Of a DNA stretch of 33,152 nucleotides, positions 1-33,152 are shown piece after piece (the stretch's first letter is position 1; each line of letters opens with the position of its first letter). The notes under the pieces are model-generated. The model did not search any database, was not told where the DNA came from, and saw only the letters and a list, made by a program, of their open reading frames with translations. The translations under genes were made by a program, and so were the position numbers. The stretch comes from Gammaproteobacteria bacterium (lineage in GTDB: Bacteria; Pseudomonadota; Gammaproteobacteria; JBOHHR01). The DNA is taken from assembly GCA_050740915.1 (NCBI GenBank), contig JBOIEG010000118.1, positions 1 through 33,152 of the forward strand. Reading direction: 5' to 3'.

Positions 1-299
1 TTGTCAGCCGGAGCGTTCGCAATGACGTTGGGAACGATTTTGGGTGTGATGATTTCAGCCATTCGCGCAAAGCGTTTAGCCCGAGCTTTGATCGCTTCAT
101 CCGGCCAGTTGAATTTCTCCCGCAGCACATTGGCGAGCTCGGCTACGATGTAGGGGGATATGAGGAGGGTATAAGTTCCTCTGAGGCCGTGTTCCCAAAT
201 TGCCCCAAGCTTTCCCTTGGGGTTTGTGAAGATAGAAATGTAGACATTGGTATCAAGGACAACTCTAAACCTTCCTTTTGGTCGTTTTTCTGTAATCAT
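1..299 (-). CDS. vapC: PIN-domain toxin (VapC-like); 3' end runs off the window
   Basis: Not on the ORF track because it is cut by the window edge. My minus-strand translation from ATG 299-297 is open to position 1: MITEKRPKGRFRVVLDTNVYISIFTNPKGKLGAIWEHGLRGTYTLLISPYIVAELANVLREKFNWPDEAIKARAKRFARMAEIITPKIVPNVIANAPAD. It has the VLDTNV acidic motif typical of PIN N-termini. It overlaps the upstream AbrB-type antitoxin by about 35 nt. Confidence 0.75.
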   Translation of the reverse strand, partial: MITEKRPKGRFRVVLDTNVYISIFTNPKGKLGAIWEHGLRGTYTLLISPYIVAELANVLREKFNWPDEAIKARAKRFARMAEIITPKIVPNVIANAPAD

Positions 300-648
300 C
301 AACCAACTTTTGCGCATCCTGTGGCTTAATGCCAAGCTTTTTAGCCTGGGCAGCTCCTAGAGCAAGAAGGCGCCTCTCCTCAGCATCCTCTTCGTTGCTA
401 CTCTTGGGGGCGCGTTTGCCTTCCTCTTTGGCCTCTTTGAGGACGTTTTTAACCCACTCCTCATCGTACCGATCGACTAGAGTTTTTGGTTTGAGAAGGA
501 TGCCGCCACGCACGGGTACCGCCTCAAGCAGGTCGCCTTCTTCAAGCTTCAGGTCACGTCGAAACTCCGCGGGGATGGTGACTTGTCCTTTGGTCTTTAC
601 CTTAACATAGGGCATGGGTTGTTCTCGAATAAGTGTTGATTGAGTCAT
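265..648 (-). CDS. vapB: AbrB/SpoVT(MazE-fold) antitoxin, VapB-like
   Basis: 127-aa ORF. The N-terminus VKVKTKGQVTIPAEFRRDLKLEEGDLLEAVPV is a swapped-hairpin AbrB/SpoVT motif. It sits directly upstream of the PIN ORF and overlaps it. Confidence 0.8.
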   Translation of the reverse strand: MTQSTLIREQPMPYVKVKTKGQVTIPAEFRRDLKLEEGDLLEAVPVRGGILLKPKTLVDRYDEEWVKNVLKEAKEEGKRAPKSSNEEDAEERRLLALGAAQAKKLGIKPQDAQKLVDDYRKTTKRKV

Positions 649-654
649 AAAGTT

Positions 655-698
655 TAACTTTCTAACTTTCAGTATAGAGGGTTTTTATTTAAAGTCAA
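655..698 (-). promoter_or_regulatory. sigma70-like promoter for the vapBC pair plus a tandem 8-bp operator-like repeat
   Basis: Read on the minus strand: TTGACT (698-693), 16-nt spacer, TATACT (676-671). Between the -10 and the ATG (648) lies a perfect tandem repeat, TAACTTTC TAACTTTC (plus strand 655-662 and 663-670). Confidence 0.45.
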
Positions 699-747
699 TA
701 GACACCTATCCCCTCTTTCCTCAATTCTTAAAACCAACTTGCTCCCC

Positions 748-3057
748 TTAGTAATGTGTCGGTGGAGGCTCGTCTGAAGTTACATTTACTTTTTGGCTTG
801 CGGTTACACTTTTCAATCTTTCCTGCCTTTCACGAATCTCTTTCTCAACATCCTTGTAATATTTGCAGTAGCCCAGCGTCCTCATCTGTTTTTTTATCCT
901 CTCGATTCTTGCTGTTAACAGCTCACCATGCAACACACTAGGCAAGTCATTTGTTTTAATAACACATTCACCTGAGAGCAATTTCACTTTCGCTTGGAAA
1001 TTAGGCTGATTCGTAAGGTCTCTTGCGATCTCGTTTTCCATATCAGCGAATGTCCGGTTTTGATACTTTGGCTGATACTGTCCCGTATCAACTAGAACAG
1101 GCTCTTTCGCGAGAACCACCATTGTATATCTGAGTTCTCTTATCATCTTTACCAATCGAGAAGCAGACTCCATTTCCCGCTTGCTCTCACGTGTAACAGA
1201 ACCAAACAACCCCTTCTTCTGACGGGAATTGATAAATTTAGTTGAGTACTCTTGGTTAATAAAATATGGATCGCCAAACACAGCCGCTTCTTCTTTAAAC
1301 TCTTTCAAATCGTGATGGCCTGGTTCACAATACGGAGGAACCAAAAACCCAAGTTTGATAAAGGGATAAAAGGTTTCCTCACTTGCGTCTTGCTGGGAAA
1401 CAGAGAGCATGTATAGAGCAAGTGGAGGAATGAGAAAGTGAGAACTAGCCTCACTCATACAGCGGTACAAACTCCTATTTAACTCTTCCCTCCCTTGTCG
1501 AATATCACGGGCTGTTAGAGAGATAGTTAAATAACCCCAGTACACGAAGTAATAGTTATCCTGTGCAGTTCTAGCAATTAAGTTTTCAAAGTTTTGTAAA
1601 TACACCTGCGCAAAGTAAGTCGCTCTCACATCGTTATGCCCCCGTTTAACTAAGTGGGTTAGGACATCTGAAACAGGCGCACGCACTGGCTCTTCTCCCG
1701 CTATTTCTTTAGTTGGTGTAGTATCGAAACACTTCGCGAGTACTTTCCCGTCTTCTCCACTGACTCGAAAGACGATCATATTTCCAGCTGCAATAGCAGC
1801 AGTTCTATTAGCCTCATCCAACTGTGAAAGTGTTTGATGGGAAAGTGTTGTGGCGATACGAAATTTACGTGCTTCTGATATAAGAGTGGCGAAATCAGAG
1901 GTCGCGAAGCGCTGGTACTCGTCGCAAAAGAGATTAAACTGGCGACGGCTCGCCTCTGGCTGATCTGTTCTTGAAAACGCAGCCATCAAAAGTTTTCCTA
2001 CCAAGATTGCACCTATAAGCCTTGATGCTTCTTCAAACTGAGGAGACAATTTAACAAGGAGTATTTTCCCGCTGTCCATAACCTCCCGAAAACTTATCGT
2101 TGTCTTAGATTGACAAACAATATTTCTTATCATCGGCTCATCTAAGAAACTGGTAACCTTGTTCATAGTCGAGTCGGTGTAAAGAGCTTTATCCCGTGCA
2201 GACATACTATTGTAAACTTCCCAAAACGACACAATAGAACTATTACTAAGATTCGCAGCCATTCTCTCCCGCACAGAATCACTTGATAAAAGAATTGGAA
2301 TCTCGCTAAACGTTGTGCCAGGACACTCTATAAGGGTACGAGTTACAGCACGCAGTACCTGCATTAAACGCGGTGTGTCTGTCCCTGCCCCCCATACTTT
2401 AGCAAATACGTGAGAGACAAAATTAGCAGTTGAGGCCATTGTTTTTATGTTTCTAGGCTCAGGACACTGAAACAGATTAAGTCCAAAGGGATACTCACCC
2501 TCCATAATATCGAGTAGGACCACATCCTTTAACCTATTCTCAGGAATACCACCAATTACTGTTTTGGTTAAATCGCCGTGCGGCTCAATGAGACACACAC
2601 CTAACCCATGCTTAATGTCTGTCAGAATCAGGTTGGCAAGCAATGTTGATTTACCAGTTCCATTTGCACCTATGATATATAGTCCTTGTTGCCTTGCTTT
2701 CTGTGAGATAGCAACATCAATACCATTTTCTATATCTTTACCAATAATTGAATACAGCCCGCTGAAGTCAGCGTAATCCCCGACTGTTTCTGATCGCCTT
2801 GGTACAGTTCTGATTTCTTCTCTACGTACAGTTCTATTGTTAATCTTTTCTCCATCACGATGATCTTCTCTTTCCTTTCTCTTTATACCCCCCATCTCAA
2901 CCAATTTAGCGAATACTGCCAGTTTTGCCTCTTTTGTTAAAGAACGAATAACCTCCCGAGGGATTGGGCAACGCGGGTGATTTAACGCCTCATCAATGAG
3001 GCGAATCTTCTCGCTTTCTGGTATCGCATCGAATGGGTTTTTTACATCAGTAACCAT
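748..3057 (-). CDS. P-loop NTPase of the FtsK/HerA/TraD (coupling-protein-like) superfamily
   Basis: 769 aa. Walker A is IIGANGTGKSTLL, followed by CLIEPHGDL. Walker B-like motif is LFCDEYQRF, and TLSHQTLSQL lies downstream. This spacing is typical of hexameric DNA-translocase/HerA-type ATPases. Confidence 0.7.
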   Translation of the reverse strand: MVTDVKNPFDAIPESEKIRLIDEALNHPRCPIPREVIRSLTKEAKLAVFAKLVEMGGIKRKEREDHRDGEKINNRTVRREEIRTVPRRSETVGDYADFSGLYSIIGKDIENGIDVAISQKARQQGLYIIGANGTGKSTLLANLILTDIKHGLGVCLIEPHGDLTKTVIGGIPENRLKDVVLLDIMEGEYPFGLNLFQCPEPRNIKTMASTANFVSHVFAKVWGAGTDTPRLMQVLRAVTRTLIECPGTTFSEIPILLSSDSVRERMAANLSNSSIVSFWEVYNSMSARDKALYTDSTMNKVTSFLDEPMIRNIVCQSKTTISFREVMDSGKILLVKLSPQFEEASRLIGAILVGKLLMAAFSRTDQPEASRRQFNLFCDEYQRFATSDFATLISEARKFRIATTLSHQTLSQLDEANRTAAIAAGNMIVFRVSGEDGKVLAKCFDTTPTKEIAGEEPVRAPVSDVLTHLVKRGHNDVRATYFAQVYLQNFENLIARTAQDNYYFVYWGYLTISLTARDIRQGREELNRSLYRCMSEASSHFLIPPLALYMLSVSQQDASEETFYPFIKLGFLVPPYCEPGHHDLKEFKEEAAVFGDPYFINQEYSTKFINSRQKKGLFGSVTRESKREMESASRLVKMIRELRYTMVVLAKEPVLVDTGQYQPKYQNRTFADMENEIARDLTNQPNFQAKVKLLSGECVIKTNDLPSVLHGELLTARIERIKKQMRTLGYCKYYKDVEKEIRERQERLKSVTASQKVNVTSDEPPPTHY

Positions 3058-3114
3058 AAACTTTCTCCATTTGTTCGCGTGTGCTGAAAGGGGAAATATA
3101 ACCGCAAAAGAGCC

Positions 3115-3143
3115 TTGCGCTTACAACACATTTCTCGTATAAT
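3115..3143 (+). promoter_or_regulatory. candidate sigma70 promoter for 3166-3678
   Basis: TTGCGC (3115-3120), 17-nt spacer, perfect TATAAT (3138-3143), 23 nt upstream of the ATG at 3166. Confidence 0.35.
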
Positions 3144-3165
3144 CAAGCACCTAGAGAAATAAAAT

Positions 3166-3678
3166 ATGAAAGAGCGAGGGCAGGGAAGCCCTGAAAAAGA
3201 TACACCTCAAAAAAATACCCTGTTAAAAAAGCAAGCAGGCACTGGCAAGGAAGATAATGCCAGTAGACCACTTACTATATTTGACGAGGAAAGAAAAGTT
3301 AAGGAAAAGGATTATAATAGGCGCTACTACCATGAGCATAAGGAGCGTATTACCGAGCATCGTAGATTATATCGCCAGGAACATGGGGAAGAGGTAAGGG
3401 AGAGGGAAAAACAGTGGCAAAGGCGACGCAGACAAAAACTTAAAGAAGAACAGGCAATTCAGATTTTTCCTCAAAAAGAAGGCAAAAAAATAGGAAGACC
3501 ACGTACTCTATCTGACGAGGAGAGAGCAGCCAGAAGCGCACAGAAACGTAAACGTTACTACGAAAAACATAAAGATGCGATACGAGAAAAACATGGGCTT
3601 TACAGACTGAAACACAAAGATGCGATACGAGAAAAGAGTAGGCGCTACTACCATGAGCATAAGGAACAATCAAGATAG
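3166..3678 (+). CDS. Lys/Arg/His-rich internally repetitive protein, function unknown
   Basis: 170 aa with a repeated peptide unit: RRYYHEHKERITEHRRLYR / KRYYEKHKDAIREKHGLYR / KHKDAIREKSRRYYHEHKE. At DNA level there is a 27-nt perfect direct repeat (3318-3344 and 3639-3665) and a 20-nt perfect repeat (3571-3590 and 3616-3635). Both are in frame. Confidence 0.55.
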   Translation: MKERGQGSPEKDTPQKNTLLKKQAGTGKEDNASRPLTIFDEERKVKEKDYNRRYYHEHKERITEHRRLYRQEHGEEVREREKQWQRRRRQKLKEEQAIQIFPQKEGKKIGRPRTLSDEERAARSAQKRKRYYEKHKDAIREKHGLYRLKHKDAIREKSRRYYHEHKEQSR

Positions 3679-3693
3679 CAAAATACTCTGAGG

Positions 3694-4473
3694 CTATTCA
3701 AGTTTTTCCCCTCCATCTTGCTCGAGAACCACAATACCTAAATCTGACTCAAGCCCTTTAAGCCAGGTCTGATCTTTCTCACGAACCAATTCGCTGACGA
3801 GAACCCATTTATCAGGTCCTTTCTGGATATCGCGGACTGACCTACCTTGGTTTCTCTTGTGAGCCTCTGATACTCTTTCTCGAGAAATCTTTTTCTCCTT
3901 GAGAAGAGATTTAATTGCCGCCGCTACTGTACTACGGCCCTTGGATCGGGTCTTTGTGTCAATTCCGACCTGCTTGGCTATCTCTGCATAGGAGTATCCA
4001 CAGACGTACATTGCTACGAAAAGCGGAGCCGCCCACTTTCCAAAAGTGCTCGGCATCTGGCTGCATCGTACATACGGCTTATTGCGACACGAGTTTTCCG
4101 CCGGGGGGTGTTCGTACCACACAGTCGTGCTATCTCGCAGCCAGCGCCACCCTGTCTGAAGGTCCTCAATGCCTTGGAGCCATACTAGCATGACCAAATT
4201 CCGATCGGTTGGAGATAATTTTTCTTGATCGCGCAGTTTCAGGCCTATTTTTTCTAGCTGCTTTCGGGGAACCACAAACCGTTTCGCTCGTTTCCCCTTA
4301 TAGCCTGCGGCTGGGTCTGCAAATTCGATCCGAGCATCACCCTCCTCAGTCGGGGTTATACGTAAATATCGCGTTAATAACCTCAAACGCTTTCCGCAGC
4401 TAGGGTTAGGGCAGTACCGGGGTTCAGTCGGGAAACAGCCCACCTGAGGGACAGCTAGTTCGAGGACTGTCAA
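3694..4473 (-). CDS. hypothetical protein with C-terminal HTH-like segment (putative regulator)
   Basis: 259 aa. CPNPSCGK knuckle near the N-terminus. YSYAEIAKQVGIDTKTRSKGRSTVAAAIKSL resembles a sigma70 region-4/LuxR-type HTH. The TTG start overlaps the TGA stop of the upstream gene (TTGA, 4470-4473), which suggests translational coupling. Confidence 0.5.
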   Translation of the reverse strand: MTVLELAVPQVGCFPTEPRYCPNPSCGKRLRLLTRYLRITPTEEGDARIEFADPAAGYKGKRAKRFVVPRKQLEKIGLKLRDQEKLSPTDRNLVMLVWLQGIEDLQTGWRWLRDSTTVWYEHPPAENSCRNKPYVRCSQMPSTFGKWAAPLFVAMYVCGYSYAEIAKQVGIDTKTRSKGRSTVAAAIKSLLKEKKISRERVSEAHKRNQGRSVRDIQKGPDKWVLVSELVREKDQTWLKGLESDLGIVVLEQDGGEKLE

Positions 4474-5408
4474 GGAAGACGAAACCTTCTATACAAGTTA
4501 ACTCTGGCCTCAAGCTCATCGGCGGTCAACGCTCTGAGACGTTCTCTTGGAAGATTTTTAATAGCCGCGAGAATCCCAGCCTCATCCTCTGCCTTTATCT
4601 GAATAGGCTTGAGGCTTGCGATGTCGAGGGGCCCAGTCGCCATCACGGTTTTCTGTCCATCCATCACCATGGTTCGTACACCTTCAATGACGATGACAAC
4701 CTCGAAATTCTTTGACTTGAAATTGGCGAGAGCAGAGAGAATTCGGCGATTCTCAAGAAGCATTCTGAAGCCGTGCAGCGTCCCAGCTGGCCCCAAACCA
4801 GCAACGCTAAAAACTGCCGGCGCATTGCCGTGAGGTCGAATCACTTTCAGGACAAACGCGTCCTCCTGCGAAACGCCATGTTTATCCAGCTCAGGACAAA
4901 AGATCTCTTGACCGCGCTCCTCATCCACGATTATTCGATAAGGCTCTAGGACTTCCTCGGCATTGATGCAAACCCTCATCTTCCTCTTTGAGGTATCAAA
5001 CTCGTGGACGAAATCCCCAATCATCGCTCTACCCACACGTTGCAGTTTTTCAGTGCCATGTCTGTCCCATATTCGAGCTAGAGGGCTAGACAACGGACTG
5101 CCTACGTTTACTGCAACATGTATCTGCCCACCCGGAACGCCAAGGAGAACCTTGGTTCGGCGCAATACGCGGGCGATATCCACCAGCGGTTGCAGGTTCT
5201 CCGGAATGGCCGACCGCTCGCCCATTACCAAATGACAGCGTCCCGAGTACAGTGCTATGCGACCGCCATCGGGCAATATTTCTCGCGCAATATGGGCGTT
5301 TTCCTCGACCCGTGCCCTATGTTCGACTTCTCCTGCGATATGTTCCTCGGACATATTGCGAACGCATAGGAGATGGCCTAGTAGCCCTGGAGTTACACAC
5401 TGTTTCAT
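4470..5408 (-). CDS. hypothetical protein, no assignable motif
   Basis: 312-aa ORF, first gene of a two-gene minus-strand operon divergent from the radical-SAM gene. I cannot recognise a family from the sequence. Confidence 0.5.
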   Translation of the reverse strand: MKQCVTPGLLGHLLCVRNMSEEHIAGEVEHRARVEENAHIAREILPDGGRIALYSGRCHLVMGERSAIPENLQPLVDIARVLRRTKVLLGVPGGQIHVAVNVGSPLSSPLARIWDRHGTEKLQRVGRAMIGDFVHEFDTSKRKMRVCINAEEVLEPYRIIVDEERGQEIFCPELDKHGVSQEDAFVLKVIRPHGNAPAVFSVAGLGPAGTLHGFRMLLENRRILSALANFKSKNFEVVIVIEGVRTMVMDGQKTVMATGPLDIASLKPIQIKAEDEAGILAAIKNLPRERLRALTADELEARVNLYRRFRLP

Positions 5409-5430
5409 TTCGATCTCCTTACCCTTGTAA

Positions 5431-5480
5431 TGTACAAAAAATTTAGGTATTATTCAGGTGTGTAAAAAATTTTGGTATTA
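5431..5480. promoter_or_regulatory. pair of ~21-bp direct repeats in the divergent control region
   Basis: TGTACAAAAAATTTAGGTATTA (5431-5452) and TGTAAAAAATTTTGGTATTA (5461-5480). They are 30 bp apart and begin 23 nt upstream of the minus-strand start at 5408. Confidence 0.4.
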
Positions 5481-5741
5481 CACTGCGATGGAGACGAGAC
5501 CCCGCAACGGCTATGTACCCACTGATTCAGATACTTACGTCGAATGTGATGTCCCCCATTGGTTCCAGCAAGGATTCGGTTCCCCAGCCCCTAACCCGCC
5601 GGCTCTCACTCGTAGTCCGATACCGACCGCCAACCGCCGCTTACAACGAGCGCAGAACCCATATATCCACCCCTTTGTTTAGGCCCTTTTTAAGGAAGTA
5701 AACCAACCCTGAGTCTAGTCCCCACGTAACGCCTTAAGCAC

Positions 5742-7466
5742 ATGAGGAGAGTCATGGAAATCAATGCTGCCCTCCGGAGTCACCAAGTTGAGCGCTCTGA
5801 AGCTCCGACCCAACACACCTTAGTTGAAGCGACACCGGAAGAGATGCCCTTTAAAGGGATCAGTTGGATCGAAAATAAAACCATCTTGACACCAACCGGT
5901 GGCTTTTTGGCAAGCGGGTATACGCATACCCTAAACCCTTACGTTGGTTGTGGGTTTGCTGGGGCACTCTGCGGAACGTTTTGTTATGCCCAGCATCAGC
6001 ACTGGATTGTACGTGGCCGTCCTTGGGGATTCTATGGCGCAAGGCATGATATACGCCAAGCGTATCAGCGCGACTTTGACCGGATAAAGCGGCCATGGCA
6101 AGGAACCTCTCGCCCCTTGCGCGTTTACATGTCCTCCAGCACTGATCCCTATGTACCCCAGGAGAAGAAGCTGTGTCTTACGCTAGCCATCCTGGAAGAA
6201 AGGCAGACCCGTCCCCCTGACGTGCTTGTGATCCAGACTCATACCACGCTCATTAACCGCGATTTTGATCTCATTCAGCCGCTCTCAAAGCGATGTGAGC
6301 TCTGGGTCTCGATAACTTGCGAGACAGATAGGGGTCCCGTGCCCGGTTTCCCCCCACACGCCTCGCGACCGGCCAAGCGGCTGGAGACGCTCAAGCGCTT
6401 TCGCGAGGCCGGTGTGCCAACGCAGGCGACGATCAGTCCGCTCATGCCCTTGGCAGACCCGCAGACGTTTGCGCGTGCCCTCGATGCCGCCTGTGACCGG
6501 GTGGTTATTGATCATTATTTACTCGGCGACGGCAGTCACGGCGCTAGGACCAAGCGAACCAATTTTCTCCAGCTGCTGGAGCGGGCCGGCTTTGGCGAGT
6601 GGGCGAAGGTCGAGAAGATGTGGGAGGTGCACGACCTCCTGGCCGGCGTATTAGGGGCTGAGCGGGTTTTGGTAAGCGCCGAGGGGTTCAATGCGGTCGG
6701 GATCCAACGAAAACCTGTCCCTGCCATGCACATAATCCAAGAGGATAGGAATACCCTACCTAACCTCCCTGATTCACCACAGCCTGCCCAGCAGTGCACG
6801 GACACTGATACATCTACCCCGTCAGCTGAAGATATTCCCATTTTGCGTTTAAACCAGCAAAAAGATGCACCCAAAAATGTGTATGAGTCGCTGCGCGACC
6901 ATCAGCAATTAAAGTCCGAAAAACTGTGGTTACTGCACACCTACCTGCCTCTCATCATTGAGCGCTTCTACGGCACACTTCCCTTGCCAGCCCTGAGCGT
7001 TGAGCCAGCCCGCTTAGGGAATTTAGGTTGGTATCTAGAGAAAGATGGTCTTGCCCTGAACCACCGTATCAATTTGAACTGCATGTATGCCAACCGGCCC
7101 CTCGCTGAGGTTTTACGGACACTTACCCATGAGCTTGGCCACCAATGGCAGCATATCCATGGGAAGAACGGCAAGAACCGCTACCACAGTAACTACCACA
7201 ATAAACAGTTCCAACTCAAGATGCAGTCAATAGGTATCCCCTGCAATAAGCGGGGGGTTTCCCTTGGAATGCAGGAGCCTTTTATAAGTTTTCTCAAGAA
7301 GCTTGGAATCGAGGCAGAGATTTTCCCGTTTAAACAGGAAAACGATGAGTCACCTGTCAGTTCAGGCTCCAGATTAAAACCTTGGGCTTGTAGCTGCACG
7401 CGGGTCTGGGCTTCAGTTCGCGTTGAAGTAAAGGCGACCTGCAGCGAGTGCGGTAATCCATTTTAG
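5742..7466 (+). CDS. fusion protein: SplB/COG1533-like radical SAM domain + SprT-like zinc metalloprotease + C-terminal zinc ribbon
   Basis: 574 aa.
- N-terminal half: LNPYVGCGFAGALCGTFCYAQ (NPYxGC signature, Cys spacing Cx6Cx3C), SSSTDPYVPQE, VLVIQTHTTLINRDFDL, and PHASRPAKRLETLKRFREAGVPTQATISPLMP. These match the DNA-repair-photolyase type of radical SAM enzyme.
- C-terminal part: LTHELGHQWQH (HExxH) plus CSCTRVW...CSECGNPF, as in SprT.
- An alternative start is ATG 5754, after AGGAGA. Confidence 0.75.
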   Translation: MRRVMEINAALRSHQVERSEAPTQHTLVEATPEEMPFKGISWIENKTILTPTGGFLASGYTHTLNPYVGCGFAGALCGTFCYAQHQHWIVRGRPWGFYGARHDIRQAYQRDFDRIKRPWQGTSRPLRVYMSSSTDPYVPQEKKLCLTLAILEERQTRPPDVLVIQTHTTLINRDFDLIQPLSKRCELWVSITCETDRGPVPGFPPHASRPAKRLETLKRFREAGVPTQATISPLMPLADPQTFARALDAACDRVVIDHYLLGDGSHGARTKRTNFLQLLERAGFGEWAKVEKMWEVHDLLAGVLGAERVLVSAEGFNAVGIQRKPVPAMHIIQEDRNTLPNLPDSPQPAQQCTDTDTSTPSAEDIPILRLNQQKDAPKNVYESLRDHQQLKSEKLWLLHTYLPLIIERFYGTLPLPALSVEPARLGNLGWYLEKDGLALNHRINLNCMYANRPLAEVLRTLTHELGHQWQHIHGKNGKNRYHSNYHNKQFQLKMQSIGIPCNKRGVSLGMQEPFISFLKKLGIEAEIFPFKQENDESPVSSGSRLKPWACSCTRVWASVRVEVKATCSECGNPF

Positions 7467-7604
7467 AGAAAGTAACTGGTGAAAGAAAGGAGATGATCGT
7501 AAACCTTACAGTTTTTGTCCTACGCGTAAACCGCGCACACTTCGGCCAACCCACGAGAGCGCGCCAACCCAGCGCGTCTGTTCTTCAACCAGGAGGTTAC
7601 TACT

Positions 7605-8294
7605 GTGGCTAGACGCAAACGCACTATCGTTGATGTTGATGGCAATGTTATCGTTACCGACTCCGACACCACCATACGCACCGCCCTTGAGCAGGCTGGG
7701 ATAGCAAATGATGTGGTAAGCGTGGTAAGCGGTGGTGAGATCATCACCGCAGAGGACTTTGACCGCCCTGCTCCAGCCCACGGGATGTTGACTAACCAGA
7801 CCGATATAGAGAAAGGCGGGGCTACGCTTCGTGAGCGTCTGCTTAATCGGGAGTTCGACCTAATCGCCCGCTTCTTAAGCACCTTTACCGGCAGGAAACG
7901 CTCCCTTGAGCTTGACGATACCTACCTTCTCATCCGCGCTTTCCCTCTCCCCGATTCCTACGCAACGGATTACGTCGATCTCTTGTTTGTCATCAGCGGT
8001 TATTACGACCTGCCTCCTGGAGGTCTGCACATCCCCTCTAAAACCCCCAACCGCGAACAGATAGTCAAGCACCTTGGCGGCCATGTGCAGGTCAACTCAT
8101 CACACGTACTCAACCACACCCCTGCAAGTTACCGTAAAACTGTAGATCAGCTTGCCCAGCTCGGCTGGGACTGGATATGTCTACACCACAAAAATTGGTC
8201 GTGGAAGTTCAACCCCGAGAGCCTCCTCTCAGGAGATTGCCTTTTCAAGTTCGTTGAGAACGTTTTTATAGCACTCTCAGGCAAGCTCAAGTAG
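7605..8294 (+). CDS. ubiquitin-like (beta-grasp) domain fused to an E2/UBC-like domain
   Basis: 229 aa with a GTG start 9 nt after AGGAGG (7590-7595). Residues about 7-52 (TIVDVDGNVIVTDSDTTIRTALEQAGIANDVVSVVSGGEIITAEDF) look like a ThiS/multi-ubiquitin type beta-grasp. They are followed by IEKGG (Gly71-Gly72). The rest is UBC-like: YYDLPPGGLHIP, WDWICLHH (candidate catalytic Cys192), WKFNPESL. The gene is 8 nt upstream of a JAB-E1 gene. Confidence 0.6.
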   Translation: MARRKRTIVDVDGNVIVTDSDTTIRTALEQAGIANDVVSVVSGGEIITAEDFDRPAPAHGMLTNQTDIEKGGATLRERLLNREFDLIARFLSTFTGRKRSLELDDTYLLIRAFPLPDSYATDYVDLLFVISGYYDLPPGGLHIPSKTPNREQIVKHLGGHVQVNSSHVLNHTPASYRKTVDQLAQLGWDWICLHHKNWSWKFNPESLLSGDCLFKFVENVFIALSGKLK

Positions 8295-8302
8295 GGTAAG
8301 CC

Positions 8303-9856
8303 ATGAACAAGCCTACTCATCCTAAGAAAGTCATCATCCGCTTCACTGCCCGTGCTTATGAGCGGGTAAGGCGGCTTCTGCTCAAGGACGAAAATGAGCA
8401 GATGTGTTTTGTCTTTGCCCATGTGGTCGAGACCCCAACCCCAAACCGCCTAGTATTTCTTTGCGATTACGTTTTACAGCTACATGATTCCTGCTACCTT
8501 AAGCGCACCCCAACATCCGTAGTCCTAGACCATCGAGCCAAAAACATAGTCTACGCTCGCTTCGCAGCCAGCACCTATGACGGGCTTCTTAACATCCACT
8601 CGCACCCCTTCGACAAAGGAAGAGTTGCCTTTTCCTCAAAAGATGATGAAGACGATTTGCGTGAAATCGCTTGGCAGTATGAACAACTGCCCCGAGGAAA
8701 AAGAGCCTACGGCAACCCAAGAAAAGTTCATTGCCTTTCTATGGTATTTGGCCAGAGAAGCCTTGACGCAAGAGGTCTTACCTGCCGGCATCTAGGCTTC
8801 CAAGAAGGTCTCTGCCCTCCCTTTTACCGAATTGAACAAGTACAGATTCTTGGCGAGAAACTTTCCGTTATAACGCCAACAGGAGCCACCAATTCACCAA
8901 CTCTTTCTTCTTCTGACCGCATAACGTATGACCGGCAAATTCTGGCGTTTGGAGCAGAAGGGCAAAAAACCCTTGGCTCCCTCCATATCAGCTTAATCGG
9001 AACTGGTGGGATCGGAAGTATCCTTGGAGAAGGTGTCTGCCGTATGGGGGTCAAGACCCTTACCCTCATAGACCACGACCTGTTATCTCCTCACTCGTTA
9101 AATCGTTGGCAAGGAGGTCGTCCTTCCGACATAGGCAAACCCAAAGCGCAGGTTTTGGCAACACACCTCAGGAGGATGTTTCCGGGCATAAAGGTTACAT
9201 CTATTGCAAAGCCCCTCACCCATCCTAAGGCGCTTAAGGCCATTAAGGGCGCAGATTTCCTTCTTGCAGGAGTCGACAACCACCAAGCCCGTTGGCTCTT
9301 GAACAGAATTTCAGCCCAATTCCTCATCCCGTATCTGGACGGAGCAACAGTCATCGCAAAGGGAAAGGGGGAAGCCAACAACCGCATGCAGCTTTTCTAC
9401 CGGTTAGCTGTCGTAGTACCCGGTATAACTGCATGCCTTTCCTGCAGCCAGATCAAATATTGGAATCATCAAGAAGATATTGCTCCCTATCTCTACGATC
9501 CAATAACCCGTTCCCGGCTTCAGGTATCAGGCTACATCCAAGACCATCCAGAGGAACAGGCACCCTCTGTTATGCCGCTTAACATGCTGGTTGCCGCATC
9601 AGTTCTTCTCGAACTTCTAAACCTTGTAACAGACTATGCTCCATTAGCTCGCAATGTGGCAGTTGATCACCTCTCCCCCAATCACACAACAGTGCGATCA
9701 GACACTAAAAACTTCCCTGAAGGCCCGGCCGAGGATTGTATTTCCTGCTTCGCACTTCTGGGTAAAGGCAACAGCGAACCCTTGCCCGTGATCGACATGC
9801 CTGCCCTTACAGAGTCCCAAATTGATAACCATTTCCCCCTTGCTGCCAATGAATAG
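8303..9856 (+). CDS. JAB/MPN metallopeptidase fused to ThiF/MoeB-type E1 adenylyltransferase
   Basis: 517 aa.
- JAMM-like motif: ENEQMCFVFAH ... NIHSHPFDKGRVAFSSKDDEDD (E, HxH, SxxD).
- E1 part: YDRQILAFGAEGQKTLGSLHISLIGTGGIGSILGEGVCRMGVKTLTLIDHDLLSPHSLNRW (Rossmann GxGGxG plus the D.D...NLNRQ-like motif), VDNHQARWLLN, and two CxxC pairs (CLSC, CISC). Confidence 0.8.
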   Translation: MNKPTHPKKVIIRFTARAYERVRRLLLKDENEQMCFVFAHVVETPTPNRLVFLCDYVLQLHDSCYLKRTPTSVVLDHRAKNIVYARFAASTYDGLLNIHSHPFDKGRVAFSSKDDEDDLREIAWQYEQLPRGKRAYGNPRKVHCLSMVFGQRSLDARGLTCRHLGFQEGLCPPFYRIEQVQILGEKLSVITPTGATNSPTLSSSDRITYDRQILAFGAEGQKTLGSLHISLIGTGGIGSILGEGVCRMGVKTLTLIDHDLLSPHSLNRWQGGRPSDIGKPKAQVLATHLRRMFPGIKVTSIAKPLTHPKALKAIKGADFLLAGVDNHQARWLLNRISAQFLIPYLDGATVIAKGKGEANNRMQLFYRLAVVVPGITACLSCSQIKYWNHQEDIAPYLYDPITRSRLQVSGYIQDHPEEQAPSVMPLNMLVAASVLLELLNLVTDYAPLARNVAVDHLSPNHTTVRSDTKNFPEGPAEDCISCFALLGKGNSEPLPVIDMPALTESQIDNHFPLAANE

Positions 9857-10802
9857 TACTCACGAGAAGAAGCAGCCTAACAAAGGCACCAAGCCATATA
9901 TTTTGACCAAGGCCACGGAACGAATCCTAAGAGCCGCCCATTTTTATCGCTTTCTGACAGCTCTTGACTTCGCAACCCTTCTTTACAGCCCTTCCTCTTT
10001 AACCTATGCGCGCGCGCTCTTATCCGAGCTTGCCGGAGGGGAGGATTTCAAGACCAACGAGTATCTCTATAGATTCAAGTTGCCCAACGGGACATCAAAT
10101 GGCAGCAGAATATATACCCTCGGAGTTAAAGGCAGAAACTATTTAGTAAGTGAGCTGGGCTTACCTGCTGATTGGTATTTCAGACCCCATAAATTGAAGT
10201 ATCTTAGCTATTGTCAGGCTGATCATAACCTCAGCCTTGCCCGTTTTCAAATTTCAGCCCAAGCCTGGGCTAAGAAGCAACCCAATTACCGCATCGCGCA
10301 CATCCGTATTTGTTACGAACTTGCCCAAACAGCACCTATTATCGAGATCACCACACAAGGCAAAACAGAAAGACTCAAAGTCATACCGGACGCGTGGGTA
10401 TGTTTTCAAAAACTCAGGGACGGCAGTGGTGAGCATGAACGTTTTATGCCAGTCCTGCTGGAGCTAGATCGCGGAACAGAGCACCAGCTCCGCTTCAAAC
10501 AACATGTGCGCTCCAAGATCGCCTTTATTCAAACGGGCGCCTATAGGCAGCTCTTCCACACCAATGCAGTAGTGATCGCCTACGTGACCACAGGACAAAC
10601 ACCTGACTATCAGCGCACAAGGAGAAAAGCCATTTGCCGCTTCACAATGGAAGTATTAAAAGAACTCGGAAAGGAATCCTGGGCTTCCATATTTCGCATC
10701 ACCAGCACTAGTCTTGAGCATATCTATGAGACGCCTTTTTTTGATGCACCCATCTGGTACCGGCCTGATTCGGACACGCCAGTGCCCCTTTTCACTCCCT
10801 AA
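9849..10802 (+). CDS. Replic_Relax (replication-relaxation) family-like protein
   Basis: The ORF-track frame opens at 9822, but the first ATG is 9849 (MNSTHEKK). It overlaps the E1 stop (9854-9856) by 8 nt. ILRAAHFYRFLTALDFATLLYSPSSLTYARALLSELA resembles the N-terminal wHTH signature of Replic_Relax proteins found on plasmids. Confidence 0.5.
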   Translation: MNSTHEKKQPNKGTKPYILTKATERILRAAHFYRFLTALDFATLLYSPSSLTYARALLSELAGGEDFKTNEYLYRFKLPNGTSNGSRIYTLGVKGRNYLVSELGLPADWYFRPHKLKYLSYCQADHNLSLARFQISAQAWAKKQPNYRIAHIRICYELAQTAPIIEITTQGKTERLKVIPDAWVCFQKLRDGSGEHERFMPVLLELDRGTEHQLRFKQHVRSKIAFIQTGAYRQLFHTNAVVIAYVTTGQTPDYQRTRRKAICRFTMEVLKELGKESWASIFRITSTSLEHIYETPFFDAPIWYRPDSDTPVPLFTP

Positions 10803-10834
10803 TCCCCTATCCCATTACTACACAGGAGACACAC

Positions 10835-11188
10835 ATGACAAACCTTGACCAAATTCAAACCATTTCAAGCGACCAGCTGACCTTAATGCAAAACAAAATC
10901 AACAAAGAACTTGAGAAGCGCTCTGGCCAAGACATAGACATTAAGAAAATCCGGAGCCAAGCCTACAAACTTGCCAAAGCCTTAGGCTGCGAATGGATAG
11001 CCGACAGTTATCCCAAAGAGAGCATACAGGACACAGACAAACCCAACAGGAGGGGAAGAAAACCAAAGACTGACGAAAAAGCAGAAACCCCAGTGGCTAC
11101 TCAAACCAAACTACAAGAGGCCACCTCGCCGATTGGCAACACTTCTCCCGAGGAGGAGAAGCGAGAATCCTCCCTATGGCCTTTATAG
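10835..11188 (+). CDS. small AT-hook (RRGRKPK) protein, possible nucleoid-associated/silencer-like; paralog of 20720-20980
   Basis: 117 aa, with AGGAG 6 nt upstream of the ATG. It has an N-terminal helical segment and then DKPNRRGRKPKT. It is about half identical by eye to the 86-aa product of 20720-20980. Confidence 0.6.
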   Translation: MTNLDQIQTISSDQLTLMQNKINKELEKRSGQDIDIKKIRSQAYKLAKALGCEWIADSYPKESIQDTDKPNRRGRKPKTDEKAETPVATQTKLQEATSPIGNTSPEEEKRESSLWPL

Positions 11189-11276
11189 CCATGCCCCAGT
11201 CCTCAGCTAGTCCTTGTGGCCACAGATATCACATACCACAATATTTAGTAAAAAACTCTTTACTTTTGCCCGCACA

Positions 11277-11525
11277 ATGAATACAGTCAATTGTATGGCG
11301 ATTGGCGAGAAGATCAAAAAGCTCCGGCTGGCGGCTGGCCTGAACCAAAAGCAGGTGGCTGTAAAAGCCGACATCGATCAGGGCGGGCTAAGCAAGCTTG
11401 AGCGTGGCCTGACAACAAACACCACCTTGGAAACGCTGCAGAGCATTGCCCGCGCGCTCGGCTGTAGCGTGGTTGACCTCCTCGACGAGGAGCACAAGCA
11501 AAAACCGAAGAAGACAGCCGCCTGA
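11277..11525 (+). CDS. XRE-family helix-turn-helix transcriptional regulator
   Basis: IGEKIKKLRLAAGLNQKQVAVKADIDQGGLSKLERGLTTNTTLETLQSIARALGCSVVDLL is a canonical Cro/C1-type HTH. The first ATGs in the frame are 11277 and 11295. Confidence 0.8.
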   Translation: MNTVNCMAIGEKIKKLRLAAGLNQKQVAVKADIDQGGLSKLERGLTTNTTLETLQSIARALGCSVVDLLDEEHKQKPKKTAA

Positions 11526-11697
11526 TACCCTGTGTATGGGTCGCTGAAAGGCCCGGTGGCACGACTAGGATTTAATCAGCGCGGAAAAATAAAAGACCCA
11601 AAAATGAGTGAGGCCGGGGGATGTACAAGATCCGCCAGCCTCGGATATATAACACAACCAATCAGGCACCATGCAAAAATGCCATCAAGGATAAATA

Positions 11698-12441
11698 ATG
11701 TTAGCGGACAGTAAGCCAACTGTCCAGCCCCCCGGCAACCGTTGTGGACACAATCCCTGCTCTCCCCGCTCATTTGAGCCCCCCGAACGTCACAAAGCGC
11801 GTCCAGGCATCCTGCGCAAGCTCGGCGAGAAGATCTGCGCCTACTACGACGCCCCCGCCAAGATCCTGCCCAGCCTCAACCTTGCCAACGGCAAGGACAG
11901 CCAGCAACGCTCCGAGCGCCGTGAAGCGTGTTTGCAGCTTCTTTCCTGCCTGATTCACTTCCTCGATCTGGTCACCTTGCGCGTTGGGATCCCCCAGGCT
12001 AACGGATCGTTCCGCGGCCTCTCCCTGCCCTATCTCGCCGGCCTCTCAGGGCTGGAGCTGCGCCGCGCCGAGCGCGCCTGCCACGATCTGGTTGTATCCG
12101 GCATCCTGACAGTGCACCCCATCGCAAAAAAGACAAACACCGGGGAGTTTAGTGGCCTCCCGGCCATCCGCACCCTCTCCCAGGCACTCTTCCGCGCCTT
12201 CAACCTCGCTCACTGGCTTAAGCACGAGCGCAACAAGGCTTCCAAGCGCCAGCGCAAGCAAGAGCGCAAGGAGGAGGCGATGGGGCGTATGGAGCTGGTG
12301 CTGAAGGGCGCAGAGGCGAAAGCCCGGCAAGGCAATCCACAGAGCCAGACAACCAAGCCGCAACCCCTATCCAAGCCAGAGGAGCCGGCCTCCGTGATCG
12401 CCCGCCTCAAGCACATGCTCCGGGGCACCGGACCGCCCTAG
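11698..12441 (+). CDS. putative plasmid replication initiator (winged-helix, basic C-terminus)
   Basis: 247 aa, with AAGGA 8 nt upstream. LSLPYLAGLSGLELRRAERACHDLVVSGILTV looks like a wHTH. A basic tail follows: KHERNKASKRQRKQERK. The functional call rests mainly on the iteron array about 200 bp downstream. Confidence 0.4.
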   Translation: MLADSKPTVQPPGNRCGHNPCSPRSFEPPERHKARPGILRKLGEKICAYYDAPAKILPSLNLANGKDSQQRSERREACLQLLSCLIHFLDLVTLRVGIPQANGSFRGLSLPYLAGLSGLELRRAERACHDLVVSGILTVHPIAKKTNTGEFSGLPAIRTLSQALFRAFNLAHWLKHERNKASKRQRKQERKEEAMGRMELVLKGAEAKARQGNPQSQTTKPQPLSKPEEPASVIARLKHMLRGTGPP

Positions 12442-12635
12442 TCTCCCCTTCCCTCCTCAAGCTGCAAAGCCCCTGAGCTTGAAGCACCAGGACAGACACC
12501 TTTTGTCTATCTAACCCAACTAAGCGCAATTTGCGCTCTTAAAGGCACGTACCAGCGCCTCCAGCTGCCCAATTTCACGCACCTGTAACCCATACCCACT
12601 AGCCTTGCTCACTCCCCGACAAAGCACACCTAAAT

Positions 12636-12734
12636 TAAGTGTCGGTAGGCTCTCCAATAACTGTCGGGGTGGGTGGCCACCGGCAAAACCCCATCCTCTT
12701 AAGTGTCGGTATGCAGAAGCGATAAGTGTCGGAG
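12636..12734 (+). repeat. iteron-like direct repeats (candidate oriV)
   Basis: TAAGTGTCGGTA at 12636-12647, TAACTGTCGGGG at 12658-12669, TAAGTGTCGGTA at 12700-12711, and TAAGTGTCGGAG at 12723-12734. Spacings are 22, 42 and 23 bp, so the copies sit on a ~21-22-bp phase with one position skipped. Confidence 0.55.
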
Positions 12735-13039
12735 CTTAATCAAACTCTTTTTCAGCATAGGAACACCTAGACTGGCCTAATCGGGATACCCCAGCACCCA
12801 GCAACCGCACCTGCCGCATAAATCGGTTTTCAATATCAAAAAGGGGATTAGGGCGTTCCATAGAACAGCGTGCTCAAACCGGACGGCCTGAGAGCCCCTA
12901 GGAGTGACGATCTCACCTTGACCCATACGTCTGGCTACCCAAAAAAGCAGGAAAAACCTCTCTTTCCTAGAACAAAGGCTCCCCTGCCCCACGAGCACAA
13001 GCATTAAAATATCATAAGCTATTGATGATACGTAACTTC

Positions 13040-13067
13040 TTGACAATATCTTTACAAGGTATATAAT
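13040..13067 (+). promoter_or_regulatory. consensus sigma70 promoter for parDE
   Basis: Perfect TTGACA (13040-13045), 16-nt spacer, perfect TATAAT (13062-13067), about 23 nt upstream of the ATG at 13090. Confidence 0.65.
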
Positions 13068-13089
13068 ATGTTTGTTGAAACTTTGGATT

Positions 13090-13374
13090 ATGCAAATGAC
13101 CACCAAAACCATGCATATCTCTCTGCCTGGGTCCCTGATCGAATCGGCAAAGCTACAGGTAGAGGAGGGAAAATTTAGCAATGTCAGCGATTATGTGCGC
13201 TCCCTCATTCGCGAGGATTTACGAAGGCACGAAGAACAAAAGCTAGAACAGATGCTACTCGTTGGGGTGCGCTCCGAGCGTGGGATGGAAGTTGGCTCAA
13301 AGGAATGGAAGGAGTTTCGCAAACGCTTGGTAAGACAAAGCCCGCAACAAAGTAAAAAAACCCAAGAAGCATGA
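13090..13374 (+). CDS. parD: ParD-family (RHH/CopG) antitoxin
   Basis: MQMTTKTMHISLPGSLIESAKLQVEEGKFSNVSDYVRSLIREDLRR matches the ParD/COG3609 pattern. The ORF-track frame opens at a TTG (13072). The ATG at 13090 or 13096 is the more likely start. The stop overlaps the toxin start (ATGA). Confidence 0.8.
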   Translation: MQMTTKTMHISLPGSLIESAKLQVEEGKFSNVSDYVRSLIREDLRRHEEQKLEQMLLVGVRSERGMEVGSKEWKEFRKRLVRQSPQQSKKTQEA

Positions 13375-13703
13375 AAAGATGGAGGGTACTCACCAAACGA
13401 CAAGCCGAAGAAGACACTAACGAAATCTACTCCTACATTGCCCGGGATAGCCCCCAAGCCGCAGAGGGCTTTTTAGATGCTATAGAACAAGCCTCTTCAA
13501 TTCTCTCTACTACCCCTGAGATTGGCTCCTCTCGTTATTTTCACCATCCTGAGCTACACGGACTTCGCTTCTACCCCCTCAAAAGGTATGAAAAATACCT
13601 TTTGTTTTATCGCACTGTGGAAGAAGAGCACGTTGTTGAAATAGCGCGCATCATCCATGGCGCACGGGACTTACCAACACTCTTTGGTCAGGAACAAAAC
13701 TGA
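13371..13703 (+). CDS. parE: ParE/RelE-family toxin
   Basis: 110 aa. QAEEDTNEIYSYIARDSPQAAEGFLDAIEQ ... YLLFYRTVEEEHVVEIARIIHGARD is the typical ParE layout. It is translationally coupled to parD. Confidence 0.8.
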   Translation: MKRWRVLTKRQAEEDTNEIYSYIARDSPQAAEGFLDAIEQASSILSTTPEIGSSRYFHHPELHGLRFYPLKRYEKYLLFYRTVEEEHVVEIARIIHGARDLPTLFGQEQN

Positions 13704-13857
13704 CTCGCCTTGATACCACATAACATAAGCCATTCGGGTACTACATGGCGCTCGCGATATCACTGCTCTTTTCGAGGAGGAAGAAAACAAATAGATTTGT
13801 ATTTCACACTTACCTGTCCAATTCCGAGGCGAGGGATGCAGACGCGATGTTGAGCCA

Positions 13858-14073
13858 TCAGGACGGTACCCCAAACTTACTTTTCAAAGCCTCAATGACC
13901 ACCTCAGTCATTGATATACCCCTTTTCTTACTTTCACCAGCCCAATGACGGCGTAAAGATAGAGGGACTTTGATACAAAGGTTTACCATCTCTTCAGCGA
14001 TTTCTTCTGGTTTTATGGTATTATGGTTTACATCCTTTCTGGCTTCCTTAATTATCTCACTGTACTTACTCAT
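13858..14073 (-). CDS. small RHH partition adaptor (ParG-like)
   Basis: 71 aa. The C-terminal VPLSLRRHWAGESKKRGISMTEVVIEALKSKF is ribbon-helix-helix-like. It overlaps the stop of the upstream small ParA by 4 nt. Confidence 0.55.
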   Translation of the reverse strand: MSKYSEIIKEARKDVNHNTIKPEEIAEEMVNLCIKVPLSLRRHWAGESKKRGISMTEVVIEALKSKFGVPS

Positions 14074-14675
14074 TTCAGTATTCCTACTATCTCATCACCT
14101 AAATTTTCATAGTCCGTCCAGAAAACCTTTTGCTTGTAATTATCTACGTCCTTAACCGTCGTACCTGCCAGCCCCGCTTTTGAATAAGCTACAGATCTCC
14201 GGATCATGGTCTGGAAAACTGGTATACCAGAATTCTGTAAATCTTGTTTTATGGTATCCGCTTCTTTATTGGGAGCTGGGGGAACGATAGTTAGAAGGAC
14301 TCGGTATGCCGTATCACTAATGTTTCTCGTAAGATCTAACATAGGTTGTAGTGATACAACATCAGGGGTAGTAGGTAGAATTAGCAGGTCGCATCCTTTA
14401 GATAATTCTTTTAGATCATCCGTATCAGGTCTTGCAGGGGTATCTATCAAAACATAATCGTGACCAGCCACCATTTTCACAGCTTGGCGTTGATCCACAA
14501 TATTGAAGGGTAGCGAGCCCCTCTTAGCCCAGTTAATACAGGTTCTGTTTTGATCACCATCTACGACAAGCACCTTAGCCATTCCAGATAAAAATCTGGC
14601 CAAGTGTATGGTAGATGTGCTTTTACCTACCCCGCCTTTAAAGCCAGTGATGGTTATTATCTTCATTTCTGGCAT
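14070..14675 (-). CDS. parA: small ParA/ParF-type partition ATPase
   Basis: 201 aa with the deviant Walker A TGFKGGVGKSTSTIHLARFL, then VVDGDQN, then IDTPA. Confidence 0.8.
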   Translation of the reverse strand: MPEMKIITITGFKGGVGKSTSTIHLARFLSGMAKVLVVDGDQNRTCINWAKRGSLPFNIVDQRQAVKMVAGHDYVLIDTPARPDTDDLKELSKGCDLLILPTTPDVVSLQPMLDLTRNISDTAYRVLLTIVPPAPNKEADTIKQDLQNSGIPVFQTMIRRSVAYSKAGLAGTTVKDVDNYKQKVFWTDYENLGDEIVGILK

Positions 14676-14782
14676 ACAAGATATTTGGTTAGATGGTATT
14701 CATTACTACCATGAAACCAGAAAGAAAAGAAGATTTAGACAATTTTCTCGGGCGCCTCGCTCATATGACATAGTTTGAAATA

Positions 14783-14824
14783 TTGACACATGCGTAAGTT
14801 ATTGTTTAATATAGAGTAAGTTAT
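14783..14824 (+). promoter_or_regulatory. promoter with overlapping 9-bp direct repeats upstream of the second parA
   Basis: TTGACA (14783-14788), 18-nt spacer, TAATAT (14807-14812). GTAAGTTAT occurs at 14794-14802 and 14816-14824, 22 bp apart, bracketing the -10. Confidence 0.45.
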
Positions 14825-14876
14825 AAGAAACGCTATCGAAATAACCCGTTAGGGCTTTTGGTAGGTTTAACTTAAT

Positions 14877-15629
14877 ATGATTTTTTCCATAGCATCACAG
14901 AAAGGCGGCGTTGGTAAGACCTCATCAAGCATTTCCCTCTCAGCTGGTATAGCTCGCAAAGGCAAAAAAGTACTCCTCATTGATATTGATTCGCAAGCAA
15001 ACAGCAGCAAAGTATTACTGCCAAACTACCAACAACTGCAAAAACAGCAGACAATCTTTACAACAATTCTCGACCGAAAGGCACTTCAAATCCATAAAAC
15101 ACAACTTCCAAATCTCGATATCGTTCCGTCCCATATTCTCCTTTCTAATACTGACGTTGAATTAACCACCGCCATTGACCATCGGGAAGAGCGGTTAAGA
15201 CGAGAGCTTGATCTCATCAAGCATAACTACGACTTTGTATTTATCGATTGCCCACCTACCCTTTCGTGGCTCACGATTAATGCTATGACAGCCTCGGATA
15301 AAGTAATTGTTATTGTTTCCCCTGGGTATTTTGAACTTGATTCCATTGTTCAAATCAGCAAAACCATCAAAGAAGTGAAGGGGTATTTTAATCCAAATAT
15401 CGAGCTTTCCGGGTTTCTCTTTACGATGAGCGACCCTACTGTGAACAGTAAGACATCTTTGCAAATCCTCCGACAAACATACACCAGATCTGTCTTTAAC
15501 ACGGTTATTCCACGCAATACTGACCTTAGAGACGCGCACTTTGAGAAAAAGGATATCTTCTCTTTCAATCCCAACGCTGCTGCTGCACAGGCATATGCCA
15601 AATTAATAAATGAGCTCTTTCAATTATGA
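14877..15629 (+). CDS. parA: ParA/Soj-type partition ATPase
   Basis: 250 aa. ASQKGGVGKTSSSISLSAG (deviant Walker A), LIDIDSQANSS, FIDCPP. Confidence 0.85.
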   Translation: MIFSIASQKGGVGKTSSSISLSAGIARKGKKVLLIDIDSQANSSKVLLPNYQQLQKQQTIFTTILDRKALQIHKTQLPNLDIVPSHILLSNTDVELTTAIDHREERLRRELDLIKHNYDFVFIDCPPTLSWLTINAMTASDKVIVIVSPGYFELDSIVQISKTIKEVKGYFNPNIELSGFLFTMSDPTVNSKTSLQILRQTYTRSVFNTVIPRNTDLRDAHFEKKDIFSFNPNAAAAQAYAKLINELFQL

Positions 15630-15997
15630 CAAAAAAGTTAAATATAACGTCTATCGCGAATGAGCTGGAAGGATCCGCATTTTTCCCATCGAAAAAAACT
15701 CCTTCTGTCTCCCCTACTCGCCAACCGGTTAGAGACGAACCAAAACCACCGGAAGTAATTATTCCGACAATAGAGCCTAAACATCAGATACCCGAACGGG
15801 CGAACACCTCAACGGATCAACGCCCATTCGGTAAACGGATTATTACTAGAAATTCGTTTGAAATTTATGAGGATCAAATGGGTTCCCTCAGAACGCTCTC
15901 CTATCAGGAAAAAATGCAAGGAAAGCTTGGTAGTATGAGCGGTATGGTGAGAGAAGCAATCGACAATTATCTTCAGAGTAGAACTCCAGGAAAATAA
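15626..15997 (+). CDS. small centromere-binding partner (RHH-like C-terminus), ParB-analog
   Basis: 123 aa with a 4-nt overlap with parA. The C-terminal GSMSGMVREAIDNYLQS is RHH-like. Its position is typical of type Ib partition adaptors. Confidence 0.5.
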   Translation: MTKKLNITSIANELEGSAFFPSKKTPSVSPTRQPVRDEPKPPEVIIPTIEPKHQIPERANTSTDQRPFGKRIITRNSFEIYEDQMGSLRTLSYQEKMQGKLGSMSGMVREAIDNYLQSRTPGK

Positions 15998-15998
15998 C

Positions 15999-16085
15999 CC
16001 GAACGCTTAAACGGTAGTTCGTCCGTTCTATCGTTCGTCTCAATGCCAGAACTACCGAACGAGCGATGGAACGTCGCATCGAACG
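15999..16085. repeat. CGAACG/CGTTCG hexamer array, candidate centromere (parS/parC-like)
   Basis: Six GAACG cores in 87 bp immediately after the adaptor gene.
- Direct copies: CGAACG at 16000-16005, 16056-16061 and 16080-16085, and GGAACG at 16068-16073.
- Inverted copies: CGTTCT at 16024-16029 and CGTTCG at 16032-16037.
- The last three direct copies are 12 bp apart.
- There is also the inverted repeat GGTAGTTC (16013-16020) / GAACTACC (16049-16056). Confidence 0.45.
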
Positions 16086-16761
16086 GGACTATGCAAGTCT
16101 TTTTTTCTATGCTTATATTGCTGTATATAGAAAAGTATATCAATCGTTTTGCAAAAATATGGTCAAGACAAGCCTATCGAACCACAAAATACTACATAGA
16201 AATATACATCAACTCATCTTTTCTTTTGCCACGAGATACAGCAACCGCCATCTCCCCGCCTAGCGGGGTTTCGTGGGTAATGAATGGACTAGCTGGCCTG
16301 GGAACTTTGACACCGGATACCTCATGCAAACGGATCACCCAGATTTAATCTGGGTGACTAGGGGATTAGGAGCAATCCTTTAACCTGAGTAACCTCACCG
16401 ACACATACGCTGCGGGTCAAGGTACTGAAAACTCAGTGCCTTTTAAAAATCGACGCGCAGCGTCGGTAGGAGAGCCATAGGAAACGGGAGAGAAGAAACA
16501 GGAGAATACGGAAAAAAGGGAGAGCCTCATAGTAGGTTAGCTTTGTTGTGCTTAAAAAAACGGCGAACCTCAAAAAAAAATAAAAGAGACAAACCTACTA
16601 ACTATATTTTCTAATACCTCTGTAGCGCCCTAGAATACACTACAAACCATTCTTTTGCACGAGGACGTATGAATAGTGGATACCAACTTCTACTAATTAG
16701 CATCCTGGTATGATTCACCATAGTCGCATACCTGCATCTCTTCAAACTCTTCAAGTAATAA

Positions 16762-17025
16762 TTAATACCTATGCAACTGCTTATCAGTTGGTTTGTAATT
16801 CCTCAGTGCATTACAGATAATTTGTATGTCTTCTTTCTCAACAAACATCCCGCTATCTTCTTCATAATCATGTTCTCCTTCACCTGATGATATATCATTA
16901 GAAAGTACATGGATTATCTTTGTTTGCACACCTTTCTTTTTCTTAATACTAGCCACTCTATCAATTATCGCAACAACCAAGCTTCTGTCAATAAGTAATC
17001 TTTTGGAGAACCACATTACCACCAA
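16762..17025 (-). CDS. hypothetical small acidic protein
   Basis: 87-aa ORF in an AT-rich stretch with no recognisable motif. The track start is TTG, and an ATG lies 9 nt downstream. Confidence 0.3.
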   Translation of the reverse strand: MVVMWFSKRLLIDRSLVVAIIDRVASIKKKKGVQTKIIHVLSNDISSGEGEHDYEEDSGMFVEKEDIQIICNALRNYKPTDKQLHRY

Positions 17026-17096
17026 TAAATAAATCCCATAGAAATATTGACTATTGACAAAAGAAAAAGGACTTTTCTACTATTATTTTATATAAT

Positions 17097-17774
17097 ATGC
17101 CAAAACCCCTGCCGATCAACAAAGCACTCTATTATCAACACAAAATATATTTCAAACAAACTAAATCAGCTAAAACCGCTAAGGACTCACAGGATGTATG
17201 GCAAGATAAGAGCGGTATCTCCTCCGATCGCATAGCCTCTCGTCAGCCTGCATCGGTTCAACCAGGGCGGCGATCGCCCCACTTGACCAAAACTACTCCT
17301 CGTTCACAAAACATACCCTTTGCCAAAAAGAAAGCCGTACCTATCCAGCTATGGGTAAGCCCCATAGTGAAAGCAGAAGTTCAGCGACAGGCCCAAATAG
17401 ACGGCTTAAGCGTCTCAGCAACCGGCGCCGCCCTTCTTGAAGAAATACTGCGTCAAAAACTCCATGTACAACAAGCTGCCACCCTTGAAACAGTCCTTGA
17501 GAAGATTATCGCTAAAACAAACCGCTCCTTAGCAACTAGATTGACTTGGCTTCTTGTCAGAATCGCCTTTGATACAGGCCAAACACGAGTGATTTGCACC
17601 AACACCTTAGGCATGCAGGAAGGGATGAGTGAAGAATCGCTCAAGGAAATATTGGACACCGCTGACAAACGCACCAAAGCCAATCTCACAAGACGTACCC
17701 CTCAGCTTACTGAACTTGTAGCAGCTGTTGAAAAATGGCTTCTTGAGCCAGAGGAGGGGGGTAAAACGAATTAA
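17097..17774 (+). CDS. putative relaxosome accessory protein
   Basis: 225 aa. The segment WVSPIVKAEVQRQAQIDGLSVSATGAALLEEIL looks RHH-like. Its stop overlaps the relaxase start (TAATG). The start codon is uncertain because the ATG directly abuts a TATAAT at 17091-17096. Confidence 0.45.
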   Translation: MPKPLPINKALYYQHKIYFKQTKSAKTAKDSQDVWQDKSGISSDRIASRQPASVQPGRRSPHLTKTTPRSQNIPFAKKKAVPIQLWVSPIVKAEVQRQAQIDGLSVSATGAALLEEILRQKLHVQQAATLETVLEKIIAKTNRSLATRLTWLLVRIAFDTGQTRVICTNTLGMQEGMSEESLKEILDTADKRTKANLTRRTPQLTELVAAVEKWLLEPEEGGKTN

Positions 17775-18484
17775 TGGCAGTTGTCAAAGCAAACTATGTA
17801 AAACGAGGAAACGGCCTGAAGGGTAGAGCAAAAGCCACGGTCCGCTACATTACCCACAGGAGAGACCGCGACAATCACACAGTCACCCGCGACCTGTTTG
17901 GCTTTGATGGGCCACTTTCCAAACAGCACGCCTACAAAATGATCGATGAGGCTCCCCGCAGCACTATCTTTTATCGTTTCGTGCTAAGCCCAGCCCCCAA
18001 GAGAGAAGATCGCTACAGAGACCTCAGACTTTCAGAGATCACCATCAACACTATGCTTGCCTTGGAAGAGCGCTTAGGCAAACAAGTGCAGTTTGTTGCC
18101 ACGATACACGATAACCACAGTCCCCATCGTCACGTACACACTCTCGTCCTGGTTGAGCGTAAACTCACCAGAGCGGACTTTCAGGCGCTACGCCTTGAGG
18201 CCACAGAGCAAGCCTTATCTCAGCGCCGAGCACTTGATCGCATACGCGAACACCACCTAAGGCTTAGGCGCACCCGCAACAGTAGAGGTGCCCTAAGACA
18301 CCCTCAATCAAGCGCTCCCCGCTACCAGAGCTACACCTGTTTTCTCTGCAATTATCATCAATCCCTGCCACTCTCAAACTTTGGCTATCGCTGCCCCAAC
18401 TGCGGCCTATATCTTCGCCGCTTCAGAGAGAAAGAGTTTTTCTTAACACGAAGAAGGGAGGCAGGACTGGAAGTTAGTCTCTGA
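17774..18484 (+). CDS. compact MOB relaxase-like protein with C-terminal zinc ribbon
   Basis: 236 aa. The histidine cluster ATIHDNHSPHRHVHTLV resembles the HxDxxxPHxH 3-His motif of MOBQ/MOBP relaxases. Candidate catalytic Tyr residues are in KANYVKRG and VRYITHR. The C-terminus has CFLCNY...CPNCG. Confidence 0.6.
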   Translation: MAVVKANYVKRGNGLKGRAKATVRYITHRRDRDNHTVTRDLFGFDGPLSKQHAYKMIDEAPRSTIFYRFVLSPAPKREDRYRDLRLSEITINTMLALEERLGKQVQFVATIHDNHSPHRHVHTLVLVERKLTRADFQALRLEATEQALSQRRALDRIREHHLRLRRTRNSRGALRHPQSSAPRYQSYTCFLCNYHQSLPLSNFGYRCPNCGLYLRRFREKEFFLTRRREAGLEVSL

Positions 18485-18486
18485 GC

Positions 18487-20025
18487 ATGAAACGCTTTCT
18501 TTATATCCTAAGTACAGTTTTAAGTTTTCTTGGCAGCTGCTTTTCGAAGACTCATTCATTACACAATGCCCGCTTTGCCCGCCTTGATGAACTAACAAGT
18601 CTTGTGAGCCATACCCTTGATGAGGGAGGATTGCTTTTGGGAATAAGCTCATTCAACCAAATTCTTCGAGTACGTCTTACCAAGACACGCCCAGAGCTGG
18701 GCAACACACTCATCGTGGCGCCAACCCGCGGTGGCAAGGGACTACTTGCTGTGAGTCAACTTTTAACTTGGCCGCATTCAGTTGTGGTTAATGACATCAA
18801 AGGCGAGCTCTATGACCAGACCGCTGGCTACCGGGCAACTCTTGGCCCAGTCTTTTGTCTTGATCCACGGGGTTTGGGCCATTGCTTCGATCCTCTGCAT
18901 ACCCGCACTGACGAGGATGAGTTATATGCAGCAGCAAAAAACCTGTTGCATGAACCCCATGAGACTGATGGTAAGCCGTTTACCGAGCGGGCTATTAAAA
19001 TGCTCACCCTCATGTGGCTTGCCGCCAGAAAGCAAAACGAGCATTCTTATGAGCAAACCCGCCTGCTGCCATTTACCAGAAATTTAGCTGATCTTGGTTT
19101 AAATCGCGCTGTCCCAATAATCCACGCGATCTCACCCGCCTTAGCTACCCGTATGTTTGATGGGGAATACATACCAGAGCATGACTACAATGAGAATAAA
19201 TATTTGTCTTCATCCTGGGAATCCTTAACAGCCCGTCTCTACCCTCTTCTAACCGAAAAAGTTGCCCGCTGTTTTAATGGCTCGGATTTCACCGGAGCGG
19301 ACATCATCACCTCCACTAAACCTATTACAATTTATTTATGTTGGCCTGAGTCCGCGCTTCTTGCCAAAGCGCCTCTCATTCGGCTGGTGTGGGAATCTTT
19401 GATTGGGCAGATGCTTGATACCTATGACAGAGCCAAAGGGGAGGCCTGCCATCCGGTATTACTCCTTCTTGATGAGGCAGGCACCGTTACTCTTCCCAGT
19501 CTTCCCCAATATGTCGCAACGGTTGCAGGCCGGGGCATTTGCGTGTGGGCTGCCATTCAAGACCTCTCGCAGCTTGAGCTTTATGGCATGCATAAGGCCA
19601 AAACCATCAAAAACAATATGGATACTAAAATCTATTACCGACAAGCATCAAGTGAAACCGCAGAGTACCTCGAGCGCTCTCTAGGCAAACAATCAGGCTT
19701 CGCCCACTCCCAAACACTACACGATGGACAAGAGGAGAGTCAGGGACTTTCAGAGCATGCAGTACCCCTTCTTACGGCCAGAGACATCAATGAGCTTAAT
19801 CATGATGAAATTATCGTTTTTTTCTCCAACCACAAGCCCTTCAGAGCCAAAAGAATGGACTGGCGAGCCTTTCCAATCCTGACACAACGACGCGCAATTC
19901 CCCCTCCCAAACTTGCCACCCTTCCAGAACTTGAGTCAAACCCTTTCTACTTAAGAACAAAAAGCACGTGGAAGGGGAGAGCCATTGACCCAGACGATCT
20001 TAATCCTTATGAGAAGCTAAATTGA
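18487..20025 (+). CDS. type IV coupling protein (VirD4/TraG family)
   Basis: 512 aa. LIVAPTRGGKGLLAVSQLLTWPHSVVVNDIKGELYDQTAGYR matches the VirD4 Walker A region. LLLLDEAGTV is the Walker B. Confidence 0.85.
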   Translation: MKRFLYILSTVLSFLGSCFSKTHSLHNARFARLDELTSLVSHTLDEGGLLLGISSFNQILRVRLTKTRPELGNTLIVAPTRGGKGLLAVSQLLTWPHSVVVNDIKGELYDQTAGYRATLGPVFCLDPRGLGHCFDPLHTRTDEDELYAAAKNLLHEPHETDGKPFTERAIKMLTLMWLAARKQNEHSYEQTRLLPFTRNLADLGLNRAVPIIHAISPALATRMFDGEYIPEHDYNENKYLSSSWESLTARLYPLLTEKVARCFNGSDFTGADIITSTKPITIYLCWPESALLAKAPLIRLVWESLIGQMLDTYDRAKGEACHPVLLLLDEAGTVTLPSLPQYVATVAGRGICVWAAIQDLSQLELYGMHKAKTIKNNMDTKIYYRQASSETAEYLERSLGKQSGFAHSQTLHDGQEESQGLSEHAVPLLTARDINELNHDEIIVFFSNHKPFRAKRMDWRAFPILTQRRAIPPPKLATLPELESNPFYLRTKSTWKGRAIDPDDLNPYEKLN

Positions 20026-20438
20026 TCCACAAACGCCTCTTAGGCGCCCTTAGAATTAGTCGCCATACTAGATTCGGAGCGCCTACTACCACGACTACTT
20101 TTTACTTATCAAAAATCAAGGTGCACGCGAGGCTCTATAAAAGGGGCTAAGGTCGCGTGCTTATTGACAAAATTCGGTCAGCTTGCGGAAGCAGTCAGGC
20201 GGCGTGTCACTCAAAAATCCACGAAAATCAAGGTATTTTTGCGCCTGACTGCTCCCGCCCCGCCTTGCTCTTGAGTATCCTCTTCTTTTATATCCTATTT
20301 TTTGCGGTTTAGATGGGCTGGTGTCGGGGCGGTCGCAGACCTCATTAGCGGTCAAGCAAAAGTAAAATTCCTCCCTTTAACCCTCCTTTCACTTTTGCCT
20401 ATTGTTGTAGTGCTAACGCACAAGACTAAAACAACAGA

Positions 20439-20588
20439 CTGTCTTCTGGGCTTCTCACTGTGACCCTCAAAATTTGCTATGCGTCAAGTATTTTTCGCAG
20501 GGGCGCGAAAAATGCTGCTAGAGACGGCAGCCCATTGACGCGCAAATTCTTGAAGGCTTTTGCCGTGTTTGTATTTGCCAGAAGACAG
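20439..20588. other. 150-nt nested inverted-repeat element (structured RNA or single-strand DNA site)
   Basis: - Outer arms: CTGTCTTCTGG (20439-20449) / CCAGAAGACAG (20578-20588).
- Middle stem: AATTTGC-tat-GCGTCAA (20471-20487) pairs with TTGACGC-GCAAATT (20535-20548).
- Inner hairpins: TTTTTCGC (20491-20498) / GCGAAAAA (20505-20512), and GCTGC...GCAGC (about 20514-20531). Confidence 0.45.
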
Positions 20589-20719
20589 CTTCGTGCCTGA
20601 GCAATTTTTTAAGACAACGGAGCTTAGACAATCGAACTTAGAGCTATTTAGTTTTTAAAACGCCCTCTTTTAAGTTACGATCATTTTTTGATTTCCACTG
20701 CTTGAAGAGGAGACATATT

Positions 20720-20980
20720 ATGATAGACCCTGACCGCCTTGAAACGATTTCAACCGATGCGCTCATCTCGCTTCAGAAGAAACTTAATAAAGAGCTCGAG
20801 CGCCGCTCAGGCGGGGAAATCAAGAAACTGCGCACCCAGATGGGCAAGCTTGCCAAGAGCCTGGGTTATGAGTTGGTAGCGGCGAGCCCCCAAGACCTAG
20901 GCGAAGACGCGGACAAACCCAAGAGACGTGGCAGGAGACGAAAGACTGAGGAGACTGCCGAGGTTGCGGAGGAATCGTAA
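20720..20980 (+). CDS. small AT-hook (RRGRRRK) protein, paralog of 10835-11188
   Basis: ATG at 20720, 7 nt after AGGAG. The track ORF opens at an upstream TTG (20702). MIDPDRLETISTDALISLQKKLNKELERRSGGEIKKLRTQMGKLAKSLGYELVAASPQDLGEDADKPKRRGRRRKTEE aligns along its length with the 117-aa protein. Confidence 0.6.
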   Translation: MIDPDRLETISTDALISLQKKLNKELERRSGGEIKKLRTQMGKLAKSLGYELVAASPQDLGEDADKPKRRGRRRKTEETAEVAEES

Positions 20981-21231
20981 GATCACAGCCGCTTTTGCAA
21001 GATGGGCTTTACAAGCCACTTATACCCGCACGTTGGTTTTTGGGTAAGACCTAAGCCCCAACATTCATTAACCCCAAAACGACGCTCTAAAAACTTCTGA
21101 CGAGCTCGATTGAACCACCATTACTTTGGAATTTATAACATAGGGAATTAAGGAATCACCTGGTTGACACCCCCATAGACTCAGCAGTAGTTTCGGGTTT
21201 CTATAACAAAGAAAGAAGGGAGGGGTGTCCT

Positions 21232-21585
21232 ATGGCGAGTCTAGGACTTGGACCACAGCTCGCGGTCGCTGTGGCTCGTTTTCTACTCCTCTGTGTTGTG
21301 TTGCTGACGCTTCCCACCCTTGCAGCTGCGCAGCCTACGCCACTTGCAGTCCAGCGCGTCTGGACCCAGGATGCAGGCGGCAATAACAAGACTTCCTTTT
21401 CCCCTGGTGAGACCATGCAGTTTGCGGCTCAGCTGAATAACTCATATGGGGCGTATCTGCTAGCGGCTAACGGGACGCAGCTGACCATCGCCACTAGCTT
21501 CGATACTAAACCAGGTGACTGTTGTCCGTTTCGGATGCGGATGGGATGTCTTTCTAATGAAAACGAAATTTGTAGCAGATGTTAA
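21232..21585 (+). CDS. secreted protein, probably 3'-truncated at the island junction
   Basis: It has a signal-peptide-like N-terminus (LLLCVVLLTLPTLAAAQP). The last ~25 residues (CCPFRMRMGCLSNENEICSRC) look like read-through. They coincide with the change from GC-rich to AT-rich DNA. Confidence 0.35.
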   Translation: MASLGLGPQLAVAVARFLLLCVVLLTLPTLAAAQPTPLAVQRVWTQDAGGNNKTSFSPGETMQFAAQLNNSYGAYLLAANGTQLTIATSFDTKPGDCCPFRMRMGCLSNENEICSRC

Positions 21586-21895
21586 CACAGGCACCTAATA
21601 ATCAATATCTTCATCTGGTGAGATGCTTGGTGTGTATTCCAGCGATCGCAATCGTCGGAAATTGTGATCACAATGGCGCGGAATTCACACGTGGGGGTAA
21701 AGAAAGGTAGGGCTGGTACCTTATTGTTTGGCATTAAGAGGTTCCTGTTCTTTTTTGCGGAACTGGGTTGATGGGAGGAGAAAGCCCGGATGAGATGATC
21801 GCAGAGTCCTTGAGGGCATTTGAAAAGAACATCAGCTAGTGCGCTCGAACACTATCTTTCTTGTTTATAGATATAAATTATAGAGGTACAACGTT

Positions 21896-22720
21896 ATGAA
21901 TAAAGAAAGAAATATTGAGTTACTAGGACAAGCGAAAAAGGAGAAACGTATTGATGAAGAGTCATATAAAATTCTTGTAGGCATAGCAGCACACATTGAA
22001 CCGTCAGCGCAAATGGTCAGAGCCCAAACAGTTATTTTAATTCCTGTTATGGTCGACGACTCACCTTCTGTTTGGGAATACAAAAATGACAAGGCAGTAA
22101 GAGAAGGGCACAATAGTGTCATAGAAGCGCTTAAAGGCTCACAAGAACATGCAAGCATTCTTTTCCGAACGCAGTACTTACACGGATATACACACAACAA
22201 CTGGGTGAAGCTTAGAGATGCAAAATCTATTGAAGAAGATGATTATAAGCCGGTAGATGATACGCCTCTTTATGATAGCACCATTGAACTTATAGGCAGC
22301 ACTATAATTAAGATGCAAGAAGCGCGGGATGAAAATAGGACAGTACGTTTCAGTGGATTAATTATCTCCGATGGTGAGCATTATATTAAAGCTGAAGATG
22401 ACCGACCATCAGTAAAAGCTAGGAAAGCAGAACGTGTAAACAAAGTGATTAGAGACCTCTTCGATCGCAGTAATGCCGACTTCCAAAATACGTTAGCATT
22501 TATGGGGATACGCAACAAACGGCTCGAATCATCTGGATTATCATTTCGCAGCGTTGCAAATTCTATGGGAATAGACGATGAGAGGGTAAATAAAAAAGGA
22601 CAGCCTGTCATGCAAATTATTGAAACTTATGCTGATGCTACGTCAATAAGACGGGCATTTGAAATGTTTTCTGAATTCTCACAAACAGGGGAAATAACGA
22701 TATATGGAAGATCAAGATAA
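21896..22720 (+). CDS. von Willebrand factor A (vWA, TerY-like) domain protein
   Basis: 274 aa. MIDAS motif VMVDDSPSV (DxSxS), DDTPLYDS (Thr), LIISDGEH (Asp). AGAGGT lies 8 nt upstream of the ATG. Confidence 0.7.
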   Translation: MNKERNIELLGQAKKEKRIDEESYKILVGIAAHIEPSAQMVRAQTVILIPVMVDDSPSVWEYKNDKAVREGHNSVIEALKGSQEHASILFRTQYLHGYTHNNWVKLRDAKSIEEDDYKPVDDTPLYDSTIELIGSTIIKMQEARDENRTVRFSGLIISDGEHYIKAEDDRPSVKARKAERVNKVIRDLFDRSNADFQNTLAFMGIRNKRLESSGLSFRSVANSMGIDDERVNKKGQPVMQIIETYADATSIRRAFEMFSEFSQTGEITIYGRSR

Positions 22721-22778
22721 CGACAAGAGGGTATATAATAAATACCCGTTCCTTTGTATGTTAGAATAGTAGTAAACG

Positions 22779-24692
22779 ATGGATAAGGAATCTAACCAGT
22801 TTACCATTCAAAGCAAGGAATTATCACAGCTTGAACAACTGCTAAATAAAGAAATGGCAGGTGCCCAAGTGGTACTTCTTACAGGCAGCACTTCACTTTG
22901 GCACATGAACGAAGGTTTGTTACGAAATGTAGCGACAGGCCGCCTCGCCGATCCTCAAAGAACGAAGATCAACAGTGCTTCTCTTTATGAACGGAACGAT
23001 TATTGGGAGAAAAGAGGCACGCGACCGGATAAACGGCTCCATGAGTGGCAGACTAACATGGATACTTATCTCAAGAAGCAACTTCAAGATGAAGAGAAAC
23101 GTAATCTGTTGGAAAGAATTCTGAAACGACATAATCAAACTCCTGATGAGGTAGTCGTAAACGCGGAAACTATCTATAACAGACTCATGGTAGATCAAAA
23201 AGGAGATGTTGAATTTTTTGCCAGAAGACTGAGTAGAGAAGATATTAAACAACACGCAGAAGTCATCCAGGAATTCGCGGGTATCTATGGGCAGAATTCA
23301 AGCAAAATAGCCAAAATACTTGCCGAGGGAATAATAAACGCTAACGACCAGCCTTGCGCACTTATCGACTCAGCCCAAAGAGAGTTAAGCGATGAAGAGC
23401 GAATTATACTTGAGACACTTGACCTGCACGCGCAAGCCAAAGAGAAAAAATATCTAGGGCAAATCGCGAAAGCTCAAACAAGGTATCAGGAGCAGCCGGC
23501 TTTACGAGAGGTGGCGCAGCAAACAAAAAGTGAGCCCCATAAAGCCAGGGAAGAACTTAGGCAATTGGTGGAGGAAGACGTCGGAGTTTGCACAGAAACA
23601 GATAAGGGGCAAGACGCATACTTCGCGGATACCGAAAACGCGATTTTTGGTGTGTTTGACGGAGTAGGAAGTTATAGGCATAGTGGTGAAGCTGCTAATA
23701 TAGCTAGTGAGCACATTAACGTCGCCCTAGCAGGCATTGAAAGCAATCTGGATCTTGATAAAACAAAACATACAGTAAGGGACGCGCTTATACAAGTAAG
23801 TGAGGAAATAAATGAAGAGGTAGTAACACGATATAAAATCGTAGAAGAAGACATAAGGAAAAACATTGCAGGAAATTTATCAGACGACGATTTTGACAAT
23901 AAATATAAACCAAGAACTGAATATGATAATAGTTCCATAAGCAAATGGATAAAAGGAGAACTTGACGCAGCTGAGCCAACAGAACGTTTGTATAATGGTT
24001 TAACAAGCTATATCCATGGTTGGATCAAGAAACAAGTAACTATGGCTACAACCGCCTCCGTAGTCAAACTGTGGCAGGGAGAAAATGGAGATAAACAAGC
24101 AATCATCGCTAATGCAGGAGACAGCAGGGTTTATGTATATAAGAATAAAGAGGATAAACTGGAGATAATAACTATCGATGATAACTTTCTCTACGAGGTT
24201 GTGGATGGACATAAAGCAAGAGAGATACAGAAGGCATTAGGCAATGGAGCAAAGATCAAGGATGTTCTGGCAGAAGAGACGGTTGTACTTAAAGAATCAA
24301 ATCCACTACACAAGAAGTTGTGGACATTTCATCATGGCACGATATGGAATGAAAAAGATTATCGTTTTTGGCAAAATGGAGAAGTAGAAGTACCGCTTAA
24401 AAACATTAGCTCTTTTGCAATGACGAGGCAAATCCCATTTGTAGGTACAGAACCAACTATAAAGCAAATAAAAATCGCATCAGGTGATAGGATTGTAATG
24501 ACGACTGATGGTGTTCACGACAATTTACGCACATCAGAAATTGAAGAAATAATTAGAAACAACCCAGACCCAATCGAGGCAGCTAATGCGGCAAAAAGAA
24601 AATTAGACGACATACGAGAATTAGCGCGGACATTGAAAGGCAGAAGCTATAAAGCAGACGATATAACGTTTGTTGTTATCGCCATAAACTAA
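22779..24692 (+). CDS. PP2C-family Ser/Thr phosphatase with an unassigned ~280-aa N-terminal region
   Basis: 637 aa. PP2C motifs appear in order: FGVFDGVGSYRHSGEAANIAS, ANAGDSRVYVY, MTTDGVHDNL, ADDITFVVIAI. Confidence 0.8.
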   Translation: MDKESNQFTIQSKELSQLEQLLNKEMAGAQVVLLTGSTSLWHMNEGLLRNVATGRLADPQRTKINSASLYERNDYWEKRGTRPDKRLHEWQTNMDTYLKKQLQDEEKRNLLERILKRHNQTPDEVVVNAETIYNRLMVDQKGDVEFFARRLSREDIKQHAEVIQEFAGIYGQNSSKIAKILAEGIINANDQPCALIDSAQRELSDEERIILETLDLHAQAKEKKYLGQIAKAQTRYQEQPALREVAQQTKSEPHKAREELRQLVEEDVGVCTETDKGQDAYFADTENAIFGVFDGVGSYRHSGEAANIASEHINVALAGIESNLDLDKTKHTVRDALIQVSEEINEEVVTRYKIVEEDIRKNIAGNLSDDDFDNKYKPRTEYDNSSISKWIKGELDAAEPTERLYNGLTSYIHGWIKKQVTMATTASVVKLWQGENGDKQAIIANAGDSRVYVYKNKEDKLEIITIDDNFLYEVVDGHKAREIQKALGNGAKIKDVLAEETVVLKESNPLHKKLWTFHHGTIWNEKDYRFWQNGEVEVPLKNISSFAMTRQIPFVGTEPTIKQIKIASGDRIVMTTDGVHDNLRTSEIEEIIRNNPDPIEAANAAKRKLDDIRELARTLKGRSYKADDITFVVIAIN

Positions 24693-24750
24693 TCTTCTTA
24701 AGTGGATACCCACTTCTTCTTAAAGATGTGCTGTCCGTCGATATACCCAC

Positions 24751-26442
24751 ATGAAAGAAGTATATGTCAATAAAAGACTTGTAAAACTACCAGATAAATG
24801 TTGGAAAGATGGAGCAGAGGCCAAGATACATAAAATCGATGCGGAGATAGTTTTCAGTACTGGCATGGTTCGAGAACAACAAGTTCTTAAACTTTTCCGC
24901 GAACCAGACGACCCTCGTTATCAACATGACCAAAACGCACGCAACGCCGCCGAGAAGCGCCTCAAGTATCATCGGCTTTACGCCAAGCTAGAAAATTTTC
25001 CTGAAAATCTGCCCCAGCGGGTTATTGTTCCGCAGGAGATCGCTAGAGACAGCAATGGCACAATCGTGGGGTACTCCATGCAATTTATGGCAAAAGCCGA
25101 GTTATTTAAAGAATATGTGCATAATAGAGATTTCCGCGACGGTTTAGGACGAAATCATTCAGATATTGTGAATAATATAATTCTTCCGGTGTTTAGAGAC
25201 CTGCATCATACGATATCTGAGCTTCATAAGAAGGATGTTATAATTGGAGATTTTAATGATGCCAATGTGCTCATAGAAGAAGACAGGGCGTATATCATTG
25301 ATGCGGATAGTTTCCAATTTGGAATATATCCATGTGAGTTATACAAGCCTGAATTTCTTGATCCAGCACTTATGAATCAGCGATCTGAGGGCATCGTAAA
25401 ATTATACGGAAAAAAGTATACGGCAGATTCTGACTGGTACGTCTACAATATCATGCTCATGCAAAATCTGCTTTTCGTCGGACCGTACGCTGGGAAAGTG
25501 ATATCGCATAACAAAAAGATTACAGAAAAGATACGCCGGGAGCAGCACTTAAACATCTTTCATCCGGATGTGAGATATTCAAACAAAGACAATTTCCATC
25601 ATAAAATTTTACCGGATGATTTGCGCGAATACTTCTTTAAGGTTTTTGGGGAAGACAAACGCGGGAATTTCCCGGCATGCCTACTGGACATGTGCTGGAA
25701 AAAATGCACAAGTTGCGGAGTAGAACACGCGAGGGAAAGATGTCCTAATTGTTATCGAACAACGACTCAAACAGTCACGTCAGGTTCGGCTCAGGCAGGG
25801 GTGCCAGTTTCCCCGACTTCACTTCCTAGTGCTAAGTGGCCGCTCCAGTCTCGGCACATAGGATCAACAGTATCTCAAAGAGTCACATCTCAATCATCAC
25901 GACAAGCCCGCGCGCAAAGACCCGCTTTGAGAGCGACAGACAATCTGAAAGGCTTTATAAAAAGACACAAAATTGGGATAGCCGCCGCCGCAATTTTCGG
26001 GTACGTTATTACGATGAGTCCATTTGAAGACCGTATTACACAGCTTGAACGGGCCCTACAAGAGCGTACCGGAGTCTTTGATTGGAACGCACATAATGAA
26101 TTAAGGCATCTTCATATCACCAATAATCCGCCTCACCTGAGAAAATCCATGGAGCACTCTAATGTCATTTTGCAACACTCATACATGGATGGCTATATTC
26201 TAAATATTCTAAGCGAGTGGCAAATAGACAAAAACACCTCCGCGGCGCGCGCCAATCTTCGGAGGAGCGCTCGACATTTTCCCGATCTGCGATTCATTGC
26301 AGCAGCGTGTTTTTTGAAGATTGGTGATTTGTACGTCTTTGAAGGCAATATAAATGAGGCAAAATTTTCTTATCTAAAGGTGGCTGAAGACAAGTCCTCT
26401 GATATGACGCGATACCGTGTGCTTGCAGAGGAAAGACTATAG
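24751..26442 (+). CDS. eukaryotic-like Ser/Thr protein kinase with zinc ribbon, one TM helix and a helical C-terminal domain
   Basis: 563 aa. QVLKLF (Lys), catalytic loop VIIGDFNDANVLI (DxxxxN), IIDADSFQF (DFG-like), FLDPAL. Then CTSCGVEHARERCPNCY and a TM segment IGIAAAAIFGYVITM. Confidence 0.7.
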   Translation: MKEVYVNKRLVKLPDKCWKDGAEAKIHKIDAEIVFSTGMVREQQVLKLFREPDDPRYQHDQNARNAAEKRLKYHRLYAKLENFPENLPQRVIVPQEIARDSNGTIVGYSMQFMAKAELFKEYVHNRDFRDGLGRNHSDIVNNIILPVFRDLHHTISELHKKDVIIGDFNDANVLIEEDRAYIIDADSFQFGIYPCELYKPEFLDPALMNQRSEGIVKLYGKKYTADSDWYVYNIMLMQNLLFVGPYAGKVISHNKKITEKIRREQHLNIFHPDVRYSNKDNFHHKILPDDLREYFFKVFGEDKRGNFPACLLDMCWKKCTSCGVEHARERCPNCYRTTTQTVTSGSAQAGVPVSPTSLPSAKWPLQSRHIGSTVSQRVTSQSSRQARAQRPALRATDNLKGFIKRHKIGIAAAAIFGYVITMSPFEDRITQLERALQERTGVFDWNAHNELRHLHITNNPPHLRKSMEHSNVILQHSYMDGYILNILSEWQIDKNTSAARANLRRSARHFPDLRFIAAACFLKIGDLYVFEGNINEAKFSYLKVAEDKSSDMTRYRVLAEERL

Positions 26443-26763
26443 AAGAACAAACGATCAAATTCTTTATCGCTCTTGGGAGAGATATATGTGGAATTCGGAC
26501 AATCAAAAAGGAGAAAAACTTCCGGTAAAGGATAACCAACTTCTTGGCACAAATAATTTTGTCTATAAAGATTGGATTGGACACCAAATAACTCGGTATT
26601 TGAACTTCCAAAAGACATTAACTTTGCTGAAATTACAAGAATAAAATATTTCATCATTAGAAAAGCTCTTTAAGCCTGATTAACTCGACGGTGAGGGGAG
26701 CATTACCCGTTTTTAGCCGAACTCAGGCGTTTATAATGGTGTATAATATACTGAAGTGTTAGA

Positions 26764-27330
26764 TTATGTTCCCCCCGTGTTGATGTAGCGGTATAACGTT
26801 GCTCTGGAAACATTGAGCATTTTGCAAATCTCATCGATGGTATTGTTTTTGTCATTATAAAGCGATTGCGCCAGGGTTATTTTTTTTGGTGTATTGAGGG
26901 ATTTCGCTTTTGGTCTGCCGCCTAACCTTCCTCGCGCTCTAGCAGCTTGCAAGCCTGCGTTTGTCCGTTCTCTAATTACATCTCTCTCAAATTCCGCCAG
27001 TGCTCCAAAAATATAAAAGACGAGTTTCCCTCCTGATGTTGTTGTATCAATATTCTCCGTAATACTCTTAAACCCGATTTTTCTATTGTTAAGTTTTGTA
27101 ACTGTTTCAATGAGATGCTTGAGGGAGCGGCCAAGCCTATCCAGTCGCCAGACAACGATCGTATCTCCTTCTCGAACATACTTAAGCGCTTCTTCTAATC
27201 CAATGCGCTCTGCTTTTGCTCCACTTGCAGTATCTGTGAAGATACGGCTAACACCTATTTTCTCAAGCGCATATTTTTGAAGATTTAATGTTTGATCTGA
27301 TGTGGAAACACGAGCATAACCAATAAGCAT
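26764..27330 (-). CDS. serine recombinase, Hin/Gin invertase-like (resolvase/invertase family)
   Basis: 188 aa. MLIGYARVSTSDQ (catalytic Ser), VVWRLDRLGRSLKHL, ALAEFERDVIRERT, GRLGGRPK, and a C-terminal HTH (VSRATLYRYI). By eye it is closer to Hin/Gin than to gamma-delta resolvase. Confidence 0.9.
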   Translation of the reverse strand: MLIGYARVSTSDQTLNLQKYALEKIGVSRIFTDTASGAKAERIGLEEALKYVREGDTIVVWRLDRLGRSLKHLIETVTKLNNRKIGFKSITENIDTTTSGGKLVFYIFGALAEFERDVIRERTNAGLQAARARGRLGGRPKAKSLNTPKKITLAQSLYNDKNNTIDEICKMLNVSRATLYRYINTGGT

Positions 27331-27340
27331 ACACGTATCA

Positions 27341-27377
27341 TCTCAAAACTCATGACAAAAGACAAGGTTTTGAGAAT
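27341..27377. repeat. inverted TCTCAAAAC half-sites next to the recombinase start (candidate recombinase binding site)
   Basis: TCTCAAAAC (27341-27349) and GTTTTGAGA (27367-27375), with a 17-bp spacer. The right part, AA-GGTTTTGAGAAT (27364-27377), resembles a hix right half-site. The site begins 11 bp from the recombinase ATG (27330). Confidence 0.4.
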
Positions 27378-27415
27378 GATTGTACATCATATCGTTGATT
27401 ATATTGTTGTTTTTA

Positions 27416-27448
27416 TTGACAAACAGATACACTTTGGCTATACTTTGG
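27416..27448 (+). promoter_or_regulatory. sigma70 promoter with ACTTTGG direct repeats for the RelB/RelE-like pair
   Basis: TTGACA (27416-27421), 17-nt spacer, TATACT (27439-27444). ACTTTGG occurs at 27431-27437 and 27442-27448. Confidence 0.5.
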
Positions 27449-27453
27449 TTGTT

Positions 27454-27771
27454 ATGAACACGACTACCATTCACATTAAAACAGATGTGCAAACACGGGA
27501 AGCTGTTAAAAAAGTCGCTGAGGAATTTGGTTTTACGCTTACTTCACTTGTTAATGCACTATTAAAGCAGATTGCAAGACGCAAGCGACTTACCCTTGAT
27601 CTTGATGAGACACCAAATCAATACATGATTGAGTCGCTGAAGAAATCAGAGGAGGATATAAAAGCGGGCAGAGTGTCGCCTTCCTTTACGAACGCAAAAG
27701 ACGCAATTTCTTGGTTAGATGACCCAAACGCATCCTATGCAAATGGAGATAAAGTACGGGATGAGGTTTAG
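27454..27771 (+). CDS. RelB/DinJ-family (RHH) antitoxin
   Basis: MNTTTIHIKTDVQTREAVKKVAEEFGFTLTSLVNALLKQIARRKRL is a DinJ-like RHH. The ATG at 27454 follows the promoter, and the upstream part of the track ORF (from 27352) overlaps that promoter. Confidence 0.7.
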   Translation: MNTTTIHIKTDVQTREAVKKVAEEFGFTLTSLVNALLKQIARRKRLTLDLDETPNQYMIESLKKSEEDIKAGRVSPSFTNAKDAISWLDDPNASYANGDKVRDEV

Positions 27772-28021
27772 AAAACAATATCTAAAAGCAGACAAAAAAA
27801 TCAGAACTGCTTTTGCGCAAACCATTGAGCTGTTTGTTGAAGAGCCTGATCATCCAATACTGAGAAACCACTTACTAAGAGAAAAATTTGCAGGATATAG
27901 AAGCATTAATATAACAGACGACTACCGAGCGGTTTTTCGAGAAACCAAATCCGGGGACAGGACAACTATTACCTTTCATATGATTGGCACACACGATGAG
28001 CCTTATGGTGAAAATTCATAA
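27761..28021 (+). CDS. RelE/YafQ-type mRNA-interferase toxin
   Basis: MRFRKQYLKADKKIRTAFAQTIELFVEEPDHPILRNHLLREKFAGYRSINITDDYRAVFRE...ITFHMIGTHDE has the RelE/ParE-superfamily layout. It overlaps the antitoxin stop by 11 nt. Confidence 0.7.
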   Translation: MRFRKQYLKADKKIRTAFAQTIELFVEEPDHPILRNHLLREKFAGYRSINITDDYRAVFRETKSGDRTTITFHMIGTHDEPYGENS

Positions 28022-28344
28022 GGCAAGTTAGAATATCGCCAACTGCCCTGTTCTCCTCTGTTCTTGCCTTTTAAAATGCAGTCCCAAGACTGCTTTATAC
28101 ATCACCCTGGTTAACAGAAACACCCGCTCTATTTCTTCTTTCTTGGGAACTCTTCCTAGTTCGTCATGCAGGGCAAGAGCTATTTTTGCTTTGAGGAGTT
28201 TCTTCTTTTGTTCCGGCAGTGCCATACCGAACTATTGTCTCAAAACTCAATGCAGTTGTCAAGTAAAAATACCATGATTTAGAGATAAGTTTTAAGATGA
28301 TACACGACGCCTTCACCCCTGTTTTTAAGAAGACAATAATTACC

Positions 28345-28370
28345 GTCTCAAAAACGGTGGTTTTTGAAAC
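28345..28370. promoter_or_regulatory. 26-bp hix/gix-like palindromic site (candidate serine-invertase crossover site)
   Basis: GTCTCAAAAACG-GT-GGTTTTTGAAAC. The reverse complement of the right half (GTTTCAAAAACC) matches the Hin hix half-site TTATCAAAAACC at 10 of 12 positions. The left half matches at 9 of 12. It has the same 12-2-12 geometry. Confidence 0.4.
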
Positions 28371-28580
28371 TGAATGGGGCCTAAATTCAAGGCTCAATCC
28401 GAACACCTACCCCTCTACATTGGTGCTTGACAACCTTTTGGTAGACGGGGTGAGGTACTAAAATCAGAAGAGACTTACAGGTAAAAGAAACAGGTGCATA
28501 GATAGAGCGAAGCTGAGCACTGTATGGGGCTTGTGGCTGCCATGATGGGCAGCTTTATCCTAGTCCGAGCAACCGCCCCC

Positions 28581-29063
28581 CTACCTATCGCCTTTCATAG
28601 TCCGTATAAGCCGAACAGATACCGTAGCAGAGCGAAATATGGGTTCATCATCGTAGTCTAAAAGTACGGCAAAAACTCGATGGTCAACACCTCCCAGGCG
28701 ATTTCTAGGAACATGCCACATGCCGTTGGAGGGTGGTTCAAACATGCTTTGTGGATAATCTTTGTCTGTACGAATAACAACGATTAACTTTCTCCCATCT
28801 CTAATTTCAGAAGGTTGCAGGTTGCCTGCAACCGTAATTAAACGGGTGTTACCGCCCAGTCGAGTTTTGAATACAGCACCTTCCACCGGTTCTGTGATTA
28901 CGAGCTTGTTACTTACTGGCATGGTATCCTCCATGCTAACTGGATCAGGAAGAAAAATACGCATAAACCACTGCCGTGTTGCAGGAATTGCAAGTGCAAT
29001 AGCTGTAACTATACCAAGAATCGTTACAACATTGGAGACGATTGTAAGTAGAATCTCCACCAC
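28581..29063 (-). CDS. membrane-anchored hypothetical protein
   Basis: 160 aa with a GTG start. The N-terminal TM helix is ILLTIVSNVVTILGIVTAIALAI, followed by a beta-rich soluble domain with no recognisable motif. Confidence 0.4.
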   Translation of the reverse strand: MVEILLTIVSNVVTILGIVTAIALAIPATRQWFMRIFLPDPVSMEDTMPVSNKLVITEPVEGAVFKTRLGGNTRLITVAGNLQPSEIRDGRKLIVVIRTDKDYPQSMFEPPSNGMWHVPRNRLGGVDHRVFAVLLDYDDEPIFRSATVSVRLIRTMKGDR

Positions 29064-29270
29064 TTACCTGCAACAAAGTTAGACGTATTATCACACAGCA
29101 TGCATCGCTTGGTGCCAATTATACTGTTGCGGTAAGCTACATAAGACTTGACATGATTTATGAACTACCATCATGGATAAGTTTTAAGAGCACTGTATGG
29201 AGGAGAAGCCAATTCGCTCAGTCGCCCCTATGAGAATCCCATCAATCCGGAAACAACAAGCATTTTAGAG

Positions 29271-30273
29271 CTATGCGGACTTAAGTTGAGATAACTGTTC
29301 GGTAAATACTTCACAGGGAGTTTTGTATTGAAGCACTTTTCGCGGTATGTTGTTCAATTGGTAAACGACCTCGTTTAACTTTTCCTGAGAAACATCGCGA
29401 AAATCTGTTCGTTTAGGAAAATATCTTCGTATTAGCCAATTGCGATACTCGTTTGTTCCTCGTTGCCATGAACTGTATGGATCGGCAAAATATGTTTGCA
29501 TAGCAAGATCTTCCTTCAATCGTACATGCAGATAATTTTCACTGCCATTATCCAGTGTTGTTGATTTGCGAGCTTGTTTCGGATAGAGAACTGAAAATAC
29601 AAAGCTGTGCCAGATATGTTTCTTTTGCGCGAATGTGGGGTATTTGGTAGGCAAAGAGCAATCGGGATATTCGTTCTACTTCTGTATGAATACCTGTTTT
29701 ATGTTTGTTGCCAACAACGGTATCGCCTTCCCAATGTCCAAACTCTGAGCGTGTATTAATGTTTTCAGCTCGCTGTCGAATGGATACTCTATGGGGAATT
29801 TTAACTGACCAGTGCCTTATGCCAAGCCAGCGGCTTCTCTTTTTGTGGCTTCTTGGGAGCTTCTCCCATAATCGCAACTCTTTTTGCTCCCTATCATAAA
29901 TATATTGATAAATAGACTCATGGTTAATGTATTCTTCAGGGGATCGTTGGCCTTCCTTGATCTCCTTTCTCAGTCTCCCCGCAATTTGCTCCGGTGACCA
30001 GCCAAGCTCTAATTTTTCAAGAACATAGGATTTAAGTCCTGGACGGGTCTTGAGCAAATATTTTTTATGAAAGTTTAGTTTTCTTCCTTCTGTGGCTTTA
30101 TGAGCATGAATGGAATGATATATTCCATCTATTTTATTGCGTTGTAGCTCATCGGAAATACTGGAAGGGCTTCTTCCTAATCTTCTGGCAATTTCTCGAA
30201 CGCCGTCTCCGGTTGCATGCCAGTAGGCGATCTTATCACGCTCCAAAGCGGTAAGTTTATGATTTGATTTCAC
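29271..30273 (-). pseudogene. IS30-family transposase, split by one frameshift
   Basis: The N-terminal ORF (30273-29548) has KLTALERDKIAYWHATGDGVREIARRLGRSPSSISDELQRN (IS30 HTH) and GHWEGDTV. The C-terminal ORF (29654-29271) has LDNGSEN...DPYSSWQRGTNE (DDE region). The frames overlap at 29548-29654. I could not define the element ends, though they probably lie near 29.23 and 30.31 kb. Confidence 0.8.
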
Positions 30274-30324
30274 TATCTCCTAACAGTATACCACCAACTC
30301 TACTGTTCGGATCCGAAATTGAAT

Positions 30325-31276
30325 TTAGGTCTCCATCCGATCCGGTTCAGCCCCCGAGCCGACAATCCCTCTTGGCCCGCACAGCGCGGGACACCAAAAC
30401 GCCCAAAACTTGGTGCCGCTGGTCAATGAATAGCCTGGAAAGTCCCCGATTCCAGCTCGAGGAAACGCACGCCCGGCACGGGTCTTCAACCGATGCCGCA
30501 TCCGTTCGACCGCATCGGCCGATTCGGCCAGCGGCGATGGCTCGCTGAAGCGTTTTTGCCAAGGCAAGTGATGCGGCTCATGCCCCGCGGCGAGCAAGGG
30601 GTCGATGTGTGCATCGATACAGGTGTTCACATTGGCCGCACTGAAGTAGCCGGTGTCGGCCAACAGCTGCGTGACCTCGCCCAGGTCCTCCGGCAAAGGC
30701 ACCCAGCCTCTGGAGCATCGGTGCAACCTGCTGCTTGTCGTTAGCCGCTTGCGTCAGTTCGGTGGCGACCACCAGCATGGTGTCGGTATCCACTACCGCT
30801 TGGGCGTTGTAGCTTTGCTCGAAGCCCCCACCGGGTGCGGGCATGATACGCGAGTCGGGATCGGTGAGATTGACTTGGTCCTTGGCACAGGGACCGGGTG
30901 TGGGCGGTGCCGGCGGACCGCCGCGGGGCTTCTTGCCGGTGCGCTCGCCTTTGTCTTCGCGCGCTTTGACCTCGACTTCGTATTCGGCCTGTTCACGGAC
31001 GAAACGCTCGGCGGCACGCGCCTCGATCTCGGCCTTCGCCTCACCAATGGCTTGCAACCGAGCCTCACGCCGTGCCAACTCCTCGGGGATGTTTAGCCCC
31101 TCAGGCAGCGGCTCGGCATCGGCCGCTTCAGCACGCGCCAGCAGTTCTTTTACCTCCGCCTGCAACTGTGCCTCAAGCTTCTCGGCATGCCCATAGGACA
31201 GCGCACTGTGGCGCGAGGCATTGGCGTGGATCTTGGTCCCATCCAAGGCCACCGTTCCCAGCTTCAACAACTTCAT
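30325..31276 (-). pseudogene. IS1182/IS5-superfamily transposase remnant (N-terminally truncated, frameshifted)
   Basis: GTVALDGTKIHANASRHSALSYGHAEKLEAQL...LPEELARREARLQAIGEAKAEIE...NLTDPDSRIMPAPGGGFEQSYNAQAVVD is typical of IS1182-like DDE transposases. The reading frame breaks near 30580-30720 and again near the C-terminus. The DNA is GC-rich. Confidence 0.55.
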
Positions 31277-31289
31277 CGAACTTCTCAGC

Positions 31290-31535
31290 CGAACGCTCGC
31301 AGTCGCTGTGATCGACGTCCGTATTGTCGGCTACGATGGCCCCGATATAGCTCGGGTGCCGGGCTTCAACCCGGAAGTGTCGAGTTCCTTCTCCCTCCGC
31401 GCAAAGGGTTGGCTCACTCGCATTCACAACCTCGACCCCGATGGTCGCGGCGCAAGCGACTCCTCCGCTAAAAGCAACGGTCACCACCGCGACAACAAAC
31501 ACGAAGGGTGAAAAAGAAAAAGCGCTTTTTGTCAT
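31290..31535 (-). pseudogene. 5' fragment of a signal-peptide protein gene truncated by the IS remnant
   Basis: The N-terminus MTKSAFSFSPFVFVVAVVTVAFSGGVACAA is a signal peptide. The ORF then runs into IS1182-like sequence around 31280-31300. The junction position is approximate. Confidence 0.3.
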
Positions 31536-31872
31536 AATGTCATCGCATCAGGCCTGCAACTCAAGCCGGGAGGCCAGTCGTGGCGTAGAAAAAACCCAGA
31601 GAGCCCCCTTATCTCGGTTAATGTTAATAAAAAAACAACTTCGAGTGTTGTGCTGCGGTGATTGAGGAACCGATCAGAACAGAAACCCGTTTTCGGCGGC
31701 GGATCGCCGTTGGCCTTTTGTATGTCGTATTCAACACTCAAGCGGCCGAGCTGCGGCTCGATACGATCCGCCTCCCTTTGGGTTTTCATATCGCCGTGTT
31801 TGCGCGCGTTCCGCAGGCCCGTACGATGGCGTTGAGCCCAAGCGGTACTCTATATGTGGGCACGGGGTCTAA

Positions 31873-32831
31873 GAGCGTGTTTGAAAAATCGACAGAGGGC
31901 TTTCGGACCAGGTTTTCTGATGAGTAGGTGCCGTGGCGCCGTAACCTGCGGCACCCCGTAGCATGCACGGGCCTGTTGGCGGATGATGCTTTTTTTATTC
32001 CTCTGAGGGCGCTCACGTGAATTCGGACTACCCTTGTGATCTAACCGAGAGCGAATGGTGCCTATTGCAGCCGCTGCTTCCGCCCTCTGCGCTTCGAGGC
32101 CGGCCGCGCCGCTGGTCACTGCGCCATGTCGTCAACGCTATCTTCTACCTCCTGCGGGCGGGCTGCGCCTGGCGCCTAGTGCCGCATGATTATCCGCCCT
32201 GGCCCACCGTCTATCATTATTTATTTCCGCGAATGGCAACGCACCGGGCAGTGGCACTGTATTCATGAAGCCCTGCGCAAAGCCGTCCGACAAAAGGCTC
32301 ATCGCGACCCTTATCCCTCGGCAGCGATCATCGACAGCCAGAGTGTGAAGACCACCCAAGAGTCGGGTACGATTAAAGGATATAATGCGGGCAAAAAGGT
32401 CAAAGGCCACAAACGCCACGTGCTGGTTGATACCCCGGGGCTGCTGTTGGGGATCTCCATCACACCGGCCGACGTCCCAGAGCGAGCCGGTGGAAAGTGG
32501 CTCATCTCGGGGCTCAAGCCGCTTCAGCCGCGCCTCGCGTTGATTTGTGGCGATGAGGGTTATTCGGGGGAGGAGTTCACTCAGTGGTACAGCGCGGAGA
32601 GGGGCTGGCGGCTGGAGATCATCAAGCGCAACGACAGTGCCGAAGGCTTCGTCGTGCTATCCTGGCGTTGGATAGTCGAGCGCATGATTGCCTGGATGGA
32701 TCGCTTCCGCCGGCTCTGCAAAGACTACGAGCGCAAGGTGCAGACCAGCGAATACCTGATCGAGGCTGCTATGATCCGTCTGATGTTGAGGCGCCTGACC
32801 AGATAGAGGCTGCGATTTTTCAAACACGCTC
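31873..32831 (+). mobile_element. intact IS5-family insertion sequence (IS427/IS1031-like group)
   Basis: Perfect 19-bp terminal inverted repeats: GAGCGTGTTTGAAAAATCG (31873-31891) and its reverse complement (32813-32831). A direct TAA flanks each end (31870-31872 and 32832-34). The duplication could be read as up to CTAAG, depending on where the repeat ends. Length is about 959 bp. Confidence 0.85.
32017..32806 (+). CDS. IS5-family transposase, two overlapping frames (orfA 32017-32268, orfB 32186-32806), likely joined by a -1 frameshift
   Basis: orfA has [48 protein letters not shown] (DUF4096-type N-terminus). orfB has [18 protein letters not shown]...IDSQSVKTT...[17 protein letters not shown] (DDE). 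The conserved TVYHY-YFREW junction sits at TATTTATTTC (about 32216-32226). Confidence 0.8.
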
Positions 32832-33152
32832 TAAGGAGGTCTACGCAGTCAGAGACCAGGACGGCGACCATAGAGCAGAGCGCGTCTTTACGATTGCACG
32901 CGGACTGAAGCGCCTCGTTCCGGCGACAGAGAGCGTACTAAAATCTATTTGCTAGCCTTGAAGATATGGCGCAAAGATTATTGCGCGGGGGGCCGTTACG
33001 TATTGACTATTGACACTCAATGGGTACACTAGGAGCCTGTCGGACTTAGGTTGAACACCAAAGCCATAACGTGCGTGTTGAACGCCAAAATCGAGGTTCG
33101 GGTGGTCATCAAGGCGATCGACTCCGTGAGTTGATGATGGACAGACTCTTCT

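Follow-up and report, generated by a model that had tools for sequence, protein, structure and literature searches.

As early as 2006, Iyer et al. (PMC1779556) drew attention to the combination of a ubiquitin-like protein (Ubl) fused to an E2 and a JAB peptidase fused to an E1. The corresponding architecture of the Type I Bub system (bacterial ubiquitination-like; formerly 6E.1 / DUF6527) has been solved (PDB entries 9EA4, 9EA5, 9EA8, 9EAE, and 9EAV) and reconstituted by Ye, Gong, Chambers and Corbett (2024; bioRxiv 10.1101/2024.11.21.623953). The operon encodes BubAB, BubCD, and BubE (DUF6527), the last of which is present in every Bub operon, and no biological role of Bub has been reported in the literature as of 2026. 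The Bil (BilABCD) and type II CBASS Cap2/Cap3 systems, for both of which anti-phage roles have been demonstrated, resemble the locus described here in using bacterial E1, E2, and JAB proteins; as is predicted for this locus, they join a protein C-terminus to lysines via an E2 Cys thioester and mature or remove the modifier by the JAB peptidase. However, neither of them has a JAB-E1 fusion or the crossover-loop Tyr, and Cap2, which is an E2-E1 fusion, uses no Ubl but attaches the CD-NTase itself.

We analyzed a window of 33,152 nucleotides from a Gammaproteobacteria bacterium (GCA_050740915.1 JBOIEG010000118.1:1-33152), in which an earlier note had marked out three co-directional genes (Table 1). 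The ORF list agrees exactly with that layout, with gaps of 138 nt between genes 1 and 2 and 8 nt between genes 2 and 3. Since each of the three genes has full-length metagenome homologs at 50–80% identity, we regard them as real. All motifs quoted in the note occur in the translations, and its domain calls (beta-grasp and E2 with Cys192, JAB and E1, radical SAM with SprT and zinc ribbon) hold, as do the plasmid setting and the SprT partnership. The view that the two-gene fused format was uncharacterised, however, had to be abandoned, since this is the Type I Bub architecture. Genes 2 and 3 are homologous to Type I Bub (6E.1) and, judged also by their domains, their conserved catalytic residues, and the linkage of the genes, they probably constitute a complete Ubl conjugation machine in a plasmid DNA-transfer operon.

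Table 1. Features of the cassette and of its surroundings, in window coordinates or residues of the encoded protein.
Feature	Position	Strand	Remarks
TrwB/FtsK-like coupling ATPase	748..3057	-	769 aa; Pfam TrwB_AAD_bind and T4SS-DNA_transf
Gene 1	5742..7466	+	574 aa; ATG start; radical SAM, linker, SprT-like, zinc ribbon
Gene 1, SplB/COG1533-like radical-SAM domain	about aa 36-320	+	NCBIfam matches
Gene 1, disordered linker	about aa 325-395	+	
Gene 1, SprT-like HExxH zinc protease domain	about aa 395-500	+	HELGH = 451-455; PF10263
Gene 1, C-terminal zinc ribbon CxC...CxxC	aa 552-571	+	conserved
Shine-Dalgarno AGGAGG	7591..7596	+	8 nt 5' of gene 2 GTG (7605); read from sequence
Gene 2	7605..8294	+	229 aa; GTG start
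Gene 2, N-terminal ubiquitin-like beta-grasp	7605..7817	+	aa 1-71; AF2 model, Foldseek
Gene 2, C-terminal E2/UBC-like domain, Bub / Prok-E2_E lineage	7818..8294	+	aa 72-229; hhalign, PDB profile search
Gene 2, putative catalytic Cys192	codon 8178-8180	+	motif W-I-C-x-H
Gene 3	8303..9856	+	517 aa; ATG start
Gene 3, N-terminal JAB/JAMM metallopeptidase	8303..8887	+	about aa 1-195; E32, H99-S-H101, S111, D114
Gene 3, C-terminal ThiF/E1 adenylation domain	8888..9856	+	about aa 196-517; PF00899
Gene 3, crossover-loop Tyr411	codon 9533-9535	+	invariant
Gene 4, Replic_Relax putative relaxase (MOB_C-class, PD-(D/E)XK-fold)	9849..10802	+	PF13814 E 2e-5
Gene 5	10835..11188	+	117 aa; 32 nt 3' of gene 4

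The gene 3 model shares its fold with Citrobacter BubCD (9ea4) over the whole length (Foldseek E 2e-32, TM 0.72/0.82, about 500 columns), at an identity to BubCD proteins of only 21–28%. A gene 3 profile likewise recovered 9ea4 (hmmsearch E 6.2e-82), and hhalign paired gene 3 with a Mesorhizobium BubCD-like protein at a probability of 100%. The JAB domain superposes on the BubC domain, and its JAMM residues, which do not vary among 40 homologs with identities as low as 25%, correspond in E32, H99, H101, and D114 to BubCD E28, H91, H93, and D104; one relative (P0104) also matches Prok-JAB (PF14464). The remainder of the protein matches ThiF (PF00899, E 1e-40), as the earlier note had expected, and carries GTGGIGS, R268, D325, and a Cys4 zinc site of two CxxC motifs (C378, C381, C479, C482) that is absent from Citrobacter BubCD but present in the Mesorhizobium homolog. 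Tyr411, unchanged across 40 sequences, lies in a G-Y411-I segment aligned to BubCD Y370, the residue whose substitution in Y370F abolishes Bub conjugation (Ye et al., 2024).

Gene 2 has no match in Pfam, NCBIfam, or PADLOC. Its AF2 model (pLDDT 86) shows a beta-grasp at the N-terminus, which Foldseek matches weakly with ThiS, ubiquitin, and TGS domains (E 0.02–0.05, probability 0.8–1.0, target-normalised TM 0.4–0.7). We assign this region from the model as a Ubl, the E value of about 0.02 being weak. It is a single short beta-grasp, and no sequence similarity to the 'multiubiquitin' Ubls of Bub was found. Lys70 and Gly71 at its end are invariant in 35 homologs, and where relatives have the Ubl as a separate protein, it ends in ...IIKG* (L006) or ...INKG* (L016), or bears a 3-residue tail (P0255 and P0299). 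BubCD cuts BubAB after the equivalent conserved Gly (Ye et al., 2024), and we predict that the JAB domain cleaves at Lys70-Gly71, which would form the C-terminus of the mature Ubl.

By sequence comparison, the C-terminal domain of gene 2 is homologous to the Bub/Prok-E2_E E2s, in agreement with the placement near Prok-E2_E guessed in the earlier note. Aligned to seven Bub-type E2s (hhalign probability 96.6%, E 6.9e-10, 121 columns), it places C192 on the Bub catalytic Ser333 and H194 on His335. When its profile was run against all PDB sequences, Citrobacter BubB (E 4e-4) was the sole match at an E value below 1, and 6 of 73 relatives match Prok-E2_E (PF14462). Trp190 is present in all 73 relatives, the Cys in 70, and the His in 56. 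The locus thus shares with Bub both fusions, the Gly at the Ubl-E2 junction, the JAMM residues, the crossover-loop Tyr, a mobile-element location, and the lineage of the E2, in which a His stands two residues past the nucleophile. In contrast to the Ser-x-His of Bub, however, the E2 has Cys-x-His; neither the window nor those flanks of related loci that were sampled contained BubE/DUF6527; and the pair lies behind a SprT or radical-SAM/SprT gene in a relaxase/coupling-protein operon, where it is translationally coupled to Replic_Relax (MOB_C), a gene with a coupling ATPase next to it. Therefore, the pair is an undescribed Bub variant with a Cys active site and without BubE, placed between a SprT-type gene and transfer genes.

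The probable start codon of gene 4, ATG at 9849, overlaps the stop codon of gene 3 (ATGAATAG; 8-nt overlap, read directly from the sequence; the mechanical ORF call begins at TTG 9822), and genes 2, 3, and 4 are translationally coupled. The family classification of gene 4 follows PMC5357655 and PMC3424549. Gene 5 has no family match; a counterpart with 49% identity occupies the equivalent position in L009. Homologs of the 769-aa coupling ATPase (60–65% identity) directly follow Replic_Relax in L003, L011, L014, and L026 and lie upstream in L001, and the ATPase is the usual Replic_Relax partner in this plasmid family. Gene 4 and this ATPase match the MOB_C relaxase module (Replic_Relax PF13814 with coupling ATPase), for which we found no description in the literature of a Ubl conjugation cassette. 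With ParA, ParE, MazE, two coupling proteins, Replic_Relax, and a resolvase, the window backbone fits a plasmid or conjugative element. The earlier note had not considered a linkage to relaxase and coupling-protein genes.

We surveyed the neighborhoods of related loci. In each of the six informative loci (the window, L003, L009, L011, L014, and L026), the pair has a Replic_Relax homolog downstream, followed by the coupling ATPase in four of them, and the relaxase and coupling-protein genes are the tightest conserved linkage of the pair. Of 10 informative loci, 7 have a SprT gene immediately upstream, in some cases lacking the radical-SAM domain, which shows that the adjacency is not incidental to the window. 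The pair occurs without an upstream SprT gene in three close loci (L001, L007, and L010). One more distant relative adjoins a coupling protein and a relaxase within a conjugative element, two others (L016 and L021) are paired with DUF4407 instead, and in a further one (L006) no mobile-element gene was seen in the flank examined. Neither SprT nor transfer genes are therefore obligatory for the E2/JAB-E1 core.

Residues 36–258 of gene 1 match the NCBIfam radical-SAM models PA0069 (E 1e-19), mobile pair B (E 6e-14), and Rv2578c (E values overall 1e-19 to 9e-12), all under the full-length cut-offs of these models. The cluster motif, conserved throughout the family, is CX6CX3C (C70, C77, C81) and not the canonical CX3CX2C. 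The SprT-like domain in isolation scores 26.9 bits against a PF10263 gathering score of 25.6, and all 10 family members match this model. In L003 the SprT domain stands without radical SAM, which is thus an optional part. Gene 1 resembles SPRTN and Wss1, the Ub- or SUMO-guided DNA-protein-crosslink proteases, in tying a SprT-type HExxH protease to a ubiquitin-like modifier, by gene adjacency here and by guidance in eukaryotes. It also resembles plasmid ArdC, a SprT-fold protein of conjugative plasmids. However, the relationship at the sequence level is weak (Pfam E values of about 1e-6 to 1e-8; human Spartan, the top PDB sequence match and spanning HExxH...H, E 0.095), no Ub-binding motif was identified, and the SplB-like radical-SAM fusion has no counterpart in these proteins.

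The adjacency may possibly be positional, a doubtful alternative in which the radical-SAM/SprT and relaxase/coupling genes are backbone and the Bub-like pair is interchangeable, independently working cargo, such as a stress or anti-phage system independent of SprT and transfer. The loci lacking SprT are in line with this, as is the slot between the radical-SAM/SprT gene and the transfer genes, whose content varies among plasmids sharing the former at 60–80% identity. It holds the Bub-like pair in the window, L009, L026, and a 12.5-kb contig, a Ubl/JAB/E1 set that is unfused and of unrelated origin in L027, another E2/JAB/E1 set next to a remnant gene 2 Ubl in L035, a bacHORMA_2 and AAA set in the P0139 contig, small ORFs without known function in L034, and IS elements in L025. 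This cargo is not random, however: among the nine loci with this slot behind a radical-SAM/SprT gene, six carry an E1/JAB set, from three unrelated lineages, and one more carries HORMA/AAA. As these are the two accessory-regulator classes known from CBASS, the pattern argues for a shared functional requirement. The coupling of genes 2 to 4 also speaks against a positional explanation, as does the slot content, in which no restriction-modification or toxin-antitoxin genes and no other cargo typical of defence were seen.

Anti-phage or anti-plasmid defence, comparable to Bil, type II CBASS, and the hypothesised role of Bub, is unlikely; here the Ubl would be placed on invader proteins and the radical-SAM/SprT effector would damage or process invader DNA or protein. 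Bub operons, the closest relatives, do occur in mobile elements and in defence loci with DNA-damage-responsive regulators, PADLOC E1-E2 models match the gene 3 E1 domain (E 4.5e-16), defence cargo is frequent on plasmids, and DUF4407, a predicted membrane protein, could be an effector. Yet no PADLOC model matched gene 2 or the isolated JAB domain, neither CapW, CapH/CapP, and CapK/CapS regulators nor other defence-island markers were seen near the cassette, the literature shows phage protection for no Bub operon, and the cassette is embedded in a relaxase operon, not in a defence island. Very improbable is a ThiS/MoaD-ThiF/MoeB-type pathway, either as a sulfur carrier or for cofactor/nucleoside modification, in which a thiocarboxylated beta-grasp would feed the radical-SAM enzyme without conjugation. 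The thiamin, molybdopterin, and CysO pathways draw on the same set of parts, namely a beta-grasp, a ThiF-type E1, a JAB, and a radical SAM (PMC1779556), and the E1 of gene 3 retains the ThiF/MoeB-like Cys4 site. However, sulfur transfer has no use for an E2 whose Cys-x-His is near-invariant, a rhodanese domain or sulfurtransferase is absent, the E1 is specifically BubCD-like down to its catalytic Tyr, Bub proteins form isopeptide conjugates, and the radical-SAM domain is optional.

For a Bub-type conjugation machine in a DNA-transfer operon, a reaction cycle can be proposed by analogy. The gene 3 JAB domain would cut the gene 2 pre-protein after Gly71, giving a 71-residue Ubl and a 157-residue E2, and the E1 domain, a homodimer in Bub (Ye et al., 2024), would adenylate Gly71. 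The Ubl would be handed via Tyr411 to the E2, where, because the putative nucleophile is Cys192 rather than the Bub Ser, a thioester is expected in place of the oxyester, and would finish on target lysines. With BubE/DUF6527 absent, any deconjugation would have to be carried out by the JAB domain or by a different protease. For MOB_C relaxases, which have a nuclease fold, no tyrosyl-DNA adduct is known; this weakens the simplest idea, namely that SprT removes a relaxase adduct. Most likely, the Ubl is attached to a component of the transfer apparatus, or to some DNA-bound protein encountered in plasmid transfer or establishment, and the SprT protein may act in the same pathway, possibly directed by the Ubl.

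Genes 2 and 3 of the window very probably encode a ubiquitin-like protein (Ubl) conjugation system homologous to the Type I Bub pathway. In Type I Bub operons, formerly referred to as "6E.1" or "DUF6527", the Ubl-E2 fusion BubAB is cut after a conserved Gly by the JAB-E1 fusion BubCD, and catalysis depends on Tyr370 in the E1 crossover loop and on Ser333 of the E2, together with His335 and Asp299 (Ye et al., 2024, 10.1101/2024.11.21.623953). Since a tyrosine and a serine are the catalytic residues, all Bub intermediates are oxyesters. The third component, BubE, is a Ser-His protease which removes conjugates and is found in all Bub operons (Ye et al., 2024). The Ubl-E2/JAB-E1 neighbourhood had already been listed as row 6e by Iyer et al. 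(2006; PMC1779556), who termed the E2 "inactive". An earlier note on this DNA had regarded the two-gene fused format as uncharacterised; as the format was known and has since been characterised structurally (Ye et al., 2024), this claim does not hold, while the observation of the cassette itself does, and the overall interpretation given in that note is thus partly supported. The pair is of the Bub (6E) kind but distinct, having a Cys-type E2, no BubE, a different Ubl and a setting in a putative MOB_C mobilisation operon with a SprT or radical-SAM/SprT gene. A literature search found no paper describing a Cys-type, BubE-less Bub variant.

The ORF list bore out, to the exact position, the three reading frames and the gap sizes reported earlier (138 nt between genes 1 and 2, 8 nt between genes 2 and 3). 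Full-length homologs of each of the three genes with 50–80% identity were recovered from soil and other metagenomes, and the genes are therefore genuine rather than chance ORFs. NCBI assembly GCA_050741755.1 contains a 31-kb contig which encodes an identical gene 3 protein, and a scan of representative genomes returned five relatives only, with 33–38% identity and all in metagenome-assembled genomes. Among the PLSDB plasmids, neither the window DNA nor the gene 2 protein had a match, the matches of ParA, the coupling proteins and gene 1 were all below 40% identity, and gene 3 had matches below 30% identity only; six such loci were examined, and these are 6E/Bub-type Ubl/E2/JAB-E1 operons. The promoter and terminator scan gave a result no better than chance.

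Positions of features in the window and in related loci (L) or contigs; the slot is the stretch that runs from the radical-SAM/SprT gene to Replic_Relax or the ATPase
Feature	Position	Strand	Content
Window, MazE-like protein	265-648	-	MazE-like antitoxin domain
Window, TrwB/FtsK-like ATPase	748-3057	-	divergent, 769 aa, tied to the Replic_Relax module
Window, divergent pair 5' of gene 1	3694-5408	-	312 aa without family match; 259 aa with sigma-70 region 4-like helix-turn-helix
Window, gene 1 (radical-SAM/SprT)	5742-7466	+	574 aa
Window, gene 2 (Ubl-E2)	7605-8294	+	229 aa, GTG start, AGGAGG at 7591-7596
Window, gene 3 (JAB-E1)	8303-9856	+	517 aa
Window, ParE toxin	13072-13703	+	preceded by an overlapping 100-aa ORF, the likely antitoxin
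Window, TraG/VirD4 coupling protein	18487-20025	+	canonical, 512 aa
Window, phosphatase and kinase-like genes	22779-26442	+	adjoining 637-aa PP2C/SpoIIE-type phosphatase and 563-aa protein with weak protein-kinase match
Window, serine resolvase	26764-27330	-	
Window, HTH_38 protein	29548-30273	-	IS30-type
Window, GC shift	30000-33152		GC from ~0.41 to 0.56-0.59 across the last 3 kb
L033, Salinigranum marinum, NZ_CP100464.1	2046-4401		86-aa protein, E2/UBC protein, JAB-E1 fusion
L016	5718-6959		DUF4407 membrane-protein gene directly upstream of E2 gene
L021	5272-7005		DUF4407 membrane-protein gene directly upstream of E2 gene
L001	8620-9905		divergent XRE-type helix-turn-helix gene and 515-518-aa gene
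L027 slot	7135-9363		unfused set: 79-aa protein ending ...VGC*, 132-aa protein, 264-aa protein with HSH...S..D motif, E1
L035 slot	7828-9712		gene 2 Ubl remnant, 179-aa protein (weak PADLOC E2, E 0.003), 298-aa protein with JAMM-like motif, ThiF gene start
Slot of contig with P0139 (JGI 3300047160)			AAA (TRIP13-like) protein and bacHORMA_2 protein before Replic_Relax
L034 slot			six small ORFs without assigned function
L025 slot			IS elements

The JAB-E1 fusion encoded by gene 3 is of the BubCD type. Residues 209–465 match Pfam ThiF (E 1e-40), one distant homolog matches both Pfam Prok-JAB and ThiF, and the JAMM motif (E32, H99, H101, S111 and D114) is invariant in an alignment of 40 homologs reaching down to 25% identity. 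When the AF2 model (pLDDT 86, pTM 0.86) was compared with the PDB by Foldseek, the best eight matches were all Citrobacter BubCD (E 2e-32 to 2e-28, TM 0.72/0.82, ~500 columns), with UBA5, ThiF and MoeB far below and covering the E1 half only. With sequence profiles, hmmsearch of the gene 3 family against BubCD gave E 6.2e-82, and hhalign a probability of 100% for a Mesorhizobium plasmid BubCD-like protein. All 40 sequences share Tyr411 (G-Y-I-Q-D) in the crossover loop of the E1, a residue that falls on BubCD Tyr370 in the alignment (the PDB chain numbering of BubCD is offset by two residues), and the only conserved cysteines are the zinc ligands of the two CxxC motifs, none being a catalytic Cys of the crossover loop. 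Gene 3 and Type I Bub have in common both the JAB/JAMM peptidase N-terminal to a homodimer-type E1 and the invariant catalytic Tyr in a crossover loop that has no catalytic Cys.

Gene 2 encodes a Ubl-E2 fusion that belongs to the Bub lineage yet is of a cysteine type. Direct family scans with Pfam, NCBIfam and PADLOC gave no match, and its homology emerged when 1.84 billion representative proteins were searched with a profile and profile-profile comparison was then applied. Only 111 relatives were found in this search, either fused (~215–245 aa) or E2-only (~145–165 aa); the short ones (51–116 aa) are mostly truncated fragments, two of them, P0255 and P0299, looking like stand-alone Ubls. The AF2 model (pLDDT 86) comprises a beta-grasp (residues 1–64), a linker and an alpha/beta domain with a helix, a four-stranded sheet and further helices, and Foldseek with the whole model returned weak beta-grasp matches only (ThiS, ubiquitin, NEDD8 and TGS domains). 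Prok-E2_E (PF14462) was matched by 6 of 73 relatives (best E 1.2e-9), and Citrobacter BubB (E 4e-4) was the only match of the family profile at E <1 in the whole PDB sequence set. The E2 half aligned over 121 columns with a reference set of seven Bub-type E2s from PLSDB plasmid loci (hhalign probability 96.6%, E 6.9e-10); the comparison of the family with a single Bub E2 was uninformative (probability 4%). As in BubAB, the Ubl stands N-terminal to an E2 of the BubB/Prok-E2_E lineage, and a Gly is conserved where the two are joined. The domains that had been called from the sequence alone are borne out, the UBC domain of gene 2 and the JAB and ThiF domains of gene 3 by their matches to Bub proteins, and the beta-grasp by the AF2 model with its weak Foldseek matches.

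The two systems differ at the E2 active site, where hhalign superposes W-I-C192-L-H194 of gene 2 on W-F-S-W-H of Bub: in Bub, an invariant Ser serves as the nucleophile (Ser-x-His plus Asp, forming an oxyester), whereas the aligned residue of gene 2 is Cys192. Of the 73 relatives, 70 have Cys in this column and none has Ser; the Trp before it is common to all of them and His194 to 56. The Ubls differ as well. Bub Ubls are of the PF14452 ("multiubiquitin") type with one to three beta-grasp domains, whereas the N-terminus of gene 2 has no Pfam match to PF14452 and its profile no similarity to five Bub Ubls (hhalign probability 0.3%), although the fold is still a beta-grasp. On a haloarchaeal plasmid (L033), an 86-aa protein ending in ...YVFG* is encoded together with a JAB-E1 fusion and an E2/UBC protein whose active-site motif is of the Cys type, WTKYCIHH (WTKYCIHHVRWNP), and no DUF6527 is annotated near this cassette. 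Therefore, Cys-type, BubE-less Bub relatives exist beyond the gene 2/3 clade.

Lys70-Gly71 of gene 2 is invariant in 35 close homologs. In split-gene relatives the Ubl C-terminus lies exactly at this KG (...IIKG* in the SAR324 locus L006, ...INKG* in L016), and the apparent stand-alone Ubls P0255 and P0299 carry a three-residue tail past it (...KKGGIHA and ...EKGCCV). Given the conserved KG, the ends of the split Ubls and the cleavage by BubCD after the equivalent Gly, maturation of gene 2 would most likely proceed by cleavage after Gly71. That the specific steps comprise this cleavage, an E1 intermediate at Tyr411 and an E2 thioester at Cys192 appears reasonably probable.

A further difference concerns BubE (DUF6527/PF20137), which is present in all Bub operons and was not found by Pfam scans among the 26 ORFs of the window. 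With an HMM derived from five BubE sequences, BubE was recovered in 6/6 reference Bub loci with a downstream flank, one of them previously unannotated; the same HMM gave nothing at E <1 in the window and in the sampled flanks of about 20 gene 2/3-family loci, several of which are short contigs. Likewise, CapW, CapH/CapP and CapK/CapS, the regulators that accompany Bub, are absent here.

To characterize the neighbourhood of the pair, related loci were scored by tblastn and called genes, and the gene directly upstream was tallied. A radical-SAM/SprT gene occupies this position in the window, in L009, in L026 and on a 12.5-kb contig carrying P0118, P0010 and P0057; L003 has a gene for SprT only (249 aa), L013 and L015 have a SprT C-terminus at the contig edge, and L001 (equal to L002 and L008), L007 and L010 have no SprT-type gene there. 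The partnership with a SprT-type gene proposed from the window thus recurs in related loci. Downstream, Replic_Relax follows the pair in 6/6 informative loci (the window, L003, L009, L011, L014 and L026); in four of them, L003, L011, L014 and L026, it is followed by a homolog of the 769-aa ATPase. The ATPase gene of the window and that of L001 lie upstream instead, on the opposite strand. ATG 9849 is the probable start of the window's Replic_Relax gene (gene 4), which thereby overlaps the stop codon of gene 3 (ATGAATAG, read directly). Gene 4 scored 25.0 bits against PF13814 with a cut-off of 25.3, the L026 homolog lies above the E 1e-5 mark, and the coupling ATPase adjoins in four loci. Replic_Relax corresponds to the MOB_C class of relaxases, which have a PD-(D/E)XK fold (PMC5357655, PMC3424549). 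A coupling protein and a relaxase also adjoin in L004, a relative with 38% identity. The distant loci L016 and L021 (~30% identity) share a DUF4407 gene in front of the E2 gene, L016 has its Ubl gene downstream of the JAB-E1 gene, and the L006 flank examined contained no mobile-element gene. Divergent to the cassette and upstream of it, L001 and the 12.5-kb contig with P0057 carry an XRE-type gene (186–199 aa) and a 515–518-aa gene without assigned function, to which a 505-aa gene of L003 is similar. In L001, a YbjN-like 150-aa gene stands directly before the Ubl-E2 gene, in the place of SprT.

Of the domains assigned to gene 1 in the earlier note, the SprT-like one was recovered with its family model, while the radical-SAM domain is probable. 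Residues 36–258 match SplB/COG1533-type radical-SAM models of NCBIfam (PA0069, E 1e-19; "mobile pair B"; Rv2578c), below the full-length cut-offs. The cluster motif (window 5947-5984, residues 69–81) is G-C70-GFAGAL-C77-GTF-C81-Y-A, a CX6CX3C spacing in contrast to the canonical CX3CX2C. This spacing is kept in all close homologs, including many stand-alone 316-aa "DNA repair photolyase" proteins with 60–70% identity, and the canonical spacing is found in the distant relatives P0192, P0194 and P0195. A proline- and acid-rich linker leads to the SprT-like domain, which in isolation scores 26.9 bits against PF10263 (gathering threshold 25.6), and 10/10 relatives match this family; its HELGH...YH is invariant, human Spartan is its best, though weak, PDB sequence match, and the C-terminal CxC...CxxC ribbon is conserved. 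In P0192 the domain order is reversed, SprT preceding radical SAM, and such an independent fusion speaks in favour of the two domains being functionally linked. The literature search yielded no publication that connects bacterial Ubl systems with SprT or radical SAM.

The slot survey was seeded from radical-SAM/SprT homologs, and the stretch up to Replic_Relax or the ATPase was inspected. The E1 of L027 is a solid PADLOC E1-E2 match (E 2e-17), for both L027 and L035 the JAB, E2 and Ubl are putative, being called from motifs and weak PADLOC matches only, and neither set has significant similarity to genes 2 and 3. Including four Bub-like loci, a putative E1/JAB-type set from three lineages fills 6/9 slots and HORMA/AAA 1/9, a small sample with motif-level calls for L027 and L035. 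The accessory regulators of CBASS fall into classes with Cap2/Cap3 or HORMA/TRIP13. The slot is variable but biased, and its contents resemble these two classes.

Candidate roles of the gene 2/3 cassette are transfer or establishment, defence, and stress response. Its conserved linkage with the relaxase operon makes the transfer apparatus, or else proteins bound to the DNA and encountered during transfer, the first to consider. Whether the SprT protein acts in the same pathway as the pair or is merely adjacent to it is, in our judgement, about evenly balanced. MOB_C relaxases are nuclease-fold enzymes and are not known to form tyrosyl-DNA adducts; clearing of a covalent relaxase adduct by SprT should therefore not be assumed. 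A joint reading that we consider unlikely would take the radical-SAM/SprT protein with the MOB_C relaxase and coupling ATPase as a plasmid DNA-processing core, switched by interchangeable sets of Ubl-conjugation genes (from at least three unrelated lineages) or HORMA/TRIP13-like genes. The Ubl would then mark a DNA-bound protein for SprT in conjugative transfer or establishment, and, with its Cys-type E2 and Tyr-type E1, the system would be mechanistically intermediate between thioester ubiquitination and the all-oxyester Bub. Under this joint reading, Cap2/Cap3 or HORMA/TRIP13 as interchangeable accessory sets of CBASS would be a parallel, as would SPRTN/Wss1, with a bacterial counterpart of Ub/SUMO-directed proteolysis.

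The structures and chemistry of Bub pathways have been established, but neither a target nor a biological role is known for them (literature including Ye et al., 2024). The location of the gene 2/3 clade beside SprT in a relaxase/coupling-protein operon offers this family candidate substrates and phenotypes, namely transfer, establishment and DNA-bound protein processing. The combination of a Cys E2 with a Tyr E1 is a natural experiment, which bears on whether oxyester or thioester chemistry came first and on the handoff from a Tyr ester to a Cys. Finally, unrelated E1/JAB sets and HORMA/AAA in one slot suggest that CBASS-style regulators may control enzymes other than nucleotide cyclases.

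To judge from its genes, the window represents the backbone of a plasmid or conjugative element, and the ParA, coupling-protein, resolvase and Replic_Relax genes uphold the plasmid setting assigned earlier. Besides a MazE-like antitoxin and a ParE toxin, it encodes two ParA proteins, a resolvase, Replic_Relax and two coupling proteins, one of the TraG/VirD4 type and the other the TrwB/FtsK-like ATPase. The two different coupling-protein genes suggest two DNA-transfer modules or a mosaic backbone. The divergent 312-aa/259-aa pair may encode regulators of the operon. At the equivalent position, L027 has an analogous pair, of 347 aa and 210 aa (the latter sigma-70-like), without BLAST similarity to that of the window. 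CapK/CapS-like regulators were ruled out for the 312-aa and 259-aa genes, which have neither STAS or GHKL domains nor a BLAST match to the L027 pair. The phosphatase and kinase-like neighbours are possibly a Ser/Thr signalling pair on the plasmid, and the final 3 kb, with their jump in GC, may be an inserted or mosaic segment.

Follow-up and report, generated by a model that had tools for sequence, protein, structure and literature searches.

A radical-SAM-like domain with a CX6CX3C motif and a SprT-like protease recur together in mobile-element cassettes

In the window, by which we mean the whole 33,152-nucleotide stretch of DNA analysed here, a single gene joins a COG1533-type radical-SAM-like domain to a SprT-like metalloprotease. 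Related mobile elements carry the same pair in fused, split or reordered form, a recurrence that suggests a two-step DNA clean-up module not described so far. Below, we set out the evidence for the two domains, for their recurrent association and for the gene cassette that surrounds them, and then weigh what the protein may do.

One open reading frame carries both domains

The ORF at 5742–7466 (plus strand) encodes 574 amino acids in the ORF list. Its true start is likely ATG 5754, which we prefer because a Shine–Dalgarno sequence (AGGAG) lies at 5745–5749 and because the homologue P0001 starts at the equivalent methionine. Inspection of the sequence in a first-pass annotation had picked out a radical SAM domain, three cluster cysteines, a low-complexity linker, a SprT-like domain and a zinc ribbon, and each of these was recovered at its position:

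5742–7466, plus strand: whole ORF, comprising a radical-SAM-like domain, a linker, a SprT-like protease and a zinc ribbon
5859–6716, plus strand: COG1533/MJ0683-type radical-SAM-like domain, approximately residues 40–325, predicted partial TIM barrel (NCBIfam, AF2, Foldseek)
5934–5990: NPYVGCGFAGALCGTFCYA, residues 65–83, the Cys-motif stretch of the radical-SAM-like domain
5949–5984, plus strand: putative [4Fe-4S] ligands C70-x6-C77-x3-C81 (CGFAGALCGTFC)
6768–6833, plus strand: low-complexity inter-domain linker PDSPQPAQQCTDTDTSTPSAED, residues 343–364
6852–7340, plus strand: SprT-like zinc metalloprotease domain (Pfam PF10263, alignment, AF2, Foldseek)
7128–7160: HELGHQWQHIH, residues 463–473, with HExxH at 463–467
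Within the SprT-like domain: NYHNKQF, containing the predicted third zinc ligand His486
7389–7451, plus strand: C-terminal zinc ribbon CxC-x14-CxxC (CSC...CSEC; C550, C552, C567, C570), residues 550–570

The linker PDSPQPAQQCTDTDTSTPSAED is variable between homologues in the alignment and absent where the genes are split (locus L083), and the AF2 model of the N-terminal domain has low pLDDT at its linker-side end.

The fusion is a genuine single ORF. Of 82 homologues, 23 clusters align over 84% or more of the query, at 61–79% identity, and the many independent assemblies with the fusion come from JGI, ENA, NCBI and Logan. A metagenome scan yielded no more than 10 loci. With one uninterrupted frame, 23 near-full-length clusters and several data sources behind it, the proposal that one polypeptide combines the two domains stands. 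The pairing had also been put forward as one not previously described, and a search of the literature returned no paper linking radical SAM with SprT and no description of the pairing.

The CX6CX3C motif defines a clade

Cysteines 70, 77 and 81 are spaced C-x6-C-x3-C rather than in the canonical CX3CX2C pattern, and the Cys loop is four residues longer than in canonical relatives in the alignment, with its three cysteines at the homologous position. The sequence G-C-x6-C-G-x2-C-Y, with all three cysteines, is present in 90 out of 90 clade sequences, across which the following glycine and the aromatic residue before the third cysteine are also invariant at a mean identity of approximately 50%. 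Such invariance of the three cysteines, the glycine and the aromatic residue is a signature of purifying selection on the cluster site. The 6,3 spacing was found in all 19 readable genome loci at more than 43% identity, and a 3,2 spacing in 58 relatives from Bacilli at 35–40% identity. As judged from these alignments, the CX6CX3C spacing is conserved and clade-defining, not a sequencing error. The unusual motif reported in the first-pass annotation is therefore real, the 90 sequences and the genome loci being in agreement, and its own caveat, that an error might conceal a canonical CxxxCxxC, is ruled out by the same 90 sequences and 19 close loci.

Active radical SAM families, the related DUF5131 group among them, can have an expanded first spacer (CX4 to CX11, followed by CX2C); a CX3C second spacer is absent from the list of variants in the same source (PMC9477430). 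Our literature search found no paper that mentions CX6CX3C together with radical SAM. The clade-wide motif is a new cluster-motif variant in which both spacers are expanded; it shows how far the cluster loop can vary and, because Pfam misses the domain, is useful for annotation.

The N-terminal domain is a distant COG1533-type relative

COG1533-type radical SAM models of NCBIfam match the N-terminal part, with E-values of 1.1e-19 for the PA0069 family, 6.3e-14 for radical SAM mobile pair B and 8.6e-12 for Rv2578c. The scores fall far below the equivalog cut-offs (70.6 versus 360, 52 versus 410 and 44.7 versus 430 bits), so that the domain is related to the PA0069, mobile-pair-B and Rv2578c families at the superfamily level only. 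Pfam Radical_SAM (PF04055) gave no match to the protein at E ≤ 0.1, and is present in the distant relatives P0078 and P0080–P0082.

The AF2 model of the domain (pLDDT 87) consists of alternating beta and alpha elements. Its Foldseek matches with the best TM scores (probability 1.0) are LipA, viperin, MgmA and PylB, with E-values of only approximately 1e-3 and generic TIM barrels interleaved. In the alignment, the beta-strand core motifs SSSTDPY, VIQT, ETD, SPL and IDH are common to this domain and its canonical relatives. A PDB sequence search with the whole protein returned no match, and those with family profiles gave one chance match (Alba) and matches to spore photoproduct lyase that were not significant. 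The protein contains no SPASM or twitch auxiliary-cluster domain. Elsewhere, the same N-terminal family is joined to other partners: in P0206 to a domain that we read by eye as ParB-like, and in P0072, P0073 and P0117 to a C-terminal domain containing a P-loop.

These results divide the initial assignment to SplB/COG1533-type radical SAM enzymes. The COG1533 type is upheld by the NCBIfam matches; the SplB relationship is not, the profile E-value being approximately 1.3. As spore photoproduct lyase (SPL) is reached only at this level and PF04055 is unmatched, 'DNA-photolyase type' is the label of the COG and not a demonstrated relationship.

The C-terminal part resembles SprT-like proteases and carries a zinc ribbon

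The Pfam SprT-like model (PF10263) matches the C-terminal part at E 2.9e-05 and 24.3 bits, just under its 25.6-bit cut-off, and precomputed PF10263 matches exist in many homologues. In an alignment of 34 sequences, every member has H463, H467 and Y485-H486, and E464 is nearly invariant; in the ribbon, C570 is invariant, and C550, C552 and C567 are nearly invariant. The CxC-x14-CxxC ribbon is a C-terminal zinc-binding subdomain of the kind expected in SprT-like metalloproteases. With the AF2 model of this domain (pLDDT 82), the top Foldseek match was the SprT domain of human SPRTN (6mdx_A; probability 1.0, E only 1e-2), onto which it superposes with an r.m.s.d. of 3.1 Å over 103 columns. The SprT-like domain and CxC...CxxC ribbon proposed at the outset are supported by the Pfam match, the conserved ligands and the Foldseek result.

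The pair recurs split, reordered and with AlkB as partner

In locus L083, the two modules are separate genes with a 4-nt overlap, whereas L097 and L098 have the reversed order, with a SprT gene followed by a separate radical SAM gene. Independent reverse-order fusions of SprT with canonical radical SAM domains occur in P0078, P0261 and P0262, and involve two different canonical subtypes (P0078 versus P0261 and P0262). The first-pass annotation had allowed that the gene might be two ORFs in related elements, for example through an assembly frameshift. Two genes do occur in some relatives (L083 and L097/L098), but as natural operon variants rather than as frameshifts, which strengthens the link between the modules. 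We considered L095 as a further two-gene split and rejected it, as the interruption is an in-frame stop.

In other elements, an AlkB-type gene takes the partner position. A PF13532 gene abuts the SprT gene in L086 (7e-39) and L088 (3e-16), and an AlkB-type gene likewise follows the SprT gene in L101 and L102. SprT stands without any partner enzyme in L091 and L103. Stand-alone CX6CX3C enzymes in genomes of Planctomycetota, Nitrospirota and Acidobacteriota had no conserved neighbours, and the enzyme is therefore tied neither to SprT nor to plasmids; an apparent second neighbour cluster of these enzymes was discarded because it consisted of antisense ORFs. That several elements carry SprT alone, and that the CX6CX3C enzyme also occurs alone, counts against the DNA clean-up reading given below.

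A conserved cassette with a relaxase and a coupling-protein-like ATPase

Downstream of the fusion gene lies a set of genes that the first-pass annotation had overlooked, with a Ubl/JAB/E1 module and a MOB-C-type relaxase. We list it here together with the ATPase gene that belongs to the same cassette:

748–3057, minus strand: T4CP-like or DndH/Mad8-like ATPase, 769 aa (Pfam TrwB_AAD_bind, T4SS-DNA_transf)
7605–8294, plus strand: 229-aa protein with a Ubl-like N-terminal stretch of approximately 72 aa (ending ...IEKGG) and a conserved domain of approximately 155 aa
8303–9856, plus strand: JAB-like N-terminal domain (HSHP-x9-S-x2-D) and ubiquitin-type E1 (ThiF; Pfam ThiF 1.2e-40)
9822–10802, plus strand: Replic_Relax, a MOB-C-type relaxase of PD-(D/E)XK fold (Pfam PF13814, E 2.3e-05)

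By gene order and domain matches, the conserved plasmid cassette is SprT (with or without its partner), a swappable regulatory module, a MOB-C-type relaxase and a coupling-protein-like ATPase, and loci as distant as 33% identity keep its synteny. In the window, a Ubl fusion with JAB–E1 forms the regulatory module; elsewhere it is bacHORMA_2 with AAA or PP2C with a kinase. Conflict systems, rather than repair operons, typically swap Ubl/E1/JAB, HORMA/AAA and kinase/phosphatase modules, an observation that counts against repair.

Orthologues of the 229-aa protein hold the same position in L083, L092 and L103, and the stand-alone Ubl of L095 ends in VGG. As the 229-aa protein has no match in Pfam, PADLOC or the PDB, we can only infer its Ubl and E2 assignments; its domain of approximately 155 aa is possibly E2-like. 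The E1 gene product matches UBA1 (5e-18) and Citrobacter BubCD (2e-16) in the PDB. Its JAB domain is putative, being called from the motif; in L095, where JAB is a gene of its own, the product matches Prok-JAB weakly.

Replic_Relax is syntenic in L083, L092, L093, L095, L096, L097 and L103. The family, described in PMC3424549 and PMC5357655, has a restriction-endonuclease fold, and PF13814 is the MobC relaxase class in CONJscan. Orthologues of the 769-aa ATPase directly follow Replic_Relax in L092, L093, L095, L097 and L103, and the gene is relocated in the window; the protein matches the PADLOC models mad8 (2e-12) and DndH (8e-08) and, weakly, T4CP models. A separate strong T4CP is encoded at 18487–20025, so that in Pfam the window has Replic_Relax and two T4CP-like genes, alongside ParA genes, MazE and RelB antitoxins, a resolvase and a transposase.

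At the nucleotide level, 25 kb of the window had no match among PLSDB plasmids, and all PLSDB protein matches were below 40% identity. A single weak match to viral contigs indicates no phage association. PADLOC defence models matched none of the SprT–radical-SAM protein, the 229-aa protein and the relaxase. Scans of the window for Rfam families and tRNAs found none, promoters and terminators were predicted about as often as expected by chance, and a literature search on SprT, relaxase and ThiF returned nothing relevant.

A tentative role in DNA clean-up and its alternatives

The reading that we favour, although at slightly less than even confidence, is that a conjugative or mobilisable plasmid encodes here a DNA clean-up protein with two enzyme activities, in which a protease is combined with a module for direct reversal of lesions or crosslinks. 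The SprT/Spartan-type protease, whose catalytic residues are intact, would with its ribbon break down proteins that sit on DNA or are crosslinked to it, the DNA most likely being single-stranded. The radical SAM domain would hold a [4Fe-4S] cluster in its clade-specific CX6CX3C loop and, through a 5'-deoxyadenosyl radical, directly undo a DNA lesion, an attractive target being the residual peptide–base or base–base link after proteolysis. In sister elements, an AlkB-type dioxygenase would replace the radical SAM enzyme. The protein would be expressed from a cassette with a regulatory module and the MOB-C relaxase and coupling-ATPase pair, and because of this setting the module would serve DNA that the element transfers or replicates. 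The sequence data show the domain identities, the conserved catalytic and ligand residues, the repeated pairing in different arrangements and the synteny; from these we infer DNA as the substrate, the Fe–S/SAM chemistry, the order of action and the link to conjugation. The other fusions of the N-terminal family and the mobile-element genes of the window are in line with this reading, whereas the unmatched PF04055, the weak Foldseek E-values of both domains and the insignificant similarity to SPL weigh against it.

Nucleic-acid chemistry by the radical SAM domain is suggested by analogy, from AlkB in the partner position and from SOS-regulated relatives. PA0069 is one of 15 SOS genes in P. aeruginosa, and the promoter of M. 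tuberculosis Rv2578c is LexA-bound and RecA-dependent, which would fit a role in DNA damage. We know of no COG1533-type enzyme with a known substrate, which makes a DNA substrate a matter of guilt by association. To our knowledge, MOB-C relaxases may not form a covalent tyrosyl–DNA adduct; a relaxase of this restriction-endonuclease-fold type would thus remove the most obvious crosslinked substrate. We accordingly downgraded the idea that SprT removes a covalently attached relaxase.

An ArdC-like anti-defence or establishment factor, working in the recipient cell on the single strand that enters or together with it, is an unlikely alternative. SprT would then destroy DNA-engaged host restriction or defence proteins, and radical SAM or AlkB would strip host-imposed or damage-type base modifications. 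Such a role would fit the position of the gene next to relaxase and coupling-protein genes of a mobile element, and a partner that varies (radical SAM, AlkB or none) as arms-race modules would. ArdC, too, couples DNA binding to a zincin metallopeptidase (PMC6222260), and multi-enzyme 'polyvalent' proteins are typical of plasmids (PMC5512222). However, the survey of polyvalent proteins does not mention the SprT, AlkB and radical SAM pairing (PMC5512222), neither ArdC-N nor any other known anti-restriction domain was detected, there is no known translocation signal, and the SOS-regulated chromosomal relatives argue for repair rather than conflict.

The mad8 and DndH matches of the 769-aa ATPase, which has only weak T4CP matches beside a separate strong T4CP, could instead suggest a plasmid-borne conflict or defence system that senses and attacks invading DNA, rather than transfer machinery. 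Its parts would be SprT with or without a partner, a CBASS-type regulatory module, the PD-(D/E)XK nuclease Replic_Relax and the DndH/Mad8-like translocase, with the SprT–radical-SAM protein as sensor or effector. The restriction-endonuclease fold of Replic_Relax and the exchange of the middle module among Ubl/JAB/E1, bacHORMA_2 with AAA, and PP2C with a kinase are in keeping with this. We nevertheless consider it quite unlikely: PF13814 is the MobC class in CONJscan, mobilisation usually relies on just such a pair of a relaxase and a coupling-type ATPase after it, the loci contain replication, partition and other transfer genes, and the PADLOC scan gave no match for the SprT–radical-SAM protein, the 229-aa protein or the relaxase.

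More speculatively, the cassette could be a bacterial counterpart of eukaryotic DNA–protein-crosslink repair under protein-modifier control, a three-step scheme that we regard as improbable. The Ubl conjugation module (HORMA/AAA or kinase/phosphatase in sister elements) would mark or license the target, the SprT protease would trim the protein adduct, and the CX6CX3C radical SAM enzyme or AlkB would cut the remaining peptide–base bond, conjugative plasmids having recruited the module to keep transferred single-stranded DNA clean. If true, the third step would add the reversal of crosslinks on DNA to the known classes of radical SAM reaction.

We find it distinctly improbable that the target of the radical SAM domain is a protein or peptide, such as the Ubl, the relaxase or a protease substrate, with SprT as the processing protease of that target. 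In favour, peptides are the substrates of most radical SAM enzymes that are fused to a peptidase or encoded next to one, most loci have a Ubl-type gene and small ORFs downstream, and the similarity to SPL is insignificant. Yet L096, L097 and the P0025 locus keep SprT although they have no Ubl system, the loci with a Ubl already contain a JAB peptidase to process it, AlkB, from a nucleic-acid repair family, replaces the radical SAM partner, and the protein has SOS-regulated relatives and no SPASM or twitch domain.

Finally, an artefact or dead gene, that is, an assembly or frameshift chimera or a cluster-less radical SAM domain kept as a binding scaffold, is very improbable: the parts are separate ORFs in L083 and L097, one relative (L095) has an in-frame stop and Pfam Radical_SAM is unmatched, but the same uninterrupted fusion occurs in 23 independent clusters from several data sources, the cluster-site residues are invariant in 90 sequences at approximately 50% mean identity, and expanded first spacers are known in active families (PMC9477430).

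Read as a clean-up protein, the order-independent coupling of SprT to radical SAM yields a concrete hypothesis, proteolysis together with direct chemical reversal of DNA adducts, which the interchangeable AlkB partner supports and for which the fused protein would be a natural construct. It would offer a testable function for two orphan families, as COG1533-type radical SAM enzymes are widespread and SOS-regulated and bacterial SprT is poorly understood. The regulatory modules beside SprT and the relaxase suggest that conjugative elements place their DNA processing under the very modules that govern CBASS immunity.

Comparison with known systems

COG1533 or 'MJ0683-like' proteins (RadicalSAM.org Megacluster-5) share with the window domain the NPYxGC lead-in, a Cys triad followed by Y-A, the strand motifs SSTDPY, VxQT, ETD and SPL, and a length of approximately 280–320 aa. 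They have CX3CX2C, whereas the window domain has CX6CX3C and is fused to a protease.

SPL (SplB; for example, PDB 4FHC) belongs to the same broad radical SAM subgroup and shows that radical chemistry can undo a DNA lesion directly. Searched against the PDB, the family profile ranks SPL chains first, with the Cys loops in register, at an E-value of approximately 1.3 that is not significant. SPL is absent from the top 50 Foldseek matches of the N-terminal domain and no SPL model of NCBIfam matched; a canonical relative from Bacilli, used as query, likewise failed to recover SPL. The cysteines of SPL follow the canonical CX3CX2C, and the window protein has no sporulation context.

DUF5131 (phage Gp37–Gp68; PF07505, Megacluster-5-2), an SPL/MJ0683-like relative with the expanded first spacer CX6CX2C (PMC9477430), resides on mobile elements, as does the window protein. 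Precomputed PF07505 matches exist in five homologues, and the window protein itself has none at E ≤ 0.1. The second spacer is CX2C in DUF5131, but is also expanded, to CX3C, in the window protein.

ArdC is likewise a plasmid-encoded, DNA-associated zincin metallopeptidase linked to conjugation (PMC6222260). It belongs to another peptidase family, the window protein has the additional radical SAM domain, and Pfam, NCBIfam and PADLOC scans found no ArdC-type domain in it.

Bacterial Ubl operons (class 6 of Iyer et al. 2006; Bub, Bil and CBASS Cap2/Cap3) have in common with the cassette a Ubl (putative in the window) ending in GG, a JAB-like domain and an E1, and are borne on mobile elements (PMC1779556). 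In contrast to them, the Ubl, JAB and E1 genes of the cassette match no PADLOC or NCBIfam model at threshold and include no E2 recognisable by sequence. PMC1779556 contains no link of Ubl genes to SprT, a relaxase or a T4CP-like ATPase, and no radical SAM, SplB or photolyase.

With the SprT, SPRTN and Wss1 proteases, the window protein shares HExxH and a downstream histidine, in a small zincin core that precedes a zinc-binding module. SPRTN and Wss1 are under ubiquitin or SUMO control, to which the adjacent Ubl, E1 and JAB genes offer a loose parallel. What sets the window SprT apart from these proteases is its pairing with a radical SAM domain, or with AlkB in relatives, and its place in a plasmid relaxase cassette.

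A radical-SAM-like domain and a SprT-like protease in one protein

The gene at 5742–7466 on the forward strand is one uninterrupted open reading frame of 574 amino acids from its annotated start, the ATG at 5742. An AGGAG sequence at 5745–5749 lies upstream of a second ATG at 5754, and the homologue P0001 begins at the equivalent methionine, so the true start is probably 5754, which would give a protein of 570 amino acids. All elements listed in the first-pass annotation were located in this frame.

Elements of the protein encoded at 5742–7466 (+)
Residues 65–83: cluster-motif segment NPYVGCGFAGALCGTFCYA, with Cys 70, 77 and 81 spaced C-x6-C-x3-C
Residues 343–364: linker PDSPQPAQQCTDTDTSTPSAED
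Residues 463–473: HELGHQWQHIH
Residues 550–570: zinc ribbon, CxC-x14-CxxC

Near-full-length relatives from JGI, ENA, NCBI and Logan form 23 protein clusters (90% identity), each aligning over 84% or more of the query at 61–79% identity, confirming that the two modules share one polypeptide. When 1.84 billion representatives were searched, a single 50%-identity cluster spanned both domains. Judged from these sequences, the fusion is genuine yet confined to a narrow lineage. An assembly or frameshift artefact is very unlikely; the 23 clusters share the uninterrupted fusion. The same modules occur in several other arrangements among relatives (L, genomic loci; P, homologous proteins).

Arrangements of the two modules
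Fused, radical SAM then SprT: the window and 23 clusters
Split, two genes with a 4-nt overlap and no linker: L083 (radical SAM, 297 aa, 87% identity; SprT, 224 aa)
Split, SprT gene first, then a 310-aa CX6CX3C radical SAM gene: L097 and L098
Reverse-order fusion, N-terminal SprT and ribbon, C-terminal canonical domains (CX3CX2C, two distinct subtypes): P0078, P0261 and P0262
In-frame stop inside the fused gene: L095

Separate genes in related elements had been named beforehand as evidence against the pairing. They do exist, at L083, L097 and L098, but they do not undo it: the split forms are natural operon variants, and they strengthen the functional link between the two modules.

Radical SAM domains of the same family were also seen with other partners: a putative ParB-like domain in P0206 (read by eye), a putative C-terminal P-loop-containing domain in P0072, P0073 and P0117, an N-terminal cysteine-rich domain that may resemble DUF4326 in P0212, and DUF3102 in P0264 (precomputed Pfam match). 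For stand-alone radical SAM copies in genomes, we found no conserved neighbours.

Structure and conservation of the two domains

The radical-SAM-like domain spans about residues 40–325. A Pfam scan gave no Radical_SAM match to the N-terminal part, which matched three NCBIfam models of the COG1533 type, the PA0069 family (1.1e-19), radical SAM mobile pair protein B (6.3e-14) and the Rv2578c family (8.6e-12), with scores far under the equivalog cut-offs of all three. An AlphaFold model built from a 51-sequence alignment was confident (pLDDT 87), and the best-superposing PDB structures in Foldseek were radical SAM enzymes (lipoyl synthase, viperin, MgmA and PylB; TM 0.4–0.5), with weak E-values of about 1e-3 and generic TIM barrels interleaved among the matches. 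Spore photoproduct lyase was the top match of the family profile in a PDB search, yet non-significant (E about 1.3), so we take ‘DNA repair photolyase’ as a COG label from automatic annotation and not as evidence of a relationship. Of the initial assignment to a DNA-photolyase type, the COG1533 affiliation holds and the link to true spore photoproduct lyase is not significant.

The assignment of the C-terminal part to a SprT-like domain with a zinc ribbon was supported. Its match to Pfam SprT-like (E 2.9e-05) scored 24.3 bits against a cut-off of 25.6 bits, and the top Foldseek match of its structure model (pLDDT 82) was the SprT domain of human SPRTN (6mdx_A; probability 1.0, rmsd 3.1 Å over 103 columns, E 1e-2), followed by the minigluzincin abylysin. 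Across 34 aligned sequences, H463, H467 and Y485-H486 are invariant, and E464 and the four cysteines of the ribbon vary rarely or never. On these grounds, the protease looks catalytically intact.

CX6CX3C defines a clade

In alignments with relatives, the first and third cysteines of the motif align with the first and third of canonical CX3CX2C proteins, and the loop is four residues longer, with three of the additional residues ahead of the middle cysteine and one behind it. The 6,3 spacing (residues between successive cysteines) was present in 19/19 readable genome-locus relatives with >43% identity, which come from Planctomycetota, Nitrospirota, Acidobacteriota and others, whereas all 58 Bacilli relatives at 35–40% identity (58/58) had the canonical 3,2 spacing. 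Of all sequences gathered, 90 fit G-C-[AGS]-[FY]-[AG]-x-[SA]-L-C-G-x-[FY]-C-Y-[AV], with every cysteine invariant. With the loop masked, the nearest neighbour was another 6,3 protein for 88 of the 90, and mean identity was 0.51 within the 6,3 group versus 0.31 to canonical proteins. We conclude that CX6CX3C defines a clade, is under selection and is no sequencing error; the alternative that correction would restore the canonical motif was not borne out.

Related branches show 6,2, 7,2, 11,2 and even about 26–30,2 spacings. In P0139 and P0155, a Gly/Asp/Arg-rich insertion of 26–30 residues separates the first and second cluster cysteines, and large insertions are evidently compatible with the cluster loop of this branch. 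Variants catalogued in the RadicalSAM.org survey run from CX4 to CX11, each followed by CX2C; among them is CX6CX2C, seen in the related DUF5131 group, and none has a lengthened second spacer (PMC9477430). No paper pairing ‘CX6CX3C’ with radical SAM was found in the searchable literature.

AlkB takes the place of the radical SAM partner

At several loci without a radical SAM partner, an AlkB-type 2OG-Fe(II) dioxygenase gene directly follows a stand-alone SprT-ribbon gene, abutting or overlapping its 3′ end, and so occupies the partner position held by the radical SAM domain in the window.

AlkB-type genes after SprT-ribbon genes
L086, 1546–2199: PF13532, 7e-39
L088, 4257–4868: PF13532, 3e-16
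L101, 9595–9966
L102, 3343–3666

The SprT of L088 is only 33% identical, and the SprT–AlkB association is therefore old. L096 retains a degraded AlkB-type copy, and at L091 and L103 SprT has no partner enzyme.

A relaxase cassette with a variable middle module

By its gene content, the window appears to come from a plasmid or another type of mobile element. Besides two T4CP-like ATPases, it encodes ParA proteins, MazE and RelB antitoxins, a resolvase and a transposase; plasmid nucleotide and protein searches found no close sequenced plasmid.

T4CP-like ATPases in the window
748–3057 (−): 769 aa, weak matches to T4CP models, also to PADLOC mad8 and DndH
18487–20025 (+): 512 aa, strong TraG/VirD4 match

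Downstream of the fused gene lie genes for a 229-aa protein, a 517-aa JAB-like/E1 protein and a Replic_Relax protein. The first 72 residues of the 229-aa protein look ubiquitin-like and end in IEKGG; the remainder is a conserved domain of no assigned family with a conserved WICxH cysteine. The 517-aa protein combines a JAB-like motif with an E1 domain (Pfam ThiF, 1e-40) that is closer to eukaryotic UBA1 (5e-18) and Citrobacter BubCD (2e-16), its PDB matches, than to MoeB/ThiF. Since this operon (7605–9856) scores under the threshold of all PADLOC and NCBIfam models, it may represent an undescribed class of ubiquitin-like (Ubl) system. Replic_Relax is a PD-(D/E)XK-fold family (PMC3424549) classed as a MobC relaxase (PMC5357655).

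Comparison of L091–L093, L095–L097, L103 and the P0025 locus showed that the middle module varies: Ubl, JAB and E1 can be replaced by bacHORMA_2 and AAA (P0025 locus), an AAA ATPase (L097) or PP2C and a kinase (L096). The window's order of these genes recurs at L083, L092, L093, L095 and L103, where it closes with a T4CP-like ATPase of 770–880 aa; at L091 (33% identity), SprT is followed by JAB, E1 and a T4CP-like ATPase, with no Replic_Relax gene detected.

The swappable modules are of the same kinds as CBASS regulators. At L096, the PP2C and kinase-type pair sits in the Ubl module's place beside SprT and Replic_Relax; the window has both module types, with paired genes at 22779–26442 for a PP2C phosphatase of 637 aa and a protein kinase-like product of 563 aa. 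Orthologues of the 769-aa ATPase directly follow Replic_Relax in related elements, whereas the window carries the gene for it upstream and on the opposite strand, pointing to a rearrangement. A divergent upstream pair (3694–5408, −) encodes two proteins, one of 312 aa with no family match and one of 259 aa with a sigma-70 region-4-like HTH. Because sigma-70-like or HTH_3/HTH_31 regulators keep this divergent position at L093, L097, L101 and the P0025 locus, such a gene is possibly the cassette regulator. G+C content is 0.54–0.59 at 30000–33152 and 11000–13000 versus 0.39–0.52 elsewhere; the former stretch contains a DDE transposase (32186–32806), suggesting mosaic origin or insertion.

A candidate DNA clean-up module

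The best-supported reading of the fused protein is a DNA clean-up module of a mobile element, in which the SprT-type protease would act on DNA-associated proteins, coupled to a direct-reversal enzyme, either radical SAM or AlkB. In a chemically attractive version that we infer, the protease would trim a crosslinked protein and the partner would then reverse the leftover peptide–base bond.

The cassette's regulatory modules, typical of conflict systems, count against clean-up; we regard an ArdC-like anti-defence factor as unlikely, and a role in a defence system carried by the plasmid as slightly less probable again. Weak structural E-values and the non-significant link to spore photoproduct lyase also weigh against clean-up, as does the point that, to our knowledge, relaxases of this MOB-C type may form no covalent adduct. 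That the radical SAM enzyme modifies proteins seems improbable. Clean-up draws support beyond the pairing itself, because PA0069 is part of the SOS regulon of P. aeruginosa and LexA binds the promoter of Rv2578c, which is also RecA-dependent.

The first-pass annotation did not recognise the pairing as described, and we likewise found no description of radical SAM–SprT in the searchable literature; some homologues already bear both COG names in the automatic annotation of JGI. Both domains are of known kinds. The new findings are that the CX6CX3C variant is conserved, that SprT recurrently pairs with radical SAM (or AlkB), and that this pairing sits in a relaxase cassette with swappable Ubl, HORMA or kinase modules.

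Follow-up and report, generated by a model that had tools for sequence, protein, structure and literature searches.

A likely Bub-like ubiquitin-type module with a Ubl-E2 precursor and a cysteine-type E2 on a conjugative-plasmid backbone

Two adjacent genes, at 7605..8294 and 8303..9856 on the forward strand of the 33,152-nucleotide stretch analysed here (hereafter the window), probably make up a Bub-like ubiquitin-type module on a conjugative-plasmid backbone, in which a Ubl-E2 precursor would be cut after Gly71; we put the probability of this reading at about 0.68. The 229-aa product of the first gene would be the precursor, a 71-residue beta-grasp ubiquitin-like domain (Ubl) fused to a UBC-fold E2, and the JAMM domain of the JAB-E1 encoded by the second gene would cut it after Gly71, releasing equal amounts of a 158-residue E2 and of a Ubl with ...Glu-Lys-Gly at its C-terminus. 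The ThiF-type E1 domain of the same JAB-E1 would then adenylate Gly71, and the Ubl would probably be loaded onto Tyr411 of the E1 as an oxyester, by analogy with BubCD and its Tyr370, before forming a thioester with Cys192 of the E2 and finally being transferred to lysines of target proteins. We know of no system in which a handover from an E1 tyrosine to an E2 cysteine has been shown. The locus is compared below with the Type I Bub ("6E.1") operons, which encode BubAB, BubCD and BubE (Ye, Gong, Chambers & Corbett 2024, PMC11601596; PDB 9ea4, 9eae, 9eav). The relevant features of the window are as follows.

5742..7466 (+): fusion of a radical-SAM domain and a SprT-like metalloprotease (HExxH), with a Cys-rich tail at the C-terminus (NCBIfam, Pfam)
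7591..7596 (+): Shine-Dalgarno-like AGGAGG, 8 nt 5' of the GTG start (direct reading of the sequence)
7605..7817 (+): ubiquitin-like beta-grasp domain, residues 1-71, the predicted mature Ubl (AF2 topology, Foldseek, homolog conservation)
7815..7820 (+): codons of Gly71 and Gly72, with the predicted scissile bond between them (homolog conservation, Bub precedent)
7818..8294 (+): UBC-fold E2 domain, residues 72-229, and stop codon (AF2, Foldseek, hhalign)
8178..8180 (+): codon of Cys192, predicted to be the catalytic residue of the E2, within WICLH (conservation, loop alignment)
8303..8872 (+): JAB/JAMM peptidase domain, about residues 1-190, the predicted processing enzyme (JAMM conservation)
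8900..9856 (+): ThiF-type E1 adenylation domain, with the Tyr411 codon at 9533..9535 and a CxxC...CxxC zinc motif (Pfam ThiF)
9822..10802 (+): gene of the Replic_Relax family, its first codons overlapping the 3' end of the E1 gene (Pfam Replic_Relax 2.3e-5, just under the cut-off)

The 229-aa open reading frame at 7605..8294 opens with GTG, and this start fits the MA[KR]R N-terminus found in all homologs. No match to the protein was obtained in Pfam (to E <= 0.1), NCBIfam, PADLOC or PHROGs, and the sole single-sequence match in the PDB, a likeness to thymidylate kinase, was judged to be due to chance. An AlphaFold2 (AF2) model built on a 39-sequence alignment had a mean pLDDT of 86.8. In this model, strands 6-11 and 14-19, helix 24-30 and strands 39-42, 45-48 and 61-64 follow one another in beta-grasp order (domain residues 6-64), and Foldseek with the full two-domain model returned beta-grasp proteins, e.g. 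ThiS and the N-terminal domain of NuoG. From strand 61-64, a tail of 7 residues leads to the invariant Gly71, and a coil at 65-74 holds Gly71-Gly72. The domain thereby has the hallmarks of a ubiquitin-like modifier, namely a beta-grasp fold and a flexible tail with a terminal Gly in free-standing relatives. The preliminary description of this DNA had read a beta-grasp segment ending in TNQTDIEKGG and, directly behind it, the N-terminal helix of a UBC fold, and the model agrees on both counts: the glycine pair lies in the coil after the predicted beta-grasp, and the E2 begins with helix 75-92. Residues 60-80 run from the last beta-grasp strand through the tail into the first part of the E2 helix and are not integral to a single fold.

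The E2 domain was modelled alone, since Foldseek with the two-domain model gave beta-grasp proteins only. In AF2, helix 75-92 is followed by strands 100-103, 107-114, 123-129 and 140-144, a UBC-like helix and meander, and DSSP applied to the E2 model (domain-only; pLDDT 89.2, pTM 0.86) returned the canonical UBC order of N-terminal helix, four-strand meander, YPxxPP flap and Cys loop. Y133 and P138 are invariant in an alignment that includes distant relatives, and G140 is kept in 81/84 representatives; in the window protein, these surroundings read PPGG at 137-140 and HIP at 142-144. The best PDB match of the domain found by Foldseek was Citrobacter BubB (9eae_C; probability 0.93, TM 0.46/0.54, E = 0.05), followed by BilB, the UEV domain of Vps23 and UbcH7, the UEV domain and UbcH7 at weak E-values. 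The E2 family profile has a weak sequence link to the BubB of the PDB (E = 0.03-0.2, strand region only), and a profile-profile comparison in hhalign between the window E2 family and Ser-type BubB, for which sequences were taken from neighbours of distant E1 relatives, reached a probability of 91% with E = 1e-6. The unusually long spacer of about 45 residues remarked on earlier is real: 45 residues separate Pro144 from Trp190, and the stretch between strand 4 and the Cys loop is a genuine insertion, about 30 residues of which are missing in the homologs P0033 and P0039. An HPN motif was not found before Cys192; where such a motif should lie, judging by the distance from PP, the protein has T-P-N (147-149), with Asn149 kept in 52/84 representatives and His at position 147 in 8/84.

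The gene located 3' of the Ubl-E2 gene encodes a JAB/JAMM-E1 fusion that retains every catalytic residue. In its peptidase domain, E32, H99, H101, S111 and D114 are invariant among 45 sequences, down to 24% identity, and the JAMM residues of the window protein align with E28, H91, H93 and D104 of the BubCD peptidase domain, the roles of which have been described (PMC11601596). Pfam ThiF matches the E1 domain at 1.2e-40, and the MoeB family is also matched. Tyr411 in the crossover loop is invariant in the same 45 sequences, and the surrounding GYIQD aligns with RGYITG of BubCD, which contains the catalytic Tyr370 (PMC11601596); the loop itself is devoid of Cys, none being present between residues 382 and 478. 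A profile of the JAB-E1 family matched Citrobacter BubCD over both domains at E = 6.8e-81, with Uba1 as the second-best match at 1.8e-30. The JAB domain is also retained at loci where the Ubl is already free (L007 and L008), and precursor cutting is therefore not its sole role.

These data lead to the question of which bond in the precursor would be cut. Residues 70-73 of the window protein are K-G-G-A, and a GG dipeptide is by itself uninformative because the protein holds four of them (43-44, 71-72, 139-140 and 158-159). Judged from the alignment, the junction is non-random through the invariance of Lys70-Gly71 (39/39 close homologs) and its position at the domain boundary. The preliminary description had named a lack of conservation of the glycine pair as a ground for refuting its proposal, and formally this ground applies: the pair is found in only 9 of these 39 close homologs, and Gly71 alone is conserved, whereas position 72 is occupied by Ala in 29 sequences, by Gly in 9 and by Thr in one. 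Among 39 fused representatives of the family, position 71 is Gly in 27, Ala in 10 and neither in 2, GG stands at the junction in only 7, and the junction of one locus (L006/P0159) reads ...SLA/AS. Stand-alone Ubl relatives stop exactly at the junction Gly, as in L007 (IIKG), L008 (QRKG) and L010 (FTKG), and those ending in KG adjoin related JAB-E1 genes. Two further Ubls extend just 3-4 residues past KG (P0172, KKG/GIHA; P0216, EKG/CCV), and such short tails are typical of precursors that need trimming. Because Gly71 is conserved, residue 72 is variable and stand-alone Ubls end there, the cut would most likely fall after Gly71, not Gly72, leaving a 71-aa Ubl and a 158-aa E2. The earlier proposal that the neighbouring JAB domain cuts a Ubl-E2 precursor accordingly keeps its core, with strong comparative support and the precedent of BubAB and BubCD, but its cleavage site shifts by one residue, and with it the predicted length of the Ubl, from ~72 to 71 residues.

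How firmly does this evidence set cleavage after Gly71 apart from other explanations? A cut after Gly72, producing a 72-residue Ubl with a ubiquitin-like Gly-Gly end, is unlikely; the pair is present in the window protein and in the 9 close homologs mentioned above, and it resembles the end of eukaryotic ubiquitin, which terminates in GG, but the Ala (29/39) and the single Thr at residue 72 argue against it, as do the stand-alone Ubls, which end with one Gly after Lys or Arg, and Bub itself, which is cleaved directly after a single conserved Gly. We regard as very unlikely the possibility that the fusion is never cut and that the beta-grasp stays attached to the E2 for good, as a docking or regulatory module, while another moiety is activated, an arrangement reminiscent of the 6E E2-like domains that Iyer et al. 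2006 held to be inactive Ub-binding modules (PMC1779556). The short linker of about 10 residues in the AF2 model would suit such a permanent fusion, and no separate Ubl gene lies beside the operon in the window; however, natural split Ubls end at the junction Gly, and the JAMM site of the partner is invariant. Furthermore, an E1 requires a free C-terminal carboxylate. Cleavage has, moreover, been shown for BubAB: Edman sequencing placed the cut made by the BubCD JAB domain immediately behind the conserved Gly, and JAMM mutants do not make it (PMC11601596).

Another important question is whether Cys192 would act as the catalytic residue of the E2, as guessed earlier from the ICLHH motif. Cys192 is one of only two Cys in the 229-aa protein and the sole invariant one; it is unchanged in a 20-sequence alignment with relatives at about 30% identity and present in 80/84 family representatives. 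In hhalign, it aligns Cys-to-Cys with the Prok-E2_E protein of L010 and falls within one residue of the BubB Ser in WSRH, the latter in a profile-profile alignment of low local confidence; MAFFT misaligned the catalytic loop of Cys-type and Ser-type E2s, and hhalign against one BubB covered the strand region only. The conservation of Cys192 and its placement in the same loop as the catalytic Ser of Bub support the catalytic assignment. In the Bub structure 9eav, Ser333 faces Tyr370. It is nevertheless conceivable, if quite improbable, that the Ubl is cut and activated while Cys192 is structural, with transfer through another residue or straight from the E1. Bub functions without a catalytic Cys, four representatives of the present family have none (P0166 has Gly, P0177 Pro, and P0180 and P0185 Asp), and His194, the counterpart of Bub His335, is found in only 59/84; on the other side stand the retention of Cys192 across such divergent relatives in a protein so poor in Cys, its sharing of a loop with the catalytic residues of BubB and of a Prok-E2_E protein, and the conservation of nearby Trp200 (79/84) and Asp211 (73/84) alongside it. 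Finally, the locus could belong to a ThiS/MoaD-type sulfur-carrier or cofactor pathway in which the JAMM domain frees the C-terminal Gly of a carrier from a fusion. The ThiF and MoeB matches of the E1 and the ThiS resemblance of the beta-grasp model fit this idea, and there is a precedent in DRJAMM, which cleaves a MoaD-MoaE fusion (PMC8832034). However, scans of the neighbouring genes with Pfam and NCBIfam revealed no rhodanese, MoaE, ThiG or other biosynthetic gene, the fused partner is a UBC fold with a conserved Cys, no other solved structure comes nearly as close as the protein-conjugating BubCD, and the setting is a plasmid. We rejected the sulfur-carrier role on the grounds of the missing sulfur-transfer partner genes, the UBC-fold partner and the kinship with BubCD, and give it next to no credence.

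With cleavage of a Ubl-E2 precursor after Gly71 as the preferred reading, the closest known systems are the Type I Bub operons. Both have a Ubl-E2 fusion gene followed by a JAB/JAMM-E1 fusion, JAMM residues together with an invariant crossover-loop Tyr and no loop Cys, an E2 without the C-terminal helix pair of canonical E2s, a conserved Gly at the junction and a location on mobile elements, and BubCD is the solved structure nearest to the window E1. They differ in the E2 catalytic loop: the window family has the Cys of WICLH where Bub has a catalytic Ser (WSRH), and Bub pathways run without any catalytic Cys (PMC11601596). The His that accompanies the Ser of Bub is only partly kept in the window family, and nothing there corresponds to the Bub Asp that lies five residues past the YP motif. 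BubE follows the E1 gene in 6/6 Ser-type loci examined but in no Cys-type locus (jackhmmer). In the window, the larger ORFs gave no Pfam match to BubE/DUF6527 (PF20137), phmmer with BubE as the query gave no significant match to any ORF of 40 aa or more, and a CxCxC motif is absent. The window Ubl has one beta-grasp domain as opposed to three in Citrobacter BubA, although single-domain Bub Ubls exist too; the window E1 carries a CxxC...CxxC zinc motif that is missing from Citrobacter BubCD in the aligned stretch; and a further difference from Type I Bub is the upstream SprT-like gene, which is sometimes fused to radical-SAM. Since the Bub catalogue was compiled from operons that contain DUF6527, the Cys-type clade would be outside it.

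A Ubl-E2-like fusion next to a JAB-E1 gene was described previously as operon type "6e" (Iyer, Burroughs & Aravind 2006, PMC1779556), with beta-grasp Ubl domain(s) that sometimes have a C-terminal E2/RWD-like domain and with a sporadic distribution on mobile elements. Its E2-like domains were, however, described as lacking a conserved Cys and taken as inactive Ub-binding modules (PMC1779556), and its operons include a Zn-binding protein, now DUF6527/BubE, which is absent from the window. A link to Prok-E2_E (PF14462) was detected in hhalign between the window family and the 130-aa protein of L010 (WLCVH), with a probability of 96% and E = 2e-9 over 124 columns, the assignment of the L010 protein to Prok-E2_E coming from a precomputed Pfam listing. 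The Prok-E2_E model itself matches 3/20 relatives weakly (best E = 0.0019), and the window protein does not reach its gathering threshold, with no match even at E <= 0.1. Bil (BilABCD) and type II CBASS (Cap2/Cap3) likewise combine E1, E2 and JAB modules, with a JAB that exposes or removes a C-terminal tail, and their E2s carry a Cys-thioester. Bil differs in that Ubl, E2 and JAB are each encoded by a gene of their own and that its E1 has two domains and a mobile Cys domain, and type II CBASS in having an E2-E1 fusion that conjugates the CD-NTase, without a Ubl, whereas the window E2 is fused to a Ubl. Membership of the locus in CBASS or Bil was rejected: residues ~213-340 of the E1 are the only part covered by the PADLOC E1-E2 models, and scans of the window genes revealed no CD-NTase. 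The eukaryotic precursors UBA52, RPS27A and polyubiquitin share an N-terminal Ubl that is freed from a fusion by a peptidase exposing its C-terminal Gly; in the window, by contrast, the Ubl is joined to the E2 of its own pathway, peptidase and E1 are domains of one protein, and the tail reads K-G instead of RGG.

The surroundings of the module are those of a conjugative-plasmid transfer region, with the order SprT, Ubl-E2, JAB-E1, Replic_Relax and coupling protein. The upstream gene at 5742..7466 matches the NCBIfam rSAM families PA0069 and Rv2578c as well as Pfam SprT-like (2.9e-5, just under the cut-off), and a PDB sequence search with its SprT-like domain returned nothing useful. In L003, L004, L005, L016 and L018, a homolog immediately precedes the Ubl-E2 gene, and a 569-aa gene occupies this position in one further contig, while the SprT-like gene is absent from L001/L013 and L012; it is a possible third component of the module. 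The Replic_Relax gene is part of a conserved plasmid neighbourhood: in L003, L014 and L017 it comes next after the E1 gene, with a homolog of the 769-aa coupling protein behind it. No terminal overlap indicating circularity was found in the contig.

The Ubl-E2 clade is rare: 1.84 billion representative proteins contain 106 clusters of it. In the wider family there are about 38 E2s that stand alone and start at approximately profile position 72-75, roughly 44 long or fused forms, and the stand-alone Ubls. A scan of 185,579 species-representative genomes with the Ubl-E2 alignment yielded no relative, a genome scan with a 17-sequence E1 alignment yielded only distant MAG relatives (<=38% identity), and PLSDB contained no match to the operon (blastn) or the protein (tblastn). 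In a literature search largely confined to sources other than subscription journals, no description of a Cys-type, SprT-linked Bub-like system was found.

That a Ubl-E2 precursor is cut by a neighbouring JAB peptidase is not a new idea, its architecture dating from 2006 and the cleavage from 2024; since cleavage has been shown for Type I Bub, this part of our results mostly rediscovers known biology. The locus, however, belongs to a rare sister clade that has kept the Tyr-type E1 of Bub and has a Cys E2 and no BubE. As read from the sequences, a Cys in the E2 alongside an E1 that retains the crossover Tyr of Bub and has no loop Cys, the lack of BubE and a SprT-like gene upstream set the locus apart from the described Bub systems. 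Whether the family is in fact a Tyr-E1-to-Cys-E2 hybrid of the all-oxyester Bub and classical thioester cascades is close to an even question, and we lean slightly against it; if true, the hybrid mechanism would define a distinct third type of Bub-like system, in which a SprT-like metalloprotease would take the place of the serine protease BubE. SPRTN and Wss1 proteases are guided by ubiquitin or SUMO, and by analogy, the Ubl might mark a DNA-bound plasmid protein, e.g. a relaxase-like protein, for removal by the SprT-like protease, although we consider this a long shot.

Bub has been stressed as free of catalytic Cys, and a natural Tyr-E1/Cys-E2 system would therefore be a useful comparison, as it bears on how oxyester and thioester cascades relate to each other and which of them arose first. 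To our knowledge, no phage-defence phenotype has been found for Bub so far, and the steady siting of the present module in a plasmid transfer backbone, beside a SprT-like protease, offers an alternative setting in which its role may be sought.

The ORF at 7605..8294, read in the preliminary description as a fusion of a ubiquitin-like (Ubl) domain and an E2, was confirmed in its motifs, its two-fold model and its JAB-E1 partner. The start, the Shine-Dalgarno-like AGGAGG and the stop position can all be read from the sequence, and 8 nt lie between the stop and the ATG of the following gene.

7605..8294, + strand: Ubl-E2 ORF; GTG start, 229 codons, AGGAGG 8 nt upstream
8303..9856, + strand: JAB-E1 fusion; 517 aa, ThiF domain (Pfam, 1.2e-40)

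The product contains all the motifs that had been listed: Gly71-Gly72 (within Lys70-Gly71-Gly72-Ala73, residues 70-73), PPGG (137-140), HIP (142-144) and WICLHH, which includes Cys192, one of two cysteines in the protein (192 and 212). The long spacer estimated at ~45 residues measures 45 residues between Pro144 and Trp190. By spacing from the PP flap, TPN (residues 147-149; window 8043..8051), a T/S-P-N motif, is found where the HPN of canonical E2s would fall, and its Asn149 is kept in 52 of the 84 representatives. Searches against Pfam, NCBIfam, PADLOC and PHROGs gave no match for the Ubl-E2 protein.

The AlphaFold2 model of the protein, based on a 39-sequence alignment, has a mean pLDDT of 86.8. 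Strands 6-11 and 14-19, helix 24-30 and strands 39-42, 45-48 and 61-64 follow the beta-grasp order, and are succeeded by coil (65-74), an 18-residue helix (75-92) and a four-strand meander. With the whole model, Foldseek retrieved beta-grasp proteins only, including ThiS, the NuoG N-terminal domain and a TGS domain. The E2 part was also predicted by itself (pLDDT 89.2, pTM 0.86), and its top PDB match was Citrobacter BubB (9eae_C; probability 0.93, TM 0.46/0.54, E = 0.05), followed by the Bil E2 (8tyz_C), the Vps23 UEV domain and UbcH7. These top matches, each with a weak E-value, agree at the fold level and point to a UBC fold. The order of the predicted elements, together with the E2-only matches, therefore places the modelled junction across two folds rather than one continuous fold: the final strand of the beta-grasp is followed by a tail of 7 residues and then by the helix that opens the E2. 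Residues 60-80 are thus predicted to span this junction and not to be an integral part of one fold.

Systems of this kind have been described before. In operon type "6e" of Iyer, Burroughs and Aravind (2006), one protein joins a JAB domain to an E1, and the beta-grasp domain(s) are in some cases linked to an E2/RWD-like domain, which the authors regarded as inactive for want of a Cys; a Zn-binding protein is also encoded (PMC1779556). Ye et al. (2024), who gave these operons the name Bub, showed by Edman sequencing that Type I BubCD cleaves the Ubl-E2 fusion BubAB through its JAB domain, immediately behind a conserved Gly, and that JAMM mutants are inactive; they also showed that the E1 relies on a crossover-loop Tyr (BubCD Tyr370, required for conjugation), the E2 uses Ser-x-His plus Asp, and a third gene, BubE (DUF6527), encodes a serine protease (PMC11601596). 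Cleavage of a Ubl-E2 precursor by the JAB enzyme, as hypothesized for this locus, is therefore a mechanism already demonstrated in the nearest characterized relatives and is not new.

The partner gene conforms to this pattern. A profile of a 45-sequence alignment of the JAB-E1 family matched Citrobacter BubCD across both domains (E = 6.8e-81; runner-up Uba1, 1.8e-30), and in this alignment, which reaches down to 24% identity, the JAMM motif (E32, H99, H101, S111, D114), the nucleotide-binding glycines, R268, D346 and Tyr411 are invariant. GYIQD of the window E1 aligns with RGYITG of BubCD, which sets Tyr411 over Tyr370, and the crossover loop of the window E1 has no Cys. The four conserved E1 cysteines are arranged as CxxC...CxxC, the usual pattern for structural zinc in ThiF/MoeB-type enzymes, whereas Citrobacter BubCD has no cysteines in the aligned stretch (GSTLSDRL).

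9434..9445 and 9737..9748: E1 zinc-motif cysteines C378/C381 and C479/C482

Where would the precursor be cut? Among 39 close homologs (47-67% identity, ~220-230 aa, all metagenomic), Lys70-Gly71 is invariant, and position 72 varies (29 Ala, 9 Gly, 1 Thr). Naturally split versions, taken from the neighbours of more distant JAB-E1 relatives, encode a 75-aa Ubl ending IIKG* with a separate 164-aa E2 (locus L007), a 65-aa Ubl (MARRRSIVIDG...QRKG*) with a separate 156-aa E2 (L008), and a 71-aa Ubl ending FTKG* with a 130-aa E2 (L010). A profile search run exhaustively against 1.84 billion representative proteins gave 106 family members at E <= 0.001: ~38 stand-alone E2 proteins beginning at about profile position 72-75, ~44 long or fused forms, and a remainder including fragments and stand-alone Ubls, two of which (P0172, P0216) carry 3-4 extra residues past KG, as in trimmed precursors. 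At the junction, 27 of 39 fused representatives have Gly and 10 have Ala, so that the Ubl may end in Ala in some systems; one fused relative of 242 aa (P0159; L006 5237..5965) has no junction Gly (...RPVSLA|ASKARF). The invariant Lys70-Gly71, the variable residue 72 and the split Ubls ending in KG thus argue that the conserved feature is a single small residue, here Gly71. Conservation of the Gly-Gly pair did not hold, Gly72 occurring in 9 of 39 close homologs and GG in 7 of 39 fused representatives. The proposed JAB cut was accordingly right in kind, given the Bub homology and the comparative data, already known, and one residue off: the cut most probably falls at Gly71|Gly72 rather than after Gly72, with predicted products of 7.55 and 18.13 kDa.

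The predicted E2 active site differs from that of Type I Bub, which has a catalytic Ser where the window family has a Cys in the same loop. Cys192 is invariant in an alignment including relatives at ~30% identity and present in 80 of 84 representatives; P0166, P0177, P0180 and P0185 have Gly, Pro or Asp there and may be inactive, UEV-like versions. Hhalign aligned the family with the L010 E2, Cys to Cys (probability 96%, E = 2e-9); the latter is assigned to Prok-E2_E in the precomputed Pfam listing and has a Cys in the motif WLCVH. Profile-profile comparison of 95 Cys-type E2 domains with five Ser-type BubB sequences (L009, L024, L025, L027, L029; all W-S-R-H) gave a probability of 91% and E = 1e-6 over 131 columns, with low confidence in the catalytic loop, where the Ser falls one residue before the Cys. 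As judged from these alignments, Cys192 and the BubB Ser are shown to share the same loop at the same or an adjacent position. The patterns W-I-C-x-H and (Q)-W-S-R-H, taken together with the conserved Trp and Asp that come after them, suggest direct Cys/Ser equivalence, and we infer the exact correspondence from them.

A second difference from Type I Bub is BubE. None was found in the window, and jackhmmer, run over every retrieved locus, placed it directly behind the E1 in 6 of 6 Ser-type loci and in 0 Cys-type loci. The Bub catalogue was built from DUF6527-containing operons, so the Cys-type clade falls outside it.

The close family instead has the gene order SprT-like, Ubl-E2, JAB-E1, Replic_Relax and a 769-aa coupling-protein homolog.

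5742..7466, + strand: SprT-like gene; radical-SAM (NCBIfam PA0069, Rv2578c, 'mobile pair B'), HExxH protease, C-terminal CxC...CxxC tail

This gene, sometimes fused to a radical-SAM domain in the close family, lies upstream of Ubl-E2 in the window, L003, L004, L005, L016 and L018; a 569-aa gene occupies its position on one further contig, and it is absent in L001/L013 and L012. All of these contigs have a plasmid backbone in common, so the genes may stay together through shared ancestry and not because of a functional tie. The SprT-like protein could deconjugate the Ubl as a substitute for BubE, act as an effector, or be plasmid cargo with no link to the pathway. In L003 the SprT-like part is a stand-alone 249-aa protein. 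In the gene at 5742..7466 the cysteines near the radical-SAM site are spaced C-x6-C-x3-C in GCGFAGALCGTFC, not the usual CxxxCxxC. Upstream, a small ORF (5458..5682) without a Pfam match contains a stretch, Y[VI]ECDVPHW, that also occurs in a 63-aa ORF in an equivalent relative position (L001 7247..7438; 40% in tblastn across 42 aa, E = 1.5e-5). Downstream, the Replic_Relax-family ORF, if taken from its listed TTG start, begins inside JAB-E1 and shares the final 35 nt of that gene (9822..9856).

The contig (47% GC) resembles a conjugative plasmid or ICE, judging from its two coupling proteins, two ParA, ParE toxin with RHH partner, resolvase and transposases including DDE; its termini have no overlap proving circularity.

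748..3057 (-) and 18487..20025 (+): type IV coupling-protein homologs
14070..14675 (-) and 14877..15629 (+): ParA-type ATPases
13072..13703: ParE/RHH
26764..27330 (-): resolvase
32186..32806: DDE transposase

A PP2C-type phosphatase gene adjoins a gene with a weak protein-kinase match (22779..24692 and 24751..26442), and L011, a distant Cys-type relative, likewise lies beside FHA, kinase, VWA and PP2C genes, which may be coincidence. The close family (>45% identity) occurs on metagenome contigs only, and neither 185,579 species-representative genomes nor PLSDB yielded a relative of the Ubl-E2 protein. Source labels conflict (Gammaproteobacteria MAG and Nitrososphaera MAG), as expected for a plasmid binned by chance.

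By homology to characterized Bub and the comparative data, the JAB domain would cut Ubl-E2 after Gly71 and the E1 would adenylate Gly71; residue conservation suggests that the Ubl would then be carried first by Tyr411 in an oxyester, next by Cys192 in a thioester, and would finally be attached to lysines of target proteins. The JAB domain probably also removes conjugates, because L007 and L008 retain it even though their Ubl is encoded as a free protein. Strictly speaking, the locus is not a Type I Bub operon, since it lacks two defining features, the catalytic Ser in the E2 and the BubE gene; that operon is nevertheless its closest relative, and the locus is predicted to work likewise. A Cys-type E2, the absence of BubE and the SprT-linked neighbourhood are what set this family apart from the Bub systems known so far.

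Follow-up and report, generated by a model that had tools for sequence, protein, structure and literature searches.

Organization of the locus

The window analysed here is a 33,152-nucleotide stretch of a gammaproteobacterial assembly (GCA_050740915.1, contig JBOIEG010000118.1), and the locus under study comprises three co-directional genes on its forward strand: gene 1 (21896..22720), an ORF of 274 aa encoding a putative vWA protein; gene 2 (22779..24692), an ORF of 637 aa encoding a PP2C phosphatase; and gene 3 (24751..26442), an ORF of 563 aa encoding a kinase. These genes had been placed at the same coordinates in a preliminary description, and our ORF list reproduces them. The sequence also agrees with its account of two 58-nt spacers on the forward strand, the first (22721..22778) with a 6-bp hairpin GGGTAT/ATACCC at 22729-22747 and the second (24693..24750) with a 6-bp hairpin AAGTGG/CCACTT at 24700-24715. 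As a feature of the spacers, the hairpins give no signal above chance; RNA folding z-scores are -0.31 for spacer 1 and -1.70 for spacer 2 (11 of 200 shuffles fold equally well), and a 6-bp hairpin of equal quality occurs in 8.4% of 58-nt tiles when the window is tiled. The AAGTGG/CCACTT stem is missing from the minimum free energy structure of spacer 2, and the weak terminator-like site called in spacer 1 by a simple terminator scan does not exceed chance level. Nor can meaning be attached to the equal length of the spacers, since the gaps in relatives vary, from overlapping genes up to spacers of 47 nt.

A 310-nt intergenic region on the forward strand (21586..21895) lies 5' of the triad and is presumed to contain its promoter. 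It is free of ORFs of at least 60 aa on that strand and coincides with a single weak sigma-70-like match (21582-21611); promoter-like matches across the upstream region number 18 against 13.8 expected from shuffles, which is no enrichment. The GC content of the triad is 0.415, compared with 0.471 for the contig, and the genes fall within a low-GC block of 8.5 kb (21.6-30.3 kb). Hence, the triad is AT-rich as first described, but 'island' overstates the case; the contig is a mosaic ranging from 0.41 to 0.59 in GC, and this is one among several equally AT-rich blocks on a mosaic plasmid.

Three conserved protein families

The locus encodes, side by side, a vWA protein with a MIDAS site, a PP2C whose metal-binding aspartates are intact and a zinc-ribbon kinase resembling YegI; all three belong to conserved families. 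The identity of the gene 1 product is visible by structure prediction only, because Pfam misses the family: the protein has no vWA match in Pfam, NCBIfam or PADLOC, and Pfam recognizes a vWA domain in none of 60 homologues. Its AlphaFold2 model (pLDDT 82, pTM 0.84) shows a vWA fold in which the MIDAS site is intact, the top Foldseek matches in the PDB all being vWA/MIDAS domains, among them Rea1-MIDAS (E = 5e-5), TRAP, integrin I-domains, factor B and Rpn10. The MIDAS residues lie in D54-x-S56-x-S58 (nt 22055-22069, forward strand), T123 (nt 22262-22264, forward) and D159 (nt 22370-22372, forward); D54, S58, T123 and D159 are invariant in the 60 homologues and conservation at S56 is 90% or higher, so that the intact MIDAS initially read from the sequence is borne out. 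S172 is near-invariant and sits in a flexible loop close to the MIDAS site. The family is bounded, having 3253 representatives at E <= 1e-3 and 230 at E <= 1e-30.

Gene 2 encodes a PP2C catalytic domain at residues ~265-637 (23571..24692, forward strand), which passes Pfam thresholds for PP2C_2 (6.5e-9), PP2C (1.1e-6) and SpoIIE (3.9e-6), matches NCBIfam Stp1 (2.2e-15) and retrieves PppA, PstP and tPphA by Foldseek at about 1e-7. D294-G295, D448-S-R, D577-G578 and D627-D628 are invariant in the family alignment and D279 is read off the sequence; together with the Pfam and Foldseek matches, these aspartates substantiate the assignment of a PP2C with its core motifs. Past motif II the domain carries a helical insertion of ~100 aa. 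For the N-terminal ~265 residues neither Pfam nor the PDB offers an assignment, again as first described. Within them, residues ~16-210 (22824..23408, forward strand; ~200 residues) are modelled as an all-helical domain, here called the N-module, with low to moderate AlphaFold2 confidence. The N-module has homologues at the N-terminus of a Metallophos phosphatase encoded in a related locus, L001 (E = 3e-26), and in the C-terminal part of the kinases of L001 (E = 1e-11) and L012. In L001 the Metallophos enzyme stands where the PP2C would; replacement of the PP2C by another phosphatase with the same N-module implies that phosphatase activity is what is selected.

The kinase core of gene 3 (24751..25680, forward strand; aa 1-310) is an atypical Ser/Thr kinase of YegI type. 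Its Pfam Pkinase score, 19 bits, is below the gathering score of 31.7, whereas YegI is matched by pairwise BLASTP (E = 3e-7) and by the family HMM (7.5e-14). The catalytic loop reads G166-D-F-N-D-x-N172 and D184-A-D-S187-F replaces DFG; K47, D167, N172, D184 and S187 are all kept, each at least 90% conserved across 112 relatives. In YegI, the equivalent motifs are VGDxxQxS and DSD and the autophosphorylated Ser-162 is essential (bioRxiv 10.1101/819920); S187 aligns with this serine. A zinc ribbon follows (25696..25758, forward strand; aa 316-336; C319-x2-C322 ... C331-x2-C334), in which every cysteine is at least 90% conserved in the same 112 relatives. Therefore, the proposed order of eukaryotic-like kinase and zinc ribbon stands despite the sub-threshold Pkinase score, and in both enzymes the catalytic residues align, all family-invariant ones being retained. 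The ribbon gives weak Nop10-type matches, and some sources label relatives 'H/ACA RNP subunit 3'.

The remainder of the kinase is a lineage-specific tail (25762..26442, forward strand; aa 338-563), made up of a Ser/Thr/Gln/Arg-rich linker (338-400; 19 Ser/Thr in 63 residues), a hydrophobic segment (408-424; nt 25972-26022, forward) and a C-terminal region of ~140 aa. The hydrophobic run does exist, but its reading as a transmembrane helix is borderline, with a KD value of 2.09 over 15 residues and of 1.48 over 19, the latter below the usual cutoff of 1.6. The suggested helical C-terminal domain has a TPR_8 match (E = 0.046) as its sole support. The tail shows no BLAST similarity to the tails of other family members and no match in the PDB, and the standard C-terminal domain of the family is missing from this kinase. 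The phosphatase N-terminus and the kinase C-terminus had been singled out as the distinctive parts, and both are indeed lineage-specific.

Genomic context of the triad and its relatives

The contig encodes two ParA proteins, Replic_Relax, two coupling proteins, a resolvase and toxin-antitoxin pairs, with IS fragments; the triad sits on a mobile element, in support of the original view of it as mobile cargo. A small relaxase-like ORF (17774-18484, forward strand), recognized from its translation by an HxDxxxPHxH-like motif and C-terminal CxxC pairs and without a Pfam match, and a type IV coupling protein (T4CP) gene (18487-20025, forward; Pfam T4SS-DNA_transf 1.7e-39, TraG-D_C 7.5e-22) are reported as an overlapping pair 1.9 kb 5' of the triad on the same strand. 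A serine resolvase (26764-27330, reverse strand; Pfam Resolvase 1.5e-46) and a RelB/YafQ toxin-antitoxin pair (27352-28021, forward; Pfam RelB 1.4e-8, YafQ_toxin 1.8e-5) lie directly 3' (26764..28021) in the same low-GC block. Identical triads with these neighbours recur in one further assembly, GCA_050741755.1, and in two sequencing runs.

Eight distinct loci are of the window type, and vWA, phosphatase and kinase genes are all present wherever the sequence is long enough; L099 is too short to show the kinase, and the third gene of the P0279 contig is assumed from size and position. The triad is thus syntenic elsewhere, complete or cut short in 8/8 loci. Relaxase and T4CP genes adjoin four of the eight (the window, L006, L014/L015/L100 and the P0279 contig, where a 476-aa gene after Replic_Relax is taken as the T4CP by position), and in L014 they are inserted between the PP2C and kinase genes. 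That half of these loci adjoin such genes suggests a role in DNA transfer instead of defence: the triad might regulate the transfer machinery of its plasmid, gating conjugation, mobilisation or entry exclusion, with the kinase and phosphatase setting the phosphorylation of the T4CP, the relaxase or an associated factor, and the vWA/MIDAS protein and N-module docking onto a HerA/FtsK-type ATPase. Related short PP2Cs directly 5' of HerA/TraG-like ATPases (L110, L114-116), a stand-alone N-module PP2C preceding FtsK (L013) and the published association of TerY-P with FtsK-like ATPases (PMC4978471; PMC11090510) point the same way. We nevertheless consider this explanation, in its general form and in its details, unlikely. 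Small plasmids often place cargo of any function beside transfer genes; in the window, 1.9 kb with two small ORFs intervene between the T4CP gene and the triad, which also occupies a different GC block; no transfer genes lie within 10 kb of the triads of L001 and L004, whose contexts are of chromosomal type (L012 and L099 do not extend far enough for a judgement); and the vWA family occurs in no PLSDB plasmid, and is therefore not a general conjugation component.

The wider gene family is widespread, largely unannotated and usually tied to NAD-salvage genes. Its mainstream members, known from 471 or more species genomes as well as from large phage contigs, form a cassette of fixed order, short PP2C - kinase - X348 - vWA, which is complete in 58/80 mainstream loci from named genomes and in 12/14 viral contigs. 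X348 has collinear PncA catalytic motifs and is tentatively regarded as PncA-like (E = 0.54). NrtR-like regulators lie 5' of the cassette in 38 of 63 observable loci, and NAPRTase or NAD synthase genes adjoin it in L008 and L135. Mainstream relatives are single-copy chromosomal genes inside NAD-salvage clusters (NrtR, PncA-like, NAPRTase, NadE), a setting that suggests metabolic regulation more readily than it does a sporadic defence island. The triad is a derived minority form, as could not have been seen from the window itself; it is a rare, rearranged version of the four-gene cassette that has lost the PncA-like gene and gained the helical N-module on its phosphatase and a unique kinase tail.

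This origin raises the prospect that the triad is a displaced remnant, acting in trans on NAD-salvage enzymes of the host or decaying, in which case kinase, PP2C and vWA protein of the parent cassette would either regulate a PncA-like nicotinamidase or serve as sensors of NAD status. The conserved gene order, X348 motifs and NAD-salvage neighbours of the cassette, and the missing standard domain of the window kinase, agree with such a history. We think it improbable, for both the triad and the parent cassette as so described: the three ORFs are intact with every catalytic and MIDAS residue preserved, which argues against decay; window-type triads are a conserved lineage of their own with a shared N-module and long phosphatase, implying selection for a function of their own; none of the scanned window ORFs is NAD-related; and the PncA assignment is itself tentative.

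A candidate signalling module and its relation to TerY-P

Our preferred reading, adopted tentatively, is that the triad is one transcription-linked signalling module of TerY-P type on a mobilisable or conjugative plasmid, with a conflict role as its most likely function. The kinase would activate itself by autophosphorylation on S187, the counterpart of YegI Ser-162, and then phosphorylate Ser/Thr residues of partner or target proteins, candidates being the vWA protein (e.g. at S172) and its own Ser/Thr-rich linker; the PP2C would reset the switch. The MIDAS metal of the vWA protein may clamp an acidic or phosphorylated ligand, making this protein an adaptor or read-out, and the phosphatase N-module and kinase tail could tether the enzymes to one another or to a target. 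By analogy with classical TerY-P, the module would probably serve in plasmid/host conflict, as a defence against phage or competing elements. This role is favoured by what surrounds the genes: in the window, IS elements and toxin-antitoxin pairs along with genes of plasmid type; in L001 and L004, AbiEii, toxin-antitoxin and RHS genes. Against it, the triad itself encodes no effector domain (nuclease, pore former, NADase).

What is new here is the four-gene cassette, its spread, its NAD-salvage setting and the rare three-gene derivative without the PncA-like gene, as well as the occurrence of the N-module on a Metallophos phosphatase and sibling kinases and the repeated relaxase/coupling-protein neighbours.

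TerY-P was defined as a combination of vWA, PP2C and STK-zinc ribbon, initially proposed to be a metal-sensing phosphorylation switch in the Ter-associated stress response (PMC11090510). On that precedent, the genes might encode a general signalling pair of eukaryotic-like Ser/Thr type, to which the vWA protein is an accessory, serving host physiology (envelope or stress functions, tellurite or metal sensing) without a conflict role; YegI and PphC of E. coli are chromosomal, and no phage phenotype is reported in the accessible portions of their biochemical literature. We find this highly doubtful, since no Ter genes (TerD, TerZ, TerC etc.) occur among the Pfam-scanned ORFs of the window, and a plasmid with toxin-antitoxin pairs, like the AbiE/RHS neighbours of relatives, favours conflict.

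The earlier remark that no mechanistic study existed is outdated: a biochemical characterisation of E. coli YegI and PphC has been published (bioRxiv 10.1101/819920, 10.1101/303594), and the anti-phage activity of TerY-P has been validated (Gao 2020, via PMC7699616 and PMC11090510). It defends against T7-like phages and Autographiviridae (PMC7699616; bioRxiv 10.1101/2022.08.12.503731), the latter source providing the defence data for P. aeruginosa TerY-P. PADLOC returns only weak matches to other systems for the window triad (PDC-M21C, PD-T4-6), and it also misses E. coli's own triad. Profile comparison links the vWA family to YegL (hhalign 50%, E = 1.6e-4; the MIDAS Thr, a DG motif and the C-terminal helix align) and short PP2Cs match PphC at 3e-4; with the YegI alignment, each triad protein is a remote homologue of its E. 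coli counterpart, YegL, PphC or YegI. Because this distant homology extends to all three components, the 'TerY-P-like' label holds, and with it the original description of a vWA, PP2C and kinase(-zinc ribbon) triad. For gene 1, the name TerY is apt only as a remote link: the YegL of classical TerY-P is caught by Pfam VWA models and the window protein is missed by the same models, placing it in a separate, cryptic family. The likeness of the window triad to classical TerY-P is remote, which counts against our preferred reading.

Domain identities of the triad proteins

The triad comprises three co-directional open reading frames at 21896-22720 (gene 1, 274 aa), 22779-24692 (gene 2, 637 aa) and 24751-26442 (gene 3, 563 aa), encoding a vWA protein, a phosphatase of the PP2C family and a kinase that is followed by a zinc ribbon. 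We hold the identity of these parts to be highly probable, and much more certain than any functional reading of them. Both intergenic spacers are exactly 58 nt long, as the preliminary description had noted, although this length is not kept among relatives, in which the genes overlap or lie 8-47 nt apart. That description also drew attention to a hairpin in each spacer. The two 6-bp inverted repeats are indeed present, but they are not noteworthy: RNA folding against dinucleotide shuffles gave z = -0.31 for the first and -1.70 for the second, and among arbitrary 58-nt tiles taken across the window 8.4% contain a hairpin just as good, so a role as regulatory elements was rejected as unsupported. 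In the second spacer the proposed stem is absent from the minimum-energy fold.

Protein 1 matched no vWA model in Pfam, NCBIfam or PADLOC, a PDB sequence search returned nothing informative, and a word-indexed homology search recovered only 10 clusters. Exhaustive profile searching delimited a bounded family of approximately 260-aa proteins, with 3253 representatives at E <= 1e-3 and 230 at E <= 1e-30, and the AlphaFold2 model built on the family alignment was confident (pLDDT 82, pTM 0.84). All significant PDB matches to this model are vWA/MIDAS structures (Rea1/MDN1 MIDAS, TRAP, integrin I-domains, factor B and Rpn10), while across 60 diverse family members four of the five MIDAS positions (D54, S58, T123 and D159) do not vary and the fifth, S56, is conserved in at least 90%; on these two grounds the original reading of protein 1 as a vWA protein with an intact MIDAS holds. 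Its relationship to TerY is another matter. Pfam VWA models recognise none of the 60 members, with one weak match to VWA_CoxE, whereas Escherichia coli YegL is a clear Pfam VWA protein (7e-10). Aligned with YegL by hhalign, the 60-sequence profile reaches 50% probability (E = 1.6e-4) with collinear motifs, pairing the MIDAS Thr, the DG motif and a C-terminal R-x-x-F-x-x-x-S helix; YegL itself does not match the family HMM. The top PDB sequence match of the profile is the TRAP vWA domain, a weak one (E = 0.55) in which DxSxS is aligned, and a genome scan with the vWA alignment gave no confirmed relative. Since Pfam misses this family yet detects YegL, and hhalign attains only 50%, the family appears distinct from classical TerY, and there is no more than marginal support for placing it in the TerY clade.

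Protein 2 exceeds the Pfam thresholds for PP2C_2, PP2C and SpoIIE and matches NCBIfam Stp1 at 2.2e-15, and Foldseek aligns the catalytic domain of its model with PppA, PstP and tPphA. In an alignment of eight sequences D294-G295 (DGxG), D448-S-R, D577-G578 and D627-D628 are invariant, which confirms it as a PP2C with its core motifs; D279 (QD) was read off the sequence. Such long forms are uncommon (about eight full-length relatives). Protein 2 carries a helical N-terminal part, the N-module (residues ~16-210). The N-terminal region had been described as unassigned and is so still, the N-module having no match in Pfam or PDB; AlphaFold2 performed poorly here (pLDDT 30-77), and matches to the PP2C domain dominated the fold search. 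The N-module nevertheless recurs in other proteins. At the related locus L001 the PP2C is replaced by an 830-aa Metallophos (calcineurin-like) phosphatase, in the same operon position, whose N-terminus is homologous to the N-module (E = 3e-26), and a further copy lies in the C-terminal part of the L001 kinase (E = 1e-11 in comparison with the window and 6e-28 in comparison within L001). At a second locus, L012, the corresponding N-terminal stretch of the phosphatase (aa 102-207) aligns at E = 8e-5 with the C-terminal part of the kinase, and the N-module is also found in a stand-alone PP2C that adjoins FtsK (L013:4585-8737). These homologies mark the N-module as a real and portable unit. Because at L001 the PP2C has been swapped for an unrelated phosphatase fold and the N-module kept, the comparison argues that phosphatase activity plus N-module is what selection maintains.

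Protein 3 scores below the Pfam Pkinase cutoff (19.4 against 31.7 bits), but it is recognisably related to E. coli YegI (BLASTP 3e-7; family HMM against YegI 7.5e-14). It lacks canonical HRD and DFG motifs, having IGDFNDAN as its catalytic loop and DADSF as the DFG equivalent. Every residue that is at least 90% conserved over 112 relatives is kept, including K47, G166-D167-F-N-D-x-N172, I183-D184-A-D-S187-F-Q-F190 and the zinc-ribbon cysteines C319, C322, C331 and C334, and S187 aligns with Ser-162 of YegI. YegI is active as a Ser/Thr kinase although its catalytic loop reads VGDxxQxS and DSD takes the position of DFG, and it requires autophosphorylation of Ser-162 (bioRxiv 10.1101/819920). As the same deviations occur in an active enzyme, protein 3 is best regarded as an atypical member of the Pkinase superfamily and not a demonstrated pseudokinase, and by the standard of its own family it is no pseudokinase, since all the highly conserved residues are retained. 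The proposed Ser/Thr kinase followed by a zinc ribbon is thus upheld, and in both kinase and phosphatase the catalytic residues align with their families, with all family-conserved ones kept.

The remainder of protein 3 (aa 346-563) shows no similarity to the C-terminus of any other family member. Mainstream members of the kinase family share a conserved C-terminal domain of about 280 aa, and we rejected the possibility that the tail is a divergent version of it because the tail in isolation matches nothing; for the same reason a long BLAST alignment to L008 and apparently conserved MAFFT columns are artefacts. PDB sequence searches with the kinase, the N-module and the kinase tail gave nothing useful. 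The single transmembrane helix previously assigned to the kinase is borderline: the hydrophobic run at 408-424 averages 2.09 on the Kyte-Doolittle scale over 15 aa but 1.48 over 19 aa, under the cutoff of 1.6, a test that YegI passes in 11 windows.

Related loci and the four-gene cassette

Eight distinct loci are of the window type, combining the cryptic vWA with a long phosphatase and a kinase of the same family, and all of those long enough to tell carry vWA, phosphatase and kinase. The order is vWA, a 654-aa protein and a 950-aa kinase at L004; PP2C, vWA and kinase at L012; PP2C, kinase and vWA at L006; and vWA, Metallophos and a 1162-aa kinase at L001 (L001:10795-16815). On the plasmid-like P0279 contig a vWA-sized gene (269 aa) and a PP2C gene precede a 675-aa gene presumed, from position and size, to encode the kinase, and L099 has vWA and PP2C on a contig that ends too soon to show more. 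The order vWA, N-module PP2C, Replic_Relax relaxase, TrwB-like type IV coupling protein and kinase is found at L014, L015 and L100 (L014:1327-7845, identical with L100), so that at L014 the mobilisation genes are interleaved with the triad between PP2C and kinase. An identical copy of the window triad occurs in GCA_050741755.1 and in two sequencing runs. The neighbours of the triad at L001 include AbiEii, toxin-antitoxin and RHS-toxin/Imm26 genes.

Four of the eight loci lie beside relaxase and coupling-protein genes (the coupling protein of P0279 being presumed by position). Short PP2Cs related to the catalytic domain of protein 2 directly precede HerA/TraG/TrwB-like ATPases at four further metagenome loci (L110:1594-4385, L114:921-3510, L115:490-3910 and L116). 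These neighbourhoods bear on a reading in which the triad regulates DNA transfer, which we judge unlikely; an association of TerY-P with FtsK is already in the literature (PMC4978471, PMC11090510).

The kinase family as a whole is far larger, with at least 637 clusters and relatives in at least 471 species-representative genomes, mainly of cyanobacteria and furthermore of Patescibacteria (CPR), Acidobacteriota, Planctomycetota, Proteobacteria and archaeal MAGs. Of the best 80 loci (L019-L098; for example L019:6100-10800, L056, and L065 in Acaryochloris marina NC_009925.1), 58 encode on one strand and in fixed order a short PP2C, the kinase with its zinc ribbon, a further protein that we call X348 and the vWA, and most of the remainder are truncated. 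The whole four-gene cassette is also carried by 12 of 14 IMG/VR contigs encoding the kinase (L134-L147), several of them 200-436 kb in length. Linkage of the three genes, with one extra gene in these genome and viral loci, is therefore conserved well beyond the window. We found no publication describing this mainstream cassette in the literature searched.

X348 (L019:8888-9934; alignment A6) is highly conserved, at about 75% identity across cyanobacteria, and belongs to no Pfam family. Its consensus contains the collinear nicotinamidase/isochorismatase motifs IDVQNxFC, WPxH and GxAxxHCV, and its sole PDB profile match is Mycobacterium tuberculosis PncA; as that match has E = 0.54, we describe X348 only tentatively as PncA-like. 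Of 63 observable loci, 38 have an NrtR-like NUDIX regulator upstream of the cassette; at L008 it is followed by NAPRTase and NAD synthase, and on the phage-like contig L135 (1947-10768) NAPRTase precedes it, with DUF5131 and a PHA02142-type RNA ligase alongside. The viral cases suggest that large phages carry a signalling cassette linked to NAD salvage.

No homologue of X348 was detected in the window, whether separate or fused in the triad proteins (HMM E > 2; hhalign probability < 1%). Its fusion into the PP2C N-module or the kinase tail was accordingly rejected, as was the idea that X348 is a second vWA (hhalign probability 0.4%). The order vWA, PP2C, kinase in the window also does not follow the four-gene order. 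That the window triad is a remnant linked to NAD salvage, or a module acting in trans, seems improbable to us.

Compared with the mainstream cassette, the window has the same kinase family (approximately 40% identity over kinase and zinc ribbon), the same cryptic vWA family and a PP2C. The mainstream form, however, consists of four genes in fixed order with a short PP2C of about 280 aa and a kinase bearing the conserved C-terminal domain, and it includes a PncA-like gene and lies in NAD-salvage clusters, both chromosomal and on large phage contigs. In the window, three genes stand in another order, the PP2C bears an N-module, the kinase lacks that domain, and the context is that of a plasmid.

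Plasmid context and candidate functions

By its gene content the contig appears plasmid-like. It encodes ParA proteins at 14070-14675 (reverse strand) and 14877-15629 (forward), a Replic_Relax relaxase at 9822-10802, and a coupling-protein gene at 18487-20025 (forward) that differs from a second coupling-protein-like gene at 748-3057 (reverse), together with MazE (265-648), ParE (13371-13703), a RelB/YafQ toxin-antitoxin pair (27352-28021) and a resolvase. The two different coupling-protein genes, two ParA genes and at least three toxin-antitoxin components suggest a composite of two plasmid backbones. Upstream of the relaxase gene lie a ThiF-family (E1-like) protein (8303-9856) and a 574-aa protein with a SprT-like metalloprotease domain (5742-7466). 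A SprT-like gene is also present on the P0279 contig and, being found on both, may be a shared feature of the plasmid backbone. A 236-aa ORF at 17774-18484, which overlaps the start of the coupling-protein gene and has no Pfam match, contains an HxDxxxPHxH-like motif (HDNHSPHRHVH) and C-terminal CxxC pairs, and may encode a small MOB-type relaxase or an accessory protein. Between the coupling-protein gene and the triad there is a 117-aa ORF (21232-21585) with a signal-peptide-like N-terminus, no Pfam match and a GC content unlike that of the triad. An IS30-like transposase with HTH_38 in its N-terminal part (29271-30273, reverse strand) is split into two overlapping ORFs and is on that account probably frameshifted or a pseudogene, and a DDE_Tnp_1 transposase fragment (32186-32806, forward strand) occupies the high-GC end of the contig (GC 0.59).

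The triad had been placed on an AT-rich island. It does lie, at GC 0.415 against 0.471 for the contig, in a low-GC block at about 21.6-30.3 kb that also holds the resolvase, the RelB/YafQ pair and IS30 remnants, but the contig is a mosaic (GC 0.41-0.59) in which other blocks are equally AT-rich. Searches of PLSDB by megablast and tblastn matched neither the triad, the vWA nor the rest of the contig, the kinase alone giving two remote plasmid matches. The one hint of where the window comes from lies in the best kinase matches, which point to cyanobacteria. The contig ends do not overlap.

Domain identities, preserved catalytic and MIDAS residues, conserved linkage and a mobile context are matters of observation. 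The interpretation we favour, that the triad is a TerY-P-like conflict switch, falls somewhat short of an even chance. On this interpretation the kinase would autophosphorylate on S187 and partner proteins would be reversibly phosphorylated, the vWA protein and the kinase linker being candidates; the MIDAS of the vWA protein would capture a ligand, and the whole would serve in conflict. Generic stress signalling would be an alternative, in which we place very little credence. We found no published phage, tellurite or stress test of any member of the three protein families in the literature searched.

A more elaborate proposal, distinctly unlikely in our estimation, would make the kinase, phosphatase and cryptic vWA an undescribed system apart from TerY-P, ancestrally concerned with NAD+ salvage and re-targeted in its plasmid form. 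In conflict between phage and host, the ancestral set would act through the PncA-like enzyme to control NAD+ salvage or to sense it, while in the plasmid form the N-module and vWA/MIDAS would dock the kinase and phosphatase onto HerA/FtsK-type coupling ATPases, and this docking would gate DNA transfer or block incoming DNA. The NAD+-salvage component would explain the presence of the cassette in cyanobacteria, CPR bacteria and large phages beside NAPRTase.

Among these possibilities the conflict switch remains our preferred reading, and the comparative data have consequences of their own. A large branch of the TerY-P design, in at least 471 species genomes and on phage contigs, has escaped annotation, since Pfam misses the vWA component and scores the kinase below threshold. 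The window version offers an experimental handle on it: a compact three-gene unit on a small plasmid, with a putative phosphatase docking module that is retained when Metallophos replaces the PP2C and is also present on sibling kinases, and with a recurrent link to relaxase and coupling-protein genes. The tie of the parent cassette to PncA-like and NAD-salvage genes, in phages too, connects Ser/Thr phosphorylation with NAD+ salvage, a connection of interest because bacterial immunity that depletes NAD+ exists.

Comparison with TerY-P and other known systems

The TerY-P (TerY-phosphorylation) triad reportedly goes back to Anantharaman, Iyer and Aravind in 2012, and we know of no substrate, trigger or effector identified for it. 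It is defined as a TerY-like vWA, a PP2C and a Ser/Thr kinase fused to a zinc ribbon, and has been proposed to act as a metal-sensing phosphorylation switch (PMC11090510). It was validated as an anti-phage system by Gao et al. in 2020, and variants with an OB fold are validated stand-alone defence systems (PMC7699616, PMC11090510); TerY-P of Pseudomonas aeruginosa guards against Autographiviridae with survival of most cells (bioRxiv 10.1101/2022.08.12.503731). The window shares with these systems the joint encoding of a MIDAS vWA, a PP2C and a Ser/Thr kinase bearing a C-terminal zinc ribbon, as well as a location on mobile DNA and a tendency to lie near FtsK/HerA-type ATPases. It differs in that its vWA is a separate family invisible to Pfam VWA models, its order is vWA-PP2C-kinase with a long PP2C carrying the N-module, its kinase has a unique tail in place of the OB fold of the validated systems or the HhH region of YegI, and Ter, McrBC and CoCoNuT partners are absent from the window; moreover the nearest large group to it is a cassette of four genes, one of them PncA-like, and no such cassette is described for TerY-P. 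As a TerY-P-like triad, therefore, it stands on architecture and on remote homology of its components to YegL, PphC and YegI, while placement of its vWA in the TerY clade is marginal. We consider it a probable variant of the TerY-P design with a mainstream four-gene relative that we did not find described. A PADLOC-DB v2.0.0 negative was discarded as a test against TerY-P, since E. coli K-12 YegL, PphC and YegI match none of its TerY-P models either (YegI weakly matches PD-T4-6 and MkoA only), and such a negative cannot exclude systems of this type when the E. coli triad is itself missed.

All three window components are, as far as alignment can tell, remote homologues of that E. coli triad. 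The kinase has the atypical motifs of YegI, with G-D-x-N-x-x-N/S as its catalytic loop, D-x-D-S-F where DFG would be expected, and a Ser that aligns with the essential autophosphorylation site; the phosphatase, like PphC, is of the PP2C_2 type; and the vWA aligns with YegL at the MIDAS Thr, the DG motif and the C-terminal helix. Identity of the kinases is only about 22%, however, and the PP2C and vWA scores are marginal. The window kinase differs from YegI in its zinc ribbon and in having no more than a single, borderline hydrophobic segment; PphC has 253 aa against 637 aa for the window PP2C, and the E. coli YegL-PphC(YegK)-YegJ-YegI locus has yegJ (DUF2314) inserted.

The threonine-phosphorylation pair of type VI secretion, PppA/PpkA, and the PstP/PknB pair likewise combine a PP2C with a Hanks-type kinase in a reversible switch, and the window PP2C domain finds its best structural matches in PppA and PstP. 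Homology to the window proteins is limited to the catalytic folds, and whereas these pairs comprise canonical HRD/DFG kinases with FHA readers, the window has a MIDAS vWA protein.
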